This document shows, piece by piece, positions 1 through 64,000 of a stretch of 64,000 bases of DNA (positions are counted from its first letter, which is position 1; the number at the start of each line of letters is the position of its first letter). The stretch covers positions 64,001 through 128,000 of the IMG/VR virus record IMGVR_UViG_3300028821_000038, one strand, 5' to 3'. This DNA is from a virus. Under the pieces are notes generated by a model. That model was not told the DNA's origin and ran no database searches. It worked only from the letters and a program-made list of their open reading frames with translations. The position numbers were made by a program, and so were the translations under genes.

Positions 1-632
1 TAACCCAGTTTTGCAGCTCTACTCATGAAGTCTCTAACATTGCAGTTTGTGGTAGATTTTAAATCAAACATAATCTCGTTTAGATTTACATCTACCTTTA
101 TTTTGATGATGATTCCCCTTTCCTTATCTACAGTAAATAGAGCTTGCTCTCTTGATGCTATTGGATTCTGGATGATTCCATCATAAGTATTGATGTTTTG
201 TCCAAATTTCTCCTTTTTTAGAGACTCCTCAATGCCATCAAGTATACCCTTTGCGCTTGAACGAAGTATTGTCTTCTCTCCATCTGGATCGTTCTCACTC
301 ACAAATATTTTCCAATGCCGGTCTCCTTTGCGAGTCGATTTTTCTGTCATAAACAGATACTCATCATAAAATTTATCTTTCTCCAAGATATATTTATGAA
401 TGGCACTGCCAAGAATCAATGCTTCGCTCTTATTCTTTGCTCCATTCATTTTTTCTTCAATATACTTGCTTGGGGTTGCAAGTCTGATTGTTTTCAGGCC
501 GCTGGCGCTAATTCCTGGCGCTTCGTTGTGGTAGAAGTCGTCAGATACATCACACCACTGGTTCATTACAATACCATTGTCTTCCAGGAATTTTATATCC
601 TCATGTAGTTTTTCTTTTGTATATTTTGCCAT
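1..632 (-). CDS. RecE/exonuclease VIII-like PD-(D/E)xK nuclease (DUF3799-like), runs off the window's left end
   Basis: Not in ORF track; manual translation from ATG 632 (RBS AAGGAG): MAKYTKEK...FYHNEAPGISASGLK...ALILGSAIHKYILE...REQALF...IKVD...FDLKST, the YH/ISxSxL/GxxxHxxxLE/D-LK pattern. Confidence 0.8.
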   Translation of the reverse strand, partial: MAKYTKEKLHEDIKFLEDNGIVMNQWCDVSDDFYHNEAPGISASGLKTIRLATPSKYIEEKMNGAKNKSEALILGSAIHKYILEKDKFYDEYLFMTEKSTRKGDRHWKIFVSENDPDGEKTILRSSAKGILDGIEESLKKEKFGQNINTYDGIIQNPIASREQALFTVDKERGIIIKIKVDVNLNEIMFDLKSTTNCNVRDFMSRAAKLG

Positions 633-641
633 TGTATCTCC

Positions 642-920
642 TTATTTGTCTATGTCTATCTTTGTCATGATATCTTCTAGGTGCTCAAAGCTTCTGATGC
701 GGCATAGCTTCTTGCCCCTATAATTGTAGAGCCAGATCTCTTTTTTTTCCACAACAATATATGGCGACTTTATTCCTTGTCCTATTGTTGCAGTGTTTGG
801 GGATTTCCAGCCACTGCTTGTGGCCTCCTCATCTATCCTGATGATGTCGTATGGCCCAACCTTTCGCTTTCTCCTAAGGAGCCTTTTCAGTAGCTCCCTA
901 TCTTCTTTTTTGGTTGGCAT
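642..920 (-). CDS. hypothetical basic protein
   Basis: 92-aa ORF tightly packed in the minus-strand operon. Confidence 0.65.
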   Translation of the reverse strand: MPTKKEDRELLKRLLRRKRKVGPYDIIRIDEEATSSGWKSPNTATIGQGIKSPYIVVEKKEIWLYNYRGKKLCRIRSFEHLEDIMTKIDIDK

Positions 921-1309
921 TATTCATCTTTTTTGGGAATGTTCAGTTCATGCTTGATGATGTCCATCACCTCAAGAACTCTATCCCTGATTGCATCCAA
1001 CACATGCTCATACCCATCTACCTTTTTTCTAAAGGGTGCTCCATAAACACGCTTGTGCTGTATCAGGGCATGTCTTTCGTATATATCCGCTATGCCGTTT
1101 GCAAGCGTGACTACGATAACCATATACTCAATACCGTTTACAGTTATCATCTTTTCAAAAGACATATCTTTTTTGATAGAGAACCCAGCTCCAACTAGAT
1201 CGCTAGCTACTTTCTCGTATGAGTCAGGTTGGCTCTTCTTGGACACATACTCCTGTAGTAACACCTCCAGATAATGGAGATCTTTTAATAATATTTCTTT
1301 CGTTGTCAT
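920..1309 (-). CDS. hypothetical protein
   Basis: 129-aa ORF, stop overlaps next start, GGAG RBS. Confidence 0.65.
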   Translation of the reverse strand: MTTKEILLKDLHYLEVLLQEYVSKKSQPDSYEKVASDLVGAGFSIKKDMSFEKMITVNGIEYMVIVVTLANGIADIYERHALIQHKRVYGAPFRKKVDGYEHVLDAIRDRVLEVMDIIKHELNIPKKDE

Positions 1310-1312
1310 TTG

Positions 1313-1825
1313 TTATTTCTCCATTATTTCATGTATAAAAGTGTGGTCAAATATTTTTAGATAATTTGACATATTTTCCTCGTGGGACACCACACTCACC
1401 TCTACTCCCATGCGCGCTGCAAATTTTAGTGCGCTTACCATATCCCCATCTCCACTCAATAGGACAATATGATCAGAATTGCCAACTTCTCTAATAATCT
1501 CTTCGACAATCATTGCATCCATATCGCCCTGTTCGTACTTATGGGTATATTTAACGCCATTGTACTCGCCCTCTACCTCTTTCTTTTTGGCTTCCCTTTT
1601 TTTAACAAGAATATTATTCCTCTCCAGGAAGCCTATGAAGGATTGGAGGTTAATGTTGTTATTAACCTTCAATAGGGCTACTTCTTTGACATACAGGGAT
1701 GGGTATTTTTCTTTAATAAAGTTCGATATCTTGATAATATCTACATTTTTTACCCTATACCCATCCCCTCCTTTGGGGACTTTTATATTTTCTACATCAT
1801 ATATGATGACCATCCTACATGCCAT
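1313..1825 (-). CDS. NYN-domain (LabA/DUF88, PIN-like) nuclease
   Basis: IIYDVENI, QGDMDAMI, VLLSGDGDM, GVEVSVVS motifs; GGAGG RBS. Confidence 0.85.
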   Translation of the reverse strand: MACRMVIIYDVENIKVPKGGDGYRVKNVDIIKISNFIKEKYPSLYVKEVALLKVNNNINLQSFIGFLERNNILVKKREAKKKEVEGEYNGVKYTHKYEQGDMDAMIVEEIIREVGNSDHIVLLSGDGDMVSALKFAARMGVEVSVVSHEENMSNYLKIFDHTFIHEIMEK

Positions 1826-1863
1826 TGCACCTCCTATGTGTTTTTATAGAGAGACATAATCTC

Positions 1864-1878
1864 CCATATATATATACC
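1864..1878 (-). promoter_or_regulatory. GGTATATATATATGG motif copy 1 (candidate phage promoter)
   Basis: Exact 15-mer upstream of the NYN/RecE operon; identical copies at 15259, 21082, 27858. Confidence 0.65.
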
Positions 1879-1938
1879 ATTTTAAGCTGTAGAATTGCTG
1901 TTTTATGCGATAATTCAATAAAAACGGACGGAGTACAC

Positions 1939-4611
1939 ATGGATACTTATCGAACCTTATGGAGGTTTTTTAGAGAGAATAGGGAGTATTTCTCCAAGAT
2001 GGGAGATGCATACAAGGTACGAATAGACTTTGAAAATGAGCTATTTTTCATAAAAAACAGGTGGTTTGCCGACCCGTTTTACCTACTTTTGAAGCTTTTT
2101 CGTGATAAATTTGCCGAATTGGGGCCTAGCGCAGACGGGGAATTTAATAGAATCAACAAAATCCTTCATTCTGCGGGCATCAAGATTCCTATTTCCAAGA
2201 AAGACTATGATTTTCTTATAGATTATGATGTGAAAAACCAAACTATTCTGGATATATTAGAAGGACAGCTGGGTGCTAAAAATGGAGCATTTGTGGTTCC
2301 GTCAAAAGAGTATGCGAACAATATGTTCAGGAACGCATCTGTTGATTTAGAGAGAATGACTGGTGGTCTTTTTGTATATGAAGGTCGAGAGGCGAGAGCA
2401 TATGTGGACATATATGACAGGCTGACTGGATTTGAGGTGATTCTGGACAATTCTACTATTTTTGTGCCTGTGAAAATATCAGAGATATCAAGATCTGCCT
2501 TCAATGAGCACAATCTCAGGAACATAAAACCCAACTCGGTTGTGAAAATCTTAGAGATAACTGATACATCCCCCATAGAGGATGGAGTTGTATTTGCGCC
2601 ATCTGACTCATTCGGGTGCCTCCCCAATGTTGCTAAATATTTCTCTGCCTTCGAAATATACAGTAACGACGATTTCTTTATAATGAATATTGTCAAAGAG
2701 CTTTATGGTTATAACAGCGATTTTTCAATTCTAGTGAATGATGAGAGTGCTATAAAATATATCTCAAATATGGCGGTTGGTTTGTATACCAAAGAAAAAT
2801 CATCGGCTATTCCACAGCTTGTGGATATAGCCAGAATGGTTGCCAAAATGAATCACATAAACAGGGCAATGTTTATCGACTATATCACTACAGATATACC
2901 CGAAGATGTGATGGAGCTGCTAAAACCACACATAAATGGTGGAAATGACAATGTATATGAGCGACTATATGAGTTTGTGGTAAATGGAAATATAGAGTTT
3001 TGCGCCAGATTAGTGAGTATCACAGGCGATTCCAGTCAGATTAGGTTCTACAATAAGAGAATGATGTATTTCAAGGATTTTACACTCGACAGAGGAAGTG
3101 TATCTAACGAACTAATCCCAGAACTGGGAGGTATTAGGAAAATTGCCGAGCAGTGTGATATTTCCCAAAGTGACATTCCAAGCGGCTTCTCTTCTGTTGA
3201 GTCTTTTATAATTCACACTACACTCAGGATTGTGCAGGGAGAGTTTGGCAGATTGCCAGTATTTGACAGGTTTTATGGAGACGGGATACATAAAATAGGA
3301 GAGAAGATAATCTTTAACTCCAAGCATGATGTATATGGTCTTGGCGGCAGAAGGTCTTATGGCGGAGGGCTGTTTAAAAATGCTGATATAGACACTTCTA
3401 TCCCAAAAAACAAGCCGACAAAGGCGCATGCTGAGGGCTATATCTTAAAATTGAAAGAGTATATATCCGGTTTTATACCGTCTTCTGGGGACAGAGATTT
3501 GTTGTTTTCTATATTATTAGCATCATCTATTGCAATGCCTGTATTCAAAAAAGCCAACAAGCCCACCCTGTGTGTATATGGTGGTGGCAGATATGCGGAG
3601 GAGGGGTTCAAAAAGCGCGTATTTGTGGATGCTTTTAGGGCCAGCAAGGTTGTTTCAACAGATAATGAGCTTGTTATTAGGAATTTGGTTGACGGAGGAA
3701 CAGTGCCTATTGTTGTGCCGCTTAGGAGGGAAATAGAATCTTCTGTTATATCTCTAGCAAAAGAGAGGTATGGAACAGAAACAATAGTAAGAGCACGAGG
3801 TTTCCTGATGTTTTCAAAATACTCCAACACATCCCCATTTGTTATGATTTCCGATGAGCCTGTCATAATCGAGGAATCTATTGTGTTTAATTTCCCATTT
3901 AAGACAACTGTTGAGGCAGGGGTGTATCTTAAAAATGTCGATGACCTATCAGGAGGTATCATTGGAGGCATCATTAGAAATACTTCTCATATTTCAAAGC
4001 TTGAACAGAACTTCATTAAAAAAGCCCTGAGCAAACTGGAAAACAAAAAGCAAACCCACAAAAGTCCATATGTCGATTTTTTTGAGAAGGTTTTGGCAGG
4101 AATGTGTATAGCTGAGGCATTTGGGGTAATGTCTGGATGGGAGTTTCATGATGCCATGCATGATGTTTACTTCAATGATAAATATATCAGGCTGAATATC
4201 GATATAAAGAAGATAATTCTGGATTTGTATGACAATGGTGTAAAAGTTGAGGATAAATTATATGAGGAGTCTATGCGGGGAGATATCGATGGGCATATTA
4301 CATTGGTGGATAAGTTCATAAATATTATAAATCTCAAAAAAAATGTTCCGCCGGAAAACTTCTTGGTGATATTTAGCAGGAGGGAGATGTATAAGGCCAT
4401 TAAAGATGATCTCAACCTTTCCTTCCTTGAGTTTAACAAGATGTTAGATAATAGCAAGTCATCGATAAATTGGGATAATGCAATCAAAAACTATAGAAAA
4501 ATAGATGACCCATCCATCACCCCATTGGCGGAATTTAAGAAGAAGTGGGATAAAACAAAAGAGGATTTTGGCGCAATAAGGCTTCCTATGGGAAAATATG
4601 GAAATATTTAA
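1939..4611 (+). CDS. large protein with degenerate primase-associated helicase-like C-terminal region
   Basis: Start ATG 1939 after GGAG; PTLCVYGGG and ARG...SPFVMISDEP segments resemble P-loop helicase context but lack GKT/S. Confidence 0.45.
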   Translation: MDTYRTLWRFFRENREYFSKMGDAYKVRIDFENELFFIKNRWFADPFYLLLKLFRDKFAELGPSADGEFNRINKILHSAGIKIPISKKDYDFLIDYDVKNQTILDILEGQLGAKNGAFVVPSKEYANNMFRNASVDLERMTGGLFVYEGREARAYVDIYDRLTGFEVILDNSTIFVPVKISEISRSAFNEHNLRNIKPNSVVKILEITDTSPIEDGVVFAPSDSFGCLPNVAKYFSAFEIYSNDDFFIMNIVKELYGYNSDFSILVNDESAIKYISNMAVGLYTKEKSSAIPQLVDIARMVAKMNHINRAMFIDYITTDIPEDVMELLKPHINGGNDNVYERLYEFVVNGNIEFCARLVSITGDSSQIRFYNKRMMYFKDFTLDRGSVSNELIPELGGIRKIAEQCDISQSDIPSGFSSVESFIIHTTLRIVQGEFGRLPVFDRFYGDGIHKIGEKIIFNSKHDVYGLGGRRSYGGGLFKNADIDTSIPKNKPTKAHAEGYILKLKEYISGFIPSSGDRDLLFSILLASSIAMPVFKKANKPTLCVYGGGRYAEEGFKKRVFVDAFRASKVVSTDNELVIRNLVDGGTVPIVVPLRREIESSVISLAKERYGTETIVRARGFLMFSKYSNTSPFVMISDEPVIIEESIVFNFPFKTTVEAGVYLKNVDDLSGGIIGGIIRNTSHISKLEQNFIKKALSKLENKKQTHKSPYVDFFEKVLAGMCIAEAFGVMSGWEFHDAMHDVYFNDKYIRLNIDIKKIILDLYDNGVKVEDKLYEESMRGDIDGHITLVDKFINIINLKKNVPPENFLVIFSRREMYKAIKDDLNLSFLEFNKMLDNSKSSINWDNAIKNYRKIDDPSITPLAEFKKKWDKTKEDFGAIRLPMGKYGNI

Positions 4612-4659
4612 GGTTTCGTCTGGTAAGATGTCAGTTCAACCAAACAGAAAGGAGGTATC

Positions 4660-4968
4660 ATGCTAGATACCAACAAGTCTGATTTCAGCGATATGTCTCT
4701 TGGTGAGCTTATAGAGGAAATTCTAGACAGCTTCCATGAGGTTGAGCGGGAATGGGACATAACCAAACACAAGGTAAATAAATCTGCATGGCTTAGGATT
4801 AGAAAACATATGGCGGCCATATGTAAAGCTAATAAGGCCATGAAGAAGCAAATGCTGTTCTTGGAAAAGATACTTAAACAAAACAAAAAAAGAGAGGAAA
4901 AGGATGAAGCTTTCATTTTTGATGCCAGAATTGGCGATAGTGGCGGCAGTAGCGTCAAAAGTAAATAA
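4660..4968 (+). CDS. small basic helical protein, weakly Hc1/histone H1-like
   Basis: GGAGG RBS; NKSAWLRIRK resembles the NKxAGxRxRK motif. Confidence 0.4.
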   Translation: MLDTNKSDFSDMSLGELIEEILDSFHEVEREWDITKHKVNKSAWLRIRKHMAAICKANKAMKKQMLFLEKILKQNKKREEKDEAFIFDARIGDSGGSSVKSK

Positions 4969-5620
4969 CAGAGAGGAGTTTTCAAAGAAGATTGACGAAA
5001 CAATCAACCATCAAAACTTCCAGGAAATGGCTGACAGGATTGCATCAGACACTCTTTTTGGTAAATATAGGCTGGTTGTTTCTGATAAAACAGAGGAGGC
5101 TCACGAGTTTGCTACAACTCTGCTGATTTTGTCGGCTACCAGCTCTATACCGCTCATGGTTCCGGAGGTAGTGATTACAAGAGACGAAGTGGTTTTCACA
5201 GCTTCTATTGGTCATGCTTATGAGATAATCACCGAGGTTCCTGAAGACAAATATAGCTTTGATGGAAAAGGGCAGCTTGAGAGGGAAAAACTGAAAAGCA
5301 TGATGGATTCGTTTAGCTTTGATGAACCTCAAATTACTGCGATAGATGTTTCCAGCAACAATCCCGACATATTCCTTCTCACGGGAAGTTTTCTCCCTGA
5401 TACCTGGAGAATTTTTGAGAGACTGGGTATTTGCAGCACAGCGTCAAGGTTTGGATTTAGCGACCACGACACTTTGGTTCCCGGATTCTGTTATATATTT
5501 GATGGCGGCCTCAATATGTTGGCATCCATTGAAGATGAGGAGAGTGTCCTGACTCAAAAAATCATAGAAGATCTTGGCCGACTACCAAAGCGTCAGGAAT
5601 CTGATGATGCGTCGAGTTGA
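4904..5620 (+). CDS. hypothetical protein
   Basis: 238-aa ORF with AAGGA-like RBS. Confidence 0.65.
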   Translation: MKLSFLMPELAIVAAVASKVNNREEFSKKIDETINHQNFQEMADRIASDTLFGKYRLVVSDKTEEAHEFATTLLILSATSSIPLMVPEVVITRDEVVFTASIGHAYEIITEVPEDKYSFDGKGQLEREKLKSMMDSFSFDEPQITAIDVSSNNPDIFLLTGSFLPDTWRIFERLGICSTASRFGFSDHDTLVPGFCYIFDGGLNMLASIEDEESVLTQKIIEDLGRLPKRQESDDASS

Positions 5621-6035
5621 TACTTTTTTTGTTGTAAAGACAGACTTAGGCTACGATGGTCAAATTAGACAGGGAAAGGAGGTGGGCCTCCTTTACCCTG
5701 CCCCTCATGTGCTTGTAACCAAAATAGATTTCTCAGACCCAGAAAGTATATATATTCCCAAAAGAATGAGGCCTATCGCGGCAAGATGCGGGCTGATTAG
5801 AGATTCCAGGATTAACAATAATGGGGTTGGTATAGCTATTCATGCACCAAATGGTGATATCGCAGAGCATGCTTTACTTGTGGCGGCTGCAGAGATAAAA
5901 AACATCATAGAGGATCTTGGCATAGTAAATTATGCTGTCCAGACAGATGAAAATAATGAAGACAGGCGTATTGACACCATGCAGCTCGAAGCAAAAATAG
6001 CCTCAATAAAAAGTATATTTATAAAGCTTAAATAG
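5604..6035 (+). CDS. hypothetical protein
   Basis: Start moved to ATG 5604 after AGGA. Confidence 0.6.
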   Translation: MMRRVDTFFVVKTDLGYDGQIRQGKEVGLLYPAPHVLVTKIDFSDPESIYIPKRMRPIAARCGLIRDSRINNNGVGIAIHAPNGDIAEHALLVAAAEIKNIIEDLGIVNYAVQTDENNEDRRIDTMQLEAKIASIKSIFIKLK

Positions 6036-6070
6036 TTTCGCTAAAATATACAAAAATTACAAAAGGAATT

Positions 6071-6295
6071 ATGATGCTTGTACTGATAAAGGATTCTAGT
6101 GGGGTAGAGAGAGCAATAGACCTCGGAAAACAAGGCTGGACTGTCAATCAGCAAGGGGACGGTAGGTTTATGCGGATAGTGTTCGATGATGGTTTTTCCG
6201 CTTCCATACCAATGTCGCAGTATGATAAAATAAAAAAAGAATTAGTGGAAAAAGGGGAGCTTCTCGATCTTACTCAAGTGGCGACTCCTAGATAA
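6071..6295 (+). CDS. hypothetical protein
   Basis: AAAGGA RBS, 74 aa. Confidence 0.65.
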   Translation: MMLVLIKDSSGVERAIDLGKQGWTVNQQGDGRFMRIVFDDGFSASIPMSQYDKIKKELVEKGELLDLTQVATPR

Positions 6296-6300
6296 AGGAT

Positions 6301-6319
6301 GGCACCAGTAGATGGTGCC
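6301..6319. promoter_or_regulatory. hairpin immediately upstream of RNAP gene
   Basis: GGCACCA-gtaga-TGGTGCC perfect 7-bp stem, no U-tract. Confidence 0.4.
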
Positions 6320-6348
6320 GCCCCTAAAATTACCAACCAGGAAGTAAT

Positions 6349-9300
6349 ATGTCTTTCAAGAAATTAAGTAGGCCATATAAGGAAACAGATGAACATGTAA
6401 AGGCAAAGTTGCTAGAAACTCTTTCAAATATGTTTCCAATACAAGGAAATTTTTTCACACTAAAAGCAACAAATTTTGCCATAAAAAAATCCGACCCATC
6501 TATGACTGATATAAAAAATGCCCTCATCAAGGGTTCCTCTTTGATGTCATCAGTTGTCGCGGATGTATCTTTGATTAATAACAATACAAAGAAGGTGATC
6601 GATAAAAAGAGAATGACAATCATGAGGGTGCCTGATTTCACAAAGAAGGGCTCTTTTATTGTTGACGGTAACTCATATACGGTTCCGTATCAGCAAAGGC
6701 TTAAGCCTGGCGTCTATACTATGATAAAGAGAAATGGCCAAACAGAATCCATGTTTAACCTTGCAAAAGGACGAAATTTCTCTATAAAAATAGACGAAAG
6801 TGGTATTTTTAGGATAAAAATAGGAACATCTCATGTGTATTTATACTCTATATTGCATGACTTGGGCATTCCAGATAGCGAAATTGTAAACTACATTGGG
6901 AAAAACCTCCTGGAGGTGAACAAAAAACACTATCACTCTTCGGATTCTGCAAAGTTTATAAAGCAATTCACATATAATGCTTCTTCTCATGATATTGGAA
7001 GCATCCAGGACGCTCTCAAGCATACCTCTGTAGATAAAAGTGTGGTAAAAAATACTCTTGGGGTTGAGTCACCTCATGTGGACCCTATTATGATTCTTCG
7101 TGCAGCCCAAAAGCTAAAAAATGTTAAATTTGGGAAAGAAGAGGAGGATGACAGGGAGAATCTTGTCTATAAAAAGATAATGACCCCGGAAGACATCATA
7201 TCCGAGTCTTTCGACAAGCTTGCCAAAGATGCAGTAAATAAACTCAAATTCAAACTAAGCAACCCATCCACCGAGAACCTATCTGATGTTTTTAGGGGAG
7301 GAAGTGGCTTGCTCACTAAGCCAATAAAGACATTTTTGACTTCATCTAAAATATCCAGGCTTAGTGAGGAATATAATCCACTAATGATGCATTCAGTAAA
7401 GCATCTGCTTACCCCTATGGGAGAAGGAGGGGTTGGTGATACACGGGCATTGAACCTGGATACAAAAGCTGTTCACCAAAGTCACTTAGGCTTTATAGAC
7501 CCGATAGCATCTCCAGAAGGAGCTAGTGTCGGAATTACTCTTTCTGTGACAGATAATGCCTATGTTGATGAGCATGGAAACCCAGCTATTGGAGTCATCA
7601 ATGCAAAAACTGGCAAGCGTGAAATTAAGAAAGTGTCTGATTTGTGGGATAAAAAACTAGCCTACCCAATTTCACCAGAAAAGGCCAAAAAGGGCGGTAT
7701 TGTAGTAAGATACAAAGACAAGGATATTATTGCAAAAAGCAAGAAAGATGTTGATTATATAATACCAAAAGATACAGATATTCACTCCCCATCTCTCAAT
7801 ATGGTTCCACTTGTAAACTCTTCAGACGCAAACAGAACCAATATGGCGCAAAAACATTTACAGCAGGCTCTATCGCTAAAAGAAAGAGAGGCACCAATTG
7901 TATCTGTAAAGAGCGGTAGCGACGATATGGCTGCAAAGCTTGTAAAAGATATGGAACTTCTTCCTCGCGCCCCTATAGATGGCGTTGTCACCAAGATAGC
8001 CAACGAGTATATATATATCAAAAATGGAAAAAATCTTGTAAAAGTTGATTATGTTACAAACATGCCGCTTGCGAGAAAAACATATTTGACACACTATCTG
8101 AAAGTTAAAGTGGGGGATAGAGTAAGAAAGGGCCAGATTTTAGCAGAATCAAACTACTCTAAAGACGGAAAGCTTGCGCTTGGAAAAAACCTAAGAACAG
8201 CATGGCTCTCGATGCCAGGAAACAGAAACGATGGAATAATAATCTCTGAAACAGCAGCAAAGGAACTATCATCCCTTCATATGTACAAAGAGGTTGTGGA
8301 TATCCCTCATGATTCTGTATTGGACAGAGAGAGATTTAGGAAGCTGTTTCCAGATATCGCTGCAAAATGGGGTATAGAGAACTATGATGAGCATGGTGTT
8401 ATAAAGAAGGGGACTATTTTAAAGTTCAAGCAACCCCTTGTTCTGAAAATGGCTAGGACTGATGCAAAAGAGATAAAATCAAAACTCGGAAAGGTAGTTC
8501 ACAAGCCTTATAAGGCAGTATTAAATATATGGAAGCACGAAAAAGATGGCGAAGTTATAGATGTTGAGAATAATGGAGCAGAAATACGCATTTCTGTTAA
8601 AACAGAGAGTGAAATGAAAATAGGTGATAAGCTCTCTGGAAGGCAAGGTAATAAGGGTATAGTAACTAAAATACTACCAGATGACCAGATGCCTGTTAAT
8701 ACCAAAGGTGAGCCTGTTCATGTACTGATGACTTCAGCGGGAGTTATCAGTCGTACAAATAGTGGTTCCCTTATAGAGGCCGGTCTTGGTAAAGTTGGAG
8801 ACAAGGCAGGCAAGACATACACTATTGGTCACTATGAAAAAGATGACAACTTGAAGTTTTTGGAAAGCGAAGCCAAAAAGCACAAAGTGGACCTATATGA
8901 AACACTTATAAATCCTGAGACAGGAAAACCATTTCCGCAGAAGATATTTGTAGGGAAGCCCTACATACTAAAGCTATTTAAGGATTCAGAGTCTGGAATG
9001 AGTGCTGTTGGTGTGGGTGCTACCGACATTAATGAACAACCCCTCAAAGGCGGAAATACTTCAGCTGCATCCATATCTGGAATGGAGGTGAATGGTTTAC
9101 TTGCTCATGGTGCCAAAGACTTTTTAAGGGAAGCCAAGCATATCAAAGGGCAAAAAAACGATGACTTTTTCCATGCCTTTAGAACAGGAAGCCCATTGCC
9201 GCCGCCAAAGGAGCATTTTGCAACAGAAAAATTCAAAGCATATCTGAGGCAGATCAATATCAATCCTATTGCAGACAAGCATACAAAAGAGTTCTCTTTG

Positions 9301-10671
9301 ATGCCAATGACAGACAAAGAAGTGGTTAAGATGTCATCTGGGGCAATCAAAAATACCGAAACAGTTGCCGCAAAAAATATGAAAGTTGTAAAAGGCGGAC
9401 TCTTTGATGAGAGCATCTTTGGTGGCCCCCAGGGTACAAGATATGGCCACATAAATCTTCCTATGAAGATATTGAATCCTTTATATAAAGAGCAGGTAGC
9501 TGGTTTACTTGGCGTTTCCGCAGGAAAGCTAATAGATGAAGTCAATCATAATGGGTTTGACGATATCGAGAAACGGATATCAAGTATAGATGTAGACAAA
9601 AAACTAAAGCAATTGAAGTATGAGTCTAAAAATACATCTAATCAGCAGCTCATAAATAAAAACATAAAACAAATCAAGTTTCTTGAGAAGATCAAAAATT
9701 CTGGTCACAAGCTGAAAGATGCAGTATTTATCTCAAAAATCCCAGTGATTCCTCCCGTATATCGCCCTATTGCCAAGGGGATGGATGGCTCAGTTACCGT
9801 TAATGATTTAAATATGTTCTACCAAGATATCGGAATGCTCTCTGATGCTATTAAGCACTCTGGGAAAATAAGCGGAGGTACAAAAAAAGAACTATCGAAA
9901 GACCTATATCACACTGTTGGCGCCTTATATGGAGTAGAAGAGACTCCCAATAAGAAGTTGAAAAATAAACAAATTAAAGGGGTTTTGGATATTCTAGGAG
10001 GAGAGACTCCAAAAAAATCATATATCCATAAAACCATGCTCAGGTCTAAGCAGTTTATGAGTGGAAGGGGAGTTATAAAGCCTGCTCGAAACGATATCGC
10101 CCTTGATGAGATAGAAATTCCTGAAAAAATGGGACTCGAGATGTATAGCCCTCATATTCAAAGGAATTTGGCCAGAAGAGGATATTCCCCAATAGAGGCA
10201 AAAGAGTTGATTGAAAATAGAGATCCAAGAGCTATCGAAACTCTTCATGAGATAGGAAAGCATATTCCTGTTGTGTACAACCGTGCTCCTACGCTATGGA
10301 AACACAATATACTAGGGGGGTATCCAAAGTTCATCAAAGGTAGCACAATCGGCATCAATCCTCTAGTCGAAAGAGCCATGAATGCCGATTACGATGGTGA
10401 TACTGTTTCAGTACATGTCCCCTTGACTGATAAGGCGATCCATGATGTAAAAACTAAAATAATGCCAAGTAAAGCATTGTTTACCGAGGAGAAGGGGTAT
10501 CACGATCCAGATGTTTTGTACCTGCCTAACCAAGATGCAACCCTTGGAATATATAAGGCGTCTTTAAAATCCAGAAAACCCGTTAAGAGGGTAAAAAATA
10601 TAGATGAATTGAAACACAAGATTGCATCAGGAGAAATAAACTATAACGATAAGGTGATAGTGACAAGCTAA
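6349..10671 (+). CDS. phage multisubunit-type RNA polymerase: beta fused to N-terminal half of beta'
   Basis: beta motifs FIVDG, HQSHLGFIDPIASPEG, DANR, LALGKN, GDKLSGRQGNKG, QPLKGG/MEV..L.AHGA; beta' motifs GLFDESIFG, GHINL, PVIPPVYRP, SGRGVI, NRAPTL, catalytic NADYDGD. Confidence 0.95.
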   Translation: MSFKKLSRPYKETDEHVKAKLLETLSNMFPIQGNFFTLKATNFAIKKSDPSMTDIKNALIKGSSLMSSVVADVSLINNNTKKVIDKKRMTIMRVPDFTKKGSFIVDGNSYTVPYQQRLKPGVYTMIKRNGQTESMFNLAKGRNFSIKIDESGIFRIKIGTSHVYLYSILHDLGIPDSEIVNYIGKNLLEVNKKHYHSSDSAKFIKQFTYNASSHDIGSIQDALKHTSVDKSVVKNTLGVESPHVDPIMILRAAQKLKNVKFGKEEEDDRENLVYKKIMTPEDIISESFDKLAKDAVNKLKFKLSNPSTENLSDVFRGGSGLLTKPIKTFLTSSKISRLSEEYNPLMMHSVKHLLTPMGEGGVGDTRALNLDTKAVHQSHLGFIDPIASPEGASVGITLSVTDNAYVDEHGNPAIGVINAKTGKREIKKVSDLWDKKLAYPISPEKAKKGGIVVRYKDKDIIAKSKKDVDYIIPKDTDIHSPSLNMVPLVNSSDANRTNMAQKHLQQALSLKEREAPIVSVKSGSDDMAAKLVKDMELLPRAPIDGVVTKIANEYIYIKNGKNLVKVDYVTNMPLARKTYLTHYLKVKVGDRVRKGQILAESNYSKDGKLALGKNLRTAWLSMPGNRNDGIIISETAAKELSSLHMYKEVVDIPHDSVLDRERFRKLFPDIAAKWGIENYDEHGVIKKGTILKFKQPLVLKMARTDAKEIKSKLGKVVHKPYKAVLNIWKHEKDGEVIDVENNGAEIRISVKTESEMKIGDKLSGRQGNKGIVTKILPDDQMPVNTKGEPVHVLMTSAGVISRTNSGSLIEAGLGKVGDKAGKTYTIGHYEKDDNLKFLESEAKKHKVDLYETLINPETGKPFPQKIFVGKPYILKLFKDSESGMSAVGVGATDINEQPLKGGNTSAASISGMEVNGLLAHGAKDFLREAKHIKGQKNDDFFHAFRTGSPLPPPKEHFATEKFKAYLRQININPIADKHTKEFSLMPMTDKEVVKMSSGAIKNTETVAAKNMKVVKGGLFDESIFGGPQGTRYGHINLPMKILNPLYKEQVAGLLGVSAGKLIDEVNHNGFDDIEKRISSIDVDKKLKQLKYESKNTSNQQLINKNIKQIKFLEKIKNSGHKLKDAVFISKIPVIPPVYRPIAKGMDGSVTVNDLNMFYQDIGMLSDAIKHSGKISGGTKKELSKDLYHTVGALYGVEETPNKKLKNKQIKGVLDILGGETPKKSYIHKTMLRSKQFMSGRGVIKPARNDIALDEIEIPEKMGLEMYSPHIQRNLARRGYSPIEAKELIENRDPRAIETLHEIGKHIPVVYNRAPTLWKHNILGGYPKFIKGSTIGINPLVERAMNADYDGDTVSVHVPLTDKAIHDVKTKIMPSKALFTEEKGYHDPDVLYLPNQDATLGIYKASLKSRKPVKRVKNIDELKHKIASGEINYNDKVIVTS

Positions 10672-10715
10672 TACTAAGTGTACTTGGTGTAGTATTTTTA
10701 CAAAAAGGAGGGTTT

Positions 10716-11111
10716 ATGAGTAAAGAAAACAGTTTGTCTGAACTTGAAGAGCTTAATAGAATGGGTATTCCTGTCTCACACGACTTGGAACGTGAAATAA
10801 AAGCATATTTTTCAAAGGCGATTCAGGCAAAAAAAAACTCGCTGGGGGAAAAAGAAAAAAACACAGATCCGTCTACTAAGCTTATAGAGGTAAAGGTTTT
10901 TGGCTTCAAAGATGGAAACCTACAACACAATATGCCATGTCCAGTTTGTATGTCTAAACCAGCTACCTACATAAACGACAATGATTATAGCTACTTTGGG
11001 CCATGCACCAAGTGTTACACTAAAGGCTTTAGGATGGCGACCCCGGCTGAAAACAGAAGAGAAAAGGAAGAGGAGGGGACCTTCAAAAAATGGTGGAGGG
11101 CGTGGGTATGA
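10716..11111 (+). CDS. zinc-finger protein (CxxC...CxxC)
   Basis: CPVC and CTKC; GGAGG RBS. Confidence 0.6.
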   Translation: MSKENSLSELEELNRMGIPVSHDLEREIKAYFSKAIQAKKNSLGEKEKNTDPSTKLIEVKVFGFKDGNLQHNMPCPVCMSKPATYINDNDYSYFGPCTKCYTKGFRMATPAENRREKEEEGTFKKWWRAWV

Positions 11112-11578
11112 GGGCAAGTATCGATAAAAAAACTGGTGACTTAATACTTCCCGAGGCTAAGGTTCAGTCTATTATAATATCTTTCCTAAAAAGATTTAGA
11201 GTGGATTTTAATAGAGTAAACGGAGCACAATTTACTATTGCTGGAAAAAACAAGAGGGGAAACAGCTCAAGTAGAGTTGTTAGATGCAATAGCATAAAAG
11301 GGAAGGCTGATATAGAAATATGGGGGCATGCACAAAAGGACAGCATACAGATACCTATAGTGCTATATATAGAGGTGAAAAAATCAAAAGGTGGTGTTCA
11401 GTCTGCACAGCAAAAAGACTTTGAAAAAATGATAGAGTCTCACGGTGGATACTATGCTGTTGTTCGCAACCTAGATGAGTTGTTAGATTTTTTAGGTGAG
11501 GTGGACAAGGATATCTCCTATAAACTAAGCGGATTCAAGCTTAAAATAGGCAAATACGATATATTTTCCACATCTTGA
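11108..11578 (+). CDS. VRR-NUC domain nuclease
   Basis: E..VQ..I, GKADI, YIEVKKSKGGVQSAQQKDF, GGYYAVVRN. Confidence 0.85.
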   Translation: MRASIDKKTGDLILPEAKVQSIIISFLKRFRVDFNRVNGAQFTIAGKNKRGNSSSRVVRCNSIKGKADIEIWGHAQKDSIQIPIVLYIEVKKSKGGVQSAQQKDFEKMIESHGGYYAVVRNLDELLDFLGEVDKDISYKLSGFKLKIGKYDIFSTS

Positions 11579-11659
11579 ACTACCTTTTAGTAGAGAGGAG
11601 CTCCTCACAAGTGGTACCGCCCCGCCGCAGTGGGCGAATTCAAACAAGAAGGATGAAAA

Positions 11660-11887
11660 ATGGGAAGTGAGTTAAATAAAGATGGTGGTCCTGCTGTAAC
11701 TCTAGGATACTACCTCGAACTTATATATAAAAAAATAGATAGTGGAAGCGATGTTATCATCAGCTCTCTTTCATCAGAAAACCTTATTGCTGGGAGACCT
11801 ATCAGGGTTGACGGAAAAACCGTAACAATATCATCGGAGGGTAGAGAAAAAGTAGTAAAAATATCCGATATTTTAGATATCAATTAA
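11660..11887 (+). CDS. hypothetical protein
   Basis: AAGGA RBS, 75 aa. Confidence 0.55.
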   Translation: MGSELNKDGGPAVTLGYYLELIYKKIDSGSDVIISSLSSENLIAGRPIRVDGKTVTISSEGREKVVKISDILDIN

Positions 11888-11890
11888 TAC

Positions 11891-12193
11891 CTACTTCCCA
11901 TCCCAGATGGGGAATACATAATCTATGACCCGTATCAACTCCCCGTCCTTTGTCCAGTTTTGCTCTTCTCTTACTATCTCCATATCGCCACCAGACTTCA
12001 GTACCTGATTTATAAATTCGGAATATTTCAGCGCCGTTGCATCGTTTATAATGATAAACACCTTGGTTGCAAATTCTTTTTTGGGTGTCTTTTTTTCAAT
12101 CTCTTTTTCAACAGTGGTAACATCCGCTGTGGGCATTCTAAGGGAGGCCGCAATACCCCTCGCCTGCTGTTCAATAATCTCATGCAATTCCAT
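11891..12193 (-). CDS. hypothetical protein
   Basis: AAGGA RBS on minus strand, 100 aa. Confidence 0.6.
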   Translation of the reverse strand: MELHEIIEQQARGIAASLRMPTADVTTVEKEIEKKTPKKEFATKVFIIINDATALKYSEFINQVLKSGGDMEIVREEQNWTKDGELIRVIDYVFPIWDGK

Positions 12194-12197
12194 CTCA

Positions 12198-12467
12198 TTA
12201 ATCCTTATCTACAATGTCATATTTTGTAAGTGTAACATTTTGAAGCTTGTTTAATATTGATGCAGATATGGATACATGATCCTTTAGAGTGTGATTCTCT
12301 GCAATAGGACCAGCCTCTATTTGCCTCATAGCATATGCTTTTATCGCCTTTACCGGCGCAGATGTGTCTTTTGTGGAATTGATTAGGTCCGTAATAAAAT
12401 TGTACTCAATCCTAGAAAACACACTACTCATGATAGCTTTTTCTATCTTCTTATCGAGCAGAACCAT
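12198..12467 (-). CDS. hypothetical protein
   Basis: AAAAGGA RBS, 89 aa. Confidence 0.6.
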   Translation of the reverse strand: MVLLDKKIEKAIMSSVFSRIEYNFITDLINSTKDTSAPVKAIKAYAMRQIEAGPIAENHTLKDHVSISASILNKLQNVTLTKYDIVDKD

Positions 12468-12481
12468 GCAAGTCCTTTTTT

Positions 12482-12490
12482 TGATATAAT
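12482..12490 (+). promoter_or_regulatory. extended -10 sigma70-type promoter
   Basis: TGATATAAT upstream of HU and Gly-rich gene cluster. Confidence 0.55.
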
Positions 12491-12531
12491 AATATCAGCT
12501 TAGGCTTTCGAAATCAAAGATAGGAAGAATA

Positions 12532-12807
12532 TTGAAACTGACTCATAGAGAACTCGTAAAAAAAGTAGCACAAAATGCAAGACTAGAGGTCGAAATAGTA
12601 AGCAAGGTACTTAAAGCTCTTCATTTTGCGATTACTGATGCTATAGAGAAGGAAGGGGATGTTGTATATATCCAAAATATCGGCTCCTTTACACTCAAGA
12701 AGCGTAAAGGTAAATACGATATTCTATCTGGAGAGCCAAGAATAACTGAGGATAAGATGTACATATCCTTTAAACCATCAAGAGGACTGAAGATATGGAA
12801 GGTTTAG
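12532..12807 (+). CDS. hup: HU/IHF family DNA-binding protein
   Basis: ELVKKVA...ITDAI...VYIQNIGSF...SGEP...FKPSRGLK; TTG start. Confidence 0.85.
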   Translation: MKLTHRELVKKVAQNARLEVEIVSKVLKALHFAITDAIEKEGDVVYIQNIGSFTLKKRKGKYDILSGEPRITEDKMYISFKPSRGLKIWKV

Positions 12808-12986
12808 CAGCATTAGAAAAAAGAGCATTTATCGGAAGGGCGCTGAAGATGTTTAATCCATTTTCACAAAGGGTTCCTATTGGCAAAATCCCATCCAAGA
12901 TGGGTACTGGAATTGCGTTTACTCTTCCTTTTGGGACGGGTTCTTCTAGTATAAAAAATTTCCAAAGGAATAAATATGTCTGGTAA
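12795..12986 (+). CDS. small basic protein with LEKRA motif (putative virion internal protein)
   Basis: MEGLAALEKRAF start; overlaps HU stop. Confidence 0.5.
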   Translation: MEGLAALEKRAFIGRALKMFNPFSQRVPIGKIPSKMGTGIAFTLPFGTGSSSIKNFQRNKYVW

Positions 12987-13131
12987 AGCTTTTTCAATAT
13001 TTGGTAGAACTAAACCATGGGGCGCTTTGAAGATTCCGTCTATTAACGGTATTGCAAAAAAACCCCCTACGCAGTCACTTGCTACCAAATATCCAAATAC
13101 AGTAAAATCTACTACACAGATTATAAGATAA
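12976..13131 (+). CDS. small basic protein (51 aa, not in ORF track)
   Basis: AAAGGA RBS, MSGKAFSIFGRTKPWG...IIR; fills gap between genes. Confidence 0.5.
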   Translation: MSGKAFSIFGRTKPWGALKIPSINGIAKKPPTQSLATKYPNTVKSTTQIIR

Positions 13132-13141
13132 AGGATTAGAT

Positions 13142-13708
13142 ATGATTAAGAAAGGTGGCTTATCCACAATTGAGAAGACGACGCCAAAACTAACTAGAAG
13201 CATTGCTAATGATATTATGCTGGGTGCGGCTGGTATAGCCGCTGGGGCGCTAGGTGTAAAAACCGTAGATGCTCTAACTGGAATGGCAAAAAATGTATAC
13301 GATTCTTCTCAATATAGTTCCACAATACGCTATGCTAAGAAAAAACATCCTGAATTAAAGCAGGTTCCAGAAGAACAGCTTACTGCATGGCTTGATGCAT
13401 ATCACACACTATCTCCCAGGCTTGCCAGCAATAAAGAGCTTGCTTCCAGCATGCTTGTAACCACCCATAATTATGGTGGAAATATTGATTTAGCAACAGC
13501 TAAACTGATTGCAGATGCTGGTGATAAGGCTAATAGACAGAGCAATAACAGTAATGAAATTGTGCAAATAATAGGAGCTGGAAGCAATTTTGCAAAAAAT
13601 ACAATAGATACAGCAAATGGTCTAGGTTCGCTAAGTCGTAGAGGTATTCCACGCAGCCATACAGGTGATATAGTAGGTGGTTCCAGCACCATAGAAAATA
13701 GCAATTAG
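13142..13708 (+). CDS. Gly/Ala-rich putative virion protein
   Basis: AAGGA RBS; hydrophobic GAAGIAAGALG segment. Confidence 0.55.
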   Translation: MIKKGGLSTIEKTTPKLTRSIANDIMLGAAGIAAGALGVKTVDALTGMAKNVYDSSQYSSTIRYAKKKHPELKQVPEEQLTAWLDAYHTLSPRLASNKELASSMLVTTHNYGGNIDLATAKLIADAGDKANRQSNNSNEIVQIIGAGSNFAKNTIDTANGLGSLSRRGIPRSHTGDIVGGSSTIENSN

Positions 13709-13716
13709 GAATTGTA

Positions 13717-15021
13717 ATGGAAAATTCACAATCTATTGAATATGAGCTCGTAAAAGAGAAGGCAAAAAGAGATGCCTCATATGAATATGGCAAAGGGAGT
13801 GTTGAACCTATTGCCAAGGGCGCATTTAGTGGTGCATTATCTTCTGGGATAGCATCTAGGATTTTCAAACCTAAAAGTAGATGGGGAGAGCTGGCTCTTA
13901 TTGCAGGGGGAACCCTTGCGGGTGCATTTGGAGGAAATGCGTGGAATAATTATAAATTGAAAAAAGCTCAAGAAGGAAGAGAGTGGCTCAAGAAGCATCC
14001 AGCCCCTCCTGGTAATATGGGTTCTTCTGGCATGATGGTTAAAACTTCTAGTCGCAGCGAACAGTTTCGTGTGAACTCGGAAGAAACACCCAGCAGGAAA
14101 ATAGGACTCAAAGATGTTGGTTTTGATACTGCGGTTGGTGGTGGTATTGGTGCTACTCTTTATGGGCTTGGCAGTGCAATAAAATCAAGAGGGAAAGTAT
14201 TTTCTAAAGTAGGAAGAGGCTCTCTGGGGCGGGCTGCGCTCAAGGGGGGATTGATATTTGGTGCCACATCTCCAACAGCAGATATCGCCGCAAAGCTATA
14301 TGGTAAAGCTGGTGGAGATGACAAGGATCATGCAGCTTTATTTGCTGCATATGGTGCTGGTACTGGAGTTGCTGAACCAATAGCTACTAGACTGGCTGGG
14401 AGATATGCAACAAGCCAAGATACTGCAAAAAAATTAGAGGAAACAGTGTCTAAGGCTAGTCCATTTACTGATGCAAATGAAGCTAGAAATTTACTGTATG
14501 GATATAAATCAAAAACAAAAGGTAGTGAATTTTTTAAGCATATTAGAGCCGCAACGAAAAAATCAATTGTGCGGAATGCATTAGGAGGGCTTGCCCTAGG
14601 ATATATGGTAGATAAGCTTAGTAAGCGCCATAAAAAAAAACTAAAAAAAACAGCTAGTGTTATCATATCTGTCGATGAGGCAATTAAAGCCAAGGAATAT
14701 GAGGCAAGAAAAATCTTAGAGGATAGCTCACTTGGTAAGGATTTGGCAATTACCGGGGGAGCCTTGCTTGGTGGTTATGGGGCGGGGAAGCTCGCCGGAT
14801 ATAAACACGCCAGCAAACTTGGTGCTGCTATTGTTGGCGGTTATGGCGCCTTTAAGGCGTTAGAGCATGCCATAGCTAGAGAGAGAGCAAAAAGGTTTTT
14901 GAAGTTGCCATATCATGGTAAAGTTTATGAGGTAAAAAAAGAACACGATGAGCAACAATTTCCTGTTGATAAGATTTTAGCAACTTACACAGGAATGAAA
15001 CTTATAGACAAAGGGGCATAA
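13717..15021 (+). CDS. multi-module glycine-zipper protein with internal MVKTS and LKKTA motifs
   Basis: Repeated GxxxG hydrophobic helices; basic composition. Confidence 0.6.
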   Translation: MENSQSIEYELVKEKAKRDASYEYGKGSVEPIAKGAFSGALSSGIASRIFKPKSRWGELALIAGGTLAGAFGGNAWNNYKLKKAQEGREWLKKHPAPPGNMGSSGMMVKTSSRSEQFRVNSEETPSRKIGLKDVGFDTAVGGGIGATLYGLGSAIKSRGKVFSKVGRGSLGRAALKGGLIFGATSPTADIAAKLYGKAGGDDKDHAALFAAYGAGTGVAEPIATRLAGRYATSQDTAKKLEETVSKASPFTDANEARNLLYGYKSKTKGSEFFKHIRAATKKSIVRNALGGLALGYMVDKLSKRHKKKLKKTASVIISVDEAIKAKEYEARKILEDSSLGKDLAITGGALLGGYGAGKLAGYKHASKLGAAIVGGYGAFKALEHAIARERAKRFLKLPYHGKVYEVKKEHDEQQFPVDKILATYTGMKLIDKGA

Positions 15022-15027
15022 CCCCTC
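15012..15027. terminator. hairpin between convergent transcription units
   Basis: AGGGGcataaCCCCT stem, T-run on minus strand. Confidence 0.45.
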
Positions 15028-15044
15028 TGTCAGCTTGGTGAGCG

Positions 15045-15206
15045 TTATTTGTTTTGACCTCTTCCGCAAATAGGGAGCGTTGTGATTATCCGTATCATTA
15101 CTCCAGCAATATAACTGGCCGCTAGAAACGGGATAGTGTTCTGAGCGTCACGACAGGAGTCATTTCTTCTTCCCCTCTTCGCAGGGTTGTGTAGATCTTT
15201 GCTCAT
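15045..15206 (-). CDS. 53-aa small protein in its own antisense transcription unit
   Basis: AAAAGGA RBS then MSKDLHNPAK...RGQNK; motif promoter at 15259-15273. Confidence 0.4.
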   Translation of the reverse strand: MSKDLHNPAKRGRRNDSCRDAQNTIPFLAASYIAGVMIRIITTLPICGRGQNK

Positions 15207-15258
15207 ATGAGTCCTTTTTGGGAAATTTGGGGTTTTCAAGCCCCCTTCCTTTCGCTCA

Positions 15259-15273
15259 CCATATATATATACC
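15259..15273 (-). promoter_or_regulatory. GGTATATATATATGG motif copy 2
   Basis: Exact 15-mer. Confidence 0.65.
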
Positions 15274-15299
15274 AATTTATTATATTAGTAGTGCACATC

Positions 15300-15308
15300 T
15301 GCTATAAT
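15300..15308 (+). promoter_or_regulatory. extended -10 sigma70-type promoter
   Basis: TGCTATAAT 30 nt before ORF 15338. Confidence 0.55.
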
Positions 15309-15337
15309 ACGAAAACATTGATATATAAAGGGATAGT

Positions 15338-15610
15338 ATGGCGAAGCGATCCGACAAAACAAACAAGTGTCAAATGTGCGGGGGGAAGGTAAAGAAAGAT
15401 GAGATTTTTTGCTGTGAAGAGTGTGAAAAAATGTTTGGGGCATATATGGATATCTCCATATCAAGCCTCTTTGTGGAGAAGGCCGTAAAAAGAACTAGTG
15501 CCGAAGAGTTGGTCCAGGTTTTTCGGGATTATGCTATCCAAAAAGGATACGACCTCTCCTTGTTTTCTAAGAAATTAATGAATCAATACAGGATTTTGGT
15601 GGTATTTTAA
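15338..15610 (+). CDS. Zn-ribbon protein (DUF2116-like N-terminus)
   Basis: CQMCGG...FCCEEC. Confidence 0.6.
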   Translation: MAKRSDKTNKCQMCGGKVKKDEIFCCEECEKMFGAYMDISISSLFVEKAVKRTSAEELVQVFRDYAIQKGYDLSLFSKKLMNQYRILVVF

Positions 15611-18600
15611 TGCATTTTCTTATAGAGAGACCCGCTTACCCTAATGAAACACTAGACTACTATAACTACAATCTGCCCTTTTTTACTTTAGGTAAAAATC
15701 AAGATATATTAGATAAATATATTGATAAAATCGTTGATTTTTCCAATTCTCTTGAAATTTTCACAGAAAAAGATAAGATTTTCATATATTCTGATGGTGT
15801 TTCCAATAGGTTTTTTATTGACAAGATTGCCGATATTGTCAATATTACGGGGGAAATGACTCTTTATGCATCGTCTGTTTTTAAAAAATCAATAGTTTTC
15901 GACAATATAACCGACAACTCTATTCTGAATATGGAGGAGTTGGAGTATTACATGTCTCGAAATGGGTTTCTACCAAGATATTTTGATTTTGATAGTTTTA
16001 CCCAGAAAGCTAAATATCCATTCTCTAATCTATTGTCTGTCAGAAACATAGAACAGGTGCTTATCAGTAGAGACATACTGGAGCCGACATTAGTGTCACC
16101 AGTAACTGATACTCCAAATGATAGACCATATGATATAGTAAATATTGATTTTGCAAATACATTTCTTATACCCAAGCAATATCAAACAGATATAGTCAAA
16201 GTAGAACATGATAATATAAATAGGATAGAGATAGACACTGGCTTTATATATAGCGCGGTATTCGTAGAAGATTATGAGCCTACCGAAGGAAGGCAATTAA
16301 TTCCAAAGAGATACTGCACTACACATGGATATACTGTTTCTCCTGTTATTTCAGAAGAGACTTATATAAACGAGCCGCTACTATCGAGAACCCCGATAAA
16401 TAAAGAATCTCTTGTTGATATATCAAGTAGATACATTAGTACTACTGACAAGCATGCAAAATACTTCTCGGTAAACAGAACTAACAACATAGAGATACCC
16501 GAAGATTTTGTGATAAGCTACAATGAGGCAAAGAGCATCATAGATAAAAAGTTTAAAGATATTCTGAGCCCAAGAGTGGAAGATTTACAAACATTCAAGA
16601 AGTACCTTGCATCTATGTGTGATTTGGATAATATGTATCTGGATCATACATACTCTGTTCCTGGGGGAATGGTATATTTGGGATTTGACTGCACAAGGAT
16701 GGATTCCTTACTAAATTATGAATCGCTTATTGAGATATTGCATACTCCAGGCAAATTCTTGGATACTGATTGTCACACAAAGAGAGCCTCTTTATATTTT
16801 AGCTTCGAAGACAAGAAGGATATTGATAAGTTTGCATCTATTGCTCAAACACTAAGCGCACCAATAGATATTGGGGAGGACAGGATTGGACAGGTATACC
16901 AGCAACTAAAAAAGGTTGTGAAGAAGATTTGTATCATGTCGCCAGATATTATTTTTGGAGATGATATTCCAGAGCATCCATCTATTCGCCCGACATTGAT
17001 AAATATTCCCCCAATGGGGAATTATAACAACATCACACCATACATAAGAACATTCATAAATGTGCCGTACTATAAAAAGCCCCCTTTTGTTGCAATATTT
17101 TCCCCTCCAATCATTGGAAGCGTTATTGTGGGATATCCTATGTCCCAAATATCAGTTCCGAGATACCAAAAGGCTTATTTCCCTGTCTCCACAGGTAAAC
17201 CTATCATACCCACTACAATAGCCCCATTTTCTCCATTTTTGATGTTTATAGGTGGTATTCCATCGTTTGACGACTCAATAACCGTAAATTATTTCATTAG
17301 AAAGGACGGTGAAGTTATCAGTGGAAATGCGCTGAGTCAAACTATGGATGATAACTGTCTTAAGTTCGTAGTCAACATATACCGGACTGTAAATATGATG
17401 GATGTGGCAGCAATACACTCCAAGCTTGATATTCAGAAGTTCTTCTGGGATTCTCCCAAAAAGAATAGAGTCCTTACTCGCCCTCAAATGGCGGCACTTT
17501 TCCTTGGAGATGTTATGTGTGAACTGGGGAACAGAATCGATGTTCCAATGAATGTAGATTTTTCAGATGGGTTCTTTTTTGATGATGGAGGAGCATCCAC
17601 TTTAGAGGAAAGTCAACCCTCTAATAGTATTTCGTGCCTATCTGAAGAGGATACTGAGTCGGATGCAATCTATGCCCCCAGTGTAGTGGCCAAGAAAATA
17701 GGATGGAGGATAGGTAAATACAATGTGATGTGGGATGGTAATGACTACGGAGAGCAAGTGCTTACTGAGACTGAGGTGCTACAAGGAAACCCTGCGCCAA
17801 ATATATCCTTGGAAGCTTGGTCTGTTTTTAGGGACGACGATTACATTCAGAAAGTGTCTGAAGTTGTAGATGCTATAATAGACAACATTGAAGAATACTT
17901 TAGGGTTAGGAAGGTAGAGAATGTTACTGTCTCAGACCAGATAGTAGCAGACTTCAACAATATAGAGCCAAATCTGTCGTGTGTCATGCTGGAATATATA
18001 GACCTATCCCACACCAATCTAGAATATCAAAATAAAACAAGGGGAGATCCGCTTGGAATATTTGAGACAGATATGGAATTGCCGTGCACCAGTGTTTCTG
18101 AGATAGTAGATGGTTTCAGCCTTGTTGTTCTGAATCCCAGCCAAAGCGTAGGGGGCAATCCAGAAGAATACAAAAAGAACCCGCCCCTTATTAAGTCAGG
18201 TGGCAATAAGATTAGAATATGGAAACCATATATAGATGTTGGGACCAAATCTTATTCAGGGTTACCGGTTATTATGGTTGGTGACAATAATGAGGGGGCT
18301 ATCTCAACTTATAACGAGGTTGTCTTTATACATGAGCCGTCAGACATATCAACCGCTTTCAAATATACAGCATCAGGCGTAACAGTGAGCGTTGTTACAA
18401 AAGAGGTTGATGGTAGCACCTACCATGCCCTAAAAGCCTCCATTGGAGATAGTGATAGATATGTTTTATTCAAGAAGGTAGGAGAAGGGGAGGCACCCCA
18501 AGAGGCAGACGACAAGATACTTTGCGATGGCTTCAATGATTGGGCTGCTCCCGTAGGTATAAATGGTGGTAGTGGCACAATAAATGCTTCTATTTCCAAT

Positions 18601-19617
18601 GTATCTCTATTGGGACAAGAGGACGAAGAGCTGCCAGTAATGATGTGTAAAACTGATGTTGAGGTAGCAGACAACACTATTACAGATGGATGTTCTAGTG
18701 GGATAAGTGGGACTGACCGGAACAACATATCAGATTTATCGTCTATATTTGTAGAAACAGGGGAACAAGAGTATGGAGAAGTTCCTACATCTATCAGTAT
18801 AAGCCTATTTATGATGTTTCAAAAGGTAACAAAAGACAAAAACAATTCAAAGACAATAAATAACACTTCGCAATCAATAGGACTCACACTCGGATGTGTA
18901 GATGGAATGCAGAATATAAATGGGGATGCCCTGGCGCAAGGACTGACGCAGGAGGAGATAGATGATATTGCTGATGATTTGGAGCATGTTACATATGTGT
19001 GTCCCGACTTCAAATCGAAAGAAGTTCTAGATTTTTCTAGGATTAAGAATGATGAAAACAAAGAGCTGGGCAGCCTGTTTGTTATGGATATCAAGGAATT
19101 TGTAAACACCAATCTTGTGATATCCAATGACGAATGTGTAGATCAGCGAATAAAAGATGAGATTAACCCCTCGGGGGATGACTCCATAAAGATTCCATTT
19201 GGAAAATATATAGATGAAGAGGGTGAAGTTAAAGATTCTGAGGTTGTAATAAATACTATGTCAATGTCCATAGAAGACATGATAGAAGGCACTGTGTTAT
19301 TATCCAGCATAAGTACATCAGGCTACACATCAGCATACAAACATGCCGGGCAGAATCCAAAATGGCCTGTAGTGATTGGTTATAACGGTTCCTCAGAATT
19401 GTCCCTATTCGATAAAAACAGGATAGTTGGTACGACACCCAGTAATTTTGTAAATGTAGTGAGTCTTAGTGGGGATAGTTTCGATGAGCATATACTTGCA
19501 AACAATGATACATTAAGTCATGTCACGATATATATATTGGATGACAAGATAGGCATCTATGTCAAGGATATCTATGCGCCACTATCTCAAAATAGAGTCA
19601 TGAAAACAACACAGTAA
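15610..19617 (+). CDS. large acidic protein of unknown function (possibly structural)
   Basis: 1335-aa ORF; no motif recognised. Confidence 0.7.
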   Translation: MHFLIERPAYPNETLDYYNYNLPFFTLGKNQDILDKYIDKIVDFSNSLEIFTEKDKIFIYSDGVSNRFFIDKIADIVNITGEMTLYASSVFKKSIVFDNITDNSILNMEELEYYMSRNGFLPRYFDFDSFTQKAKYPFSNLLSVRNIEQVLISRDILEPTLVSPVTDTPNDRPYDIVNIDFANTFLIPKQYQTDIVKVEHDNINRIEIDTGFIYSAVFVEDYEPTEGRQLIPKRYCTTHGYTVSPVISEETYINEPLLSRTPINKESLVDISSRYISTTDKHAKYFSVNRTNNIEIPEDFVISYNEAKSIIDKKFKDILSPRVEDLQTFKKYLASMCDLDNMYLDHTYSVPGGMVYLGFDCTRMDSLLNYESLIEILHTPGKFLDTDCHTKRASLYFSFEDKKDIDKFASIAQTLSAPIDIGEDRIGQVYQQLKKVVKKICIMSPDIIFGDDIPEHPSIRPTLINIPPMGNYNNITPYIRTFINVPYYKKPPFVAIFSPPIIGSVIVGYPMSQISVPRYQKAYFPVSTGKPIIPTTIAPFSPFLMFIGGIPSFDDSITVNYFIRKDGEVISGNALSQTMDDNCLKFVVNIYRTVNMMDVAAIHSKLDIQKFFWDSPKKNRVLTRPQMAALFLGDVMCELGNRIDVPMNVDFSDGFFFDDGGASTLEESQPSNSISCLSEEDTESDAIYAPSVVAKKIGWRIGKYNVMWDGNDYGEQVLTETEVLQGNPAPNISLEAWSVFRDDDYIQKVSEVVDAIIDNIEEYFRVRKVENVTVSDQIVADFNNIEPNLSCVMLEYIDLSHTNLEYQNKTRGDPLGIFETDMELPCTSVSEIVDGFSLVVLNPSQSVGGNPEEYKKNPPLIKSGGNKIRIWKPYIDVGTKSYSGLPVIMVGDNNEGAISTYNEVVFIHEPSDISTAFKYTASGVTVSVVTKEVDGSTYHALKASIGDSDRYVLFKKVGEGEAPQEADDKILCDGFNDWAAPVGINGGSGTINASISNVSLLGQEDEELPVMMCKTDVEVADNTITDGCSSGISGTDRNNISDLSSIFVETGEQEYGEVPTSISISLFMMFQKVTKDKNNSKTINNTSQSIGLTLGCVDGMQNINGDALAQGLTQEEIDDIADDLEHVTYVCPDFKSKEVLDFSRIKNDENKELGSLFVMDIKEFVNTNLVISNDECVDQRIKDEINPSGDDSIKIPFGKYIDEEGEVKDSEVVINTMSMSIEDMIEGTVLLSSISTSGYTSAYKHAGQNPKWPVVIGYNGSSELSLFDKNRIVGTTPSNFVNVVSLSGDSFDEHILANNDTLSHVTIYILDDKIGIYVKDIYAPLSQNRVMKTTQ

Positions 19618-19626
19618 AGGAATGAT

Positions 19627-21081
19627 ATGATAAACAATTTCGTCGATTTTATAACGGATACGATATCGCCAGATATAATCAATGATTATCTGGAAAATGG
19701 AGGAGGTAGCCCAAGTGATTTTGTAGGCAGTGATGAAAGCACTATGGATTATACAAAAGCGGGGTGGATGCTTAAATGCTATATGGATATGCTAAATAAA
19801 GGGCAGGTTACAAGTGATGTTACCGATGTCACCAGAATGATTATGAATTTTGACTGTCCTGATGGCAAAAAGAATTATGAGTGTATATCACCTGCAGGAT
19901 ATAATTTGCTTCAGATGATGGCGTATGAAGCAAGACAATATCCCGACTTTGTAATAGATGATGTTTCTGATATTTTAGATATAGAGCATCTTTTGGCAAA
20001 CTATCATCAAACCGCACGGAGCGTTGGCCAGCAAACTTTCGTTCATATGATTGCGGAGTTTATGGAAGATAATTTGATATCATCCATAGTTGAGGGTGAT
20101 ATATCTGTTGGCAAGCAGGTAGATGATGGGGTTCAGAATAGACTTATCGCCCCATATTATTTAGCTTTAAAGAATGCAGGGGATGCTATTTCCGCAGGCA
20201 AAGTTCCAGAAATAGAAAGAAGCACACTGGACGCCCTCAGGGGACATATTACATCGGGCGTTAGCTATAGAGAATTTATTGGTGAGGACGGCTACTATAC
20301 TGGCGCAGATCAGTATCCCACAAATGAATTATCGAAATTTATTGCGGCATCCTCCCATGAAGCTATCAAATCTGTAGTGAAAAAGATTCCCGAATACCTA
20401 CTTCCAATTGTGGATACGTCCAGCGAACAGCAAGAAGTTAGGCGCATATCAGATGCGCTGAAAGATGCGGCTGTAGAATACGGAGGATTGTCGATATCGA
20501 AATCAAGATTTGATATAGGGCGATATATTGCGGGCACCCAGGAGAATAAATACAACAATGGGTATACCCCCATGATGTACTATGTAGGAAAATACAGAGG
20601 CGAATGTGACATAAATGTGCTAAACAGGCTTGCTAATGTTTACAATCCATTAGCCCTATCGGTAGACAGTAGCTCATTCTCGGAAGGATTCACTCCCCTG
20701 TCTGTTTTGGCCGACAATATGACTATAGTGGGCGATGATTATTCATCATGGAGTAGGCCAGAATTGGCTTCTTTTATCAAGAGGTTTGTGTCCACGGTAT
20801 CGGACGGTTCCAACCCGTATAAGACATATGTTGCGGCTGGGGTAGTGTTTTTGGTGACAAATGGAAGCAGTAATAACTCATTTGGGGTGGTAAACAATAT
20901 CATGCTAAAGATAAACGAAGCTCACAAGTCTTGGTATGAAGAGCAGAGTGACGACACTATATCCCCGAGCGATTTTGAAGATACATACAATACCCTTGTA
21001 GGCGCCATTCTCCCGAGCGAGTTTGATTATTCATTTTATGCGTCATGGATGAATGAATTTGAAAAAAACATACAGAAGTAG
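19627..21081 (+). CDS. hypothetical protein with possible degenerate ankyrin-like repeats
   Basis: GYNLLQMMA, QTFVHMIA, GYTPMMYY, GFTPLSVLA. Confidence 0.45.
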   Translation: MINNFVDFITDTISPDIINDYLENGGGSPSDFVGSDESTMDYTKAGWMLKCYMDMLNKGQVTSDVTDVTRMIMNFDCPDGKKNYECISPAGYNLLQMMAYEARQYPDFVIDDVSDILDIEHLLANYHQTARSVGQQTFVHMIAEFMEDNLISSIVEGDISVGKQVDDGVQNRLIAPYYLALKNAGDAISAGKVPEIERSTLDALRGHITSGVSYREFIGEDGYYTGADQYPTNELSKFIAASSHEAIKSVVKKIPEYLLPIVDTSSEQQEVRRISDALKDAAVEYGGLSISKSRFDIGRYIAGTQENKYNNGYTPMMYYVGKYRGECDINVLNRLANVYNPLALSVDSSSFSEGFTPLSVLADNMTIVGDDYSSWSRPELASFIKRFVSTVSDGSNPYKTYVAAGVVFLVTNGSSNNSFGVVNNIMLKINEAHKSWYEEQSDDTISPSDFEDTYNTLVGAILPSEFDYSFYASWMNEFEKNIQK

Positions 21082-21096
21082 GGTATATATATATGG
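21082..21096 (+). promoter_or_regulatory. GGTATATATATATGG motif copy 3
   Basis: Exact 15-mer heading the SSB/rII gene cluster. Confidence 0.65.
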
Positions 21097-21131
21097 AATG
21101 AAGTTTCCAACATAAAAATCACAGAAAGGAG

Positions 21132-21365
21132 ATGGTTATGGCAGAGTATGAGATAGATAATATTCTCGTATCGTTTGCTGGCTCATATATCAACATTGGC
21201 CCGGCTGTCGTAATGATAGATGGCAGTGAGGTGGCTCATGTTGAAATAGATGAGCTCCCTGATGAATGTGCCGACATCGAGGAGGAAATCATAGAAGAGA
21301 TAAAAAATCTCGGCACAGGCCCTATCAAGACAGAGAACGAACTGGTTCTCTCGATAGGAACATGA
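21132..21365 (+). CDS. small acidic hypothetical protein
   Basis: AAGGAG RBS. Confidence 0.6.
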   Translation: MVMAEYEIDNILVSFAGSYINIGPAVVMIDGSEVAHVEIDELPDECADIEEEIIEEIKNLGTGPIKTENELVLSIGT

Positions 21366-21366
21366 T

Positions 21367-21609
21367 ATGGATACGACACTGGTGGCTTTGGTAGTCTTGT
21401 TTTTTGCTTATAAAGTGACACAAACATATAACGAAAAACAAGAGCATATCGAGGCGATAAAAGCTGGGTTGGAGGAGTGTGTTATTCCTGAACGGCCCAA
21501 CCAGGAAATATGGGTCAAGGATTGCGAGAAGTACATAAAGATATATACTTCTAAGAAACAGAAGGAAGAACAAGATGGTCTTCGGGGCGATAAAAATGGA
21601 GTGGAATAA
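21367..21609 (+). CDS. small protein with N-terminal membrane anchor
   Basis: TLVALVVLFFAY. Confidence 0.6.
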   Translation: MDTTLVALVVLFFAYKVTQTYNEKQEHIEAIKAGLEECVIPERPNQEIWVKDCEKYIKIYTSKKQKEEQDGLRGDKNGVE

Positions 21610-21907
21610 TATAGTGTATTCCGATAATGGTAAGCTTTTTCCGGAGAGGATTGATGTGGTTGGGTATGGCAACACCAAGGAGGAAGCAAGCCAGAATGTA
21701 TATGATAGATATACAGATATTTCTATTATGTTCTTGGGGGACAAGAATAGTGAATCCGCCAAAGAACTAATAGATATCTACCTTGCTACCCATGACAAAC
21801 TTGCTGAAGAGGTTGGAATAAAGTATGAGGTTGGGCGTGGATATGAACCAAAAATGGAGGAATCACATGAGAAAGAACAACAAGAAGACAACACTATGCA
21901 TACCTGA
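21575..21907 (+). CDS. hypothetical protein
   Basis: Overlapping operon ORF. Confidence 0.55.
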   Translation: MVFGAIKMEWNNIVYSDNGKLFPERIDVVGYGNTKEEASQNVYDRYTDISIMFLGDKNSESAKELIDIYLATHDKLAEEVGIKYEVGRGYEPKMEESHEKEQQEDNTMHT

Positions 21908-22280
21908 ATATATAGAGCATCTCCATTTAGAGCATCCTTACAAGGAGGTACACCACTGGATGCCAAAATCAAAAATACAATGCAATGATTTTTTTGTTTG
22001 CTGTATACCACATGAGCTCCATCATGAGATACACAGTAAACGCTCAGTCCAGTGGTATATCGAGAGAGAGGGCATGGAGAACCTGCTACTTGATTCGGCA
22101 ATTATGTTTGCGAGATGGATACTCACCACAAGTGCCCGGGAGCATCCAAATTATAAAAGGTTTATAGAAATGATATTAGAAATAAACAAACAACCTGATG
22201 TCTATGAGCATGTACTGGAGGCGACCAGGAAATGTGCTTTTGACATCTCAACAAACAAGGAGGGACAAGATGAACTATGA
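21867..22280 (+). CDS. His-rich HNH-like protein
   Basis: EVHHW...CCIPHELHHEIH; start at 21867 after GGAGG. Confidence 0.5.
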   Translation: MRKNNKKTTLCIPEYIEHLHLEHPYKEVHHWMPKSKIQCNDFFVCCIPHELHHEIHSKRSVQWYIEREGMENLLLDSAIMFARWILTTSAREHPNYKRFIEMILEINKQPDVYEHVLEATRKCAFDISTNKEGQDEL

Positions 22281-22794
22281 ATACTTACTTGCAACGGGAT
22301 GGGGCGCACTCGGAAGCGAACTGCAGAATGCAAATCTTGTGGATGATATGTGGTATAAGAGACCAAATAAATATATCAAAAATGCAAGCGAGATAGATAG
22401 GGGGGTTTTAGAACTGTTTCTACTGCTTGAAGATAGAGTTCTAAAAGATGGGTATCAAGAGGCCGAAATGCGCTCCAAGAAAATAAGAGAAAAAAGCAAT
22501 ATACTTGATGAAGAGCAGGCTGGTCAAGTAAACACTATATTGCTGGGATTGCATCTGATACACTTTTGGGCTGAAAAAACAAAAGGTCCACTTGCAAAAC
22601 TGGCAGAAAGTAAGTCATTGAGACTGATTGATATGGTTAAACCTCTAGTGATAGAGAAGTCAGGCCTTGAAACTTCCAAAAATAGCTATCGGTGTGCCGA
22701 TGACCTGCTCAGGATTGTGGAAGGAAGGGCTGTGCTGCCAAAAGAAGTCAGAGATAAAAATGCAGCCAGATACCTTAAGAAAACTACCGTATAA
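22270..22794 (+). CDS. hypothetical protein
   Basis: Start at 22270 after AAGGAGG. Confidence 0.65.
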   Translation: MNYEYLLATGWGALGSELQNANLVDDMWYKRPNKYIKNASEIDRGVLELFLLLEDRVLKDGYQEAEMRSKKIREKSNILDEEQAGQVNTILLGLHLIHFWAEKTKGPLAKLAESKSLRLIDMVKPLVIEKSGLETSKNSYRCADDLLRIVEGRAVLPKEVRDKNAARYLKKTTV

Positions 22795-22817
22795 TCAAAA
22801 TAAAAAAAGGAACCAAT

Positions 22818-23282
22818 ATGGCAAACAAAGTTATATTGATGGGCAATATGACAAATGATGTAGAGCTTACATACACATCATCTGGAATGGCGATAGGAAG
22901 CTTCTCTATTGCTATAAACAGAAGACAGAAGGATTCAGCAACTGGAGACTATGTGGAAAAGACCACTTTTGTCCCCATAAAAGCTTTTGGGAAGACAGCT
23001 GAGATAATCAGCCAATACCTAGGGAAGGGCTCCAAGATATATATCGAGGGGCGACTAGAAATGGATCACTGGACAACTCCAGATGGGATGAATAGGAGCA
23101 AGATGTATGTAATACTCGATAATTTCGAGTTTGCATCCCCTAAGAAGAGCGGCGATAGCAACAGCTACTCATCCTATAAGCCTGCGGTAGAGAAGCCCAT
23201 GCATAAGAATGATATGTCTGGGGTTAAAATAATAGAAGAAAAAATCCCTGAGGTAAATCTGGATGAAGAAATACCATTCTAG
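22818..23282 (+). CDS. ssb: single-stranded DNA-binding protein
   Basis: NKVILMGN, FGKTAE, KGSKIYIEGRL, acidic tail DEEIPF. Confidence 0.95.
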   Translation: MANKVILMGNMTNDVELTYTSSGMAIGSFSIAINRRQKDSATGDYVEKTTFVPIKAFGKTAEIISQYLGKGSKIYIEGRLEMDHWTTPDGMNRSKMYVILDNFEFASPKKSGDSNSYSSYKPAVEKPMHKNDMSGVKIIEEKIPEVNLDEEIPF

Positions 23283-23290
23283 GAGAATAT

Positions 23291-23410
23291 ATGATTAGAG
23301 CACTAGTGGGCATCAGTGATGCCCACAAGGAAAAAGAGCTCAAAACAGAGCAATGGGATATGCGCGGTATGCACCACAGCAAGGGTGGCATAAACCTAAT
23401 TCCCGAATAG
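23291..23410 (+). CDS. 39-aa small ORF
   Basis: AGGAG RBS, MIRALVGIS...LIPE. Confidence 0.35.
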   Translation: MIRALVGISDAHKEKELKTEQWDMRGMHHSKGGINLIPE

Positions 23411-23625
23411 GAGGCGCACCAAAGATAGTAAATGTGATAGATATATAACATTCTTTTCTGCACACAATAGCACATCTCCTGTACCATTCTTATCCCAATT
23501 AAAATGGAGGGTCAAACATGATATAACAATAAAGAGATGGATAGAAAAATATACGGATATATATAAGTATGATATAGAGAATATGCCAGATAAGGTTACA
23601 TACAAACCATACAAGAAAGGAGAAT

Positions 23626-23877
23626 ATGCAAATGCTTTATCCAATCATAAAAACCAAAAAAGAAATCTCCCCAAACATGATAGGCCAAGAGCTTGTCCTG
23701 GAGGAGAAAGTTGTGTTGCTCGGAGTTATAGATGATTCTATCAAGCTTCCCAATTCATGTGCTGGATGTGCGTTCCAGCCGAAAGATGGCGAAGCGTATC
23801 CTATGTACTGTGTAGATTGCGCTAGATTCTACACAGACAAATGGGTAGGAGTCTGGGAAGATAAGGAGGAAGAATGA
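23626..23877 (+). CDS. small CxxC protein
   Basis: CAGC...CVDC; AAGGAG RBS. Confidence 0.55.
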   Translation: MQMLYPIIKTKKEISPNMIGQELVLEEKVVLLGVIDDSIKLPNSCAGCAFQPKDGEAYPMYCVDCARFYTDKWVGVWEDKEEE

Positions 23878-25997
23878 GAATAGATGGCAAAAGTAAAGTA
23901 TCAACAAACATATCAGGGGCAAAAGATTTTGATATAAACCCAACCCCTGAGATGTTTATGCTGCTCTCATCCGGCCTGTATCAAGACAAGATAAAAGCCG
24001 TGATTAGAGAGCTTTCTGCAAATGCTTTTGACGCGATGGTTAGCAATGGAACTATCAAAGAGAAGGCATTCGATGTTATTGGCCCTACCGAAAAAGATCC
24101 CGTATTTAGAATCAGGGACTATGGGCCAGGCTTGTCGGAGGATGAAATATATGCCCTGTATACGAAATATGGGGCTAGTAGCAAAAATGACACCAATAGC
24201 ATGATAGGTGCATTTGGTGTTGGCTCGAAATCACCTTTTGCATACACTATGCAGTTTACCGTCACAAGTTTTAACGGAGGAATAAAGAGTGTCTACTTGG
24301 CATATGTAGACGACGGCATTCCCCGTGTAAAAAAAATATCATCTGAACCCAGCAACGAGCCATCTGGGTTGATGGTAGAGGTTGGTGTATTTAGCAAAGA
24401 TATATCTACCTTCAATTCCAAAATATCAGATGTGATATCGTGGATGGACTTCCCCGGTCCAATACCAGAAGGTATTTGGAAAGATAGGAGGAAGGTGATA
24501 TCCATCCTAAAAGAAAAGGGATACTACACATTTCTATATAAACTCGATGGTCTGTATGTCTACTGTGGAGGAATAGTATACTCAGTTGACAAAGATGGCC
24601 TTGACGAGGATATCCTAGAGATGATAGACACCAATAGTGTGGTTTTGTATGCCCCAATTGGTAGTGTATCCATTGCTGCATCCAGAGAGTCAGTAGCGAT
24701 GGATAGCAGAACTTCACACTATATCCATAACACGCTGCGAAAAATAAAGAACGGTATCGTGTCTCACATAAAAGATGTGATATCTGATTCCGACAGCGTA
24801 GTCACGGCAGCCAAAAAAATATACGGAATGGTGGTGAAATATTCATCTGTAGACTTAAGCAAAAGAGATGCTATATTTCTCCATGTTTTAAAGACAGAAG
24901 TGCTCAATATGCTAAAAAATAGATTTAAATATGTTGAGCAACATTATAGACATCATAACAACGTCAATGCCTTGGTGTTTTTGTCACTTAGCGCAAGTGA
25001 CCCAAAAATATTATTTGCTGATTGGATGACTGTCTATCGTGAGTATAATGGTATGCCAAGTAACGCTATGTTGGTTATTGCCAACTCCAGGCATAGAATC
25101 AGACAAATAAGCACATTTTATGCCAATGAGCATGACTACGATTGTGTTATCGTGGTAGACCATGAAAAATATGAGGAGGAAAAAGAAAAAATATGTACGC
25201 TATTTGGCCACGACAATATATTTAATCAAAAATTCCTTCTGGAGTATTATAGAAACAATTCTCCAGATCTGAAAAACACTGCATCATCAGAGTTCGAGAC
25301 ACCAACAAGCAACCAGAAGTTTTATAGGTTTAAGGGGGAAAGTATGTCGTCGTTCTCGATGACTAAACTTCCAAAGGATAAAAAAATAATAGCCTTCAAA
25401 ACCAATCATACTGTAAACCATCAAGTATGGAGGATTATTGTGAGGTGGTTTAAAAGGTTTTTTGATGATAATGTAGATACTGTAGTACTTCCTAAGAGCA
25501 AATATCACATAGTTGACGACAATGAAAATGTGATATGGGCACACGATTACTTTAAAGAGAAGATTGGAACAAAAAAGTCGATTACTTTAGAGATAACACC
25601 CAGTGAGTATTTGATACACAATATATACTTCTTCTTATCACTCATTAGAGGTTTGACATATCGGGAGTACATTGAAAACAAAAGAATATCTATTATTCTT
25701 AATGCTGCCTCTAAAATGTATACAGAATCAAAATATCTGAGGAGTGACACAGAAAAAATCGAGGAGGTGTATAGTGCGATTTTTAATACTAAAATAAACA
25801 TAAAGCTCAAGCTGGACAGGAAGTATGTTTTTGTAAAAAACATGGTGGCCGAAATAAACTTTAAAGAGGTGATAACACACCAAAATGCTCTGGAGATTCT
25901 GGAGTACATATACAGCGGCACTTATCCTGTTTACAGTGCTGAAAAATTTGAAAAAATACTGAAAGGAAGAGAGGATGTTTCCTTTTATATTAAATAG
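23874..25997 (+). CDS. rIIA: rIIA-like protein (GHKL/HSP90-type ATPase N-terminus)
   Basis: LYQDKIKAVIRELSANAFDA, IRDYGPGLS, IGAFGVGSKSPFAYT; followed by rIIB. Confidence 0.9.
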   Translation: MRIDGKSKVSTNISGAKDFDINPTPEMFMLLSSGLYQDKIKAVIRELSANAFDAMVSNGTIKEKAFDVIGPTEKDPVFRIRDYGPGLSEDEIYALYTKYGASSKNDTNSMIGAFGVGSKSPFAYTMQFTVTSFNGGIKSVYLAYVDDGIPRVKKISSEPSNEPSGLMVEVGVFSKDISTFNSKISDVISWMDFPGPIPEGIWKDRRKVISILKEKGYYTFLYKLDGLYVYCGGIVYSVDKDGLDEDILEMIDTNSVVLYAPIGSVSIAASRESVAMDSRTSHYIHNTLRKIKNGIVSHIKDVISDSDSVVTAAKKIYGMVVKYSSVDLSKRDAIFLHVLKTEVLNMLKNRFKYVEQHYRHHNNVNALVFLSLSASDPKILFADWMTVYREYNGMPSNAMLVIANSRHRIRQISTFYANEHDYDCVIVVDHEKYEEEKEKICTLFGHDNIFNQKFLLEYYRNNSPDLKNTASSEFETPTSNQKFYRFKGESMSSFSMTKLPKDKKIIAFKTNHTVNHQVWRIIVRWFKRFFDDNVDTVVLPKSKYHIVDDNENVIWAHDYFKEKIGTKKSITLEITPSEYLIHNIYFFLSLIRGLTYREYIENKRISIILNAASKMYTESKYLRSDTEKIEEVYSAIFNTKINIKLKLDRKYVFVKNMVAEINFKEVITHQNALEILEYIYSGTYPVYSAEKFEKILKGREDVSFYIK

Positions 25998-27063
25998 TGA
26001 TTCGTTAACAATTGTGGAGGGCGGAAGAGTCCACACTATCATGTCGGATAATCCAAAATTCGACGAGGTGATCTCTTCGCTCACCACTGGAAATGAAGAA
26101 GAGGTTCTGGAGGCTATAAACGACGCATATAAGATAGACAAGTTTCTTGGCAAAAAATGTGTCGTCAAGGATGACTCTTTGTATTATGATGGGTTGGAGC
26201 TGCATGGCGCCATCATAGAAAGAGCAAAAAGCTTCATAAAGAAGGATATCCCTGTAGATCCGCTTCTCAGATTTATAGAGAAGCTCATGATGAATGAGGA
26301 TTTGGAGTCAGTAAAGGATCTGTATAGGTTCTTGGAGCACAACAAGCTTCCTATCACAAGTTCCGGGAACTTTCTTGCCTATAAAAAGGTAAAGAATAAT
26401 TACCGAGACTTTCATTCAGGGATGAATGATAACAGTGTGGGGAGTATCGTGAAGATGAACCGCCATAATGTTACGAAAGATAGAAATATCACTTGTTCAA
26501 CCGGACTTCACTTCGCGTCATATCAGTATGTAAAAAACTTTATGCGTGACGGCCGCATGGTTGTACTGGAGATAAATCCTGCGGATGTGGTAAGCATACC
26601 CGTCGATTATAACAACGCAAAAGGGCGATGTTGCAAATATAAAGTCGTAGGAGAGCTCCAAAAATTAGATAGAGATGTCCTTGGTGGGAAAGATTATATA
26701 TCGGAAATCAAAAGGGACGGCTCGGTAGTGTTCGACTTTGATTTTGAAGCGAAAAATCCCATAGAGGAGGCTATCAATATATCGCAAAGTGAGGTCTTGG
26801 CGTATATGCTAAAAGACCCGACTAAGCCAGAATTTACATTTGATGGCGAACTTGGCATGATTGTCCCTAATATCAAATATTGTTATATAGATAAAGGGAA
26901 GTATCGGGTCAATAAGAAGTTTAAAGGCAAAAACTATGAACTTGGTCGGTTTGACAATTTTAAGGCGGCTCGTTCGGTTGTATATGAGTTGTGCCGCGCT
27001 ATAGTAGATGGCAAAAAAGAAGAGTTTATTGAAGAATATATGAAGAGCAAGGATAAAAAATGA
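25975..27063 (+). CDS. rIIB: rIIB-like protein with C-terminal AP2-like segment
   Basis: LYRFLE..LPIT..GNFLAYKKV, DFHSG..DNSVG, TCSTGLH, INPADVVSIPVDY..KGRCC. Confidence 0.9.
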   Translation: MFPFILNSDSLTIVEGGRVHTIMSDNPKFDEVISSLTTGNEEEVLEAINDAYKIDKFLGKKCVVKDDSLYYDGLELHGAIIERAKSFIKKDIPVDPLLRFIEKLMMNEDLESVKDLYRFLEHNKLPITSSGNFLAYKKVKNNYRDFHSGMNDNSVGSIVKMNRHNVTKDRNITCSTGLHFASYQYVKNFMRDGRMVVLEINPADVVSIPVDYNNAKGRCCKYKVVGELQKLDRDVLGGKDYISEIKRDGSVVFDFDFEAKNPIEEAINISQSEVLAYMLKDPTKPEFTFDGELGMIVPNIKYCYIDKGKYRVNKKFKGKNYELGRFDNFKAARSVVYELCRAIVDGKKEEFIEEYMKSKDKK

Positions 27064-27362
27064 CTCCTAATGAAGTGTTTAGGAAGGTATACAATCACAA
27101 AACAAACTTCTTAACCCCTTGGGTTATATATAGGGGTAAGGAGGGGGTTTACTATTATGAGCTCAGCACGTCTAATGATGGATACAACCCAGACAACAAC
27201 TTGTATGGGGTAACCATCATAGATGCAAGGAATATGGAGCCAAGAAAAGATTTATCTACTGCATTCTTCAGTAGGAAAGATGCTGAGGAATACATCGAAA
27301 AGATAAAAGAAGAAGGACGAAAATTATACAAGGAGGAGAAGGATGAGCGAAATCAGACATGA
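27060..27362 (+). CDS. hypothetical protein
   Basis: ATGA overlap with rIIB. Confidence 0.65.
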   Translation: MTPNEVFRKVYNHKTNFLTPWVIYRGKEGVYYYELSTSNDGYNPDNNLYGVTIIDARNMEPRKDLSTAFFSRKDAEEYIEKIKEEGRKLYKEEKDERNQT

Positions 27363-27675
27363 GCTAAAGCCCTTTTTGGGCAAGGAAATAACAATTTCTG
27401 GAACAGTTCTTCAGTATATACCGCATAGCGAAAAAAGTAGCCTCCCTAAGATTCTTGTTGGGAGTGCATATGTATGTGGTACAGAGGTGAGGCTCCATCA
27501 TCTCTGGTTCACCCCTAAAAAGACAAAACCAAGAAGGGGTGATGTCATTGAGATAACTGGCGTGGTGGGCCAGTACCCATCGATAGACTGCAATGGAAAC
27601 CGCATATGTAAATACGGGTTCTCGAAAATAAAAAACAGCAAGGTGGTGCTAAGAAAGGAGGAGATTCATACTTGA
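27343..27675 (+). CDS. hypothetical protein (OB-fold-like pattern)
   Basis: GKEITISGTV...GDVIEITGVVGQY. Confidence 0.5.
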   Translation: MSEIRHELKPFLGKEITISGTVLQYIPHSEKSSLPKILVGSAYVCGTEVRLHHLWFTPKKTKPRRGDVIEITGVVGQYPSIDCNGNRICKYGFSKIKNSKVVLRKEEIHT

Positions 27676-27857
27676 CAAGGTATATGTGGTAGTTGCCTAC
27701 TACCTTGGCAGCAGATAGAGAAGATTATATATTATTGGTGTGTTCTCCAGTTTTAAAAAGGCAGAAAGGGAGGCTAAAAAAGAAGAGAAGCACCAAGAAG
27801 AGAGGTATGCCTGTGAAATACTAACGAGGTTAAAGATGAAGCATTAAAGTAAAAAAA

Positions 27858-27872
27858 GGTATATATATATGG
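27858..27872 (+). promoter_or_regulatory. GGTATATATATATGG motif copy 4
   Basis: Exact 15-mer heading the peptide-JAB-E1-E2 operon. Confidence 0.65.
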
Positions 27873-27942
27873 TCGGGGAAAATAATGCCTAAGGTATTTC
27901 TTCGTAAAACCCCGGCCAATAAAAACAAAAAAAGGAGACCAC

Positions 27943-28101
27943 ATGGCAGTAGACGCTAAAGAGGCAACCACGGTTGCCACGGCAATACTGGAAACGGTAT
28001 TGTCAAAGCTCGGTGACGAGCAGAAACAAAAAGAGTTCGCGGAGAAGGCAGAAGCCGTATCCGCTCAAAATGTAGAGGTTGCAGGAAAGTCTGGAATGTA
28101 A
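27943..28101 (+). CDS. 52-aa candidate protein modifier/precursor peptide ending GKSGM (not in ORF track)
   Basis: AAAGGAG RBS; MAVDAKEATTVATAILETVLSKLGDEQKQKEFAEKAEAVSAQNVEVAGKSGM. Confidence 0.75.
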   Translation: MAVDAKEATTVATAILETVLSKLGDEQKQKEFAEKAEAVSAQNVEVAGKSGM

Positions 28102-28112
28102 CCTCTCATTAC

Positions 28113-28148
28113 AGGAGGGGGATGACATCCTTCTCCTACTATTTTTTT
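28113..28148 (+). terminator. intrinsic terminator/attenuator after the 52-aa peptide
   Basis: AGGAGGGGGATG-a-CATCCTTCTCCT stem then T7. Confidence 0.65.
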
Positions 28149-28163
28149 AGATAAGGAGAAAGC

Positions 28164-29261
28164 GTGAAGCAGAAAATGAAAAAGACAACAAAGAAAACCA
28201 GAAAGAATATTGAGAGGCCCATAGAAAAAGTCAATATCAAAAATCTTGGCGTTCTGATAATAACAAGGAGTAAGTTATCAGAAATTTGGGATATTGTCAA
28301 AGATAAAGTAGGGAGCAATGAGTTCCAAATACATTATCATTCCGTTACATTCAAATGTTCCAAAGATGGAAGTGATATGTATTTGGTTATCCCTACGGCT
28401 TTTTATACATTCCCGCAGAACATATCCTCTATACTTATAGAATATAAAATGAGTGATATCGAACCTGCGAGCAAAAAGGTTTTAGATATTCACAACAAGG
28501 TAATGCAAAAGATGCATATAGTTGAAGAGTATCTGAATCTTTTGAAGATTTTTGATTCTGTAACACCCATGAGTGTGTTCGACAATAGTCTCCATCGACA
28601 TCCTCATGAGTTTGGGTTCTCAAATATCGATCTGGATAACGATCCAGAAAACCCCGGAATCATATTCAGGAAGAAAAAAGCCCAAAATTATCCACAAATG
28701 GATAGTGTGATGTATTTTGGGAGAAATAACTCATCTATCGTTACCTCCGAATTAAGGTTGGTTACAGTGAAGCCAACAAAAGATGGAGGGATTGAAGGGG
28801 AGTATGTCGAGTGCCCCACTGTCACCATAATAGATCCAAAAAAACAATATGGAATGGAGAGTGTTTTTGGGATCAGGGATGAGAAGTATCCTCATTCTAA
28901 TTTGTGTCAGGTAAAGTATGATATGTCAATAATATCACCCATTATGGCAAGCATACTGCCGAATATAGAATGGGGAGTAACTACCGGCATCAAGCCTCAA
29001 TTCATAGAGACAATAAAAGAAAGAGCCATACCGGCAAATAATTTTTCTAGTATCTTATGGGACGAGGATGAGTTGTGGACGGGAGATAGTCTGGTTCCAG
29101 ATACCAATCTCGAGCTTGAGGCAAAAGAGAGGATTGCTCTAATGTCGGAAGAGGAGATAGCCATGATGAAAAGCATGGGTTTTGACGCCAAAATACCTAC
29201 AGATGTCATAGAGTTCTATGACTACGAGTTGCAAATTCTTACAAGGGGGGCTAAAGAATGA
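28164..29261 (+). CDS. JAB/MPN+ metallo-isopeptidase-like protein
   Basis: Upstream Glu (SNEFQI) and HRHP-x4-FS-x2-D (HRHPHEFGFSNID), like JAMM HxH...S..D. Confidence 0.7.
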   Translation: MKQKMKKTTKKTRKNIERPIEKVNIKNLGVLIITRSKLSEIWDIVKDKVGSNEFQIHYHSVTFKCSKDGSDMYLVIPTAFYTFPQNISSILIEYKMSDIEPASKKVLDIHNKVMQKMHIVEEYLNLLKIFDSVTPMSVFDNSLHRHPHEFGFSNIDLDNDPENPGIIFRKKKAQNYPQMDSVMYFGRNNSSIVTSELRLVTVKPTKDGGIEGEYVECPTVTIIDPKKQYGMESVFGIRDEKYPHSNLCQVKYDMSIISPIMASILPNIEWGVTTGIKPQFIETIKERAIPANNFSSILWDEDELWTGDSLVPDTNLELEAKERIALMSEEEIAMMKSMGFDAKIPTDVIEFYDYELQILTRGAKE

Positions 29262-30196
29262 TATCTGCACTCTATGAAGAGCGATTAGAAAGAAAATACA
29301 TTAAGAAAGCGCCTTTTGAGGATGGGGCGCTGCCATTTCTCTATTTCGCCGATACCAACATCCTTCAGGATGTCCCACTATTAAATCTAAATGCCCCTAT
29401 TTTAATGCCAAACAAGTATCAAGTAGACAGGAATAAAACATATCTGGAGTTACTGAAAGGGATACATAAAAATGCCCAGATTTATTTCCCGCATGAGGAA
29501 ATTCCAGATATGACAGATGACCTAGTTGTAGGCTTGGGAAGTAGGCTAATAGAGGTACTAAACTCATACAACTATATATATGTAATTGGGATTGGTGGCT
29601 ACATGGCAAATATGTTATTTATGATGGATTTATTGTATAGAGTAGGAACAAAAGTCAAGTATAGACCCATTACACAAATAAGATGTTATGATGGGGACAC
29701 GATTACTGCAGATAACATATGTAGAATACTGATTCCTGTTTATAAATATACTTCCAAGGGTATGTCTATGGCATCATATTTTTTGTCAGATATGTCGTCT
29801 TGTTCGACGGAGATGATGTATTTGCCTAAGATATTACAGGCTAATGCACTGGAGATGCCAATCACTACCCGTGGGCATTATTGTGCTCCGACCAGTTTGC
29901 CAGTTGGAACAAACAATACAAACCTCTTTATTGGTTCCCCTGACCTCAAAACAAGGCGGGAACTTTTCGATATAGGCTTTAATTTCATATTCTTTGGGCA
30001 TCATGGGTACCAAACCCAGATGGTGTACCGTCCACTCCCGGATAGCGATATGGCCGTAGAGACTTATGGTCGTATGGATATAAATGCATTTTATGCAGGC
30101 ATCTATATGACATTGCTCAAATTTTTAGAGATTGAGCATCCGATTTTATATCACGATGGCAAGATAATTGCTACATTTAATGCAACAAGGCTTTAG
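29258..30196 (+). CDS. ThiF/E1-like adenylating enzyme
   Basis: YVIGIGG glycine loop, DGDTITADNICR (DxD..xxN.xR), GSPDLKTRREL (D...R). Confidence 0.7.
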   Translation: MISALYEERLERKYIKKAPFEDGALPFLYFADTNILQDVPLLNLNAPILMPNKYQVDRNKTYLELLKGIHKNAQIYFPHEEIPDMTDDLVVGLGSRLIEVLNSYNYIYVIGIGGYMANMLFMMDLLYRVGTKVKYRPITQIRCYDGDTITADNICRILIPVYKYTSKGMSMASYFLSDMSSCSTEMMYLPKILQANALEMPITTRGHYCAPTSLPVGTNNTNLFIGSPDLKTRRELFDIGFNFIFFGHHGYQTQMVYRPLPDSDMAVETYGRMDINAFYAGIYMTLLKFLEIEHPILYHDGKIIATFNATRL

Positions 30197-30204
30197 GAAC
30201 ACAC

Positions 30205-31326
30205 ATGGGACAAATAAATTTCAATGTATTCAATAAGACAGGAGTCGATGATGACTTTTGCAAGAAAATCATCAAAAATGGGCTGGATTTTCCCATCTTG
30301 GACGATATATCCACATCGGATATTTTGGCGGGATACACCGCTGTTTGGCAGAACACTATAAATGATATATTCAACGATGTTTCTAAAAATATTGGCTTCA
30401 GTAAGTATAACATATGTTACGAAGCTAGTGATGAAGCAATCGACGAATACGATTTAATTGGTGAAGTCAACATAGAAAACATTGAAGGCTATTTCTACAT
30501 AACGAAATATGATAAGCTAGATGTCATCGGGCATATCGAACTTTCGTCATGCATAAAAATAAACGACCAAAGTGATCTCAATACAACGATGGTGTTTATT
30601 GAGGCAATGGTTGAAAAAAATGAATTATACGGAATTTTGCTGACTGATGGTGTAGGAAATTTCTTGAATCCAGCACATCCGATTGTGGCTAAAAGGGTGA
30701 GAGAGGTTGGGATAGAGTATTTCTTCAACAAGCCATTTAAGATTATTGTATATGCCTGGCGCAAAACAGCAACAAGCGCTGGGCGTTTTACCAATATGTA
30801 TACATTAACACCGCTCTCTAGACCGATAACGGAGCCGGTGATGAAAATAAAAAGTGCAAGTAATGCGGTAAGCATATTTAAGCCATATTCCAAGCACCCT
30901 TTAAAAAATGTCCATGTAGACATCAACATAAATGACAGGAAGCTGTGTGACAATTATGTGGTGGTGCCAGTGCAAGTTGCACAGTATAAGGGAATCGTAT
31001 ATCCCTGGTATGGTGCCGTAGCCAGGGAAATTGGGGCAAAAACGGGGTTTAATATTGGCCCGATGTTATCCCCAAATATATCTAGTGAGTTTTCCGAATG
31101 TGAGTGTGATATGGAAAGGATATCATATACTCTGGATAATTCCGGTTTTAGCTCACTGCCGTTTGATGTCTGTACTGGCTCATATCCTGTAGCATCTATA
31201 GAGGGGTTTGCTACCTTAAATGTTGCAAATTTTGATTCTCCATACCACAGTAACGCCTGCAATATGGATCCTGTATTCATAAAGACTGCAATGGCTAAAC
31301 AGTCACTGGAGATTTTGAGGTCATGA
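30205..31326 (+). CDS. prokaryotic E2/UBC-like protein
   Basis: LSPNIS...DVCTG...LNVANFDSPY, like HPNI...ICxG...NxxSPY; operon context. Confidence 0.55.
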   Translation: MGQINFNVFNKTGVDDDFCKKIIKNGLDFPILDDISTSDILAGYTAVWQNTINDIFNDVSKNIGFSKYNICYEASDEAIDEYDLIGEVNIENIEGYFYITKYDKLDVIGHIELSSCIKINDQSDLNTTMVFIEAMVEKNELYGILLTDGVGNFLNPAHPIVAKRVREVGIEYFFNKPFKIIVYAWRKTATSAGRFTNMYTLTPLSRPITEPVMKIKSASNAVSIFKPYSKHPLKNVHVDININDRKLCDNYVVVPVQVAQYKGIVYPWYGAVAREIGAKTGFNIGPMLSPNISSEFSECECDMERISYTLDNSGFSSLPFDVCTGSYPVASIEGFATLNVANFDSPYHSNACNMDPVFIKTAMAKQSLEILRS

Positions 31327-31784
31327 AAGAGGTAGAGATATACACAGACGGAGCATGCGATGTGCACCAGACCAAGACAGGTGGATGGTGCGCGATAGTT
31401 ATATATGGCGACCTAAAGAAGATCATAAGTGGAGGTGCTAAAAACACTACCAATAACCAAATGGAACTCACGGCGGTAATAGAGGGACTAGAGATTCTCA
31501 AAGAGCCATGCCGTATAAAGATATACAGTGACTCCAGATATGTAATAGACGCCATAAATTCACGCCTAAAGAATTGGGTACTGAGAGGCCTGGATGAGAA
31601 TTACCTAAACCCAGACCTATGGCGCAGATACATATTCACTGCATATCCCCATGAGGTTGAAGGAATATGGATTAGGGGCCACAATGGAAACAAACTAAAT
31701 GAGGAGTGCGATGCGATAGCAAAGAAAGAGATAAAGAAACTAAAAGGACGAAACACCCAAAGCTCTGCTCCATTCGACATATAA
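31323..31784 (+). CDS. rnhA: ribonuclease HI
   Basis: IYTDGAC, TTNNQMELTA, SDSRYV, NPDLW, WIRGHNG..NEECD. Confidence 0.95.
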   Translation: MKEVEIYTDGACDVHQTKTGGWCAIVIYGDLKKIISGGAKNTTNNQMELTAVIEGLEILKEPCRIKIYSDSRYVIDAINSRLKNWVLRGLDENYLNPDLWRRYIFTAYPHEVEGIWIRGHNGNKLNEECDAIAKKEIKKLKGRNTQSSAPFDI

Positions 31785-31932
31785 GTCTGCATTGGCGAAG
31801 CCCCCTCCGACAGATAGTCTACCAACGGAGGGAGGGGAAAACTTTTTGAGTTTGGGTCGTTTTGTGGGCGGAGGTGTACCCACGGCGATATTATACTAAA
31901 AACAGTACCAAAAAGCAAAAAAAGGAAAAAAA

Positions 31933-32277
31933 ATGAAATCTCTGCGCGAAAAATACGGCCTTACAACACCAGAGGCCGTAATAGATGTAATGAAAAAAGA
32001 GGCGGAGCCATTAATAGATGAATTTATGGCTACCAAAAAGATAACGACAGAACTGTCCACAGAAGAGAAGGTAAAAATATTGTTAGCCACATTAACGGTA
32101 TCCTTCTCAACAGAAACAATGCAGGGGTTTGCAGCAGGAAGTGCCTTTGCGCTGTCAACATGCCCAAACACAGATGATGTGAAAACATTCGAAGATGGGC
32201 TGAAGAACATAGTGGGGAGGATGTCTACCGAAAAGTTTATACTGAAAATAATGGGCATTCTTATAACAAGAGACTAA
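31933..32277 (+). CDS. hypothetical protein (paralog of next gene)
   Basis: AAAGGA RBS; shared EEK...F..G..F....P segment. Confidence 0.6.
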   Translation: MKSLREKYGLTTPEAVIDVMKKEAEPLIDEFMATKKITTELSTEEKVKILLATLTVSFSTETMQGFAAGSAFALSTCPNTDDVKTFEDGLKNIVGRMSTEKFILKIMGILITRD

Positions 32278-32291
32278 AAAAAGGAGACAAA

Positions 32292-32651
32292 ATGATAGAT
32301 TTCGAAATTTTTAACAAGTACGATATATCTTCTTTAGAAGATATGCTCAAATTTACAAACAAAATGGAGAAAAAAGACAAGGAGAAGTGGACCAATGAGG
32401 AGAAACAAGTATACATCATGGTGACAGTGGTACTCAGTATTCCAGTAGCGGAGATAGATGCCTTCCTGCTGGGGTGCGGTTTTATCGCCACTACGATCCC
32501 AGCTCTAAAGGCTTCAAACTTCATAGAGCAAACCGAGTACATGGGCGCAGTGATGGAGGTTGATCAAATTTTGAGGCTTTGCGCAACTCTTCAACATAAA
32601 GCTTGGAATAGACATAAAGAGAAAGAGAAGAAAAACAAAGGGAAAAGATGA
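32292..32651 (+). CDS. hypothetical protein (paralog of previous gene)
   Basis: AAGGAG RBS. Confidence 0.6.
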   Translation: MIDFEIFNKYDISSLEDMLKFTNKMEKKDKEKWTNEEKQVYIMVTVVLSIPVAEIDAFLLGCGFIATTIPALKASNFIEQTEYMGAVMEVDQILRLCATLQHKAWNRHKEKEKKNKGKR

Positions 32652-32703
32652 TAGCTGACGACCTCAATCTCACACAGCTATCAGACGGCGATAGGAGGCA
32701 ACA

Positions 32704-33192
32704 ATGATAGACAGAGTGAAGATTAGATTTCCCATTATCCCCGGTAGAATATATTATACCGGGGACGGCAGGGAGATTCGTATCTACACCACGGATGGTG
32801 GCGGACATTATCCCGTCCATGGCGGAATATGGACAACCAAGTATGGGCCCGGATATTGGGAGCCACAGAGTTGGACGCTCGAAGGACGAAAGGTTATCGG
32901 AGACATAACCGATGACGACATTAAGTACGAAAAGACCGGGGAGGCCAAAGAGGGAATGAAGCTGTACAGAGAGGATATTGTCGTCAAAAAAACAGGCGAC
33001 GAAATAGTAGTCACGGAAAAAGAGGATGCTACGCCTATACTCTCCTTGCCAAGCTGCGTAGAGAAGCACACTGAGCAAATCATCAAGCAAGTCATAGATT
33101 TGGTCAACAGCGCCTATGAGTCTGGCGTGAAAATAGGAGAGTGGCATAAGCAAAAGGAGGTTAAAGCTGTTCTAGGTATAAGGGAGGCGTGA
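32704..33192 (+). CDS. hypothetical protein
   Basis: AGGAGG RBS. Confidence 0.65.
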   Translation: MIDRVKIRFPIIPGRIYYTGDGREIRIYTTDGGGHYPVHGGIWTTKYGPGYWEPQSWTLEGRKVIGDITDDDIKYEKTGEAKEGMKLYREDIVVKKTGDEIVVTEKEDATPILSLPSCVEKHTEQIIKQVIDLVNSAYESGVKIGEWHKQKEVKAVLGIREA

Positions 33193-33193
33193 A

Positions 33194-33442
33194 ATGTGGA
33201 AGTTTGAGAAGAGTGTAGGTGGAACTGCAATAAACGGTTACTCAGTTGAAAAATACACCCAGAAAGATGGGAAAATAAAGCTGCAGATAGAGAAATACAC
33301 AAGGAGCACGGGGCAAAAAATAATCTTCAAGAACGAGAAGCAGTATAAAAAGTTTCTCGACGATAACACCGATGAAGATGACTGGATTACCAACAGAGGC
33401 CGTGTGGTCTGGAATCTACTAGAAGCAATAAGAAACCAATAA
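33194..33442 (+). CDS. hypothetical protein
   Basis: GGAGG RBS. Confidence 0.6.
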   Translation: MWKFEKSVGGTAINGYSVEKYTQKDGKIKLQIEKYTRSTGQKIIFKNEKQYKKFLDDNTDEDDWITNRGRVVWNLLEAIRNQ

Positions 33443-33455
33443 AAAAGGAAATAAA

Positions 33456-34019
33456 ATGAAAGCATATAATCTTAAAGCTACTGAAGTGGAGCTTGCTAGC
33501 GGGGTAAAATTCCCCGCTGTAGTGTTGGGCGAGAGGGGCAGAGGCAGGAGGCAGGTTTTCGTCCCATGCCCCGAGGGGCTCAAGGATGGAGACTCTGTAG
33601 TACTAAAGGAAACCCGCACGGGTCGCCCCAAAGTCGTGAGAGGCGGGAGTGAGGACGGTTTCTGGCTGGCACATATCAGCACCGAGGCCGCATATATCCG
33701 CGGTGCTCGTGGCAGAGTATATGTGCATAAAGACGATAAAGACAAACTTCAGGTGATAGAGCAGGGCTGGGGCGCCTTTGGCGCTGCCGGCCGGGTGGGG
33801 AACTGGGACGATTTGCTGCTGCGTATAGATGCGTCCACCCCAGTCGTACTAGGGGTGAAGCCGAGCAGGGGTCCGTTGTATTATCTTCTTTTTTTGAGTG
33901 ACGAGATAAAACGATTTAGCTCAATAGAAGATCTAAAGATAGAAATCGATGTACTGGAGATAGACTGTAACACCCTTAATGGGGAAGACACAGTAGTATT
34001 AAGCAAGGAGCATATATAA
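33456..34019 (+). CDS. hypothetical protein (locally higher GC)
   Basis: AAAGGA RBS, 187 aa. Confidence 0.65.
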   Translation: MKAYNLKATEVELASGVKFPAVVLGERGRGRRQVFVPCPEGLKDGDSVVLKETRTGRPKVVRGGSEDGFWLAHISTEAAYIRGARGRVYVHKDDKDKLQVIEQGWGAFGAAGRVGNWDDLLLRIDASTPVVLGVKPSRGPLYYLLFLSDEIKRFSSIEDLKIEIDVLEIDCNTLNGEDTVVLSKEHI

Positions 34020-34031
34020 AGGGGGTATTTT

Positions 34032-34481
34032 TTGGAAAAAGAGGATGAGAAATTAATCCGGATAGTCAGCGAACATATAGGTCACACTGTTAAGCGAGTT
34101 ACTTTCGCTGTAGATGCATCAACTTTGCTATGGTGCGATCCTAAAGACATCTATTGGACTCTATATGAAGGATGGAGGCCTAGATACGATATAACTATCG
34201 AGAATCTCATTTCTGAGGAATATATAGCCAAATATCTTGACGCAGATATTGGTCTATTAGTGTTCGATAGTGTCAAAGAGTTTAATAAATTTAAGGAGTA
34301 TATGGATGCGGTAAAGCTTGCAATAGAAGAAGAATGCGAGGAAATTGTATTTGAGTTGGAGGAAGGTGATTTATCCCTTAATAAAGCAGGGACAGATAGG
34401 TTTGAGTATAGAATCTACGAAAGGTTTAAAAAAAGAGTAGATGAGTACACAAAAAAACTTCAAGAAAAGGAAATAAAATGA
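34032..34481 (+). CDS. hypothetical protein
   Basis: TTG start, 149 aa. Confidence 0.55.
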   Translation: MEKEDEKLIRIVSEHIGHTVKRVTFAVDASTLLWCDPKDIYWTLYEGWRPRYDITIENLISEEYIAKYLDADIGLLVFDSVKEFNKFKEYMDAVKLAIEEECEEIVFELEEGDLSLNKAGTDRFEYRIYERFKKRVDEYTKKLQEKEIK

Positions 34482-34647
34482 AAGAGTAAATTAGAAAAAT
34501 AGTAGAAGAAATCCCCGAAGATGCTGCATTCTTTATAGTCTACAAACACGAAGACGGTCACAATGGGATGAGCAGCACAGGGGATATGAATCCTATAGTA
34601 TATCGTTGAGGTATCTTCTGGGGTAGTTGTCCGTGGCAGTTGTCTTC

Positions 34648-34708
34648 AAAAAAAAGACTAAGAAGCCGGTAGGCAAGCTACCTGCTGCTTCTTAGCCAGT
34701 TTTTTTTG
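34648..34708. terminator. bidirectional intrinsic terminator
   Basis: A-run, CTAAGAAGC..GGTAG/CTACC..GCTTCTTAG stem, T-run. Confidence 0.75.
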
Positions 34709-34864
34709 AAACCAGTCTTCCAAGACCGAGGTTTCTTTTTTTTATTTATTTTTTTTTATTTTTTTTTGCCAAGAATTTTTTATGCGAGGATAAAAAGAAA
34801 GGCAGATAAGATTAAGAGAAAATAAAGCTTTGCTAAGAGAACCTTTTGATTGGAGATTTAGGAA

Positions 34865-35200
34865 ATTAAGCATAGTGAGCCCCTGTCGAGTGTCTTTTTA
34901 CAGACCAGAGAACACTATACTCAAAAGAACCTCCGTCATGTCGAAATGAGGTTTCTTCGCAGCTGCCGTCGCAGCGATAGCATTTCCGTGGGGTTGCCCG
35001 GTCACGGTGACTTCCATATGCAGTGCACTTAGGAAGACGCTACCAAGTGAGTGGCCCGTATACCCCACTAAAACCAACCAAAATAGGCCAGGACAACGGC
35101 TTTGCTATCCCCCGTCGGGGAAAATCGCATATCCTTTTCAGCTTTAGGCTTTCGCCCCGTGCTGCCCCCCGCAGGGTTGTGGACTTCTACTATTTAGGAG
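34865..35200 (-). ncRNA. candidate structured non-coding RNA
   Basis: GC-rich, ORF-poor, many hairpins incl. GAAA and GCAA loops on the minus strand. Confidence 0.4.
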
Positions 35201-35204
35201 GGAT

Positions 35205-35233
35205 TTGCAAGATTTGATTTTTTTTGTTATAAT
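35205..35233 (+). promoter_or_regulatory. near-consensus sigma70 promoter with no downstream ORF
   Basis: TTGCAA-17 bp-TATAAT with TGn extension. Confidence 0.7.
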
Positions 35234-35500
35234 TCAAACCTCACAAAACGCTTGGCCCAGCTTCAGTTGGTTGGCTCTCTTGAGCCGTGGGGAAGCTGGG
35301 TCAAAACTCCCTAGGACGCTCACAAAACGCCCCGAAACTTCGAAAGTATAACCAATCATCCTTAATCAATCTTTAGCGGATATCTTTGTGCCATATTCAA
35401 TATGGTTTAAGGTTAAAGAGGTGTTTTTTTAATATTTTTACATATTGAAAAGTGTATATTTCAAAATATTAATCAATAAAATCCGACACAAATTTTCTCC

Positions 35501-35784
35501 ATAAGTACGTCTAGGCGTAGTAATGTAAAGCTCCCTATTATCGGGCTTTGAAGGCCACAAGTACCTCTAGGTGTAGTAATACAACTACCTCTAGGCGTAG
35601 TAATGAAGAAAGCCCTATATTTGGGGATTTGGCGAAATCTTAAACGAAAATACACTAAAAAATACACCAAAAATACTCCATAAGTACGTCTAGGCGTAGC
35701 AATGAAGAGGCCCCGTAAAAAGGGAGTTTGCAGTCCACAACTACCTCTAGGCGTAGTAATACAAGTACGCCTAGGCGAAGTAAT
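35501..35784. repeat. six 24-bp palindromic repeats (candidate origin iterons or packaging site)
   Basis: A(C/T)AA(G/C)TAC(G/C)TCTAGGCGTAGTAAT at 35501, 35557, 35581, 35680, 35737, 35761. Confidence 0.85.
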
Positions 35785-35858
35785 GGAAAATTGCTAAATT
35801 TCTTTATATTTTTAGATTATTTTCGATGCTTAAGCGAAATGTTGTATATCGCAGTTTT

Positions 35859-35867
35859 TGATATAAT
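35859..35867 (+). promoter_or_regulatory. extended -10 promoter
   Basis: TGATATAAT before ORF 35887. Confidence 0.55.
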
Positions 35868-35886
35868 AAACAAAAAAGGATTCCAT

Positions 35887-36357
35887 ATGAAGAAAAAAGA
35901 AAGCGTTTCGAAACAACTAAGAGAGAAAATAAAAAGGCTCAAAAAAGAAGAGCTTGCTTATGCCGCCCTCCCTGGTGCTCTTCCTCTTGGGGCTGCTCCT
36001 GTAGCTGGAATGGCAATGGGTAACAGAAGTGGGCATAAAACAGCAGGATTCTTCCTGGGGCCATCTGGTGTTCTTGGTGCTGAGGATAAGAATACAGGCA
36101 AAAATCACGCTGCTGAGGCTATTATTGGTCCCGCGCTTGGAGCAGGGATTGTGGGCGGACTTGCTGGTGTTAAAAATTCTGCAGGTTCACCTCTTAGTAG
36201 AGCACGCCTAGCATCTATTATGGCGACTGGTGGTCTTCTTGGTGGGGCTGCTGGAGGTACATTTTCTTATTATATGGGAAAAGGTCTAGGTAAAAAATAT
36301 AGCAAAAATGAGGCGGCTTTGGAGGATATCAATCCAAAATATATTTCTAAAAAATAA
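35887..36357 (+). CDS. glycine-zipper protein (putative virion/ejection protein)
   Basis: Start ATG 35887 after AAAAGGA; GxxxG hydrophobic runs. Confidence 0.6.
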   Translation: MKKKESVSKQLREKIKRLKKEELAYAALPGALPLGAAPVAGMAMGNRSGHKTAGFFLGPSGVLGAEDKNTGKNHAAEAIIGPALGAGIVGGLAGVKNSAGSPLSRARLASIMATGGLLGGAAGGTFSYYMGKGLGKKYSKNEAALEDINPKYISKK

Positions 36358-36515
36358 ATACAATGGGGCCGCATTGCGCCCCTTCTTCTCTTCTCGTTTT
36401 TAATCTTCTTTTTACTACTTATTAGTCGTTTGGTTTTGTGATGATTTAGATGGTATATATCATTGGATAGGAATGTTTGCTAGAAATAGCCAATATTATT
36501 TATAAAGGAGAAGAA

Positions 36516-36779
36516 ATGAATTATAAAGATGTGTATGAGACGCAAGGGAAAATAGGGCAGTTCTGCAATGCCCTTAAAGAATATGCGGATCCGGTCGATC
36601 TTATGACCGGTATCGTAACATCAATGACTTATGAGGTTGCTGTAGAGGTTTACTGCCCCAAGAAAAACAGCAACCTCGTAGTTATTGCCCTTGGGGGCAA
36701 GAAGCAGGTTATAGAGGCGCGCCTGTTTCTAGAAGGTGTTAGAGATATAGATATCGTCTACACGCTTGAGTTAAAGTAG
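36516..36779 (+). CDS. hypothetical protein
   Basis: AAAGGAG RBS, start 36516; variant motif GGTATATATCATTGG at 36452-36466. Confidence 0.6.
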   Translation: MNYKDVYETQGKIGQFCNALKEYADPVDLMTGIVTSMTYEVAVEVYCPKKNSNLVVIALGGKKQVIEARLFLEGVRDIDIVYTLELK

Positions 36780-36859
36780 GCTATCTATATCTTGCCTGAG
36801 ATGGCTAGGGTGTTTCGAAATGAAGAGCACGCCAAAAATTCAAATAAAAGGAGAATACC

Positions 36860-37033
36860 ATGTATGACGAGTTAAACCAAAGGGCCGCAGAAGCGACAGA
36901 TAAATTCGATGATGTGGAAAGCATCATCAAAAACTTCCTCGACGAAATAGAGGATGAAGAAGAGGACATTGAGATGGAATTTATTCCCGAAGGAATAGAG
37001 TGGTTTGATCTCATGGGATACTGGGAAATATAA
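36860..37033 (+). CDS. 57-aa highly acidic protein (not in ORF track)
   Basis: AAAAGGAG RBS; MYDELNQRAAEATDKFDDVESIIKNFLDEIEDEEEDIEMEFIPEGIEWFDLMGYWEI. Confidence 0.65.
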   Translation: MYDELNQRAAEATDKFDDVESIIKNFLDEIEDEEEDIEMEFIPEGIEWFDLMGYWEI

Positions 37034-37114
37034 CCACTCTATGGGGGTTTCCCCCTCCCAGTTCTTTTTTAGCATACATTAGGTATTATCGCTCAAAAAA
37101 TATAAAGGACGAAT

Positions 37115-37717
37115 ATGAGTAAAAGCACAGAATATCTATATGGGTGTATACCCTCCGATTTTATATATATGAATTACTTGGAAGCTTTACGGTATAAGAG
37201 AGACAAAGCGAAGGCGTTGTACTTCAAGCTAAAGAAGAGCATAGAGGAAGGCGGTGGGACATTCGAGAAGAGAAAAAGAGAGTTTCATGTTTACAATGCA
37301 TGGAAATTTAATGAGAAATTAATTGATGAAGTGGAGCAGGATATGGACAATAATGATTATGATACGGAATTGGATATGGAAATATATAAAAAGACGAAGA
37401 GTTGTCTATTGAATAAGATAAATGATATTCTTGATAGTTCATGGAATCTTGATAGGCTCCTGAAAAACAAGTATTGGAATATTGGATGTCCGGTTGTGAA
37501 GATATTGACCGAAATACCTGTAGGCAAGAATCAAACCAGAAGAGATATATACCTTAGACTCATCAATATAATATGGAAAGATAAAGATAGTGTTTTGATG
37601 GGAGGAGAGTATGGTTCGTTTCTTAGTTTCACAGATAAGAAGCTAAAAGAAATGATTAAAAATGTGAAAAATGGGCAAGATATAAACTTTTGGCCACATA
37701 TTAATTCCGAAAAATGA
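37115..37717 (+). CDS. hypothetical protein
   Basis: AAAGGA RBS, 200 aa. Confidence 0.65.
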   Translation: MSKSTEYLYGCIPSDFIYMNYLEALRYKRDKAKALYFKLKKSIEEGGGTFEKRKREFHVYNAWKFNEKLIDEVEQDMDNNDYDTELDMEIYKKTKSCLLNKINDILDSSWNLDRLLKNKYWNIGCPVVKILTEIPVGKNQTRRDIYLRLINIIWKDKDSVLMGGEYGSFLSFTDKKLKEMIKNVKNGQDINFWPHINSEK

Positions 37718-37784
37718 TTTTTTTGTAGTATAATTTTCTCAAGGGATTTGTCCCTATTCACAAAAAAGACGAAAAGGACTTAAT

Positions 37785-38687
37785 ATGGATCTTATAAAAA
37801 TTGCTCATTCTCCCGAGTTTTCCTACCTTGAAAAGGTGGCTACTATAGTTGATGAGTTTGCAGCTGGAAATATCGATGGTTCTACTGCGGATGCGATAGC
37901 TATGGATGTGGGAATAGACCCAGAGGATCTTCTATCTGTATATAATCTGGCCTATGGTGAGGATGGATACGAAGACTACGATATGGAGAAGACTGCCGCT
38001 GATGAATCTCTCAAAATTCTTGAAAAAGTAGCAGCAGATCCTGAAGCGACATATCTCGACAAGGTTGCTTCTGTCGCCTATTCTTATGCAGCAGGAGCCC
38101 TTACAGGTAATGAGGCTGATGCGATAGCTATGAATATCGGTGTAGACCCCGAAGATGTTGGTGATTATTTCATCTCTACTTATATGGACGGCGATATGGA
38201 GAAGACTGCCGCTGATGAATCTCTCGAGTTTCTGGAGAAAATAGCTTACAGTCCCGATTCTACATATCTTGAAAAGGCTGCCGCTGTTGTAGATGCTTTT
38301 GCAGCAGGAGCCCTTACAGGTAATGAGGCTGATGATATAGCCATGAATATGGGTGTGGATCCTAGTGACCTTGTAGATGTGTTTAGAATTGCATATGGTG
38401 ATGAACTTGACAAAGAAGCCGGTGTTATAGATGCCGTGAAGAATTTTGGTGGTCATTTGTCCGGTAGAAATGTAAAAAACGCTGAAGAAGCACTCGCGAA
38501 TGCAGGCCCAAAAAATAAATTTTACACGCCTAGTGGTTACAAAAAGGCTCTTCAAGAGATAGATGATGCTAAGCAGGCACTTGAACACGCAAAGAAAATG
38601 CAACGCATAAGTAGGATAGGTGCTGGTGTAGGTGCTGGTGCCCTTGCTGGAGCCGGTATTTACGCTGCTACAAGAAAAAGGCGATAA
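37785..38687 (+). CDS. repeat protein: three acidic repeats with KxA motifs plus basic Gly-rich C-terminus (scaffold/internal head protein candidate)
   Basis: 71-aa (213-bp) repeat period; MEKTAADESL twice. Confidence 0.7.
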   Translation: MDLIKIAHSPEFSYLEKVATIVDEFAAGNIDGSTADAIAMDVGIDPEDLLSVYNLAYGEDGYEDYDMEKTAADESLKILEKVAADPEATYLDKVASVAYSYAAGALTGNEADAIAMNIGVDPEDVGDYFISTYMDGDMEKTAADESLEFLEKIAYSPDSTYLEKAAAVVDAFAAGALTGNEADDIAMNMGVDPSDLVDVFRIAYGDELDKEAGVIDAVKNFGGHLSGRNVKNAEEALANAGPKNKFYTPSGYKKALQEIDDAKQALEHAKKMQRISRIGAGVGAGALAGAGIYAATRKRR

Positions 38688-38690
38688 TTA

Positions 38691-38876
38691 ATGTCTCTTG
38701 GAGATTTGCAAAAAAGAGCGGGTATTGCCCGCCAGCTTGGAAACAATATGCTGGCGGGAGCGAAAAGAGGAATTGGAAATTTTAGAAAAAATATAAAATC
38801 TCCTATCGAAACCCTTAAGAGGGGTTTTGGGTCTCCAAGAAAAAGCGCCCATGGCGAATCGCAGAGAGTAGTATGA
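38691..38876 (+). CDS. small basic protein with LQKRA motif
   Basis: MSLGDLQKRAG. Confidence 0.55.
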   Translation: MSLGDLQKRAGIARQLGNNMLAGAKRGIGNFRKNIKSPIETLKRGFGSPRKSAHGESQRVV

Positions 38877-38924
38877 GATAGCCAGAAGATTAGGATCAAG
38901 ATTTAAACAGAGGAGATATGGAAA

Positions 38925-39581
38925 ATGACACTAGGACAATTAGAGAAAAATTCAGGATTCATTAAAGATGCTTGGAATGCTAGACCCAAGAAGACTATAC
39001 TTGAGACAATAGTGCCGGAAATACATGGTGACATGAAGAAGTACCGAAAAGCTGCCAAACAATATAACAAGGCACAAACAGGTTATATGAAGGCTGAAGT
39101 AAAATATGCACAAGGTAAAGCCAACAAGAAAATCGTAGGTAAACATGAGTTAGCACGCCGAAAAGCAATATTAAAACAACGCAAAAAAGAACTCAAACAG
39201 CTTAAAAAAATGAAAGGTGAAAGAGCAAAAGCTATCTTCTCGGGCGACTGGAAGCGAACAAAAGAGGATATTGGAAAGGTGACCAGTGCTGGTTCCAAGG
39301 TGCTAAGAAGAGCAGGAGAAGGTATAGGAAAAGGCGTTAAGGATTTCGGAGAAAGCATAGGAAGGGGTTATGCAGGTGCTAAAGGTATGCTTAAGAGACA
39401 AGAAGTTGCCCCACCGCCACCGCCAACTCTCGGCCAGAAGGTGAAGGATTTCTATACAAGAGACTTCAGGGAAGGCGGAGCTAAAGGTTACGCCAAAGGT
39501 GCAGCCAAGGTTCTTGGAACTGGTGCTGGAATGGGCGGTGCAGGATATGGAGCTTACCAGGCAACCCAGCGTCACAGATAA
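38925..39581 (+). CDS. basic Gly-rich protein with LEKNS motif
   Basis: MTLGQLEKNSG; C-terminal GAGMGGAGYGAY. Confidence 0.6.
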   Translation: MTLGQLEKNSGFIKDAWNARPKKTILETIVPEIHGDMKKYRKAAKQYNKAQTGYMKAEVKYAQGKANKKIVGKHELARRKAILKQRKKELKQLKKMKGERAKAIFSGDWKRTKEDIGKVTSAGSKVLRRAGEGIGKGVKDFGESIGRGYAGAKGMLKRQEVAPPPPPTLGQKVKDFYTRDFREGGAKGYAKGAAKVLGTGAGMGGAGYGAYQATQRHR

Positions 39582-39593
39582 GCAAAACAACTC

Positions 39594-39620
39594 AGCGGGG
39601 GCCTCCCGCTAAACTTTTAT
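39594..39620 (+). terminator. intrinsic terminator
   Basis: AGCGGGGG-cc-TCCCGCT followed by AAACTTTTAT. Confidence 0.55.
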
Positions 39621-39631
39621 TCCCCTAATAT

Positions 39632-39646
39632 GGTATCTATTTATGG
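39632..39646 (+). promoter_or_regulatory. variant motif GGTATCTATTTATGG
   Basis: 13/15 match, followed by GGTG...CACC hairpin. Confidence 0.4.
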
Positions 39647-39725
39647 TGTCCAGCCGGCGCACCAAGTTTTAGCCTACATTTTTTGGTATTATCTGTATAG
39701 TATTTTTTTAGCTTAGGATTTTAAT

Positions 39726-41660
39726 GTGGCTGATGTAAAAAGAAAAAGAGCATTCCCTATAGATGTAGATATGGCGTATTCCAAGTACAGAGAGTTTTGG
39801 GATAAGGACTATAGTGAGATATTTCTGACGATGGCTGGTATTGGTGATGTGTGGGAGTCGCCAAGTGGTAATTTCGAGAATAGTTTCGTGGGTATTTCTA
39901 CAATAGGCGGCATTGAAATTTACAAAGACAAAATCTATATAGTGCAAGGCTATGGTATGCAAACCATAGTGAAGGTCATAAGCCCACAGGGTATTGAAAT
40001 ATACGGTATTGGACCTACAGGAATATTGATGAAGTCCTGTAATAGAGGGCTGCAGGGCAACCTGACTGTGCTAAACGATGATGAATTAATCGTTGGCTAT
40101 ATGTATGTAAATCTAAAGAGGTTGTTTTCAGCGCCATATGGAATAGACCTGGGCAGCCTATATGGCAATAAGTATTGGAAGATAAGCAATTCAAGAGTAA
40201 GCTCTGTCGCCTGGGTTAGTGGTGTTCAGGATTTGGGAGGTTGGTCTATCGCTCTATTCAAGAGGGCTGCTATGGAGGACTGTTTTGATTGCGATATAAA
40301 GAAGAAATTGGCGGCAGAAAACAAAGCTTTTGAATGTGAGCAGATAGACAACTCATTCAATCTTCATGGATTCTCTTTTGCGAAGAAGGCAACTCGTTCC
40401 ATGATAGCCACAGGCGTAAGTATGTCTATATCAAGAATGGGGGGCTTGGAGTTAATGGATGATATCAAGCCACCCAGTGGAGATGGCGTAACCTGTCTGC
40501 AGGCCATAGCTAAGTATCAGAAGGTGTTCAAAAAACAGAAGCCATCTGCCTCCGAAATAGGAAATGTTGGAAACTTGATATCAGAGAAGTGCAGCTCATA
40601 TATGATGCGGTATGTCGTGGAGATATCCAGCTATAGAGAAAGCGTTGACCAGATGTATGAGAATTATGTGGAAAAAAGCATCAGGGGTGATGCTGACGCC
40701 AATGAATGGCTTATACAAAACAGCAGGGATGTAGTGTCGTTGATTGCTCCTGCTCTTAGTGACATAACCGCCACCGCGATAGACAATAACACAATAGACC
40801 TTCTTTTTGAGGATATTGTGTGGTGGGCGCCAATATGGTTTATTGCAAACCCAGACAAGGTGCTGGAAGGCCAGATTGGGGCGGCATACAACACAGCTAG
40901 GCTTATAGATAGAGACAACTTTATAAAGGCACTGAAAAATGCCGCGATGAGTGCTCCTCCGCTCCCTAGTGATTCACCATTCAAGGTGAAGTGGGTACTT
41001 GCGTCTCCTGCTGGTACCAAGCCTGCCAAATTTGTAAAAAACACGGCGACTTTCTATAGTTTTCCAATGGGTATATGCTATTCAGCAGATATTATTGCCC
41101 GAGCAGATAGAGATGCGTTCGATTGGATATGTGAAGTGGAGACCAGGGCTGACGGAATGCTTATATGGGCGTGGAAGAATGTATCGCCACTCAATGAGAA
41201 ATTCGATATGGTTCTAAAGTGTTTCAAGGTTACAAATGATGGCCAATTTACAGAAATTGCCTCTACTCATGTAGGGAGATGGGGAACTCCGCTGTCTGGT
41301 TCCGCAAAGGCTGTAGCTGTATCTCCGGATAACACTTTTTTTGTGGTTAGGGATTACTACCTGAAGAATAGCAAAACCGGGCCGATAGCATTTACCGAGG
41401 TGAAGGTCAATATAAATGCGGATATGACCGAAATACTAAATCTCCCCATAGTGAACCACTACGCCAATATAGATGAGGTCACATTGGACTACATGCAAAC
41501 CAACATACATCACTGGAATGATGGCTTGTTCGAGTCTGACTGGTCTGATTTTGATCTTGACGACAATACGGTTAGAATGATGACTGGGCAGAGTATAGAT
41601 TACCTATCGTTCGTGAAGGGGTACTCTGCTTATAAAGTTGGGGAATTAGGAAGTTGGTGA
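39726..41660 (+). CDS. hypothetical protein, probably tail-associated
   Basis: 644-aa ORF at head of tail-fibre cluster. Confidence 0.6.
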   Translation: MADVKRKRAFPIDVDMAYSKYREFWDKDYSEIFLTMAGIGDVWESPSGNFENSFVGISTIGGIEIYKDKIYIVQGYGMQTIVKVISPQGIEIYGIGPTGILMKSCNRGLQGNLTVLNDDELIVGYMYVNLKRLFSAPYGIDLGSLYGNKYWKISNSRVSSVAWVSGVQDLGGWSIALFKRAAMEDCFDCDIKKKLAAENKAFECEQIDNSFNLHGFSFAKKATRSMIATGVSMSISRMGGLELMDDIKPPSGDGVTCLQAIAKYQKVFKKQKPSASEIGNVGNLISEKCSSYMMRYVVEISSYRESVDQMYENYVEKSIRGDADANEWLIQNSRDVVSLIAPALSDITATAIDNNTIDLLFEDIVWWAPIWFIANPDKVLEGQIGAAYNTARLIDRDNFIKALKNAAMSAPPLPSDSPFKVKWVLASPAGTKPAKFVKNTATFYSFPMGICYSADIIARADRDAFDWICEVETRADGMLIWAWKNVSPLNEKFDMVLKCFKVTNDGQFTEIASTHVGRWGTPLSGSAKAVAVSPDNTFFVVRDYYLKNSKTGPIAFTEVKVNINADMTEILNLPIVNHYANIDEVTLDYMQTNIHHWNDGLFESDWSDFDLDDNTVRMMTGQSIDYLSFVKGYSAYKVGELGSW

Positions 41661-43582
41661 TGACTAGAAAAGATGCTTTCGCTGTAGGACATTTCGGTTT
41701 CTTTAGGGATGCTGATTTGACAATGAAATTGTCCGATGAAAACCTGTATGACCAGATAGGTGCAAATGGGTGGATAGAGTTATGGTTTGGCGGCAGTGAT
41801 TTATGGCTCCCGGATTCTGGAACATATGCGGTGCATGTAACCACTCCAACTACATTTTTTTGGGATATAGTGGACGAGAATGGCAAAAGGACCAAGACTG
41901 GCTTTAGTGCCATACAGGTGCCATACAATATCAATATGGAGTCTCACTATGGCGATATCATTCCAGAGAATCCCGATGAAGTGTTCGACTATACCATAAG
42001 TAATCCTGCTCAAGATGTCGTTCCTCTTATATGCTCTAACTTATGGTTCTACACGAACTATTTTTCAGACCAATACTATAGATATAACCTGCTTGTGCTT
42101 AATGTGAATCAGCCGCCGTGGCCGAATGAGATAGATGTAGATATTCGTCCTATGAATGACAACCTAAAGCTCTATCCTGGAGAGTATATTGTTGGATATA
42201 GGCCTAAGATAGAGTATATGAACCAGTTAGCGGTGGTAAAGACAATAAAATCTGGGGATGATGGGAAAATATTGTTCCGACTGAAGGTTGATTTGAATTT
42301 TTTATCAGAAAACCCGACTGCAAAGAGATATTTGCGTGTTTTTACCCCTTCATGGGATAAAGTTGAGGTACTTTTGTTCCCTAGAAGCCCCAATGATATC
42401 CTGTGGCACAAAAACAGGAGGTTTGTGAATGAGTATTTCAGGTATATTTTATATAACGGAATCATGCAGTATTTGCCGCCAAATAACCTCCTAGATAGGG
42501 CAGAAGAGGTATATCGAGAGTTTATGGAGGCCAGTAATTATATTTTGAAGCTGGATTCATCGAATATGAGGCTCGTTGCCAGAGATATAGACCGGATTTT
42601 AGTAGGAGAGAAGATAAAATTGGTCGGATATAGTGCCCTAATAGCTCCATACTTCTTAAAATGGGTGAATCAGCACTTGGTTGACAAAGTATATTACGAC
42701 CAGTGGGATATTTTATACCACATTGTGCTCACTACGCAATACTACAAGGGTTTTGATAGGTTAGATGACTATATGGGCAATATGGTGGGCAATATAGATA
42801 AAAATACCGGTCTTCCTGCTGTGTGGGATGGCGACATAGAGATTGTTGATGGCCAATATGTAATCGCCAATGGCGGGGAGATACAGAAGATTCCAGAATG
42901 GGCTATAGAAGAGCCCATCAAGATAGTCACTAAAGATGGGGTGAAGCAGTATGAGGATGGATATGTTCCGACTAGCGCCAAAGAATATCTCAATCCGAAG
43001 CCTGGATACCTATATGAAGGTGATACTGGCAGTGGCATATACAAGATAATGGTCGCTGAAAGACCTGTAGATGTTTTTTGCGATATGGAGAGTGATGGCG
43101 GGGGCTGGATGTATCTTATTGTCAGCCATGCGACAGAAATCGACTATATCAAGCAGCTTGGTGATACATATTCGATAGAGCAAACTCTGTATAGAAGCGA
43201 GGATTATGGTGTAGGGTGGGGCGATAATACCGGTAATTGGTATGGGATTCAGTTCTACAATATGCCTTTTACCGAGATATCGGTCTATCTTAGCGGTGAA
43301 TATGACAATCCCGAGGAGGGCACAGGGTATCTGGAGATGATTACCGGTGCATCCGGTGTGGTTGTATCTTTCAAGGATGAAAATACCGATGCCGAGTCGG
43401 GACAGACCCTTATAGTGGATGGTACTGAGATTTTTCGCAACCAAAAAGAAAATCTAGTAAAATACAAGGTAGTTTCACACCAGAACAATACTGGGGGAGT
43501 GAACAATCTGGTGGTTAGGATGAGGGGCGATGAGGATGTCCCATATACAAAAAGATATATCTATATGTTGGCAGTGAGATAA
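41660..43582 (+). CDS. tail protein with C-terminal fibrinogen-like domain
   Basis: SGIYKI...VFCDMESDGGGWM; N-terminal FGFFRDADLT motif. Confidence 0.7.
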   Translation: MTRKDAFAVGHFGFFRDADLTMKLSDENLYDQIGANGWIELWFGGSDLWLPDSGTYAVHVTTPTTFFWDIVDENGKRTKTGFSAIQVPYNINMESHYGDIIPENPDEVFDYTISNPAQDVVPLICSNLWFYTNYFSDQYYRYNLLVLNVNQPPWPNEIDVDIRPMNDNLKLYPGEYIVGYRPKIEYMNQLAVVKTIKSGDDGKILFRLKVDLNFLSENPTAKRYLRVFTPSWDKVEVLLFPRSPNDILWHKNRRFVNEYFRYILYNGIMQYLPPNNLLDRAEEVYREFMEASNYILKLDSSNMRLVARDIDRILVGEKIKLVGYSALIAPYFLKWVNQHLVDKVYYDQWDILYHIVLTTQYYKGFDRLDDYMGNMVGNIDKNTGLPAVWDGDIEIVDGQYVIANGGEIQKIPEWAIEEPIKIVTKDGVKQYEDGYVPTSAKEYLNPKPGYLYEGDTGSGIYKIMVAERPVDVFCDMESDGGGWMYLIVSHATEIDYIKQLGDTYSIEQTLYRSEDYGVGWGDNTGNWYGIQFYNMPFTEISVYLSGEYDNPEEGTGYLEMITGASGVVVSFKDENTDAESGQTLIVDGTEIFRNQKENLVKYKVVSHQNNTGGVNNLVVRMRGDEDVPYTKRYIYMLAVR

Positions 43583-43592
43583 AGGAGAAACA

Positions 43593-44189
43593 ATGGCAAG
43601 CAAACCTGGAATCTACTTGAGAGGCGGCGCAAAAGATGATTTTAACGATCCGGGGCATGAAATTGGGGATAGAGAACTGGTGATTGCGACGGATACTATG
43701 GAGCTTGGCACCAGTAATGGCTTTTTTATTCCTGGTGGCAAAGTGAGGAATGTCTATTTCGCACAAACTCCCGCAGAGAGACAAGAGATCACATCGTCTG
43801 AGCCGGTGGTAATAGACGGTCTTAGTCTAAATATAACTCCAGAGTTTCAGAATAGCAGCTTTATTGTGACCGCGACAGTGCTGGGAACTTTTACATATAC
43901 GTCATCTTTGCTTGTGTATCTAAATGGCGCCAATATAGCATCCCACGATTCAAACAATGTGTATCAGGGGAGTCTTGTAACCACATATCACGGCAACAAC
44001 ACCACCAACAATATGTATTCATACAATTTGCAAGCTATGATATCCCCTCAAACTACACAACCAATCACAATCGATATAAGAGCACTAAGTCATTGGGGTA
44101 CTTCAACATATACGACATATATAAACGATAGGGCCGGAAACGATATGAGGTGTGTGTCTTCTATGGTTGTTTACGAGGTGCTGTCATGA
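43593..44189 (+). CDS. tail fibre/tip-like protein
   Basis: Ser/Thr/Asn-rich beta domain ending SSMVVYEV. Confidence 0.55.
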   Translation: MASKPGIYLRGGAKDDFNDPGHEIGDRELVIATDTMELGTSNGFFIPGGKVRNVYFAQTPAERQEITSSEPVVIDGLSLNITPEFQNSSFIVTATVLGTFTYTSSLLVYLNGANIASHDSNNVYQGSLVTTYHGNNTTNNMYSYNLQAMISPQTTQPITIDIRALSHWGTSTYTTYINDRAGNDMRCVSSMVVYEVLS

Positions 44190-47122
44190 AGCTGACCGAA
44201 ATACTGAAGGATATGTTTAAATCAGATGGAGGAGAAGTCTGGGTTGGTGGTGTGCGAATAGATGGTTTAGTGCTGGACAATACAAAAGACCCTGTTGTTA
44301 TTGCGCCTGTTTCTTCTTATGTTAATCAGATGGGACTTACAATAAAACCGTCCATTAGCTCTGGATATCCAGGTGATATAATCAAGCTATATGCCTCCAG
44401 TGATGTTGATTTCGATACTTATGAGTGGTCTATAGAGTCCGGGGATGCAAGATTTGTAGATGACATCAATATTGGCGAGGTTGTTGGGATAATTTCAGAT
44501 GTTGTAAACAGTGTATCTGTGTCTCTGCGCGCTCAAAAAGATGATGTGGTAGACGAGGTTAATTGTATTGTGGATTATGTTACCGGTTTTTTTAGCGAAA
44601 ACACAGCAATTGTCGGGCCGTCCTTGATAGACTATACAGATCCGGTAAGGTATGAAATATCAAGCACAGTGGAGCCAGACAGTGTGTCTTGGGAAATTAT
44701 AGGAGGTGGTACAATAGATGTCGATACCGATCCAAAGATTGCTTTTGTGACCGCAGATGACTCTGGAGATGATATTCTCCTAAAAGCCACTCTATCTAAA
44801 GCATATTACAACGATATTGCCGTAAGTAAGGGTGTGAGTGTGGATAAATGTGGGCTTGCATCTGGGACTGTAGAGCGTCCTGCTATCTTGTATCCAGAAG
44901 ACTGGTCGTATGAAAAACAGTCTAAAATACGGATAAGTCCGTTTCATGGAGTCAGTGCACCGGGCGGCACCAACTTTCAAATTACCCCAGTAGAAGTAAA
45001 TGACTGGCTTAATCCAATATATGATGAAACGCTAGATTTTACTAAAGAAATACCAATCTCTATGGAATGGTTCGTTGAGGATTACTCGAATTACTATGTA
45101 AGAGTTCAATATATTGATGACCAGGGGAAAAGATCTGAATGGAGTGATCCTGTAGTTATTTTTGTAAATACTTGGAGTTGTACTGCTACGGTTCATATAC
45201 CAGATATATTCAACGATGGAAGTTGTATCTTATCATACACCTTAATGCATGATGCACATGACACCGGAAATAAATATCATGGATATTGGTATGGTGGTGA
45301 GAAGTATGAAAACTCTCCTCTTATTTATGGCGCCAGATTCGATACCGGAAACTATATTTTATCAGACTATGATTTTTCGGGGAACTATACTGTGTCTTTT
45401 TATGTGAAGTTATACAGTTTCAACGATCAATGGGTGACATTATTTAGAAACGATAATCATCAAGCTGCACTAAAGAATGGTAATTGGGCGCTATGGTGTC
45501 ATGATGGAAGCCCTTCTGATACTGTTGATTCCGGAGTGTCTGCCGAATTAAATAGGTGGTATCATGTTGTCTATTCTGTTTGGGGTAATGTAGTCAAAAT
45601 ATATATTGACGGAGAGTTGGTTTTGGATGAGACAACTAATAATTTCTCCGATAAAGCCACTGGAGATCTAATTTTAGGATATTGGGATAATGGCTCTCCA
45701 ACTCAAAATCTTAATGGTGTAATGAATAATTTCAGGGTATTCAGGAAGCAATTATCCGATGATGAGATAGTTAAATTGTCAAATGAAACATTTCCCCTAG
45801 TTGCGGACAGGGCGGATTTGTTTTTGGATGATTCCGCCGTAGTATTGCTGGGATTTGATGGGAACTTGAATGATGCAACCGGTATCTATAATGGGGTGTG
45901 GAATGGAACCGGAAGTTATGATTATGGGAAGATTGTATCTGGCGCTAATTTCGACGGAAGTAATTCTATAGATATAAGTGTAAATATGGATATTACTGCT
46001 AAGACGATTACTTTTTTTATGAAAAAGACCTCATCTGGAGATGCCATAATATTATGTTCCGATTCCAGTGAGGAGTATATTATAGTTACTGGTGATAGCA
46101 ATAATTACGGCAGTGTTCCCAAGTCATCTATTGCATATGTTACAGAAAACTCATCCTCAAAAGCCTTCTACTGTTCATACACAAGGGATTCTGGCAAATT
46201 TATATTTGTAGCATTTGTGATATCTGATAACACAGATGAATGCGAATTGTATTTTGATGGGATTAAGCAGAGCGCCACAAATAATATAGCCAATCTGCAA
46301 CAGGTAGAGTTTGTAAAAATAGGGGCCAACCAAGACAATTCATATAAATTTCAAGGTGTTTTAGATCAGCTAAGAATTTTTAACAGGGCACTTACAAATG
46401 AGGAAATTCAGTGTTTGTATTACGAGAAACCAGGACTTGAATTTGCACAAAACCCTGATCCGTTCTATGATAATTCAGGGGTTGTGCTATATATGTTTGA
46501 GGATAATGCCAATGATGAGTTTGGGCTACATGATGGGGTGTGGTCAGGAACTGAGCAGTATGAAGATGGGGTGGTAGCAGATGGGAGAGCGGCGTATTTT
46601 GATGGTGGTAGTGCTATCGGTATAGGAAATTCAGAGGAGCTGATACCTGGAGGCACATCATTTACTATATCTTTTTGGGTAAAAATAAATAGTCTCAATG
46701 GTAACGATGATAGGATAATTGGTACAGAGTATTATAACGGCGGTTTTACGGTTAGTAGTGGATACGATGGTGATAATTTTACATTTTCCATTGATTCGGA
46801 TGGGACCTGGGTGCACACTACATTCGGAACAGATTTTATCTCTAGCAATTTTGTAAATGCCGTTGCAATATATGATTCAACTACTGAAACTCTAAAAACA
46901 TATGTAAATGGGGTAGAGATAGCATCAAATTCTGTTTCTAATGCATGGCACTATTCCAGAAGCGATGGTTGTTTTTATATTGGGGGAGATGCAAAAAATA
47001 ACTCTTCATGTACAGATCCTGAGAATACTATTAGCGGCTATGTGGATAATTTCAGGATACTGAATAGAGCCTTGAGCGATGAAGAAGTTCTTGAGATATA
47101 CAACAATGAAAAACCTCAGTAA
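44186..47122 (+). CDS. tail/receptor-binding protein with three LamG/ConA-like domains
   Basis: FTISFWVK, WYHVV, KIYIDG, GVLDQLRIFNRALTNEEI repeated three times. Confidence 0.85.
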   Translation: MKLTEILKDMFKSDGGEVWVGGVRIDGLVLDNTKDPVVIAPVSSYVNQMGLTIKPSISSGYPGDIIKLYASSDVDFDTYEWSIESGDARFVDDINIGEVVGIISDVVNSVSVSLRAQKDDVVDEVNCIVDYVTGFFSENTAIVGPSLIDYTDPVRYEISSTVEPDSVSWEIIGGGTIDVDTDPKIAFVTADDSGDDILLKATLSKAYYNDIAVSKGVSVDKCGLASGTVERPAILYPEDWSYEKQSKIRISPFHGVSAPGGTNFQITPVEVNDWLNPIYDETLDFTKEIPISMEWFVEDYSNYYVRVQYIDDQGKRSEWSDPVVIFVNTWSCTATVHIPDIFNDGSCILSYTLMHDAHDTGNKYHGYWYGGEKYENSPLIYGARFDTGNYILSDYDFSGNYTVSFYVKLYSFNDQWVTLFRNDNHQAALKNGNWALWCHDGSPSDTVDSGVSAELNRWYHVVYSVWGNVVKIYIDGELVLDETTNNFSDKATGDLILGYWDNGSPTQNLNGVMNNFRVFRKQLSDDEIVKLSNETFPLVADRADLFLDDSAVVLLGFDGNLNDATGIYNGVWNGTGSYDYGKIVSGANFDGSNSIDISVNMDITAKTITFFMKKTSSGDAIILCSDSSEEYIIVTGDSNNYGSVPKSSIAYVTENSSSKAFYCSYTRDSGKFIFVAFVISDNTDECELYFDGIKQSATNNIANLQQVEFVKIGANQDNSYKFQGVLDQLRIFNRALTNEEIQCLYYEKPGLEFAQNPDPFYDNSGVVLYMFEDNANDEFGLHDGVWSGTEQYEDGVVADGRAAYFDGGSAIGIGNSEELIPGGTSFTISFWVKINSLNGNDDRIIGTEYYNGGFTVSSGYDGDNFTFSIDSDGTWVHTTFGTDFISSNFVNAVAIYDSTTETLKTYVNGVEIASNSVSNAWHYSRSDGCFYIGGDAKNNSSCTDPENTISGYVDNFRILNRALSDEEVLEIYNNEKPQ

Positions 47123-47171
47123 GGTTCAGTATTTCGATACAATATGGTATTAATTTTCTGAAAGGCTGCTT

Positions 47172-47447
47172 ATGGATTATGAGAAGTTGTATATGGCGAT
47201 ATTGGCGCTTGTAATCATTATTGCCACTTTTTATCTTGGAGATAGGCTTTTGACTAGTACTATCCCCCTGGAAAACAGAGATATTCTAAATGTTGCTCTG
47301 GGTATGATTCTTGGTTTAAGTGGAACTGTTGTTGGATACTACTTTGGAAGTTCTAAAAGCAGTAGCGACAAACAGAAGATAATCAAATATAAAGAAGAGA
47401 TAAAAAAACCTAAAAAGATGGAAAAAACAGATGCCAGCGAAACTTGA
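47172..47447 (+). CDS. holin-like two-TM protein
   Basis: Two hydrophobic helices, VVGYYFGSSKSSSDK, basic tail. Confidence 0.65.
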   Translation: MDYEKLYMAILALVIIIATFYLGDRLLTSTIPLENRDILNVALGMILGLSGTVVGYYFGSSKSSSDKQKIIKYKEEIKKPKKMEKTDASET

Positions 47448-47790
47448 AAGGAAGAGTGAATCTTCAGCATGGGCTATATGTAGGTCTTCACTGGGGCTTA
47501 CAAAGACAGCTTTGGCGCCCGGTGGTCCTATATACAACAACCTTCAAAGGAAGGCTGCAGCAATAGAATGGCAGCACTGGCCATCCCCAAGGGATACTTT
47601 TATTAATGATGATAATGTGCATAGCATGTTTCAGGCCGAGAAGGTGTTTAGTGCAAGGGAAGCAAAGCTAAAAAGAATAAGGGCTGATTTGGCCAGACTG
47701 AATCTTAGAACCCATCCTGGTGCAAAAAAGAAGGTTGCATCAGGGTTGGGCAGTATGTTCACAAAAGCAATGAAGATGTTTACAAGGTAG
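47431..47790 (+). CDS. basic protein with LTKTA motif
   Basis: SAWAICRSSLGLTKTA. Confidence 0.55.
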   Translation: MPAKLERKSESSAWAICRSSLGLTKTALAPGGPIYNNLQRKAAAIEWQHWPSPRDTFINDDNVHSMFQAEKVFSAREAKLKRIRADLARLNLRTHPGAKKKVASGLGSMFTKAMKMFTR

Positions 47791-47794
47791 GGTT

Positions 47795-48361
47795 ATGTGG
47801 AAAGAAGTTAGTGGTTTCCAGGAATATGAAGTCCACCCAAAACATGGAGTTAGGCGAAAGGGTAAAGATAAAACACTGAAGCCTAGAACATGGCTTGGAT
47901 ACCCAAAAGTCACTCTTATGAGAGATGGCAGAAAGCATGAAGTTAGGGTTCATAGGCTAATTGCAGAACATTTTATTGAGAACCCCAACAATCTTCCTAT
48001 AGTTAACCATAAAGACTCCAATAGGTCAAATTACAATGTGGATAACCTTGAATGGGTTGACAATAGCGGAAATCAATTACATAGATGGCATACTAAAAAG
48101 CAAGGATTAAAGAAGATAAAATACAGACCAGAGTATGGACTTGCTAAGGTTGCTTATCGAGCTCAAGATGCAGGATACGGACCAAATAAAGAGTCTGAAA
48201 AAAAGTGTAAAGGATTATCCAGAGTAGAGAAAATTGGTCTTGGTGCGGCCATTGGAGGTGGATTGTCATACTTGGCATCAAAAAAATTCAAACTTGTGTC
48301 ATCTCCTATGGAGCATGTGGCTGCTGGCGGTATTGGTGCATTACTTGGCGCTCAGGCTTAG
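47795..48361 (+). CDS. NUMOD4/HNH endonuclease fused to Gly-rich LAKVA module
   Basis: WKEVSGFQEYEV, VHRLIAEHFIENPNNLPIVNHKDSNRSNYNVDNLEW; C-terminal YGLAKVA + glycine zipper. Confidence 0.85.
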   Translation: MWKEVSGFQEYEVHPKHGVRRKGKDKTLKPRTWLGYPKVTLMRDGRKHEVRVHRLIAEHFIENPNNLPIVNHKDSNRSNYNVDNLEWVDNSGNQLHRWHTKKQGLKKIKYRPEYGLAKVAYRAQDAGYGPNKESEKKCKGLSRVEKIGLGAAIGGGLSYLASKKFKLVSSPMEHVAAGGIGALLGAQA

Positions 48362-48465
48362 GTATAGTTGATACCTTGGCTTGTAATATTATGTATTTTT
48401 TTATATTCCTAAAAAAAGGATAAAATATATTTAGAATATGACTATCAAAAATGCAAGGAGCAAAA

Positions 48466-48723
48466 ATGAGATATGGATTAGGCAAATTAGCTGAGGAAAT
48501 GGAAAATGAGGGGCTTGGACTTGGACAACCCGGGCGAGCCGATATAAAACATTCTGCAGGTGCGGCTATTGGCGGTATTTCCAGTTATGGGCTAATGAGG
48601 AAACTTAACTTTGGAAGGCTCCCCAGTGCATTGGCCGGTATTGCTGGTGGTGTAGGTGGCGCCATAGGTGTTGACAAACTTCAACAGTACAAAAACAGAA
48701 AATTATCAAATAGATTTCAATAG
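48466..48723 (+). CDS. glycine-zipper protein with LGKLA motif
   Basis: MRYGLGKLAEE; AAGGAG RBS. Confidence 0.6.
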   Translation: MRYGLGKLAEEMENEGLGLGQPGRADIKHSAGAAIGGISSYGLMRKLNFGRLPSALAGIAGGVGGAIGVDKLQQYKNRKLSNRFQ

Positions 48724-48735
48724 GAAGGATTTGTA

Positions 48736-49029
48736 ATGGTATCCAGCCGTAAACTTACAAAAAAAGAGCTGATGATAAAAAATAGAGTTAGAGATATAGC
48801 AAGCAGAAAGGGGCTCCTGTACAAGGAAACCCTGATGAAAAAAGCTGCTCCTTTTACATATCTCGGAGGTGCTGCGAAGGGTGCAGTCAGAAACACCACT
48901 AAAAAAGGTGGCGTGCATCTTGGTAATGCATATGCAAAGTCTTCAAAACCTGATAGAATATCATGGGGAAGAGTCGCGACAGGTGTTGGTCTCGGTGGAC
49001 TTGGAGTCGGTATGTATACACTTAGATAA
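48736..49029 (+). CDS. basic Gly-rich protein with LMKKA motif
   Basis: C-terminal GVGLGGLGVG. Confidence 0.55.
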   Translation: MVSSRKLTKKELMIKNRVRDIASRKGLLYKETLMKKAAPFTYLGGAAKGAVRNTTKKGGVHLGNAYAKSSKPDRISWGRVATGVGLGGLGVGMYTLR

Positions 49030-49036
49030 GGATGAG

Positions 49037-49282
49037 ATGATGAATAAAATGAAAAAATATATGCTGGAAAAGATTGTTGCATGGTTGGTGGGAGGATCGT
49101 TGTTTGAAGATATAAAACAAGTTGTTGTCACCTTAATGAATAGCGAGATGCCTGGAGAGAGAAAGAGAGAGATTGCTCTTAGAAGAATCAAGGCTATGGC
49201 GGCGGATTCTGCTACTTTTATGCTTAATTTGGCTATAGAGGCAGCGGTTGTGGTACTGAAGCAGGAGAGCAATAAGTCATGA
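49037..49282 (+). CDS. small lysis-region protein
   Basis: Start after AAGGA; precedes spanin pair. Confidence 0.5.
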   Translation: MMNKMKKYMLEKIVAWLVGGSLFEDIKQVVVTLMNSEMPGERKREIALRRIKAMAADSATFMLNLAIEAAVVVLKQESNKS

Positions 49283-49548
49283 ATATAGCTTCATTGATAT
49301 ACGCGGCAATAAACTTTGCATCTAAATTGTTCACATCGAACAAGGCAGCCAGAATAATCAAGCAGCAACAAGAGATAGCTGAGCTCACTGCAATGCTTGC
49401 GGATTGCAAAAGTGCCCTCCGTAAACAAAAAGAAGAGATGGAGAGGGATATGAAGCTTGCCGAGATTCGGTGTAAAAGCAAAATATCAGAGCTGAAAGAC
49501 AATGCCGATAATGAAGTTGTAGTTGGTGGAAGGAGTATAAGCGGATGA
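49279..49548 (+). CDS. i-spanin (Rz-like) candidate
   Basis: N-terminal hydrophobic helix + coiled coil, overlaps lipoprotein gene. Confidence 0.55.
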   Translation: MNIASLIYAAINFASKLFTSNKAARIIKQQQEIAELTAMLADCKSALRKQKEEMERDMKLAEIRCKSKISELKDNADNEVVVGGRSISG

Positions 49549-49808
49549 AGAGCATTCTTATTACAGGTGTGGTTCTTCTTTTTCTGGGTGGCTGCGCTAG
49601 CACTCAGCCTCGGAATATAGTTGTAGATTGCCCTAAGAAAGTATGCAATTGCAAGTGCCCTACATTTGACAGAAAGCTTCATATTCAAATAGCTGATTAT
49701 GACGAGAAATATGGGCTTATATCATGGGAGGATGTAGGCAAGATTGAAAAATTCCTTAAAGCCAAGCACGAATTTAATGTGGGAGTGATGAGGCTTAACG
49801 GAAAATAA
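49545..49808 (+). CDS. o-spanin (Rz1-like) lipoprotein candidate
   Basis: Signal peptide with lipobox FLGG-C. Confidence 0.65.
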   Translation: MKSILITGVVLLFLGGCASTQPRNIVVDCPKKVCNCKCPTFDRKLHIQIADYDEKYGLISWEDVGKIEKFLKAKHEFNVGVMRLNGK

Positions 49809-49816
49809 GGACTAAT

Positions 49817-50230
49817 ATGGTTGACCTAAACGATATTCATATTGTTGAAAGGATTCTCGATGCTACAGGCATTACCCAGAGAGAGCTTATAGTAATTATT
49901 CTACTGCTTATACTGGGCGCTATCGGATATGTCTCTATGCTTATGTATAGGTTCAAGCATGATTGCAAAAGTGTGTCGTGTGGAGACATTAAAAAAATAC
50001 GAGAATTGTCCACAGAGATGCAGAATGTAATAGATGAGATTTCCGAAGATGTTAGAATTGGCAGAGTTGAGAATAGAGAGTATATGGGAAATTTATCTAA
50101 AAACATAGAGAAGCTCGAGGATGATATAGAGGATTTGAAAAAGAAGTCGTATGAATTGAGCGGCGTAATCTTTACTACAACAGCATATGCTGGTGTTGAT
50201 AGAAAAAGGATACAGCATCATGAAACTTGA
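49817..50230 (+). CDS. single-TM coiled-coil protein
   Basis: LIVIILLLILGAIGYVSML followed by heptads. Confidence 0.6.
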   Translation: MVDLNDIHIVERILDATGITQRELIVIILLLILGAIGYVSMLMYRFKHDCKSVSCGDIKKIRELSTEMQNVIDEISEDVRIGRVENREYMGNLSKNIEKLEDDIEDLKKKSYELSGVIFTTTAYAGVDRKRIQHHET

Positions 50231-50942
50231 ATACAGACCATACTCTGAGAATAATATATTATTTAGGATTAGTTCTACTAAGGCGCTGGAAAGGTTTAAG
50301 GCACAACAGTTTTTTGTTTTATCCGAAATAAACAGTGGTTCATATAAATTTTCAAAAACCTCAAGAGAACTTGCGATACTTTTTACGGATGTTATGTTTG
50401 GGTGGCTATTATCAGTTGAGCACTACTTAATAAGAAGTGATTCGAGTGTGTTTATTGAAGAACATAAGAATACTATACTAGATAAGCTTAAGGAGTCTAT
50501 CTTGTATATAAATAATATAGTATCAGAGAATAAGGATATATTTGATAATCGTGAATCGCGCATTGTTATAGATAATGTTTCTTTGAGGCATGAGTATGTG
50601 GAGAGATTCTTTAAAGAATTGGTTGGTGAATATATTGCAGATGCTTTTTCTGCAATAGCTGCAATACTTACCGAGAGTATAGATAGCTTCCGATTTGAGC
50701 TTTATGAGGTTGACTATTTGATAAATTGTAAAAAAAATCCATTTATCTGCATTACTGATTTTATGCTGAATATATATACTCAATATAGGTACTGCATAGC
50801 AGTAGATAGAGCATCCCTATATAAAAAAGTATTCAAAGTTGATTCTTTTAAGGTAAAAAATTACTCATCGGCATCTGTGATATCATCTCAGGTTAATTGC
50901 TTGAGAGATAACGGAATCAAGGTGACAAATGTTATGGCATAA
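50220..50942 (+). CDS. hypothetical protein
   Basis: Start 50220 overlapping upstream gene. Confidence 0.6.
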   Translation: MKLEYRPYSENNILFRISSTKALERFKAQQFFVLSEINSGSYKFSKTSRELAILFTDVMFGWLLSVEHYLIRSDSSVFIEEHKNTILDKLKESILYINNIVSENKDIFDNRESRIVIDNVSLRHEYVERFFKELVGEYIADAFSAIAAILTESIDSFRFELYEVDYLINCKKNPFICITDFMLNIYTQYRYCIAVDRASLYKKVFKVDSFKVKNYSSASVISSQVNCLRDNGIKVTNVMA

Positions 50943-51135
50943 AGCAGGATTGGCGCTTATAAAACTATCCAATGCAAAACATAGGGGCCCATTTTATTAT
51001 ATAAATAGAAACAAAAGGCTTGGCCGTAGGCCAAAAATGATGAGTGCCAAAGATTATGCAAAATTTAAGGTTACGCTCAGGATAGCTAGACAGCGTGCAA
51101 AAACAAGGTCAAGAGGAAGAAGGCAAATGAGATGA
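50929..51135 (+). CDS. very basic small protein with LIKLS motif
   Basis: Arg/Lys-rich after GLALIKLS. Confidence 0.5.
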   Translation: MLWHKAGLALIKLSNAKHRGPFYYINRNKRLGRRPKMMSAKDYAKFKVTLRIARQRAKTRSRGRRQMR

Positions 51136-52784
51136 ACCTTGACTGGGGTTTTTACTATGATTCATGGCTAATAGATAAAATACCGGATGTTGTAAATATT
51201 AAAGTAGAAGAGCATCCAGAGGGAATAGTGTTCAATCCTCCAGAGTTGGAGTTCTACTTTGGGGCAAATCCCATATACCTATACGGTGAAGGTAAATTAT
51301 TTCACGAGGTATTATTTTGCCCTGATGGGATAGTGTTCTACCCCAGTTTTCTGGGGAGACCCGGATTTGAGTTCGTTGATGAGATCTCATTTAGCATCGA
51401 TTTCAAAGAAGATGAGCATTTTGATGGTACCCCGACTGTTTCTCACCATATAGGCTATATAGATGCTACGAGATATATTCAATTAATAATGAATAAGCTA
51501 TATGGGGTTGGTAACAATGAATATGTCAAGGTTAAAACTCCCTCTACCAGATTGAGATATGTCACCAACACTGATATTACTCTACAAGATGCCAGTTGGC
51601 GAAGCGAAGCCGTGTTTTACGATGCATCTGATATGGCTCAGAATGGTTGTAAGTTTTATACCACGATGTCTGTTGACGAGGGCGATATTGGGATACGAAA
51701 CGAGATAAATGGAGCTATGCACGAGGTGGTTTCGCCTGGGGCTATAGTCTTAAAAAAAGGCTTGTTCTACTCAGATGTGCTTTTGAAATACTCGTATATC
51801 GAGGCGCCCAGTGAAATAGTAGGGCTGGTTGGGTCAGATAGATTCTATATGATGTTTACTACTCTTCCTGAGTTTAGATTTGGAACTCTCTTTGATTTTG
51901 GCTCTACAAACAATGCTACTGGGCCAAATTATGGATTTAGACTTGATATCAATGGTAGCTATGCAACGCTGTATCTAAATGATGGGAATTTACATATATT
52001 TGATATTCCGTACGATGATGTGGATTTTAATTTCTCCCACAGGTGGCTTATTGGGCGAGGAGACGGAGGGCTCGTTGTGTCTATAGATGGAAGGACATAT
52101 CTGAGTGCTGACATCTCGGATGTGGGTAATGTTTTATATAACCCATCTTTTAAGAATTATATTTCACTAATACATTCCGCGCCTGATGCGTCTGTACAGA
52201 CTGGGGATATTGAAGAGCTTGCTATATTTAACAATATGCCTGATGAAGAACAATATGATCTATCATCGTTCTATAACGGAACTTTGCCGATGTTGAAGAA
52301 GGGTGGAGTTGATGAGGCTATTTTAGATAATACACCGGTAATGCTCTCGTACAGTCTTACATATGACAAGCCTACCTATTTCTTCATCCCCAACTTCTTT
52401 GGAGGGGAGTTTGATAAGTTTTTCATAGTGAACGAGGCCGGAGAAGTGAAGGTTATCACCGATGGCAAGGCGCTTGGTGACTACTATATAACGGATATGA
52501 TTCCAATAAAAGATAAAAGCCTGAAGGTGCCGATTGGATACCAGGTGTATCAGGTTACAACTAAAAATCAGGAGCCGTTGTTTTTTGAGGATATACCCAC
52601 CAAAATACCAGCAATAACCAAGCTGACTTCCGATACACATATTCCTATTAGAGGAAAAATAAAATTCAAGTTACCGTTCTTCTATAATATTCCCACCACA
52701 TATAATATGTCGCTAAATATGAAGGCGTTGTCCAAATTTATTGTGTATTCGTTTAAAAAATATAAAACGGAAGAGCACATTTGA
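51132..52784 (+). CDS. tail protein with LamG-like domain
   Basis: WGFYYDSWL N-motif; GDIEELAIFN. Confidence 0.6.
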   Translation: MNLDWGFYYDSWLIDKIPDVVNIKVEEHPEGIVFNPPELEFYFGANPIYLYGEGKLFHEVLFCPDGIVFYPSFLGRPGFEFVDEISFSIDFKEDEHFDGTPTVSHHIGYIDATRYIQLIMNKLYGVGNNEYVKVKTPSTRLRYVTNTDITLQDASWRSEAVFYDASDMAQNGCKFYTTMSVDEGDIGIRNEINGAMHEVVSPGAIVLKKGLFYSDVLLKYSYIEAPSEIVGLVGSDRFYMMFTTLPEFRFGTLFDFGSTNNATGPNYGFRLDINGSYATLYLNDGNLHIFDIPYDDVDFNFSHRWLIGRGDGGLVVSIDGRTYLSADISDVGNVLYNPSFKNYISLIHSAPDASVQTGDIEELAIFNNMPDEEQYDLSSFYNGTLPMLKKGGVDEAILDNTPVMLSYSLTYDKPTYFFIPNFFGGEFDKFFIVNEAGEVKVITDGKALGDYYITDMIPIKDKSLKVPIGYQVYQVTTKNQEPLFFEDIPTKIPAITKLTSDTHIPIRGKIKFKLPFFYNIPTTYNMSLNMKALSKFIVYSFKKYKTEEHI

Positions 52785-52821
52785 TATACTTCTAGTATAA
52801 CTTTACCGAAAAAGGATTATC

Positions 52822-53070
52822 ATGAAGAATCTTGTACTTTTAGGACTTATAGCCTTTAGTGCCCTATATGCAAGGCAATATGCGGTTGGAAAAGCAAATA
52901 TATGCAAGCCCGCAAGGGGATATTTTGATTTCAATCTATCAGATAACACAATACCGAAGAATTTTTTATGTGTAAATAATCAATGGTTCTTGTATCGTCC
53001 TAATGGAGGATTTGTACCAACTGGAGCGGGGTGTGCGTGTGTAGACAAGAGGCCAAATAACAGAAAATAA
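52822..53070 (+). CDS. small exported four-Cys protein
   Basis: Signal peptide MKNLVLLGLIAFSALYA; own TGATATACT -10 at 52782. Confidence 0.65.
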   Translation: MKNLVLLGLIAFSALYARQYAVGKANICKPARGYFDFNLSDNTIPKNFLCVNNQWFLYRPNGGFVPTGAGCACVDKRPNNRK

Positions 53071-53087
53071 CAATTAAAAGGAATAAG

Positions 53088-53930
53088 ATGGAATCATTAG
53101 GTTTTAAGTTGTTTAAAGACCCTGATCTAATATTCCCGTTGGTTGCGGGTGATTTAAAGATTGCACTAAATGCCATCTCCCAGAGAGAGCAGATGGTTAC
53201 GGTATATTTTGGAGCATGGGATTCATATGACGCAAGTACTAAATCATACAAAAGAACCAAAGTGACTCTTGGGGAGAATGACACCCTACTTTGGACACTT
53301 GTGCGACTTGTGGACGATGGTACTGGAAACACAGTAGAAGAGCAGGCTGTGGAATTTGTAGGAAGTGTTGCCGTTACCGCACCTGATGAGGATAATATAA
53401 TAGAACTAAACCCCAATAATCCAGTGGCTAACTTTTATTACAAAGACAGCTCTGATTACAAGGTTACAACTGTAGATGAGCATACCTTGTGGTGCAACTT
53501 CAATATTGGTGAATATAAATTTGGATGGTCAACATCCACCAATGAAGCGGCTGGTGGTTTTAGATTGGCAAAAAGAGATCCAAACGACCCAGCCAATGAA
53601 ATCATTATGACTAGAGAAATGAGATATGGAAATGGCATTGACCATCCTGATAGGTATACTACTTTCAGCCATGGTGATGACTTGCCTACAGACGGATGGT
53701 ATGTTAAAGATTTCTGGGCATATACATATCCCAATGGAGATAATGATGATGTGCAGGAAAACGATATTATTCCTCGCCTCAGAACCCTGCAATCCGGCGT
53801 GGCAAATGCGATAAGAATAGATATCCTGTTTAGGATTCCAGATGGATATACTGGTACCGGCCAAGATTTCAGTTTTAGACTGAAAGTATTTGGCTTGAAA
53901 AATGTACTTGTAGAGACAGTGGAGCTGTAA
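53088..53930 (+). CDS. tail protein (GFxxFxDxxL family)
   Basis: LGFKLFKDPDL...LQSGVANAIRI. Confidence 0.6.
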   Translation: MESLGFKLFKDPDLIFPLVAGDLKIALNAISQREQMVTVYFGAWDSYDASTKSYKRTKVTLGENDTLLWTLVRLVDDGTGNTVEEQAVEFVGSVAVTAPDEDNIIELNPNNPVANFYYKDSSDYKVTTVDEHTLWCNFNIGEYKFGWSTSTNEAAGGFRLAKRDPNDPANEIIMTREMRYGNGIDHPDRYTTFSHGDDLPTDGWYVKDFWAYTYPNGDNDDVQENDIIPRLRTLQSGVANAIRIDILFRIPDGYTGTGQDFSFRLKVFGLKNVLVETVEL

Positions 53931-53931
53931 G

Positions 53932-54072
53932 ATGGGTATCTATCAAGAGTTCGGAAGAAGATGGAATAAGGCGCAGATGCTTAAGCGCAGAATGATGCAA
54001 GCCGAGCGGCTCGGCAACACCAAGAGAGTCAGAGGGTTGGCCTCTCAAGGATTGCCCTCAATAAAAGATTAA
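53932..54072 (+). CDS. 46-aa basic ORF
   Basis: MGIYQEFGRRWNKAQMLKRR...; fills gap exactly. Confidence 0.4.
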   Translation: MGIYQEFGRRWNKAQMLKRRMMQAERLGNTKRVRGLASQGLPSIKD

Positions 54073-54087
54073 CCAAGGAGTTAGGAC

Positions 54088-54771
54088 GTGCAGACCGTTA
54101 GTTTATATGATGAGGGAGTTCGGTTTTTTCATGACCCGGACCTACACTATGAGATAACCGCCGATAATTCGGTCAGAGTTGACCCCGCGACTGGGGAATG
54201 CGTTATGTATCTTGGTATCAGAGATTATATCGTTGATGGCGAAAGGATGCGTAAAAGAATAGAAATGATGGCGGGTGCCCCAATGCTATTCCTGGAGCCT
54301 ATAGACATAAATGGAAATAGAAAGTGGGATGGTGTTGTAAATATCACATGGGAGCCCAATGGGGAGTATAAAAATTACCAAGAGCATTGTGTTAGCGATC
54401 CGGAAAAGATTTCAGAGCATTATGATCCTGATACCGCCATGACAAATGACAACACGGTGGTTAGGGCAGCTTTTGTATTTGCATATGATGATTATGTGAA
54501 GTATGTAATTAAAAAAGAGGGCGCTGCCGATAGATATGTTTCTGCCTACAATGTAACATCTGTAGTCCTGAATCAGAATGAGTATATATGCTCTGTGATA
54601 TCTACAAATGGAGATAGATTCTTGTCGGTTCTGGAGTCGGGACGCGAAAATGCTATTAAGGTAACGATTACTTTCGATTTGGCTTATGACTTTACCGATG
54701 ACCAGCGCGGTGTGAATCTGTTTACCATGAGTGATACTATTGCGCAGATAACAGAGACCAAGCTGACATAG
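54088..54771 (+). CDS. tail protein (GFxxFxDxxL family)
   Basis: GVRFFHDPDL...LESGRENAIKV. Confidence 0.6.
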   Translation: MQTVSLYDEGVRFFHDPDLHYEITADNSVRVDPATGECVMYLGIRDYIVDGERMRKRIEMMAGAPMLFLEPIDINGNRKWDGVVNITWEPNGEYKNYQEHCVSDPEKISEHYDPDTAMTNDNTVVRAAFVFAYDDYVKYVIKKEGAADRYVSAYNVTSVVLNQNEYICSVISTNGDRFLSVLESGRENAIKVTITFDLAYDFTDDQRGVNLFTMSDTIAQITETKLT

Positions 54772-54781
54772 GAGGTGTTTC

Positions 54782-56578
54782 GTGATTGTTGGTAAAACCC
54801 TTAAAGACCTTGGCTTCGACCTGTATTATGACAAGTATGGCACCTGTAAGGTGCTTGATACTGACAAAATTAGCATCCAACCAGGGGAGACTTTGGATTT
54901 GTGGCTTATTGGAAGACCTACACAGAAAGAGGATGGAAGGTGGTACCATAAAACCTGCCGGTTTGTAGGTGATGCTCCATTCTTTATCGCAGGGATGTAT
55001 CAGGTAGAAGACAGGTTCAATGATATATATATAGGGGCAGATACCAGCGCCACCTCAAAGACTATGAGTGGTAAAATAGAAGAGGTCGCGGTATGGCATC
55101 GAGCGCTAAGTGGCGCCGAAATTACCAACTATCACACCAATTTAGTCGGGATGATAGGGAGTGGTACCGGTTATAAATATCAAGATGCCGAGGAGGCATT
55201 TGCAGATGGCCTAAATGACTACTATATTCCCGCAGATTTTCAGCTGTTTGGGCTCCCCTATAGGGATATGAGGTACGATACCAACTTTATAAAGAGTCGA
55301 TTATTCGATATTGGGAGTGGAAAACACGGTAATGCTGTGATAATGGATAGATACAATGATGAAATGCACATTCAATCAACAAAGCTTTCCTATGACATCA
55401 CTTTGAATGTTAGGTTTTTATTAAACGAGAGGAAGGATTTTACGGTTTTTTCCTCCGATGGAATAGGTAAGCTTTATTACGATGAAGAATCAGGAGTGTT
55501 TACCCTTGAGATTAACCCACTGTATGCCCCAAAAGAAACATATAGTTTTTCATATTTCGGTATTGCTGTTCACACTTGGTATGATTTGGCGATGACCATA
55601 GAAAATGGCGCAATCAATATATACATAAATGGCGAAAATGTATTCAGTAGGTCATACTCTTCCCCAATAAGGGGTGCAAAAAAACTAAAGTGCAATATGT
55701 CGAACATTGAAAGCATAAGCGTGTATGGCCTGACAAGTGTCGTATCAAAGGAGGTCAGGGATAGCAGATTTGTAGAGAGTGAAACTATGAATAGCTATCT
55801 TGGAGATGGAATAGAGGTTGAGCTGGCTGAAATCGAAGATGCTATGGAGTTACTGTTTGACAAGGATAACGATAATAGTGCTTGGGTTGGATTGGGAAAT
55901 ACAGATTTGCAAAAATCATACAAATATGAGTTTAGTATGGATGATAGCGATGAAGCTGCCGAGCATTTCGTATTCAAGAGCAATAGAGGGATTATAACAG
56001 TAGATATTCCATCAAATAAAATCAAGTATCAACATCAAAATATTGATAGTATACCTGGAGATTATAATTATGATATTCCGTTCCATGGATTTGCAAATAT
56101 AATCACTACCGCATGCCCGGTCAAAATATCAGTCAAATATAAAGATCAATTTGACATTTTCGAGGAATTATCCCCATATATATTTGTTATGAGTGGCTCC
56201 AGAATTATAGAGCACGAGTATGCCGTAGAGCCATCTGAATACCCTGGAGATTTAAAGGACGCAGGAAAAAAATTCGATAGAGATTTAAGGTTGGGATGGT
56301 TTAATTATCGGAGATATGTGAGAGTACTATTCTCTAATAGTGGTGGCATATTTGATTTTCAGTCGGTAGAATTAAATGATGGTATATTTGTGCCGATATC
56401 GTATGAGGTAGCAGCCCAAGCATATTATATTAACGATTACAGCACTCTATATTTTGCTAAATATTCTGTTTTTAGAACTGACTATGTGAATTTTGATTCA
56501 GAGTGGCCAAAGGGAGAAGCTAAGCAATACATAGACTCATTTGTAGAAAGATACAATTCCAGAAAAAAAGTATTGTAA
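54782..56578 (+). CDS. tail protein with LamG-like segments
   Basis: LGFDLYYD; GKIEEVAVWHRALSGAEI; WYDLAMT...IYING. Confidence 0.6.
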   Translation: MIVGKTLKDLGFDLYYDKYGTCKVLDTDKISIQPGETLDLWLIGRPTQKEDGRWYHKTCRFVGDAPFFIAGMYQVEDRFNDIYIGADTSATSKTMSGKIEEVAVWHRALSGAEITNYHTNLVGMIGSGTGYKYQDAEEAFADGLNDYYIPADFQLFGLPYRDMRYDTNFIKSRLFDIGSGKHGNAVIMDRYNDEMHIQSTKLSYDITLNVRFLLNERKDFTVFSSDGIGKLYYDEESGVFTLEINPLYAPKETYSFSYFGIAVHTWYDLAMTIENGAINIYINGENVFSRSYSSPIRGAKKLKCNMSNIESISVYGLTSVVSKEVRDSRFVESETMNSYLGDGIEVELAEIEDAMELLFDKDNDNSAWVGLGNTDLQKSYKYEFSMDDSDEAAEHFVFKSNRGIITVDIPSNKIKYQHQNIDSIPGDYNYDIPFHGFANIITTACPVKISVKYKDQFDIFEELSPYIFVMSGSRIIEHEYAVEPSEYPGDLKDAGKKFDRDLRLGWFNYRRYVRVLFSNSGGIFDFQSVELNDGIFVPISYEVAAQAYYINDYSTLYFAKYSVFRTDYVNFDSEWPKGEAKQYIDSFVERYNSRKKVL

Positions 56579-56591
56579 CCTTAGGAGAAAT

Positions 56592-58328
56592 ATGGCAGAG
56601 CTTATCGGAGATCTTCAGGATAAAGGGTTTGGTTTCTTCTTGGATGAGAACCTTACAGTTGAACTGATAGACCAAAGCATTATAGATATTGGAAATGATG
56701 GAGAGCTAAGTGTCTATTTTGGAGCGAAATCATATATATCGTCCAACCTTAGAAAAGGTAAGGTTTTCAGCTTTGTAGAGGGGTACCGATATTTAATGTT
56801 GGACCTAGTGGAGGATAATTCCGGCGAATACTTCAGAAACTTCGATAACATAGAAAGTATGTCTCTGGAGGTTATTCTCGATTCGAGACGACTCTTGATG
56901 AATATACTCCACAAGTACATAGACAGCGAAACCTGGATTACCTTGGAACTGTTAAACAAATACGGCATGGTGGGCAATAGTAAAGATAATGCAAAAGCCA
57001 TGAGGACATGTCTATGTGAACCTGATAGAATACAGGAAGTATCGTGTGATGGTGCCGCGATATGTCAAACCTGGGAATGGAAACCTACAGGATACTGGGG
57101 TACTGGGTGGCCCGAACAATACAGTTTTTACCTTGACTTCTTTCAAGATGAGAATAGTGTTTATAAATCGATATGGGAACAATATATCGAGAATGACTAT
57201 ATCAAAGGAGCTAAGACTAGATCATACTTGACATATGGAAGTCGAACTCCATACGGAAGTGGGGTTTGGAACTATAACTATCAGCATGATGTATACCCGC
57301 AGCACGATGCAGTATTGGCATATCGATGGCATTATGGTGGTTTTGATATTACGCCATACGAGATGAGGGTTTTGAAACCTGAAATATACAATAGGTTCTC
57401 CCAATGGTACAGTCAATATAGGCCCGGTAGCAGTACTTTTAGGTTTGTGGCCGATGAATATACTGTTATGGGATATACCGATATTGCCAAGACAGACACT
57501 AACACGATATACGATAGGCAAAAGCATATAATAGAAGACTTGTTGGGGCCGCTTAGATACACCGAGGACCAGTATGGGAATAGGACATACTACTATGGAG
57601 ATTTGAGCGGAATACAATTTTCGATATTGTATAACGATGATTTTATGAACTACAGCGAGGCATATATCAATAGCCCAGACTTTAGGGAGATATGCGAAGA
57701 CAATAAGCTATATGTAGAAGATGCATTCTTTTCTATAGAGAAATCATATGGGAAATTGGGCGGAAGAACAATATTCAATGGTGGCGTAGGCAACGAGTCT
57801 GACTACTTTATGCCACTTAGAGATTTTCTGCGGTCTCGCGGTTGGACATTCGAGTATTTCGTGGAAGAGCTTCATAATATCGAATTTGATAGGTGGAGTA
57901 GCGCTTTGAAGGATGCGCTGGTAATAGGCCTAGAAGATGTATTGGTTAGAGATTTTACTGAGTTCTACGATAAAGACCACCGCGCTCCATTTGATGGGAT
58001 AGAGTTTTATTGTCCTATCGTCATCACAGATAGACCGGTTGAGATATATAAAAAGAAGGCAATAATCGATTCCGATGGAAACGAGAGCATCGTCGATTCT
58101 GGTATCGTGCTGCTGAATCCTGGTGAATTTAAGTGTCCGATAGACAAAGATGAATTTATATGGAGTATTAAGGCATACACCTACAACACCTTCATCACTG
58201 AATATATGAAGGTGAAGATATCTATGTCTATAAAAAGCTCGTTTCCTACTGAGGACTTTTTGAATTTTAGGGCCATAAATAGCGATTACACCTTTATCGA
58301 GGAGTACCATTTTGAGTACTCAATCTGA
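56592..58328 (+). CDS. tail protein (GFxxFxDxxL family)
   Basis: KGFGFFLDENLT. Confidence 0.55.
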   Translation: MAELIGDLQDKGFGFFLDENLTVELIDQSIIDIGNDGELSVYFGAKSYISSNLRKGKVFSFVEGYRYLMLDLVEDNSGEYFRNFDNIESMSLEVILDSRRLLMNILHKYIDSETWITLELLNKYGMVGNSKDNAKAMRTCLCEPDRIQEVSCDGAAICQTWEWKPTGYWGTGWPEQYSFYLDFFQDENSVYKSIWEQYIENDYIKGAKTRSYLTYGSRTPYGSGVWNYNYQHDVYPQHDAVLAYRWHYGGFDITPYEMRVLKPEIYNRFSQWYSQYRPGSSTFRFVADEYTVMGYTDIAKTDTNTIYDRQKHIIEDLLGPLRYTEDQYGNRTYYYGDLSGIQFSILYNDDFMNYSEAYINSPDFREICEDNKLYVEDAFFSIEKSYGKLGGRTIFNGGVGNESDYFMPLRDFLRSRGWTFEYFVEELHNIEFDRWSSALKDALVIGLEDVLVRDFTEFYDKDHRAPFDGIEFYCPIVITDRPVEIYKKKAIIDSDGNESIVDSGIVLLNPGEFKCPIDKDEFIWSIKAYTYNTFITEYMKVKISMSIKSSFPTEDFLNFRAINSDYTFIEEYHFEYSI

Positions 58329-59631
58329 TAGCTGTATCCAGCTCGAGTTGCCACAGCCCCAACCATTTATCGCGCAAAAGAAAGACCCTGAACCGCCAAC
58401 AGTATTTGTAGACACCAGTATGGGGTATATCGCTAAAACAGGAAGCATTACTCCAGGGTATATGAACACAACAAATAGGTTCTTCTCTATCGCGGAGAAT
58501 GGCGGATTCAATGCATTTGTTACAGATGAGACGGTTGGTATAGGGTTCTTTGTGGAAAAGGTGCTGTATGCCGTCCTGAATGTTGATACTGAGGATTTCT
58601 TCGGTATTGAGTTGGAGGAGCATGTAGAGCGCTCTATAGTTACCTTCGCAAGGGTATCCAGAGATACTTTTCTTCTTGTTGTATGCGCCAATATAGACCC
58701 TGCTACAGGCAAAATACTATATATCTCCAAGACAATTACAATAGACTCTTTGTATTGCTCTATGCAGACCAGGGTTATTCCAAATATGGCGCCACAAAAC
58801 ATCAAGGATGAGTATTCCAATATAATCGATGATGATTTGAATGTTGTGAAGCATACCAGTGAGCTTGGGAGAGTGGTGGATCCAGCTGAATACAATGGTA
58901 GTTATGGCTTTGCAGATTTGAGAGAGGTTGAGATCACCACCGATAGCGATACTAGACCGATATATGAAGCTGTTTTGGAGGATTTGAAATCGACAATTCC
59001 GGGCTTATCTGATTCTGTGCAGAGCGATATAGCCTTGTATTCTATATGGAGTGACTATATCAGGGGTGGCTTGTTTTTGGTGTTGTTATGTCAGGATAAA
59101 TTGATCACAATCAAGGATACCGATACGGGGATAGAGAAAGAAACCTTCATGTTCGATAGCGCTCTATCTATGTATGAGTTTGACAATATATATTTTCCAT
59201 ATGTAATGCCCGCGACAAGAGATACTCTAAAGACTGATTATGTGTTTTGTCCATATGGTGTATTGAAGGAGAACTACTACTATAAGCACCTGTTTGTAAA
59301 CAGGATAGAAGATAGCGATGGGGGGCAATTTATAAAACTGTATGTATTGGAATTGCCCAGCGGAGGGGATAAATATGTCCCTATTGTGTCAAACGGCAAG
59401 ATGGTATCATTATACTCTCTGGATGTCAGTGAGGTGTCGGATTCTGGCGCAGAGAGAAGTATATTTTTTGGAAATGCTATCGGCATAAATACTGACATTG
59501 TGGTGGATACTACCGTGTGCGCATACAACTACGCAACCTATATAGATAAATCAGTGACCGAAAGAAACCAGACAACTGATATAATAAGCGTTAGAACTAT
59601 GTGTGAGTTTGTAGATTATTTATATTTTTAG
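58312..59631 (+). CDS. hypothetical tail-region protein
   Basis: 439-aa ORF, TTG start after GGAG. Confidence 0.55.
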   Translation: MSTQSDSCIQLELPQPQPFIAQKKDPEPPTVFVDTSMGYIAKTGSITPGYMNTTNRFFSIAENGGFNAFVTDETVGIGFFVEKVLYAVLNVDTEDFFGIELEEHVERSIVTFARVSRDTFLLVVCANIDPATGKILYISKTITIDSLYCSMQTRVIPNMAPQNIKDEYSNIIDDDLNVVKHTSELGRVVDPAEYNGSYGFADLREVEITTDSDTRPIYEAVLEDLKSTIPGLSDSVQSDIALYSIWSDYIRGGLFLVLLCQDKLITIKDTDTGIEKETFMFDSALSMYEFDNIYFPYVMPATRDTLKTDYVFCPYGVLKENYYYKHLFVNRIEDSDGGQFIKLYVLELPSGGDKYVPIVSNGKMVSLYSLDVSEVSDSGAERSIFFGNAIGINTDIVVDTTVCAYNYATYIDKSVTERNQTTDIISVRTMCEFVDYLYF

Positions 59632-59639
59632 GATGTAAT

Positions 59640-61265
59640 ATGAGCGGAGTTCCAATAAATGCCTATCTTGATGCCAATCTTACCAAGAAGCTGGAGAGTT
59701 TTGTTATAAATGCTATACCGCAGCAGACTTACCGGTCTGACTTCAATTTGATTTATATCGCAAATATCGATACAAGCGTAGATGAGAATGGAAATCTTAT
59801 CCAGACCTATATCACATCCGATGACTCTATATTTTTGGCCATAACCAATGACTTTGGGCATATAGACTATACAAACATCAAGACAATTCATGTTGCCGGT
59901 GCGTATGAGACCGATTTTGAGACGACATCTTTCTATCCAGATCCAGTAGATTTACCAAGATTTGCCAATTATTACGAGGGCAATGAGGTTCCCGTAGGAG
60001 GGGGCATACTAAATGTCGCCTTCTGTCCTTTTGGGGTTAATAAAGTAGAGCTTTTGAACGGCGATATTGTGCATGTGTATGGCAATGGAAAGATAAAAAT
60101 TACCACTGAGCAGCGCGGTTTCAAAGGGTATCAGCAGATTCCAAAGGTAGACAGGATCTTGTCGAATGGATACTATAAAATAATCAAGCTTGCGATATAC
60201 AGTAGATACTCTGAGTTTCAGAGACGAAAATACAGCTTGAACCTCTTTAGCCCCACCATGAAGTTTCATTCCGAGAGTATAGAGGGGCAGCTCCCAATAA
60301 CAGAAGAGAGATTGCTTGGGTATTTTACCAACGATGTGACTCATGATGATAATACCGGATACAAATTCATAAAAAACCATAAAGATAGCTCTCTGTTTTT
60401 GTGTGATGTGACATCAGGCAGGCAAAGCTTGCTTACAGGAATAGGCGATATGGTCAAGGTGACAAAGACCGGCTTTATAGATTTATCGAATCTGGGCGCC
60501 AACATTGGAGATGAATTTAGTATCCATATGAATGTGCTGTTGGAGTCATATGCACCGAGGGGTACGATTCTATTTGAAGCAGGATATGGTGTAACCGATA
60601 GTGGATATCAGACTCATAAAATAACACTCTGGGTGAACAACGCAGGAGAGCTGTGTTTCAACACTCAATACAACGATGAGTTTCAAAACACGAAGCATAA
60701 AATAGACCTTCAAAAAGAGCACATCATAACTTTTACAATAGAAAACCAGAAGTTCGACGAAGAAGATGATGATGAATATGTTGTGTTTATCCACCTGAAT
60801 GGCTCTCAGATATGGCCATCATCGGAGATGCTTACCAAGACCCAAAAAACATATTTGTGGCGCGCCAAGGAGGCGTGGAGGGTGTACAACGATGTATGTA
60901 TGAAGTTGCCGGCCCCGCATCCAGTGCAAGGGGGCGTGGATGCTAAACAGGTTTGCGTTAAAAAGCTTCTTGCGGAGACCGGATTTGTAACATATGAGAA
61001 TGTAATGAAGGTTTACGAGCTATACCTTAAAAGGCCAGTTGCCAGCAATGTCGATTTGGATGAGATAAAAATAGGCTCTTCCGATGAGACAACAATAGAG
61101 AAGATGTTCTTTGGGCAGGATTCTGAGAAAGATTTGCTTGATGATGAGTATTATATGGAGGGGCAGTTTTCAGAAATAGCGGTATTCTCTCCTGGATTAT
61201 CCAAGGATGAAATAGAGCAGATACATCTTCTGAATATAATCAGAATACCAACGATTATGCTATAG
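59640..61265 (+). CDS. tail protein with LamG-like domain
   Basis: NAYLDANLT N-motif; GQFSEIAVFSPGLSKDEI. Confidence 0.55.
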   Translation: MSGVPINAYLDANLTKKLESFVINAIPQQTYRSDFNLIYIANIDTSVDENGNLIQTYITSDDSIFLAITNDFGHIDYTNIKTIHVAGAYETDFETTSFYPDPVDLPRFANYYEGNEVPVGGGILNVAFCPFGVNKVELLNGDIVHVYGNGKIKITTEQRGFKGYQQIPKVDRILSNGYYKIIKLAIYSRYSEFQRRKYSLNLFSPTMKFHSESIEGQLPITEERLLGYFTNDVTHDDNTGYKFIKNHKDSSLFLCDVTSGRQSLLTGIGDMVKVTKTGFIDLSNLGANIGDEFSIHMNVLLESYAPRGTILFEAGYGVTDSGYQTHKITLWVNNAGELCFNTQYNDEFQNTKHKIDLQKEHIITFTIENQKFDEEDDDEYVVFIHLNGSQIWPSSEMLTKTQKTYLWRAKEAWRVYNDVCMKLPAPHPVQGGVDAKQVCVKKLLAETGFVTYENVMKVYELYLKRPVASNVDLDEIKIGSSDETTIEKMFFGQDSEKDLLDDEYYMEGQFSEIAVFSPGLSKDEIEQIHLLNIIRIPTIML

Positions 61266-61272
61266 GATTGAT

Positions 61273-62127
61273 ATGCAGGCAACCATCTTTAGATTCACCA
61301 TACACCTGAAGGATAGTTCAAAATATATCTACCCTGGTGATTACAAGATGATAGGGATTGATATACCTTGGCGTGTCGAGAGGCTTCGCCCTATCCTGCA
61401 TGATTATTCGCTGACATCCAGCGTTAGGTTTAACGACAATGAGCCGGGCTATATCTATGATAGCATAGATGATTTTTGCGATGCCAATGACCTGTCTAGA
61501 TTTAGAGCGTATATTAATGGGGTCTATGGTTTCATGTCTTTGTTTGGTGTAGATAGTGAGGAGTATTCCGGTGCGATTACTCCAAACTACCTGATACGGG
61601 ATTCGAATTATATAGACCTTATCGCGGTGGCGTGGTTTGATGGTGGGGTTCCTGGGAATATACACAATCTGTATCTGTGTAGAGGTTTTAGATATAAGAA
61701 CCTAATAGGATTCAATACTGAAAAAACGTCAAGCGCGATGGGTTATTCGTTTTATACCTTTGAGCCATATGAGTATGACAAATCCCTGATAGGAGAGCCC
61801 TACTCAAGAGTAAGTGTGGTTAGCGGTAGAGTTGTAGATTTTAGAGTCTCTGCATTTAAGAAGATTATCGAGAGTGGGCATATTTCCCAGTATGAGGATT
61901 TCGGTGTAGAAAAGTGTAATCTTATGGATTCTTACGGCGATATGGTGCTATCGTATATAGAATTAGCCAGGTTTGATGATTTTAGTTTGAGGTTTGGAAT
62001 GATACAGATGCACTCTTTAGTGGAAGTGGAATTTGAGCTCAATAGATTTGGTATAATTGTTGCAAATATGCTTGTTGATATGGATGAAATGAAGTATGAG
62101 ATAGGCAGATTGCAAGTGGATATATAA
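61273..62127 (+). CDS. hypothetical tail-region protein
   Basis: 284-aa ORF, AGGA RBS. Confidence 0.55.
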   Translation: MQATIFRFTIHLKDSSKYIYPGDYKMIGIDIPWRVERLRPILHDYSLTSSVRFNDNEPGYIYDSIDDFCDANDLSRFRAYINGVYGFMSLFGVDSEEYSGAITPNYLIRDSNYIDLIAVAWFDGGVPGNIHNLYLCRGFRYKNLIGFNTEKTSSAMGYSFYTFEPYEYDKSLIGEPYSRVSVVSGRVVDFRVSAFKKIIESGHISQYEDFGVEKCNLMDSYGDMVLSYIELARFDDFSLRFGMIQMHSLVEVEFELNRFGIIVANMLVDMDEMKYEIGRLQVDI

Positions 62128-62142
62128 AAAAATCAAGGATAT

Positions 62143-63114
62143 ATGATGGCGATTTTATTTGATGAGGTAAAGTACTATAAGTCTCAGAGGGTTGATTTTG
62201 ACGATCCAACCAACAATGGTATGGGCCCCGGAGACCAGATAGTGAATGACGCTATGAATAGTATTTTTCCGGAAGTATCTGCTACAGATAGGGAAAATGG
62301 ACTTGAACGAATAGCCAAGATATTTGTTTCCAACGAGTCACAGGACCGTCTGATGTCTGAGACGATTTTCTATTTGAAGCAGGATGTTTTTGCACCAGAC
62401 ATTATGACAATATTTGAGGCAACCGAAAAAGAGTATATCTCTTTCAAGAATAGAGACGATCTGGATGGCGACTCCTCGCCTATTACCGCCGGAACCGAGA
62501 TTTTTATAACCGATATAGCGCCAGATACCAATGATGCAAATGACCTGGTTGGTAGAAGAATCCTGATAGGGAGTCTCGAAACTGTCGTAGATACCGCGCC
62601 AACAGCATCCAGTATTACACTCGAGGATGATATTAACTTCTTTGTGGCTGCCGATACCCCGATAAATACAGTGGATATGTACGACTTCCTTGAGAGCGAT
62701 GAAGATTTCCAGAATATGAAAGAGTATGCAAATGCCATATCAATGGGAAGTATTTCTAGCGGTACCACTGTTGTGAATGTGTCTGACAGTGATGTAGATT
62801 TCTTTGAGGTTGGCGACAATATAGTATTGATAGACCAATATTTTAGGGTTATACACAGGGCGGCTATAACCGATATACAGCAAAATAGTGGCGACCCCAG
62901 CTTGTATGATATTACAATGGACAAAGAGTACACAAGCGCATATACGGTTCCCGCTACACAGGGGTATATCGCCAATGGCTTCAAGCAGGATTTGCTTCCG
63001 GGCAGAAAAAAGTCGCTGTGGATAAAGCTTAAGGTGCAAGCCAGCAGCGCAATAGACACTGAAGTTATAAATCAATTCCAGCTTGGTGTGCATTTTGACG
63101 ACCTAGAAGCATAG
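62143..63114 (+). CDS. tail tip/assembly protein
   Basis: VKYYKS...NNG...IVN..MNSIFPEVS..DR..G....KIF, a pattern typical of some siphophage tail proteins; TGGTATAAT at 62049. Confidence 0.6.
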   Translation: MMAILFDEVKYYKSQRVDFDDPTNNGMGPGDQIVNDAMNSIFPEVSATDRENGLERIAKIFVSNESQDRLMSETIFYLKQDVFAPDIMTIFEATEKEYISFKNRDDLDGDSSPITAGTEIFITDIAPDTNDANDLVGRRILIGSLETVVDTAPTASSITLEDDINFFVAADTPINTVDMYDFLESDEDFQNMKEYANAISMGSISSGTTVVNVSDSDVDFFEVGDNIVLIDQYFRVIHRAAITDIQQNSGDPSLYDITMDKEYTSAYTVPATQGYIANGFKQDLLPGRKKSLWIKLKVQASSAIDTEVINQFQLGVHFDDLEA

Positions 63115-63132
63115 TGAAAGAAGGAGACCTCG

Positions 63133-64000
63133 ATGAGGAGTTTCTTTCTTTCGTCTTCGTTTAGAGTTGGAGCCTATGCAGATTTTTCCATATCATCCAG
63201 TTTCAAGATTCATAAATATGTAGATTATGGTCTAGTATCCAGCTTTAATAATGGTTCCTATTCTGATTTTAGCCTAAAATCAGAATATATGGACCTCAGC
63301 GGAGACTGGTCTCTTGCGTCTAGTATCACATATTGTATGAGGCCTGATTTTTACCTGAAATCAAGCTATAGCAATACGAAAGAGCAAAGAGATTTTTACC
63401 TATCATCATCTTTACTGTTTTTGCCATTTAGTGATTTTTCCTATGTTGATACGGTTGTCTTTGCCGGTGTGGGGAGTATGGGGCTGAAGTCGTCATACAG
63501 AAAAAGCGCAAGAGTGGAGAATGGGATTCGTTCATACATTCAGAAGAGAGGATATGACGATTTCTCATTGAAGAGCGCTGTTGTATTCAAAGAGAAGCCA
63601 AGCACGATGGATTTTGCTCTTGAATCTCTGTATGCAGAATATCCCGCAGAAAGCCCCCCAAATATAGAGGATTTGGAGAGTTATATTTCCACCACACTTC
63701 ATATTTCCTTAGAGACTGGGGCTTATGAATTTGAGCTGATGCCATTCGTTGTTCTTGGTGTCAATACTGGAATTTATGACCTTAATCCAGTGTATGTCCC
63801 AGAGGCATTCTGTAAGGTGGTTTCATTCGGGATTCTTGCCAGCATATACAGCACAGATATAAATGTCTCTGTCGCCACATCAGCCTCTTTTAACGATGGA
63901 AGATGGGATTTGTGTGAACTTGAGGTGTCTCCTGCTGAAATGCAAGATTTCAGCTCACCAATAATGAGTTTTTCATACTCCTCAAATCTGGTTGATATTG
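63133..64000 (+). CDS. structural protein with ~14-aa DFxLxSS repeats, truncated by window end
   Basis: AAGGAG RBS; manual translation open to 64000: DFSISSSF, DFSLKSEY, DFYLKSSY, DFYLSSSL, DFSLKSAV. Confidence 0.7.
   Translation, partial: MRSFFLSSSFRVGAYADFSISSSFKIHKYVDYGLVSSFNNGSYSDFSLKSEYMDLSGDWSLASSITYCMRPDFYLKSSYSNTKEQRDFYLSSSLLFLPFSDFSYVDTVVFAGVGSMGLKSSYRKSARVENGIRSYIQKRGYDDFSLKSAVVFKEKPSTMDFALESLYAEYPAESPPNIEDLESYISTTLHISLETGAYEFELMPFVVLGVNTGIYDLNPVYVPEAFCKVVSFGILASIYSTDINVSVATSASFNDGRWDLCELEVSPAEMQDFSSPIMSFSYSSNLVDI

Follow-up and report, generated by a model that had tools for sequence, protein, structure and literature searches.

A two-chain phage RNA polymerase, cut in an unusual place and encoded by dispersed genes

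The large chain of the polymerase

The window, as we call the whole 64,000-nt stretch of DNA analysed (G000:C1:64001-128000), belongs to the 162-kb genome of an uncultured phage, G000. It contains the gene for P0001, a protein in which an RNA polymerase (RNAP) beta subunit is fused to the N-terminal half of beta-prime (Table 1). The Pfam domains Rpb2_2, Rpb2_3 and Rpb2_6 lie at aa 139-901 and are followed by Rpb1_1 and Rpb1_2 at aa 1076-1368. Comparison with PDB structures gave matches to beta up to aa 970 and to beta-prime from aa 1069; from aa ~980 onwards there is also weak similarity to the N-terminus of beta-prime. The preliminary description, made from the DNA letters, had reported beta motifs running into beta-prime motifs within one 1440-aa ORF, and the open frame, the domain order and the structural matches all bear this out. 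Its remark that cellular beta plus beta-prime is roughly twice the size of this ORF is fair, the bacterial reference set measuring ~2300-2800 aa, or 1.6-1.9 times as much.

Table 1. Positions of the polymerase genes, their main parts and associated features (window coordinates unless a contig or the genome is named)
Feature	Position	Strand	Remarks
Large RNAP chain (P0001), beta fused to beta-prime N-half	6349..10671	+	1440 aa, one open frame
Beta portion of P0001 (aa 1 to ~970)	6349..9258	+	shorter than bacterial beta
Beta double-psi barrel motif, catalytic lysines K761, K769 (aa 759-770)	8623..8658	+	
Beta-prime N portion of P0001 (aa ~980-1440)	9286..10668	+	clamp, switch 2, double-psi barrel
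Mg-binding loop NADYDGD (aa 1345-1351)	10381..10401	+	D1347, D1349, D1351 invariant in 54 homologues
Small chain, beta-prime C-half (P0122/P0123)	G000:C1:32653-34404, L001:6654-8405	+	583 aa; outside window
Divergent sigma-70 (P0370)	G000:C1:21135-21785, L013:3136-3786	+	216 aa; orthologue of Arash virion sigma gp10; outside window
Candidate phage promoter (GG-(TA)n-TG motif)	1864..1878	-	heads replication block; putative function
Candidate phage promoter, second copy	15259..15273	-	
Candidate phage promoter, third copy	21082..21096	+	
Candidate phage promoter, fourth copy	27858..27872	+	
Candidate phage promoter, two further copies	genome 159443, 161872	-	outside window

Both catalytic barrels are held in this one chain, as the same description had stated: a beta-prime barrel with DxDGD and a beta barrel with two lysines, the features by which double-psi-barrel RNAPs are recognised, were both found. 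That the metal loop has Tyr and not Phe is normal for the family (nearly invariant in A2) and no peculiarity of P0001. The beta portion has the fork loop/rifampicin region, in which the equivalents of Q688 and D814 are kept and that of E813 is Asn. The rifampicin-pocket residues deviate from the sensitive consensus, from which insensitivity to rifampicin is predicted.

P0001 contains no Cys at all; where B. subtilis RpoC has its zinc-binding domain, a clean deletion at aa ~1025-1030 leaves ~5 residues. The loss of the beta-prime N-terminal zinc-finger cysteines noted earlier is thus real, and the motif is likewise missing in 38 single-chain relatives. The chain stops 38 aa past the QD..LG.Y motif and ahead of the bridge helix and trigger loop, again as first described. 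For the 74-aa gene directly upstream (window 6071-6295), neither Pfam nor Atlas yielded a usable match, and it is not callable as a subunit. A hydrophobic-x-K-x-S tag at the N-terminus of P0001 is seen in only some close homologues.

The small chain, the sigma factor and the two-chain core

A two-piece enzyme with its beta-prime C-terminal partner encoded elsewhere had been proposed, and a search of the rest of the genome located the partner gene 36 kb upstream of the large-chain gene, on the same contig and outside the window. Its product carries the bridge helix, a four-Cys (second) zinc site and the trigger loop. The gene lies within a head-morphogenesis block and precedes homologues of gp218, gp219 and gp220 of the Salmonella phage Arash, two of which are virion proteins (PMC10585845). 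The partner gene was found in all five close relatives searched, where the RNAP genes lie ~25-66 kb apart on opposite strands.

The two chains are complementary. On a 2063-position single-chain profile P0001 covers positions 6-1457 and P0123 positions 1460-2041, a gap of 2 positions, and no third RNAP piece was found in six frames. The catalytic residues of both chains are invariant across homologues, and deviations occur among their active-site neighbours, where besides the E813 position the bridge-helix SGY is changed to PGA and the trigger-loop equivalents of R933/F935 to S/K. AlphaFold modelled the small chain with a pLDDT of 86.6, and the model resembles beta-prime structures at a TM of ~0.6. 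Modelling of the large and small chains as a complex gave a score of 0.79, whereas the highest-scoring of 3 controls reached 0.00; the mark applied was reached by 58/80 solved pairs and 2/110 mismatched pairs, and split-gene halves may pass it through likeness to solved RNAPs. At least 95% of contacts agreed between runs, the partner pLDDT was at least 82, and the C-terminus of the large chain contacted the N-terminus of the small chain. Collectively, these results make it very likely that the 1440-aa and 583-aa chains form a catalytically active heterodimer.

One RNAP and one sigma factor were found in G000. The sigma factor, P0370, is of the Arash gp10 type (E 3e-8) and was reached only transitively, through L115; direct searches with Pfam Sigma70_r2, with Arash gp196 and with a local profile were all negative. 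For alpha and omega, G000 gave no match to PF01000 or PF01192, with controls positive in 14/14 cases. The best overall explanation, which we consider likely, is a pared-down two-chain bacterial-type RNAP core used with a phage sigma. The two chains would make up a complete, slimmed core of 2023 aa, to which the large chain would bring both double-psi barrels, with the two lysines and the aspartates that bind Mg, within a single polypeptide. The small chain would dock at the cut point and provide the funnel, bridge helix, trigger loop, second zinc site and jaw, and P0370 would confer promoter specificity.

We lean slightly towards a core that works without alpha and omega, in which the beta-beta-prime fusion would replace the alpha assembly platform. 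The phage chains might instead need host alpha (and omega) and form a hybrid enzyme, which would fit the lack of both genes in G000. The end of the large chain also keeps a recognisable counterpart of a beta-prime segment that adjoins alpha in bacterial RNAP. Such a hybrid is nevertheless unlikely, since the hosts and habitats of family members differ widely, an enzyme carried in the virion would need complete packaging, and the RNAP cores of jumbo phages function with neither alpha nor omega (PMC7598289).

The GG-(TA)n-TG motif stands ahead of clusters of replication genes and of small genes, not ahead of structural genes. A bipartite promoter pattern and the exact 13-mer are missing in G001-G003 and Arash, and the reversed-pattern control is not independent. 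The motif could be the promoter of the phage RNAP, which we suggest tentatively.

Phages of the same layout and the virion

Hundreds of phages have the same two-chain layout, including the cultured phage Arash. No description of the layout was found in the literature covered, most subscription journals lying outside that coverage, and the accessible part of the Arash paper names the chains simply beta and beta-prime, with no remark there on layout (PMC10585845). Arash gp206 and gp216, together with sigma gp10 (OQ632216; PMC10585845), have the same beta plus beta-prime-N / beta-prime-C division and break point, as do Vibrio phages D69/D148/D181. The Arash-type enzymes fall in one clade with the query and have a stand-alone beta-prime C chain of ~580-610 aa, and Arash and the query have orthologous sigma, portal, major capsid, terminase and head-block genes in common. 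In contrast, the chains are only ~30% identical, the RNAP genes are ~5 kb apart in Arash compared to 36 kb here, and Arash has a second sigma, gp196, whose counterpart was not found in the query genome.

In Arash virions, gp206 ranks first and gp216 fifth by spectra, and sigma gp10 is present while sigma gp196 is not listed (PMC10585845). Spectra per residue in these data are 2.3, 2.0 and 2.0 for gp206, gp216 and gp10, which is near equimolar. The preparation, from a sucrose gradient, contained 116 proteins, and the authors allow for co-purification. By analogy with Arash, core and sigma are probably packaged in the virion and would transcribe early and replication genes on injection.

The same two-chain enzyme could also be a non-virion RNAP, made by host RNAP after infection for middle and late genes: G000 has no other RNAP, some polymerase must transcribe late genes, and the Arash proteomics could reflect co-purification. 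We find this improbable, given that the beta-prime C gene lies in the head block, that the large-chain gene of relatives adjoins the portal gene (portal cluster, 102 loci), and that P0370 is of the virion gp10 type, the second Arash sigma not appearing in the virion list. The distribution of the candidate promoter, described above, also speaks against it. Arash, a cultured member grown on S. Typhimurium ATCC 14028, makes direct testing feasible.

Known enzymes and the origin of the break

A possible kinship to deep-branching phage RNAPs had been suggested from the sequence; the analysis refines this in that the enzyme is no member of the published mReC group. In the reported trees, which are quick ones with phiKZ sequences left out, the enzyme falls within a phage clade set apart from bacteria, from the published mReC phages and from Yersinia phage YerA41. 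mReC as sister group was not rejected (p-AU 0.27; AU tests used LG+G4), but the mReC clade (support 97-99), which takes in two published mReC contigs, L034 and L069, excludes P0001. Like the mReC enzymes (Weinheimer & Aylward 2020, PMC7481178), the query is a phage-encoded, alignable multisubunit RNAP apart from the cellular enzymes. The mReC enzymes differ in having separate beta (~1000-1560 aa) and intact beta-prime (~900-1390 aa) genes, often in two sets. They are defined by separate beta and beta-prime of at least 800 aa each with NADxDGD in beta-prime, whereas in the query the motif sits in the beta-bearing chain and the other chain has 583 aa. The mReC capsid family is PF07068 / VOG11186, whereas the query capsid, a homologue of Arash gp226, has no Pfam match; the query TerL matches PF03237, the TerL family of mReC, weakly (E 5e-5) and PF05876 better.

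The phiKZ/AR9 RNAPs (PMC7598289, PMC7824862) likewise lack alpha and omega, have beta-prime cut just after the double-psi barrel, and exist in a virion-packaged version. However, their beta is also split, giving four or five chains and two enzymes per genome, and they are far more diverged and have no sigma, whereas the query has a whole beta fused to beta-prime N, one RNAP set and an encoded sigma-70. The cyanobacterial/plastid RpoC1 stops at profile position 1457-1458, where P0001 also ends, SGARG stands at residue 132 of both RpoC2 and the small chain, and YerA41 beta-prime is cut in the same region. In cyanobacteria and YerA41, in contrast, beta is a separate chain, and cyanobacterial RNAP has the zinc finger and alpha/omega. 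The query, cyanobacteria and YerA41 lie in different clades, indicating that the shared break is convergent. Joining of the beta C-terminus to the beta-prime N-terminus is also seen in Helicobacter and Wolbachia, whose full-length rpoBC fusions are complete, cellular and alpha-dependent, and in the crAss-like single-chain RNAP. The latter is too diverged to match COG0085/0086 (PMC7481178), whereas the query matches bacterial beta and beta-prime readily.

The two-chain forms are one clade (support 99 in the quick tree), and the single-chain L055 lineage, represented by four rows of one lineage, branches outside it. Monophyly of the single-chain forms was rejected (p-AU 3e-57), the two-chain clade being nested among them. 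L068 and L070 were rejected as independent splits; they are single chains with in-frame TGA, probably recoded. The nesting suggests, with good confidence, that the two-chain state arose by one fission of a single-chain beta-beta-prime ancestor. Alternatively, the two-chain state could be ancestral, with repeated fusions giving rise to the single-chain forms; the occurrence of the same break in cyanobacteria, YerA41 and phiKZ-like phages makes such an ancestor conceivable. Two independent fusions, which this would require in place of one fission, are formally possible, but beta-prime is intact in mReC, Carin-5 and most bacteria, and cyanobacteria group with bacteria at 100, so that we rate an ancestral split as improbable. 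PMC7598289 leaves open whether jumbo phages and cyanobacteria owe the break to a common origin; its apparently separate rise inside a single-chain lineage makes a shared break site weak evidence of descent.

A wider reading, for which the case falls a little short of even, is that these phages may have an uncharacterised, widespread class of virion-injected RNAP, whose core of ~2000 aa, made of one or two chains, lacks alpha and omega but still uses a classical sigma-70. Such an enzyme would be minimal, of bacterial type and dependent on sigma; beta-beta-prime fusion would have replaced the alpha platform, and later fission would have re-created the cyanobacterial/phiKZ break independently. 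To our knowledge, all cellular RNAPs require alpha for assembly, and those phage enzymes known to be free of alpha (phiKZ, AR9) are without sigma. If true, a one- or two-chain core pairing with a true sigma-70 would show the need for alpha, omega and the beta-prime zinc finger, and might offer a compact orthogonal transcription system.

A GTDB scan returned, among the matches listed, only cellular rpoBC (23-30% identity) and no prophage or host. An assembly error, a pseudogene or a decaying recent copy of host rpoBC, for which the abrupt ORF end alone would speak, is practically excluded: the identical protein occurs in JGI and ENA assemblies, on 4 contigs in all, ~120 homologues stop at the same place, the gene that follows has a separate ribosome-binding site and its homologues are unrelated to RNAP, and P0001 lies in a separate clade with 26-29% identity to bacteria. 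A frameshift or read-through at 10671 was ruled out, no beta-prime C sequence lying downstream in any frame. The long-tailed homologue P0117 was rejected as a full fusion; it has an intein/LAGLIDADG insertion and a separate beta-prime C gene.

The two polymerase chains

The large-chain ORF encodes the beta domains followed by the N-terminal domains of beta', a domain order that confirms the single-ORF arrangement proposed in the preliminary description. Residues of the catalytic centre, among them three aspartates and both lysines, are kept and are invariant in 54 homologues; residues close to the active site deviate. The reported loss of the beta' N-terminal zinc-finger cysteines was borne out, as the protein contains no cysteines and has a short linker where B. 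subtilis RpoC has its zinc-binding domain. The identical protein was found on four contigs, so the stop codon is real. Nearly all of the best 120 homologues also stop ~60-150 aa past the metal loop; the others are a single short fragment and three long proteins, and the long protein that was checked (P0117) carries an intein. Together, these observations rule out an assembly error or frameshift at 10671. Inteins or a homing-endonuclease insertion often interrupt the large-chain gene, as in phages D181 (OZ196140.1) and D148 (OZ196545.1), proteins P0117 and P0243, and others.

The missing C-terminal half of beta' had been expected elsewhere in the genome, and a whole-genome motif scan located it as a separate gene. 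The small chain matches this half by sequence (E 4e-29) and by predicted fold (pLDDT 86.6, TM ~0.6). Its four zinc cysteines, bridge-helix Arg and Thr, and trigger-loop Gln and His are invariant. The gene is present in five of five close relatives, on the strand opposite to the large-chain gene and ~25-66 kb from it. A six-frame search found exactly these two polymerase pieces. A complex modelled from residues 1130-1440 of the large chain and the small chain scored 0.79, compared to 0.00 for the best control, with contact agreement of at least 95% and partner pLDDT of at least 82; the mark for this score was attained by 58 of 80 solved pairs and 2 of 110 mismatched pairs. The predicted complex brings the cut ends of the two chains together. 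The score may reflect likeness to solved polymerases, and the contact between the chains is a prediction.

Features of the phage genome. G000:C1 positions refer to the source record.
Feature	Position	Observation
Large chain, 1440 aa	window 6349-10671 (+)	beta and beta' N-half
Small chain, 583 aa	G000:C1:32653-34404	outside the window; 36 kb upstream of large-chain gene
GNAT-like gene	G000:C1:32214-32690 (locus L001:6215-6691)	overlaps start of small-chain gene; weak match, E 0.07
Sigma, 216 aa	G000:C1:21135-21785	outside the window; family matches sigma-70 regions 2-4
SNF2 helicase	G000:C1:2125-4299	homologue of gp217, a protein of the Arash virion whose gene immediately follows that of gp216
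930-aa protein	window 1819-4611	kept in close relatives; no Pfam or PHROG match
1335-aa protein	window 15610-19617	kept in close relatives; no Pfam or PHROG match
Fibrinogen-C and triple laminin-G/lectin domain proteins	window 41654-47122	probable adhesion or receptor-binding parts
Overlapping ORFs, HTH serine recombinase and long ORF	G000:C1:136578-138234	IS607-type appearance

Single-chain relatives and the probable history of the split

Searching the small chain against longer proteins returned ~60 single-chain beta-beta' fusions, ranked above every bacterial beta'. These are ~2000-2100 aa, longer where inteins are present, and the contigs that were checked are phage-like. When placed on a 2063-position profile of the single-chain forms, the large chain takes up 6-1457, and the small chain follows at 1460-2041. 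The break falls at the identical position in dozens of two-gene loci, and 1457-1458 is also where cyanobacterial RpoC1 stops. In IMG/VR, 358 confirmed stretches match the family, whose cultured members are Salmonella phage Arash (chains gp206 and gp216) and Vibrio phages D69, D148 and D181. Loci L068:3839-9820 and L070:3995-9904 were rejected as further splits, being single chains with an in-frame TGA that is probably recoded in these phages. Another member, L059:3329-9637, is interrupted inside beta at profile position ~682, either because the gene is truly split or owing to an intron or an error. A reverse transcriptase gene close to a single-chain polymerase gene (L015:4499-5371) is possibly part of a diversity-generating retroelement.

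Over 1452 trimmed columns, the query shares 30-66% identity with two-chain forms, 29-36% with single-chain forms, 26-29% with bacteria and 22-25% with mReC, the published phage group with separate beta and beta'. FastTree, LG+F+G4 and LG+C20 trees were mutually consistent: bacteria fall on one side, with cyanobacteria among them, mReC (with two published mReC contigs) make up another clade, and the Arash-type family is a third. This separate clade and the low bacterial identity refute a recent, decaying copy of host rpoBC. The suggested link to deep-branching metagenomic phage polymerases held in part, since the enzyme lies apart from bacteria and the AU test does not reject a sister relation to mReC (p-AU 0.27), but it falls outside the mReC clade. 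Two-chain forms make up one clade (99), and a deep single-chain lineage (L055, L272, L273 and L275) lies outside these and the other single-chain forms (100). Single-chain monophyly was rejected (p-AU 3e-57). Parsimony, applied to quick trees that have a bacterial root and exclude phiKZ, gives one beta-beta' fusion followed by one fission as the simplest history. A fused rpoB-rpoC ORF of 2281 aa from Candidatus Paceibacterota (L250:172-7017) groups with bacteria.

The enzyme resembles bacterial polymerase in probably working as a core with sigma-70, and the phiKZ/AR9 enzymes in missing alpha and in the beta' break (PMC7598289). By their membership tests it belongs neither to mReC nor to the phiKZ type; it is a member of the Arash-type family, which has no name. 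Our literature search found no published description of the two-chain layout. New from this case are that the two genes lie so far apart, that there is a single sigma, of the gp10 type, and that the direction of change was assessed with an AU test.

Sigma factor and proposed working of the enzyme

The sigma assignment is supported by a profile match to PDB (E 4e-23), by Sigma70_r3 matches in 62 of 87 family members, by Atlas (0.97) and by Foldseek, whose best matches were sigma chains. Arash gp10 is a homologue of this protein (E 3e-8) and has similar gene surroundings. The phage has one gp10-type copy, as does each of three relatives, compared to two sigmas in Arash. Alpha and omega genes were not found in a search of the genome. 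Six copies of a GG-(TA)n-TG motif, which lacks a TAnnnT hexamer, point into replication and small-gene clusters; the motif was found again in the nearest relatives and is a candidate phage promoter. Phage GNATs acetylate host alpha, for example phiKMV Rac (PMC7824862), and a comparison with our GNAT-like gene is speculative.

In the Arash virion proteome (PMC10585845), gp206 is the top protein by spectra and gp216 the fifth; sigma gp10 is present and sigma gp196 is missing from the list. From these spectra we computed that gp206, gp216 and gp10 are near equimolar per residue. The small-chain gene is one of the head-block genes, and many relatives have the large-chain gene next to the portal gene. 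Together with the Arash data, this gene placement suggests, as the best reading by analogy, that core and sigma would be made late in infection, packaged in the virion and injected, and would then transcribe early and replication genes. The SNF2 helicase may work together with the polymerase.

The phage and its host

The source record is a linear IMG/VR virus of 162,314 bp (CheckV 82%), of which the window spans bases 64001-128000. That the genome is nearly complete is suggested by an exact 93-bp repeat (1-93 and 159936-160028) and by the lengths of other assemblies, 160,054 and 163,736 bp. The repeat also points to a circular genome of ~160 kb in which one end is duplicated or variant. Homologues of terminase, head protease, portal and capsid identify a tailed relative of Arash, itself a myovirus. 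The best match of DnaB is to Arcobacter plasmids (36%), and a small-chain homologue is present in a Sulfurimonas single-cell genome, both of which hint weakly at a host in Campylobacterota.

Follow-up and report, generated by a model that had tools for sequence, protein, structure and literature searches.

Does the phage genome analysed here encode a protein-conjugation pathway of its own and, if so, what is attached and by which enzymes? The question arises from a window of 64,000 nucleotides (the whole stretch of DNA that was analysed), in which a first-pass annotation had noted a promoter motif, a 52-aa ORF and three tightly spaced genes, and had read them as a complete conjugation cycle with its own modifier. 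The motif, the ORF and the gene trio are all present in the sequence. On balance, comparative sequence analysis favours a phage-encoded minimal ubiquitin-like pathway for the ATP-dependent conjugation of a short tag lacking the beta-grasp fold, distantly related to operon type 6d, known as PRTRC.

Genomic organization and distribution of the module

The module consists of a short peptide gene and the genes for a JAB protease, an E1-like adenylyltransferase and a candidate carrier (ORF4). It is conserved at about 30 distinct loci, nearly all of them phage or phage-like, and its carriers fall into two lineages that share almost no other genes. Wherever a locus is long enough to contain all three enzyme genes, they lie side by side, in two gene orders, and they are separate, without fusions, in all loci; a peptide homologue lies directly 5′ of them in essentially every locus with room for it. 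The proposed four-gene synteny is thereby borne out, all four genes co-occurring across loci, and the claim that a phage carries the operon is supported by the source genome. By inference, this phage infects a vent Campylobacterota bacterium.

The genes flanking the operon vary between the two lineages. No further partner gene is conserved across both, and none in the neighbourhoods inspected is a candidate target. Two neighbouring genes were considered and rejected: (i) an 80-100 aa gene 5′ of the peptide in many loci, examined as a hidden beta-grasp protein or fifth component, because it has no C-terminal Gly motif and is missing from the source genome, G002 and G004; (ii) an RNase H gene (31,323-31,784, + strand; Pfam RNase_H, E 4.7e-33), considered as a core part and excluded from the conserved module. 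The latter is translationally coupled to ORF4 here and follows ORF4 in loci L002 and L007, being absent from that position in L008 and the distant loci inspected.

Taken singly, the four window proteins gave no significant match in Pfam, PHROGs or NCBIfam (where tested). No match to ORF4, E1 or JAB homologues was obtained in GenBank phages by tblastn, no significant match to the module in plasmid sequences, and no cultured phage with the module was found; the literature searches likewise returned no description of it. A scan of 185,579 species genomes, with a single E1 motif of the second lineage as query, recovered two small contigs, both in one MAG. One of these, 6,954 bp long, agrees in length and peptide with metagenome contig L032, and both resemble the phage locus L018; the MAG contigs are therefore probably mis-binned.

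Between two phages of about 95% identity, nucleotide identity falls to 54-87% inside the E1-ORF4 block as against 86-100% outside it. By this comparison E1 and ORF4 are exchanged as one block between near-identical phages, which suggests diversifying pressure. Such pressure, and the occurrence of the module almost only in phages, would suit a module working mainly as a decoy or jammer directed at the ubiquitin-like defences of the host (Bil, CBASS Cap2 or Bub), with the abundant peptide occupying host E1 or E2 and the JAB stripping host tags from phage proteins; the host systems that use E1/E2/JAB chemistry are indeed anti-phage (PMC11601596). Nevertheless, an own E1 and a Cys carrier are kept in every locus, neither of which a decoy needs, and we consider this explanation very improbable.

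Candidate transcription signals and the short peptide

The operon is preceded by a promoter-like 14-mer in which GG leads into a TA tract (27,858-27,871, + strand). The 162-kb genome has six exact copies, where a dinucleotide model predicts 0.004, and they sit 53-174 nt 5′ of a same-strand ORF; the motif was not found in four other operon-bearing genomes examined. An RNA polymerase of the phage itself probably recognises it. A sigma-70 promoter was rejected, since its matches are no commoner than in shuffled sequences. The 14-mer is followed by complementary G-rich and C-rich arms, which probably pair as a stem in the transcript's 5′ leader (27,871-27,917, + strand), and by the peptide ORF (27,943-28,101, + strand) with an AGGAG ribosome-binding site. 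An intrinsic-terminator-like hairpin with an 11-pair stem and a T tract lies 3′ of the peptide gene (28,113-28,145, + strand), with a folding z of only −1.9. Both arms of the leader stem and of the hairpin are present in L002. The terminator-like site may keep the peptide in excess over the enzymes.

The peptide, a candidate modifier precursor, has a helical-looking N-terminal half, and its C-terminal end reads K-S-G51 (Gly codon 28,093-28,095) and then a single tail residue. Among 29 peptides, at least 90% have S50 and G51, and SG with 1-3 variable residues forms the C-terminal end in 27 of the 29, compared with 1.6% of background short ORFs. These peptides are 37-52 aa long, which is too short for the ubiquitin fold, contain about 40% Ala/Ser/Thr and almost no aromatic residues, and give no Pfam match to ubiquitin-like proteins. 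Thirteen synonymous and five non-synonymous codon changes separate the window's copy from its L002 homologue. A head-to-tail repeat of the peptide in L047 has its junction exactly after the Gly; coming from a single assembly with identical copies, it is only suggestive. Ser-Gly followed by 1-3 variable residues is what a JAB-trimmed tag would show, and because of this conserved SG and throw-away tail the peptide is the probable modifier, in agreement with the earlier proposal that the phage supplies its own.

The JAB protease and the E1-like adenylyltransferase

The JAMM and ThiF/E1 signatures noted in the first pass are real and are conserved in 25 JAB and 35 E1 homologues. The JAB/JAMM metallopeptidase of 361-365 aa (28,164-29,261, + strand; start GTG 28,164 or ATG 28,176, the gene callers' choice) is composed of a catalytic N-terminal part of about 210 aa and a variable acidic tail. 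In ATG numbering, E49, H140, H142 and D152 are invariant and S149 is nearly so. The profile of PRTRC protein A is matched with E 0.0034 and a score of 29, against a permuted maximum of 16, through a common HxH...FSGTD motif, while the match to Prok-JAB is weak and limited to 2 of 11 members.

The ThiF/MoeB-type E1-like adenylyltransferase (29,258-30,196, + strand; 312 aa) overlaps the JAB ORF by ATGA and is a single adenylation domain. Its adenylation residues are kept, with G111/G113/G114, N153, R156 and K191 invariant across all homologues, and a ThiF fold is indicated by ESM Atlas (TM 0.64). Profile comparison (hhalign) with the PRTRC ThiF family gave 95% probability and E 3.9e-8; PRTRC_ThiF (TIGR03736) is matched by 12 of the 35 members (best E 2.5e-6), the window's own E1 not being among them when taken singly. 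Weak matches to ThiF adenylyltransferases were also seen.

No Cys is invariant among the 35 E1 sequences; the best Cys columns reach 60% and 57%, and both lack Cys in this phage, which leaves the enzyme without the thioester step of classical E1s. The motif E268-x-Y270-G271 is invariant, with Y270 in 35/35 (Tyr codon 30,065-30,067), and alignment order would place this Tyr in the crossover loop. Tyr270 may be structural rather than catalytic. Of the conjugation cycle first proposed, the JAB and E1 identities are supported; an invariant catalytic E1 Cys and a beta-grasp tag are lacking.

An E1 of this kind also has to be weighed against other pathways. MccB-type E1s modify short peptides without a catalytic Cys, and the gene for the short precursor precedes the enzymes and is followed by a terminator-like site of its own, as might be expected if the E1 made a stable peptide-adenylate or another modified, microcin C-like peptide that inhibits an enzyme of the host, and if JAB and ORF4 served its maturation. 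However, microcin C needs a terminal Asn, whereas here a conserved Ser-Gly is followed by an unconserved tail, and the loci inspected contain no exporter, immunity or cyclodehydratase gene; such a RiPP-like product is quite improbable.

A Cys-less E1 combined with a JAB-trimmed carrier is the normal design of sulfur relays. The module could accordingly be imagined as a sulfur carrier system comparable to ThiS, MoaD or CysO, in which the Gly, once exposed by the JAB and adenylated by the E1, is converted by a persulfide on the ORF4 Cys to a thiocarboxylate that thiolates tRNA, DNA or a cofactor. The weak E1 matches to ThiF adenylyltransferases and the inferred vent host are compatible with it. 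Known carriers nevertheless have a beta-grasp fold, the E1 agrees best with the conjugation-type PRTRC ThiF family, no rhodanese was found in the five carrier genomes searched, and the loci inspected have no conserved sulfur-using enzyme next to the operon, all of which makes this reading improbable.

The candidate E2-like carrier

ORF4 (30,205-31,326, + strand; 373 aa) is regarded as a candidate E2-like carrier on the basis of motif conservation. It is built of a variable N-terminus, a conserved N-P-x-H-P middle domain and a C-terminal domain with Cys323 (codon 31,171-31,173). Clustering at 50% identity left 83 relatives, the family ranging from 310 to 530 aa. P267, N291, C323 and S345 are invariant in 77 homologues. 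In register with bacterial UBC motifs ORF4 scores 19.4 against a permuted maximum of 18.5; the Cys is present in 76/76 homologues aligned in this way, and the His of the HxN motif in 48 of the 76, being replaced by Val in this phage. The Cys and the downstream HxN also align in register with PRTRC protein B, weakly (E 0.016-0.14). ORF4-E2 profile matches are weak as well (E 0.0065-0.14, probability below 6%), the best of them being obtained after manual removal of a variable insert, and PRTRC profiles used as cross-controls reached 15-16.

AF2 models of ORF4 had pLDDT of 79 and 74. Neither the whole protein nor residues 196-373 matched the UBC fold, a four-stranded meander with helices, in the PDB or Atlas (Foldseek, VIA and Atlas searches); the best VIA rows, with Z 3.7 and 2.1, concerned unrelated chains, and Foldseek and Atlas gave only E>0.5 and TM<0.3, respectively. 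An ATP-grasp fold was rejected as noise (faint rows, Z about 3), and a BFVD search returned only a family member, Podoviridae sp. ctiuS14. ORF4 does not match PF14460 (Prok-E2_D), its homologues have no significant match in Pfam or PHROGs, and no standalone relative of 83-331 aa was found for the C-terminal domain. With four fold searches giving no UBC match, the E2 label is unconfirmed. The structures expected by the first-pass annotation were thus recovered for E1 and not for ORF4, whose E2-like motif is itself real, conserved and weakly matched in register.

The peptide could then be trimmed and activated while ORF4 would not be an E2 but either some unrelated enzyme with a Cys or itself the last acceptor, the end-point being ORF4 itself or a non-protein amine such as a lipid, nucleotide, cell-wall or DNA substituent. 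This would explain the missing UBC fold match, a size about twice that of an E2, the second conserved His-containing motif and the lack of a protein target in the neighbourhood of the loci inspected. On the other hand, several motifs occur in E2 order with Cys on Cys, and both partner enzymes are PRTRC-like, the third enzyme of PRTRC having been assigned as E2-like (PMC1779556). We judge this alternative unlikely, though with an appreciable chance of being right, and retain ORF4 as the candidate carrier.

Comparison with known systems

The closest known system, judged from sequence, is PRTRC (ParB-related, ThiF-related cassette; TIGR03736 etc.), operon type 6d of Iyer, Burroughs and Aravind 2006 (PMC1779556), and not CBASS or Bil, which the first-pass annotation had listed together with PRTRC-type operons. 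In both cases separate genes on mobile DNA encode a small Gly-tailed protein, a JAB, a ThiF-type E1 and a Cys-bearing E2-like protein, for which ORF4 is the candidate here. There are differences, however. The PRTRC tag is a beta-grasp protein of about 69 aa that already ends in Gly; the crossover PSC cysteine, found in both PRTRC ThiFs compared, is lacking here, where a Tyr is invariant; and ORF4 is a 310-530 aa protein without a PF14460 match in a phage-borne module. Without a beta-grasp tag and an E1 Cys, the module is not a PRTRC member.

The adenylation domain of the Bub systems (6E; BubCD/BubBD; Ye et al., PMC11601596) has no catalytic Cys either, and its crossover region carries an invariant Tyr, to which the E1 Tyr appears equivalent by position, not by superposition. 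Maturation of the Bub modifier is a JAB cut behind a conserved Gly (PMC11601596), as is predicted here. In contrast to Bub, with its beta-grasp BubA, Ser-based E2, JAB-E1 or E2-E1 fusions and BubE, the phage module is formed from separate genes, a carrier with an invariant Cys and a tag without ubiquitin fold.

Bil (BilABCD) and type II CBASS Cap2/Cap3 share E1, E2 and JAB chemistry without an E3, the JAB trimming or reversing. Both are host defences. BilD carries tandem (inactive/active) adenylation domains and a Cys domain, and BilA is a beta-grasp protein; Cap2 joins E2 and E1 in one protein and acts on a CD-NTase. Neither arrangement occurs here: the E1 is a single adenylation domain, E1 and ORF4 are separate genes, and the enzyme genes are flanked in the window by the peptide gene and RNase H, not by a CD-NTase. 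Pup is a short, low-complexity, non-beta-grasp tag, and in this the phage peptide resembles it, but Pup is ligated through a Glu side chain by the glutamine-synthetase-like PafA, while ThiF/JAB enzymes and a conserved Gly are found here.

Proposed pathway and its significance

In the favoured conjugation pathway, the peptide would be made in excess from the phage promoter, as the 14-mer and terminator-like site suggest. The JAB, with its intact JAMM site, would trim the tail of 1-3 residues to Ser-Gly-COOH, and a homodimeric ThiF-type E1 with conserved ATP-site residues would adenylate the exposed Gly. Since the E1 has no conserved Cys, the acyl group may travel by way of a Tyr270 oxyester, the route of Bub E1s, or go straight from the adenylate to a Cys323 thioester on ORF4. 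ORF4 would then hand the peptide to a target lysine; as no E3 is present, it would itself select the target, by means of the large variable N-terminal region, and the JAB may reverse the modification. Most likely the purpose would be the remodelling of a host protein, or opposition to host defence, during infection. The first-pass annotation had suggested the tagging of host proteins, protection of virion proteins or jamming of host ubiquitin-like defences as possible roles.

In its most specific form the proposal is tentative: an E1 tyrosine oxyester would be relayed to a cysteine thioester on a carrier without recognisable UBC fold, and an unstructured peptide of about 40-50 aa would replace ubiquitin on host proteins picked by an exchangeable E1-carrier allele. 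Tyr-based E1 chemistry and JAB maturation have been demonstrated for Bub (PMC11601596); a mixed Tyr-to-Cys relay and a short-peptide tag class were not found in the literature searched.

Prokaryotic E1/E2/JAB chemistry has so far been described mostly from host defences against phages, whose modifiers are beta-grasp proteins or enzymes, and the conserved four-gene version in unrelated phages suggests viral use of the same chemistry. If the proposal is true, a ThiF-type E1 activates a short peptide without ubiquitin fold, and the module is a small system in which E1 catalysis through a tyrosine could be examined together with a cysteine carrier. The prediction of PRTRC/6d dates from 2006, and no functional test of it was found in the literature; the minimal kit and its natural allele swaps would provide a tractable way into the PRTRC/6d question.

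Genome context and organization of the operon

The module consists of four genes on the plus strand: a 52-aa peptide ORF (27943-28101), a JAMM-type metallopeptidase ORF (JAB; 361 or 365 aa, starting at 28176 or 28164 and ending at 29261), a ThiF/MoeB-type adenylyltransferase-like ORF (E1; 312 aa, 29258-30196) and ORF4, a candidate E2-like carrier (373 aa, 30205-31326). A hairpin with a T run is located 3' of the peptide gene, and an RNase H gene directly 3' of ORF4 overlaps it. Individually, the four proteins were named by none of the libraries searched. The first-pass annotation had described the region 27858-31326 as an E1/E2/JAB conjugation operon with its own modifier, and every motif it cited is present in the window sequence. 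The rIIA-like (HATPase) and rIIB genes lie upstream, at 23874-27063. The otherwise identical contig of locus L004 lacks about 1 kb at 33463-34464, including most of two ORFs, reflecting either variation within the population or a difference in assembly.

Exact copies of a promoter-like 14-mer occur at 1865-1878 (-), 15260-15273 (-), 21082-21095 (+) and 27858-27871 (+), with two further copies beyond the window. As all six genome copies lie 53-174 nt 5' of a same-strand ORF and 0.004 were expected, this is a genuine repeated element. We infer that it is read by the phage's own RNA polymerase, of which a 1,440-aa subunit (6349-10671) shares about 30% identity with the subunits of Salmonella phage Arash and Vibrio phages D181, D148 and D69. 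The window belongs to a 162-kb virus record. The closest relatives of its SSB (about 40%) are found in Nitratiruptor phages and in Sulfurovum, Campylobacter and Caminibacter plasmids, and runs from the same studies come from marine or hydrothermal-vent samples; together these make a Campylobacterota host from vents likely.

Conservation and spread

At 50%-identity clustering 83 relatives of ORF4 were found, one of which, the repeat-type match P0013, was set aside. Together with E1 profiles the others yielded about 70 loci, containing 35 distinct E1s, 25 full JABs and 29 distinct peptides. In agreement with the synteny expected by the first-pass annotation, the three enzyme genes adjoin in every sufficiently long locus, and the module is real and conserved. 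The commonest gene order is peptide-E1-ORF4-JAB; the order peptide-JAB-E1-ORF4 is found in this phage and locus L002, and the enzyme genes of L007, a locus truncated upstream, are arranged as in these two.

Four other carrier genomes (59-205 kb) have 17-80 proteins in common among themselves and 1-5 with this phage, including 1-2 operon proteins. Since so few proteins besides those of the operon are shared, the module has moved between unrelated lineages: the RNA-polymerase-encoding lineage of this phage, and a second one with a T7-type polymerase and very large ORFs, which is probably N4-like. GenBank phages gave zero matches to module homologues, and only two contigs, probably mis-binned, came from a scan of species genomes that was limited to one motif. 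A gene of 80-100 aa stands immediately 5' of the peptide gene in about 29 second-lineage loci (e.g. L017, 3433-3690) and is missing from this genome and from carrier genomes G002 and G004. A DUF7566 gene occurs close upstream of the peptide gene in L023 (3442-3678) and L024 (2444-2830).

The peptide and its putative protease

The search for peptides covered about 330 nt from the first enzyme gene and, in three loci, was extended by hand. The homologues are 37-52 aa long, with about 40% Ala/Ser/Thr and nearly no aromatics, and most are 12-25% identical to the window peptide. Ser50 and Gly51 are retained in at least 90%. Ser-Gly followed by 1-3 variable residues forms the C-terminus in 27 of the 29 peptides (which are related to one another) and in 1.6% of 931 background short ORFs; the other two also carry a Gly near the end. 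The beta-grasp fold needs about 65-75 aa or more, so the peptide is too short to adopt it. A conserved Gly, a seemingly disposable tail and a JAB gene alongside are the pattern of a protease-matured modifier, as shown for BubAB (PMC11601596). In L047 (278-498) the peptide coding sequence is repeated head-to-tail, the copies being joined immediately behind the conserved Gly. This resembles a polyubiquitin precursor and is suggestive only, because the copies do not differ from each other and a normal start is missing from the first.

In JAB, E49, H140, H142 and D152 are invariant and S149 nearly so. Its profile matches two PRTRC protein A sequences (PRTRC being operon type 6d) with a score of 29 against a permuted maximum of 16 (E 0.0034), sharing the HxH...FSGTD motif; JAB is regarded as carrying an intact JAMM site. 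A stop immediately following the H-x-H-P motif interrupts the JAB gene of two different phages (L013, 5752-6141 and 4927-5742, minus strand; L015, 6073-6507 and 6863-7789). The Ser/Asp portion forms an independent ORF that has a start of its own, and an unrelated gene separates the halves in L015; these are possibly naturally split metallopeptidases.

E1 and the proposed pathway

The Atlas model of E1 matches ThiF proteins, and its family profile gives weak PDB matches to UBA5 and further E1s. Its nearest named family is PRTRC ThiF (12/35 members match; hhalign 95%, E 3.9e-8). The Gly loop, N153, R156 and K191 are invariant. The ThiF/E1 assignment proposed earlier thus stands, but without an invariant Cys: none was found among the 35 homologues, the top columns reaching 60% and 57%, both without Cys here. 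A short segment precedes the last long helix, at the place occupied by the PSC cysteine in PRTRC ThiF, and includes the invariant residues E268, Y270 and G271. Bub (6E) E1s also lack the Cys and require an invariant crossover Tyr for conjugation (PMC11601596). By position, Y270 may be its counterpart; an equally plausible route would lead straight from the adenylate to ORF4.

Taken together, the best reading, and probably the correct one, is that JAB would trim the peptide, E1 would adenylate it, and the peptide would pass to Cys323 of ORF4 and from there to an amine of the target. Use of the same activation chemistry in a sulfur relay is unlikely, as a search of five carrier genomes for rhodanese was negative and no sulfur-using gene is conserved near the operon. 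A microcin-C-like product and, slightly less probable still, a pure decoy fit the conservation pattern more poorly, and both are very improbable.

ORF4 as a candidate carrier

Residues P267, N291, C323 and S345 of ORF4 are invariant, and its AlphaFold model has a confident core. Against seven bacterial UBCs, the ORF4 profile aligns in register at the P..N-I segment and at the Cys (E 0.011; with a variable insert removed, E 0.0065, score 19.4 against a permuted maximum of 18.5), and a forced alignment carries the register on to the N..S-P-Y motif. The comparison with PRTRC protein B aligns the Cys together with an HxN motif downstream of it (E 0.016-0.14). The His of HxN, a mark of 6d E2s (Iyer et al., PMC1779556), is present in 48/76 homologues and is Val in this phage. 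These matches are weak, given cross-control scores of up to 15-16. The E2 proposed in the first-pass annotation retains its motif order and Cys in weak register, but no E2 chain was among the results of Foldseek, VIA-align and Atlas searches with ORF4, either whole or as residues 196-373. A non-E2 acceptor or enzyme would accord with the fold searches and is a rather unlikely alternative; judged by its context and motif order, ORF4 is more probably a highly diverged E2-like carrier. Upstream of E1 in L009, positions 2-256 hold the final part of another ORF4-like gene, including the CTG motif, and this locus may carry two carriers.

Relationship to known systems and exchange of E1 and ORF4

The module resembles PRTRC/6d, Bub and the anti-phage system Bil in its proposed mode of working, and among these PRTRC has the enzymes closest to its own. 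It is not classed with any of them, since each is defined in part by features that the module lacks (tag fold, E1 Cys, E2 nucleophile, fusions). No description of it was found in the mostly open-access literature searched.

The L002 phage and this phage are 86-100% identical in peptide, JAB, RNase H and downstream DNA, whereas identity across about 29,190-31,330 is just 54-87%. Protein identity for E1 and ORF4 falls to 65% and 60%, compared with 89-97% in their neighbours, with many synonymous changes, and the last 24 peptide residues are identical. Codons 1-28 of the peptide gene (27943-28030) show many synonymous differences from L002, the rest being nearly identical, which suggests an additional recombination patch. 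As the drop in identity is confined to this region between near-identical surroundings, E1 and ORF4 were replaced as one block. Such an exchange is consistent with E1 and carrier acting as a matched pair, the tag being shared and the specificity variable.
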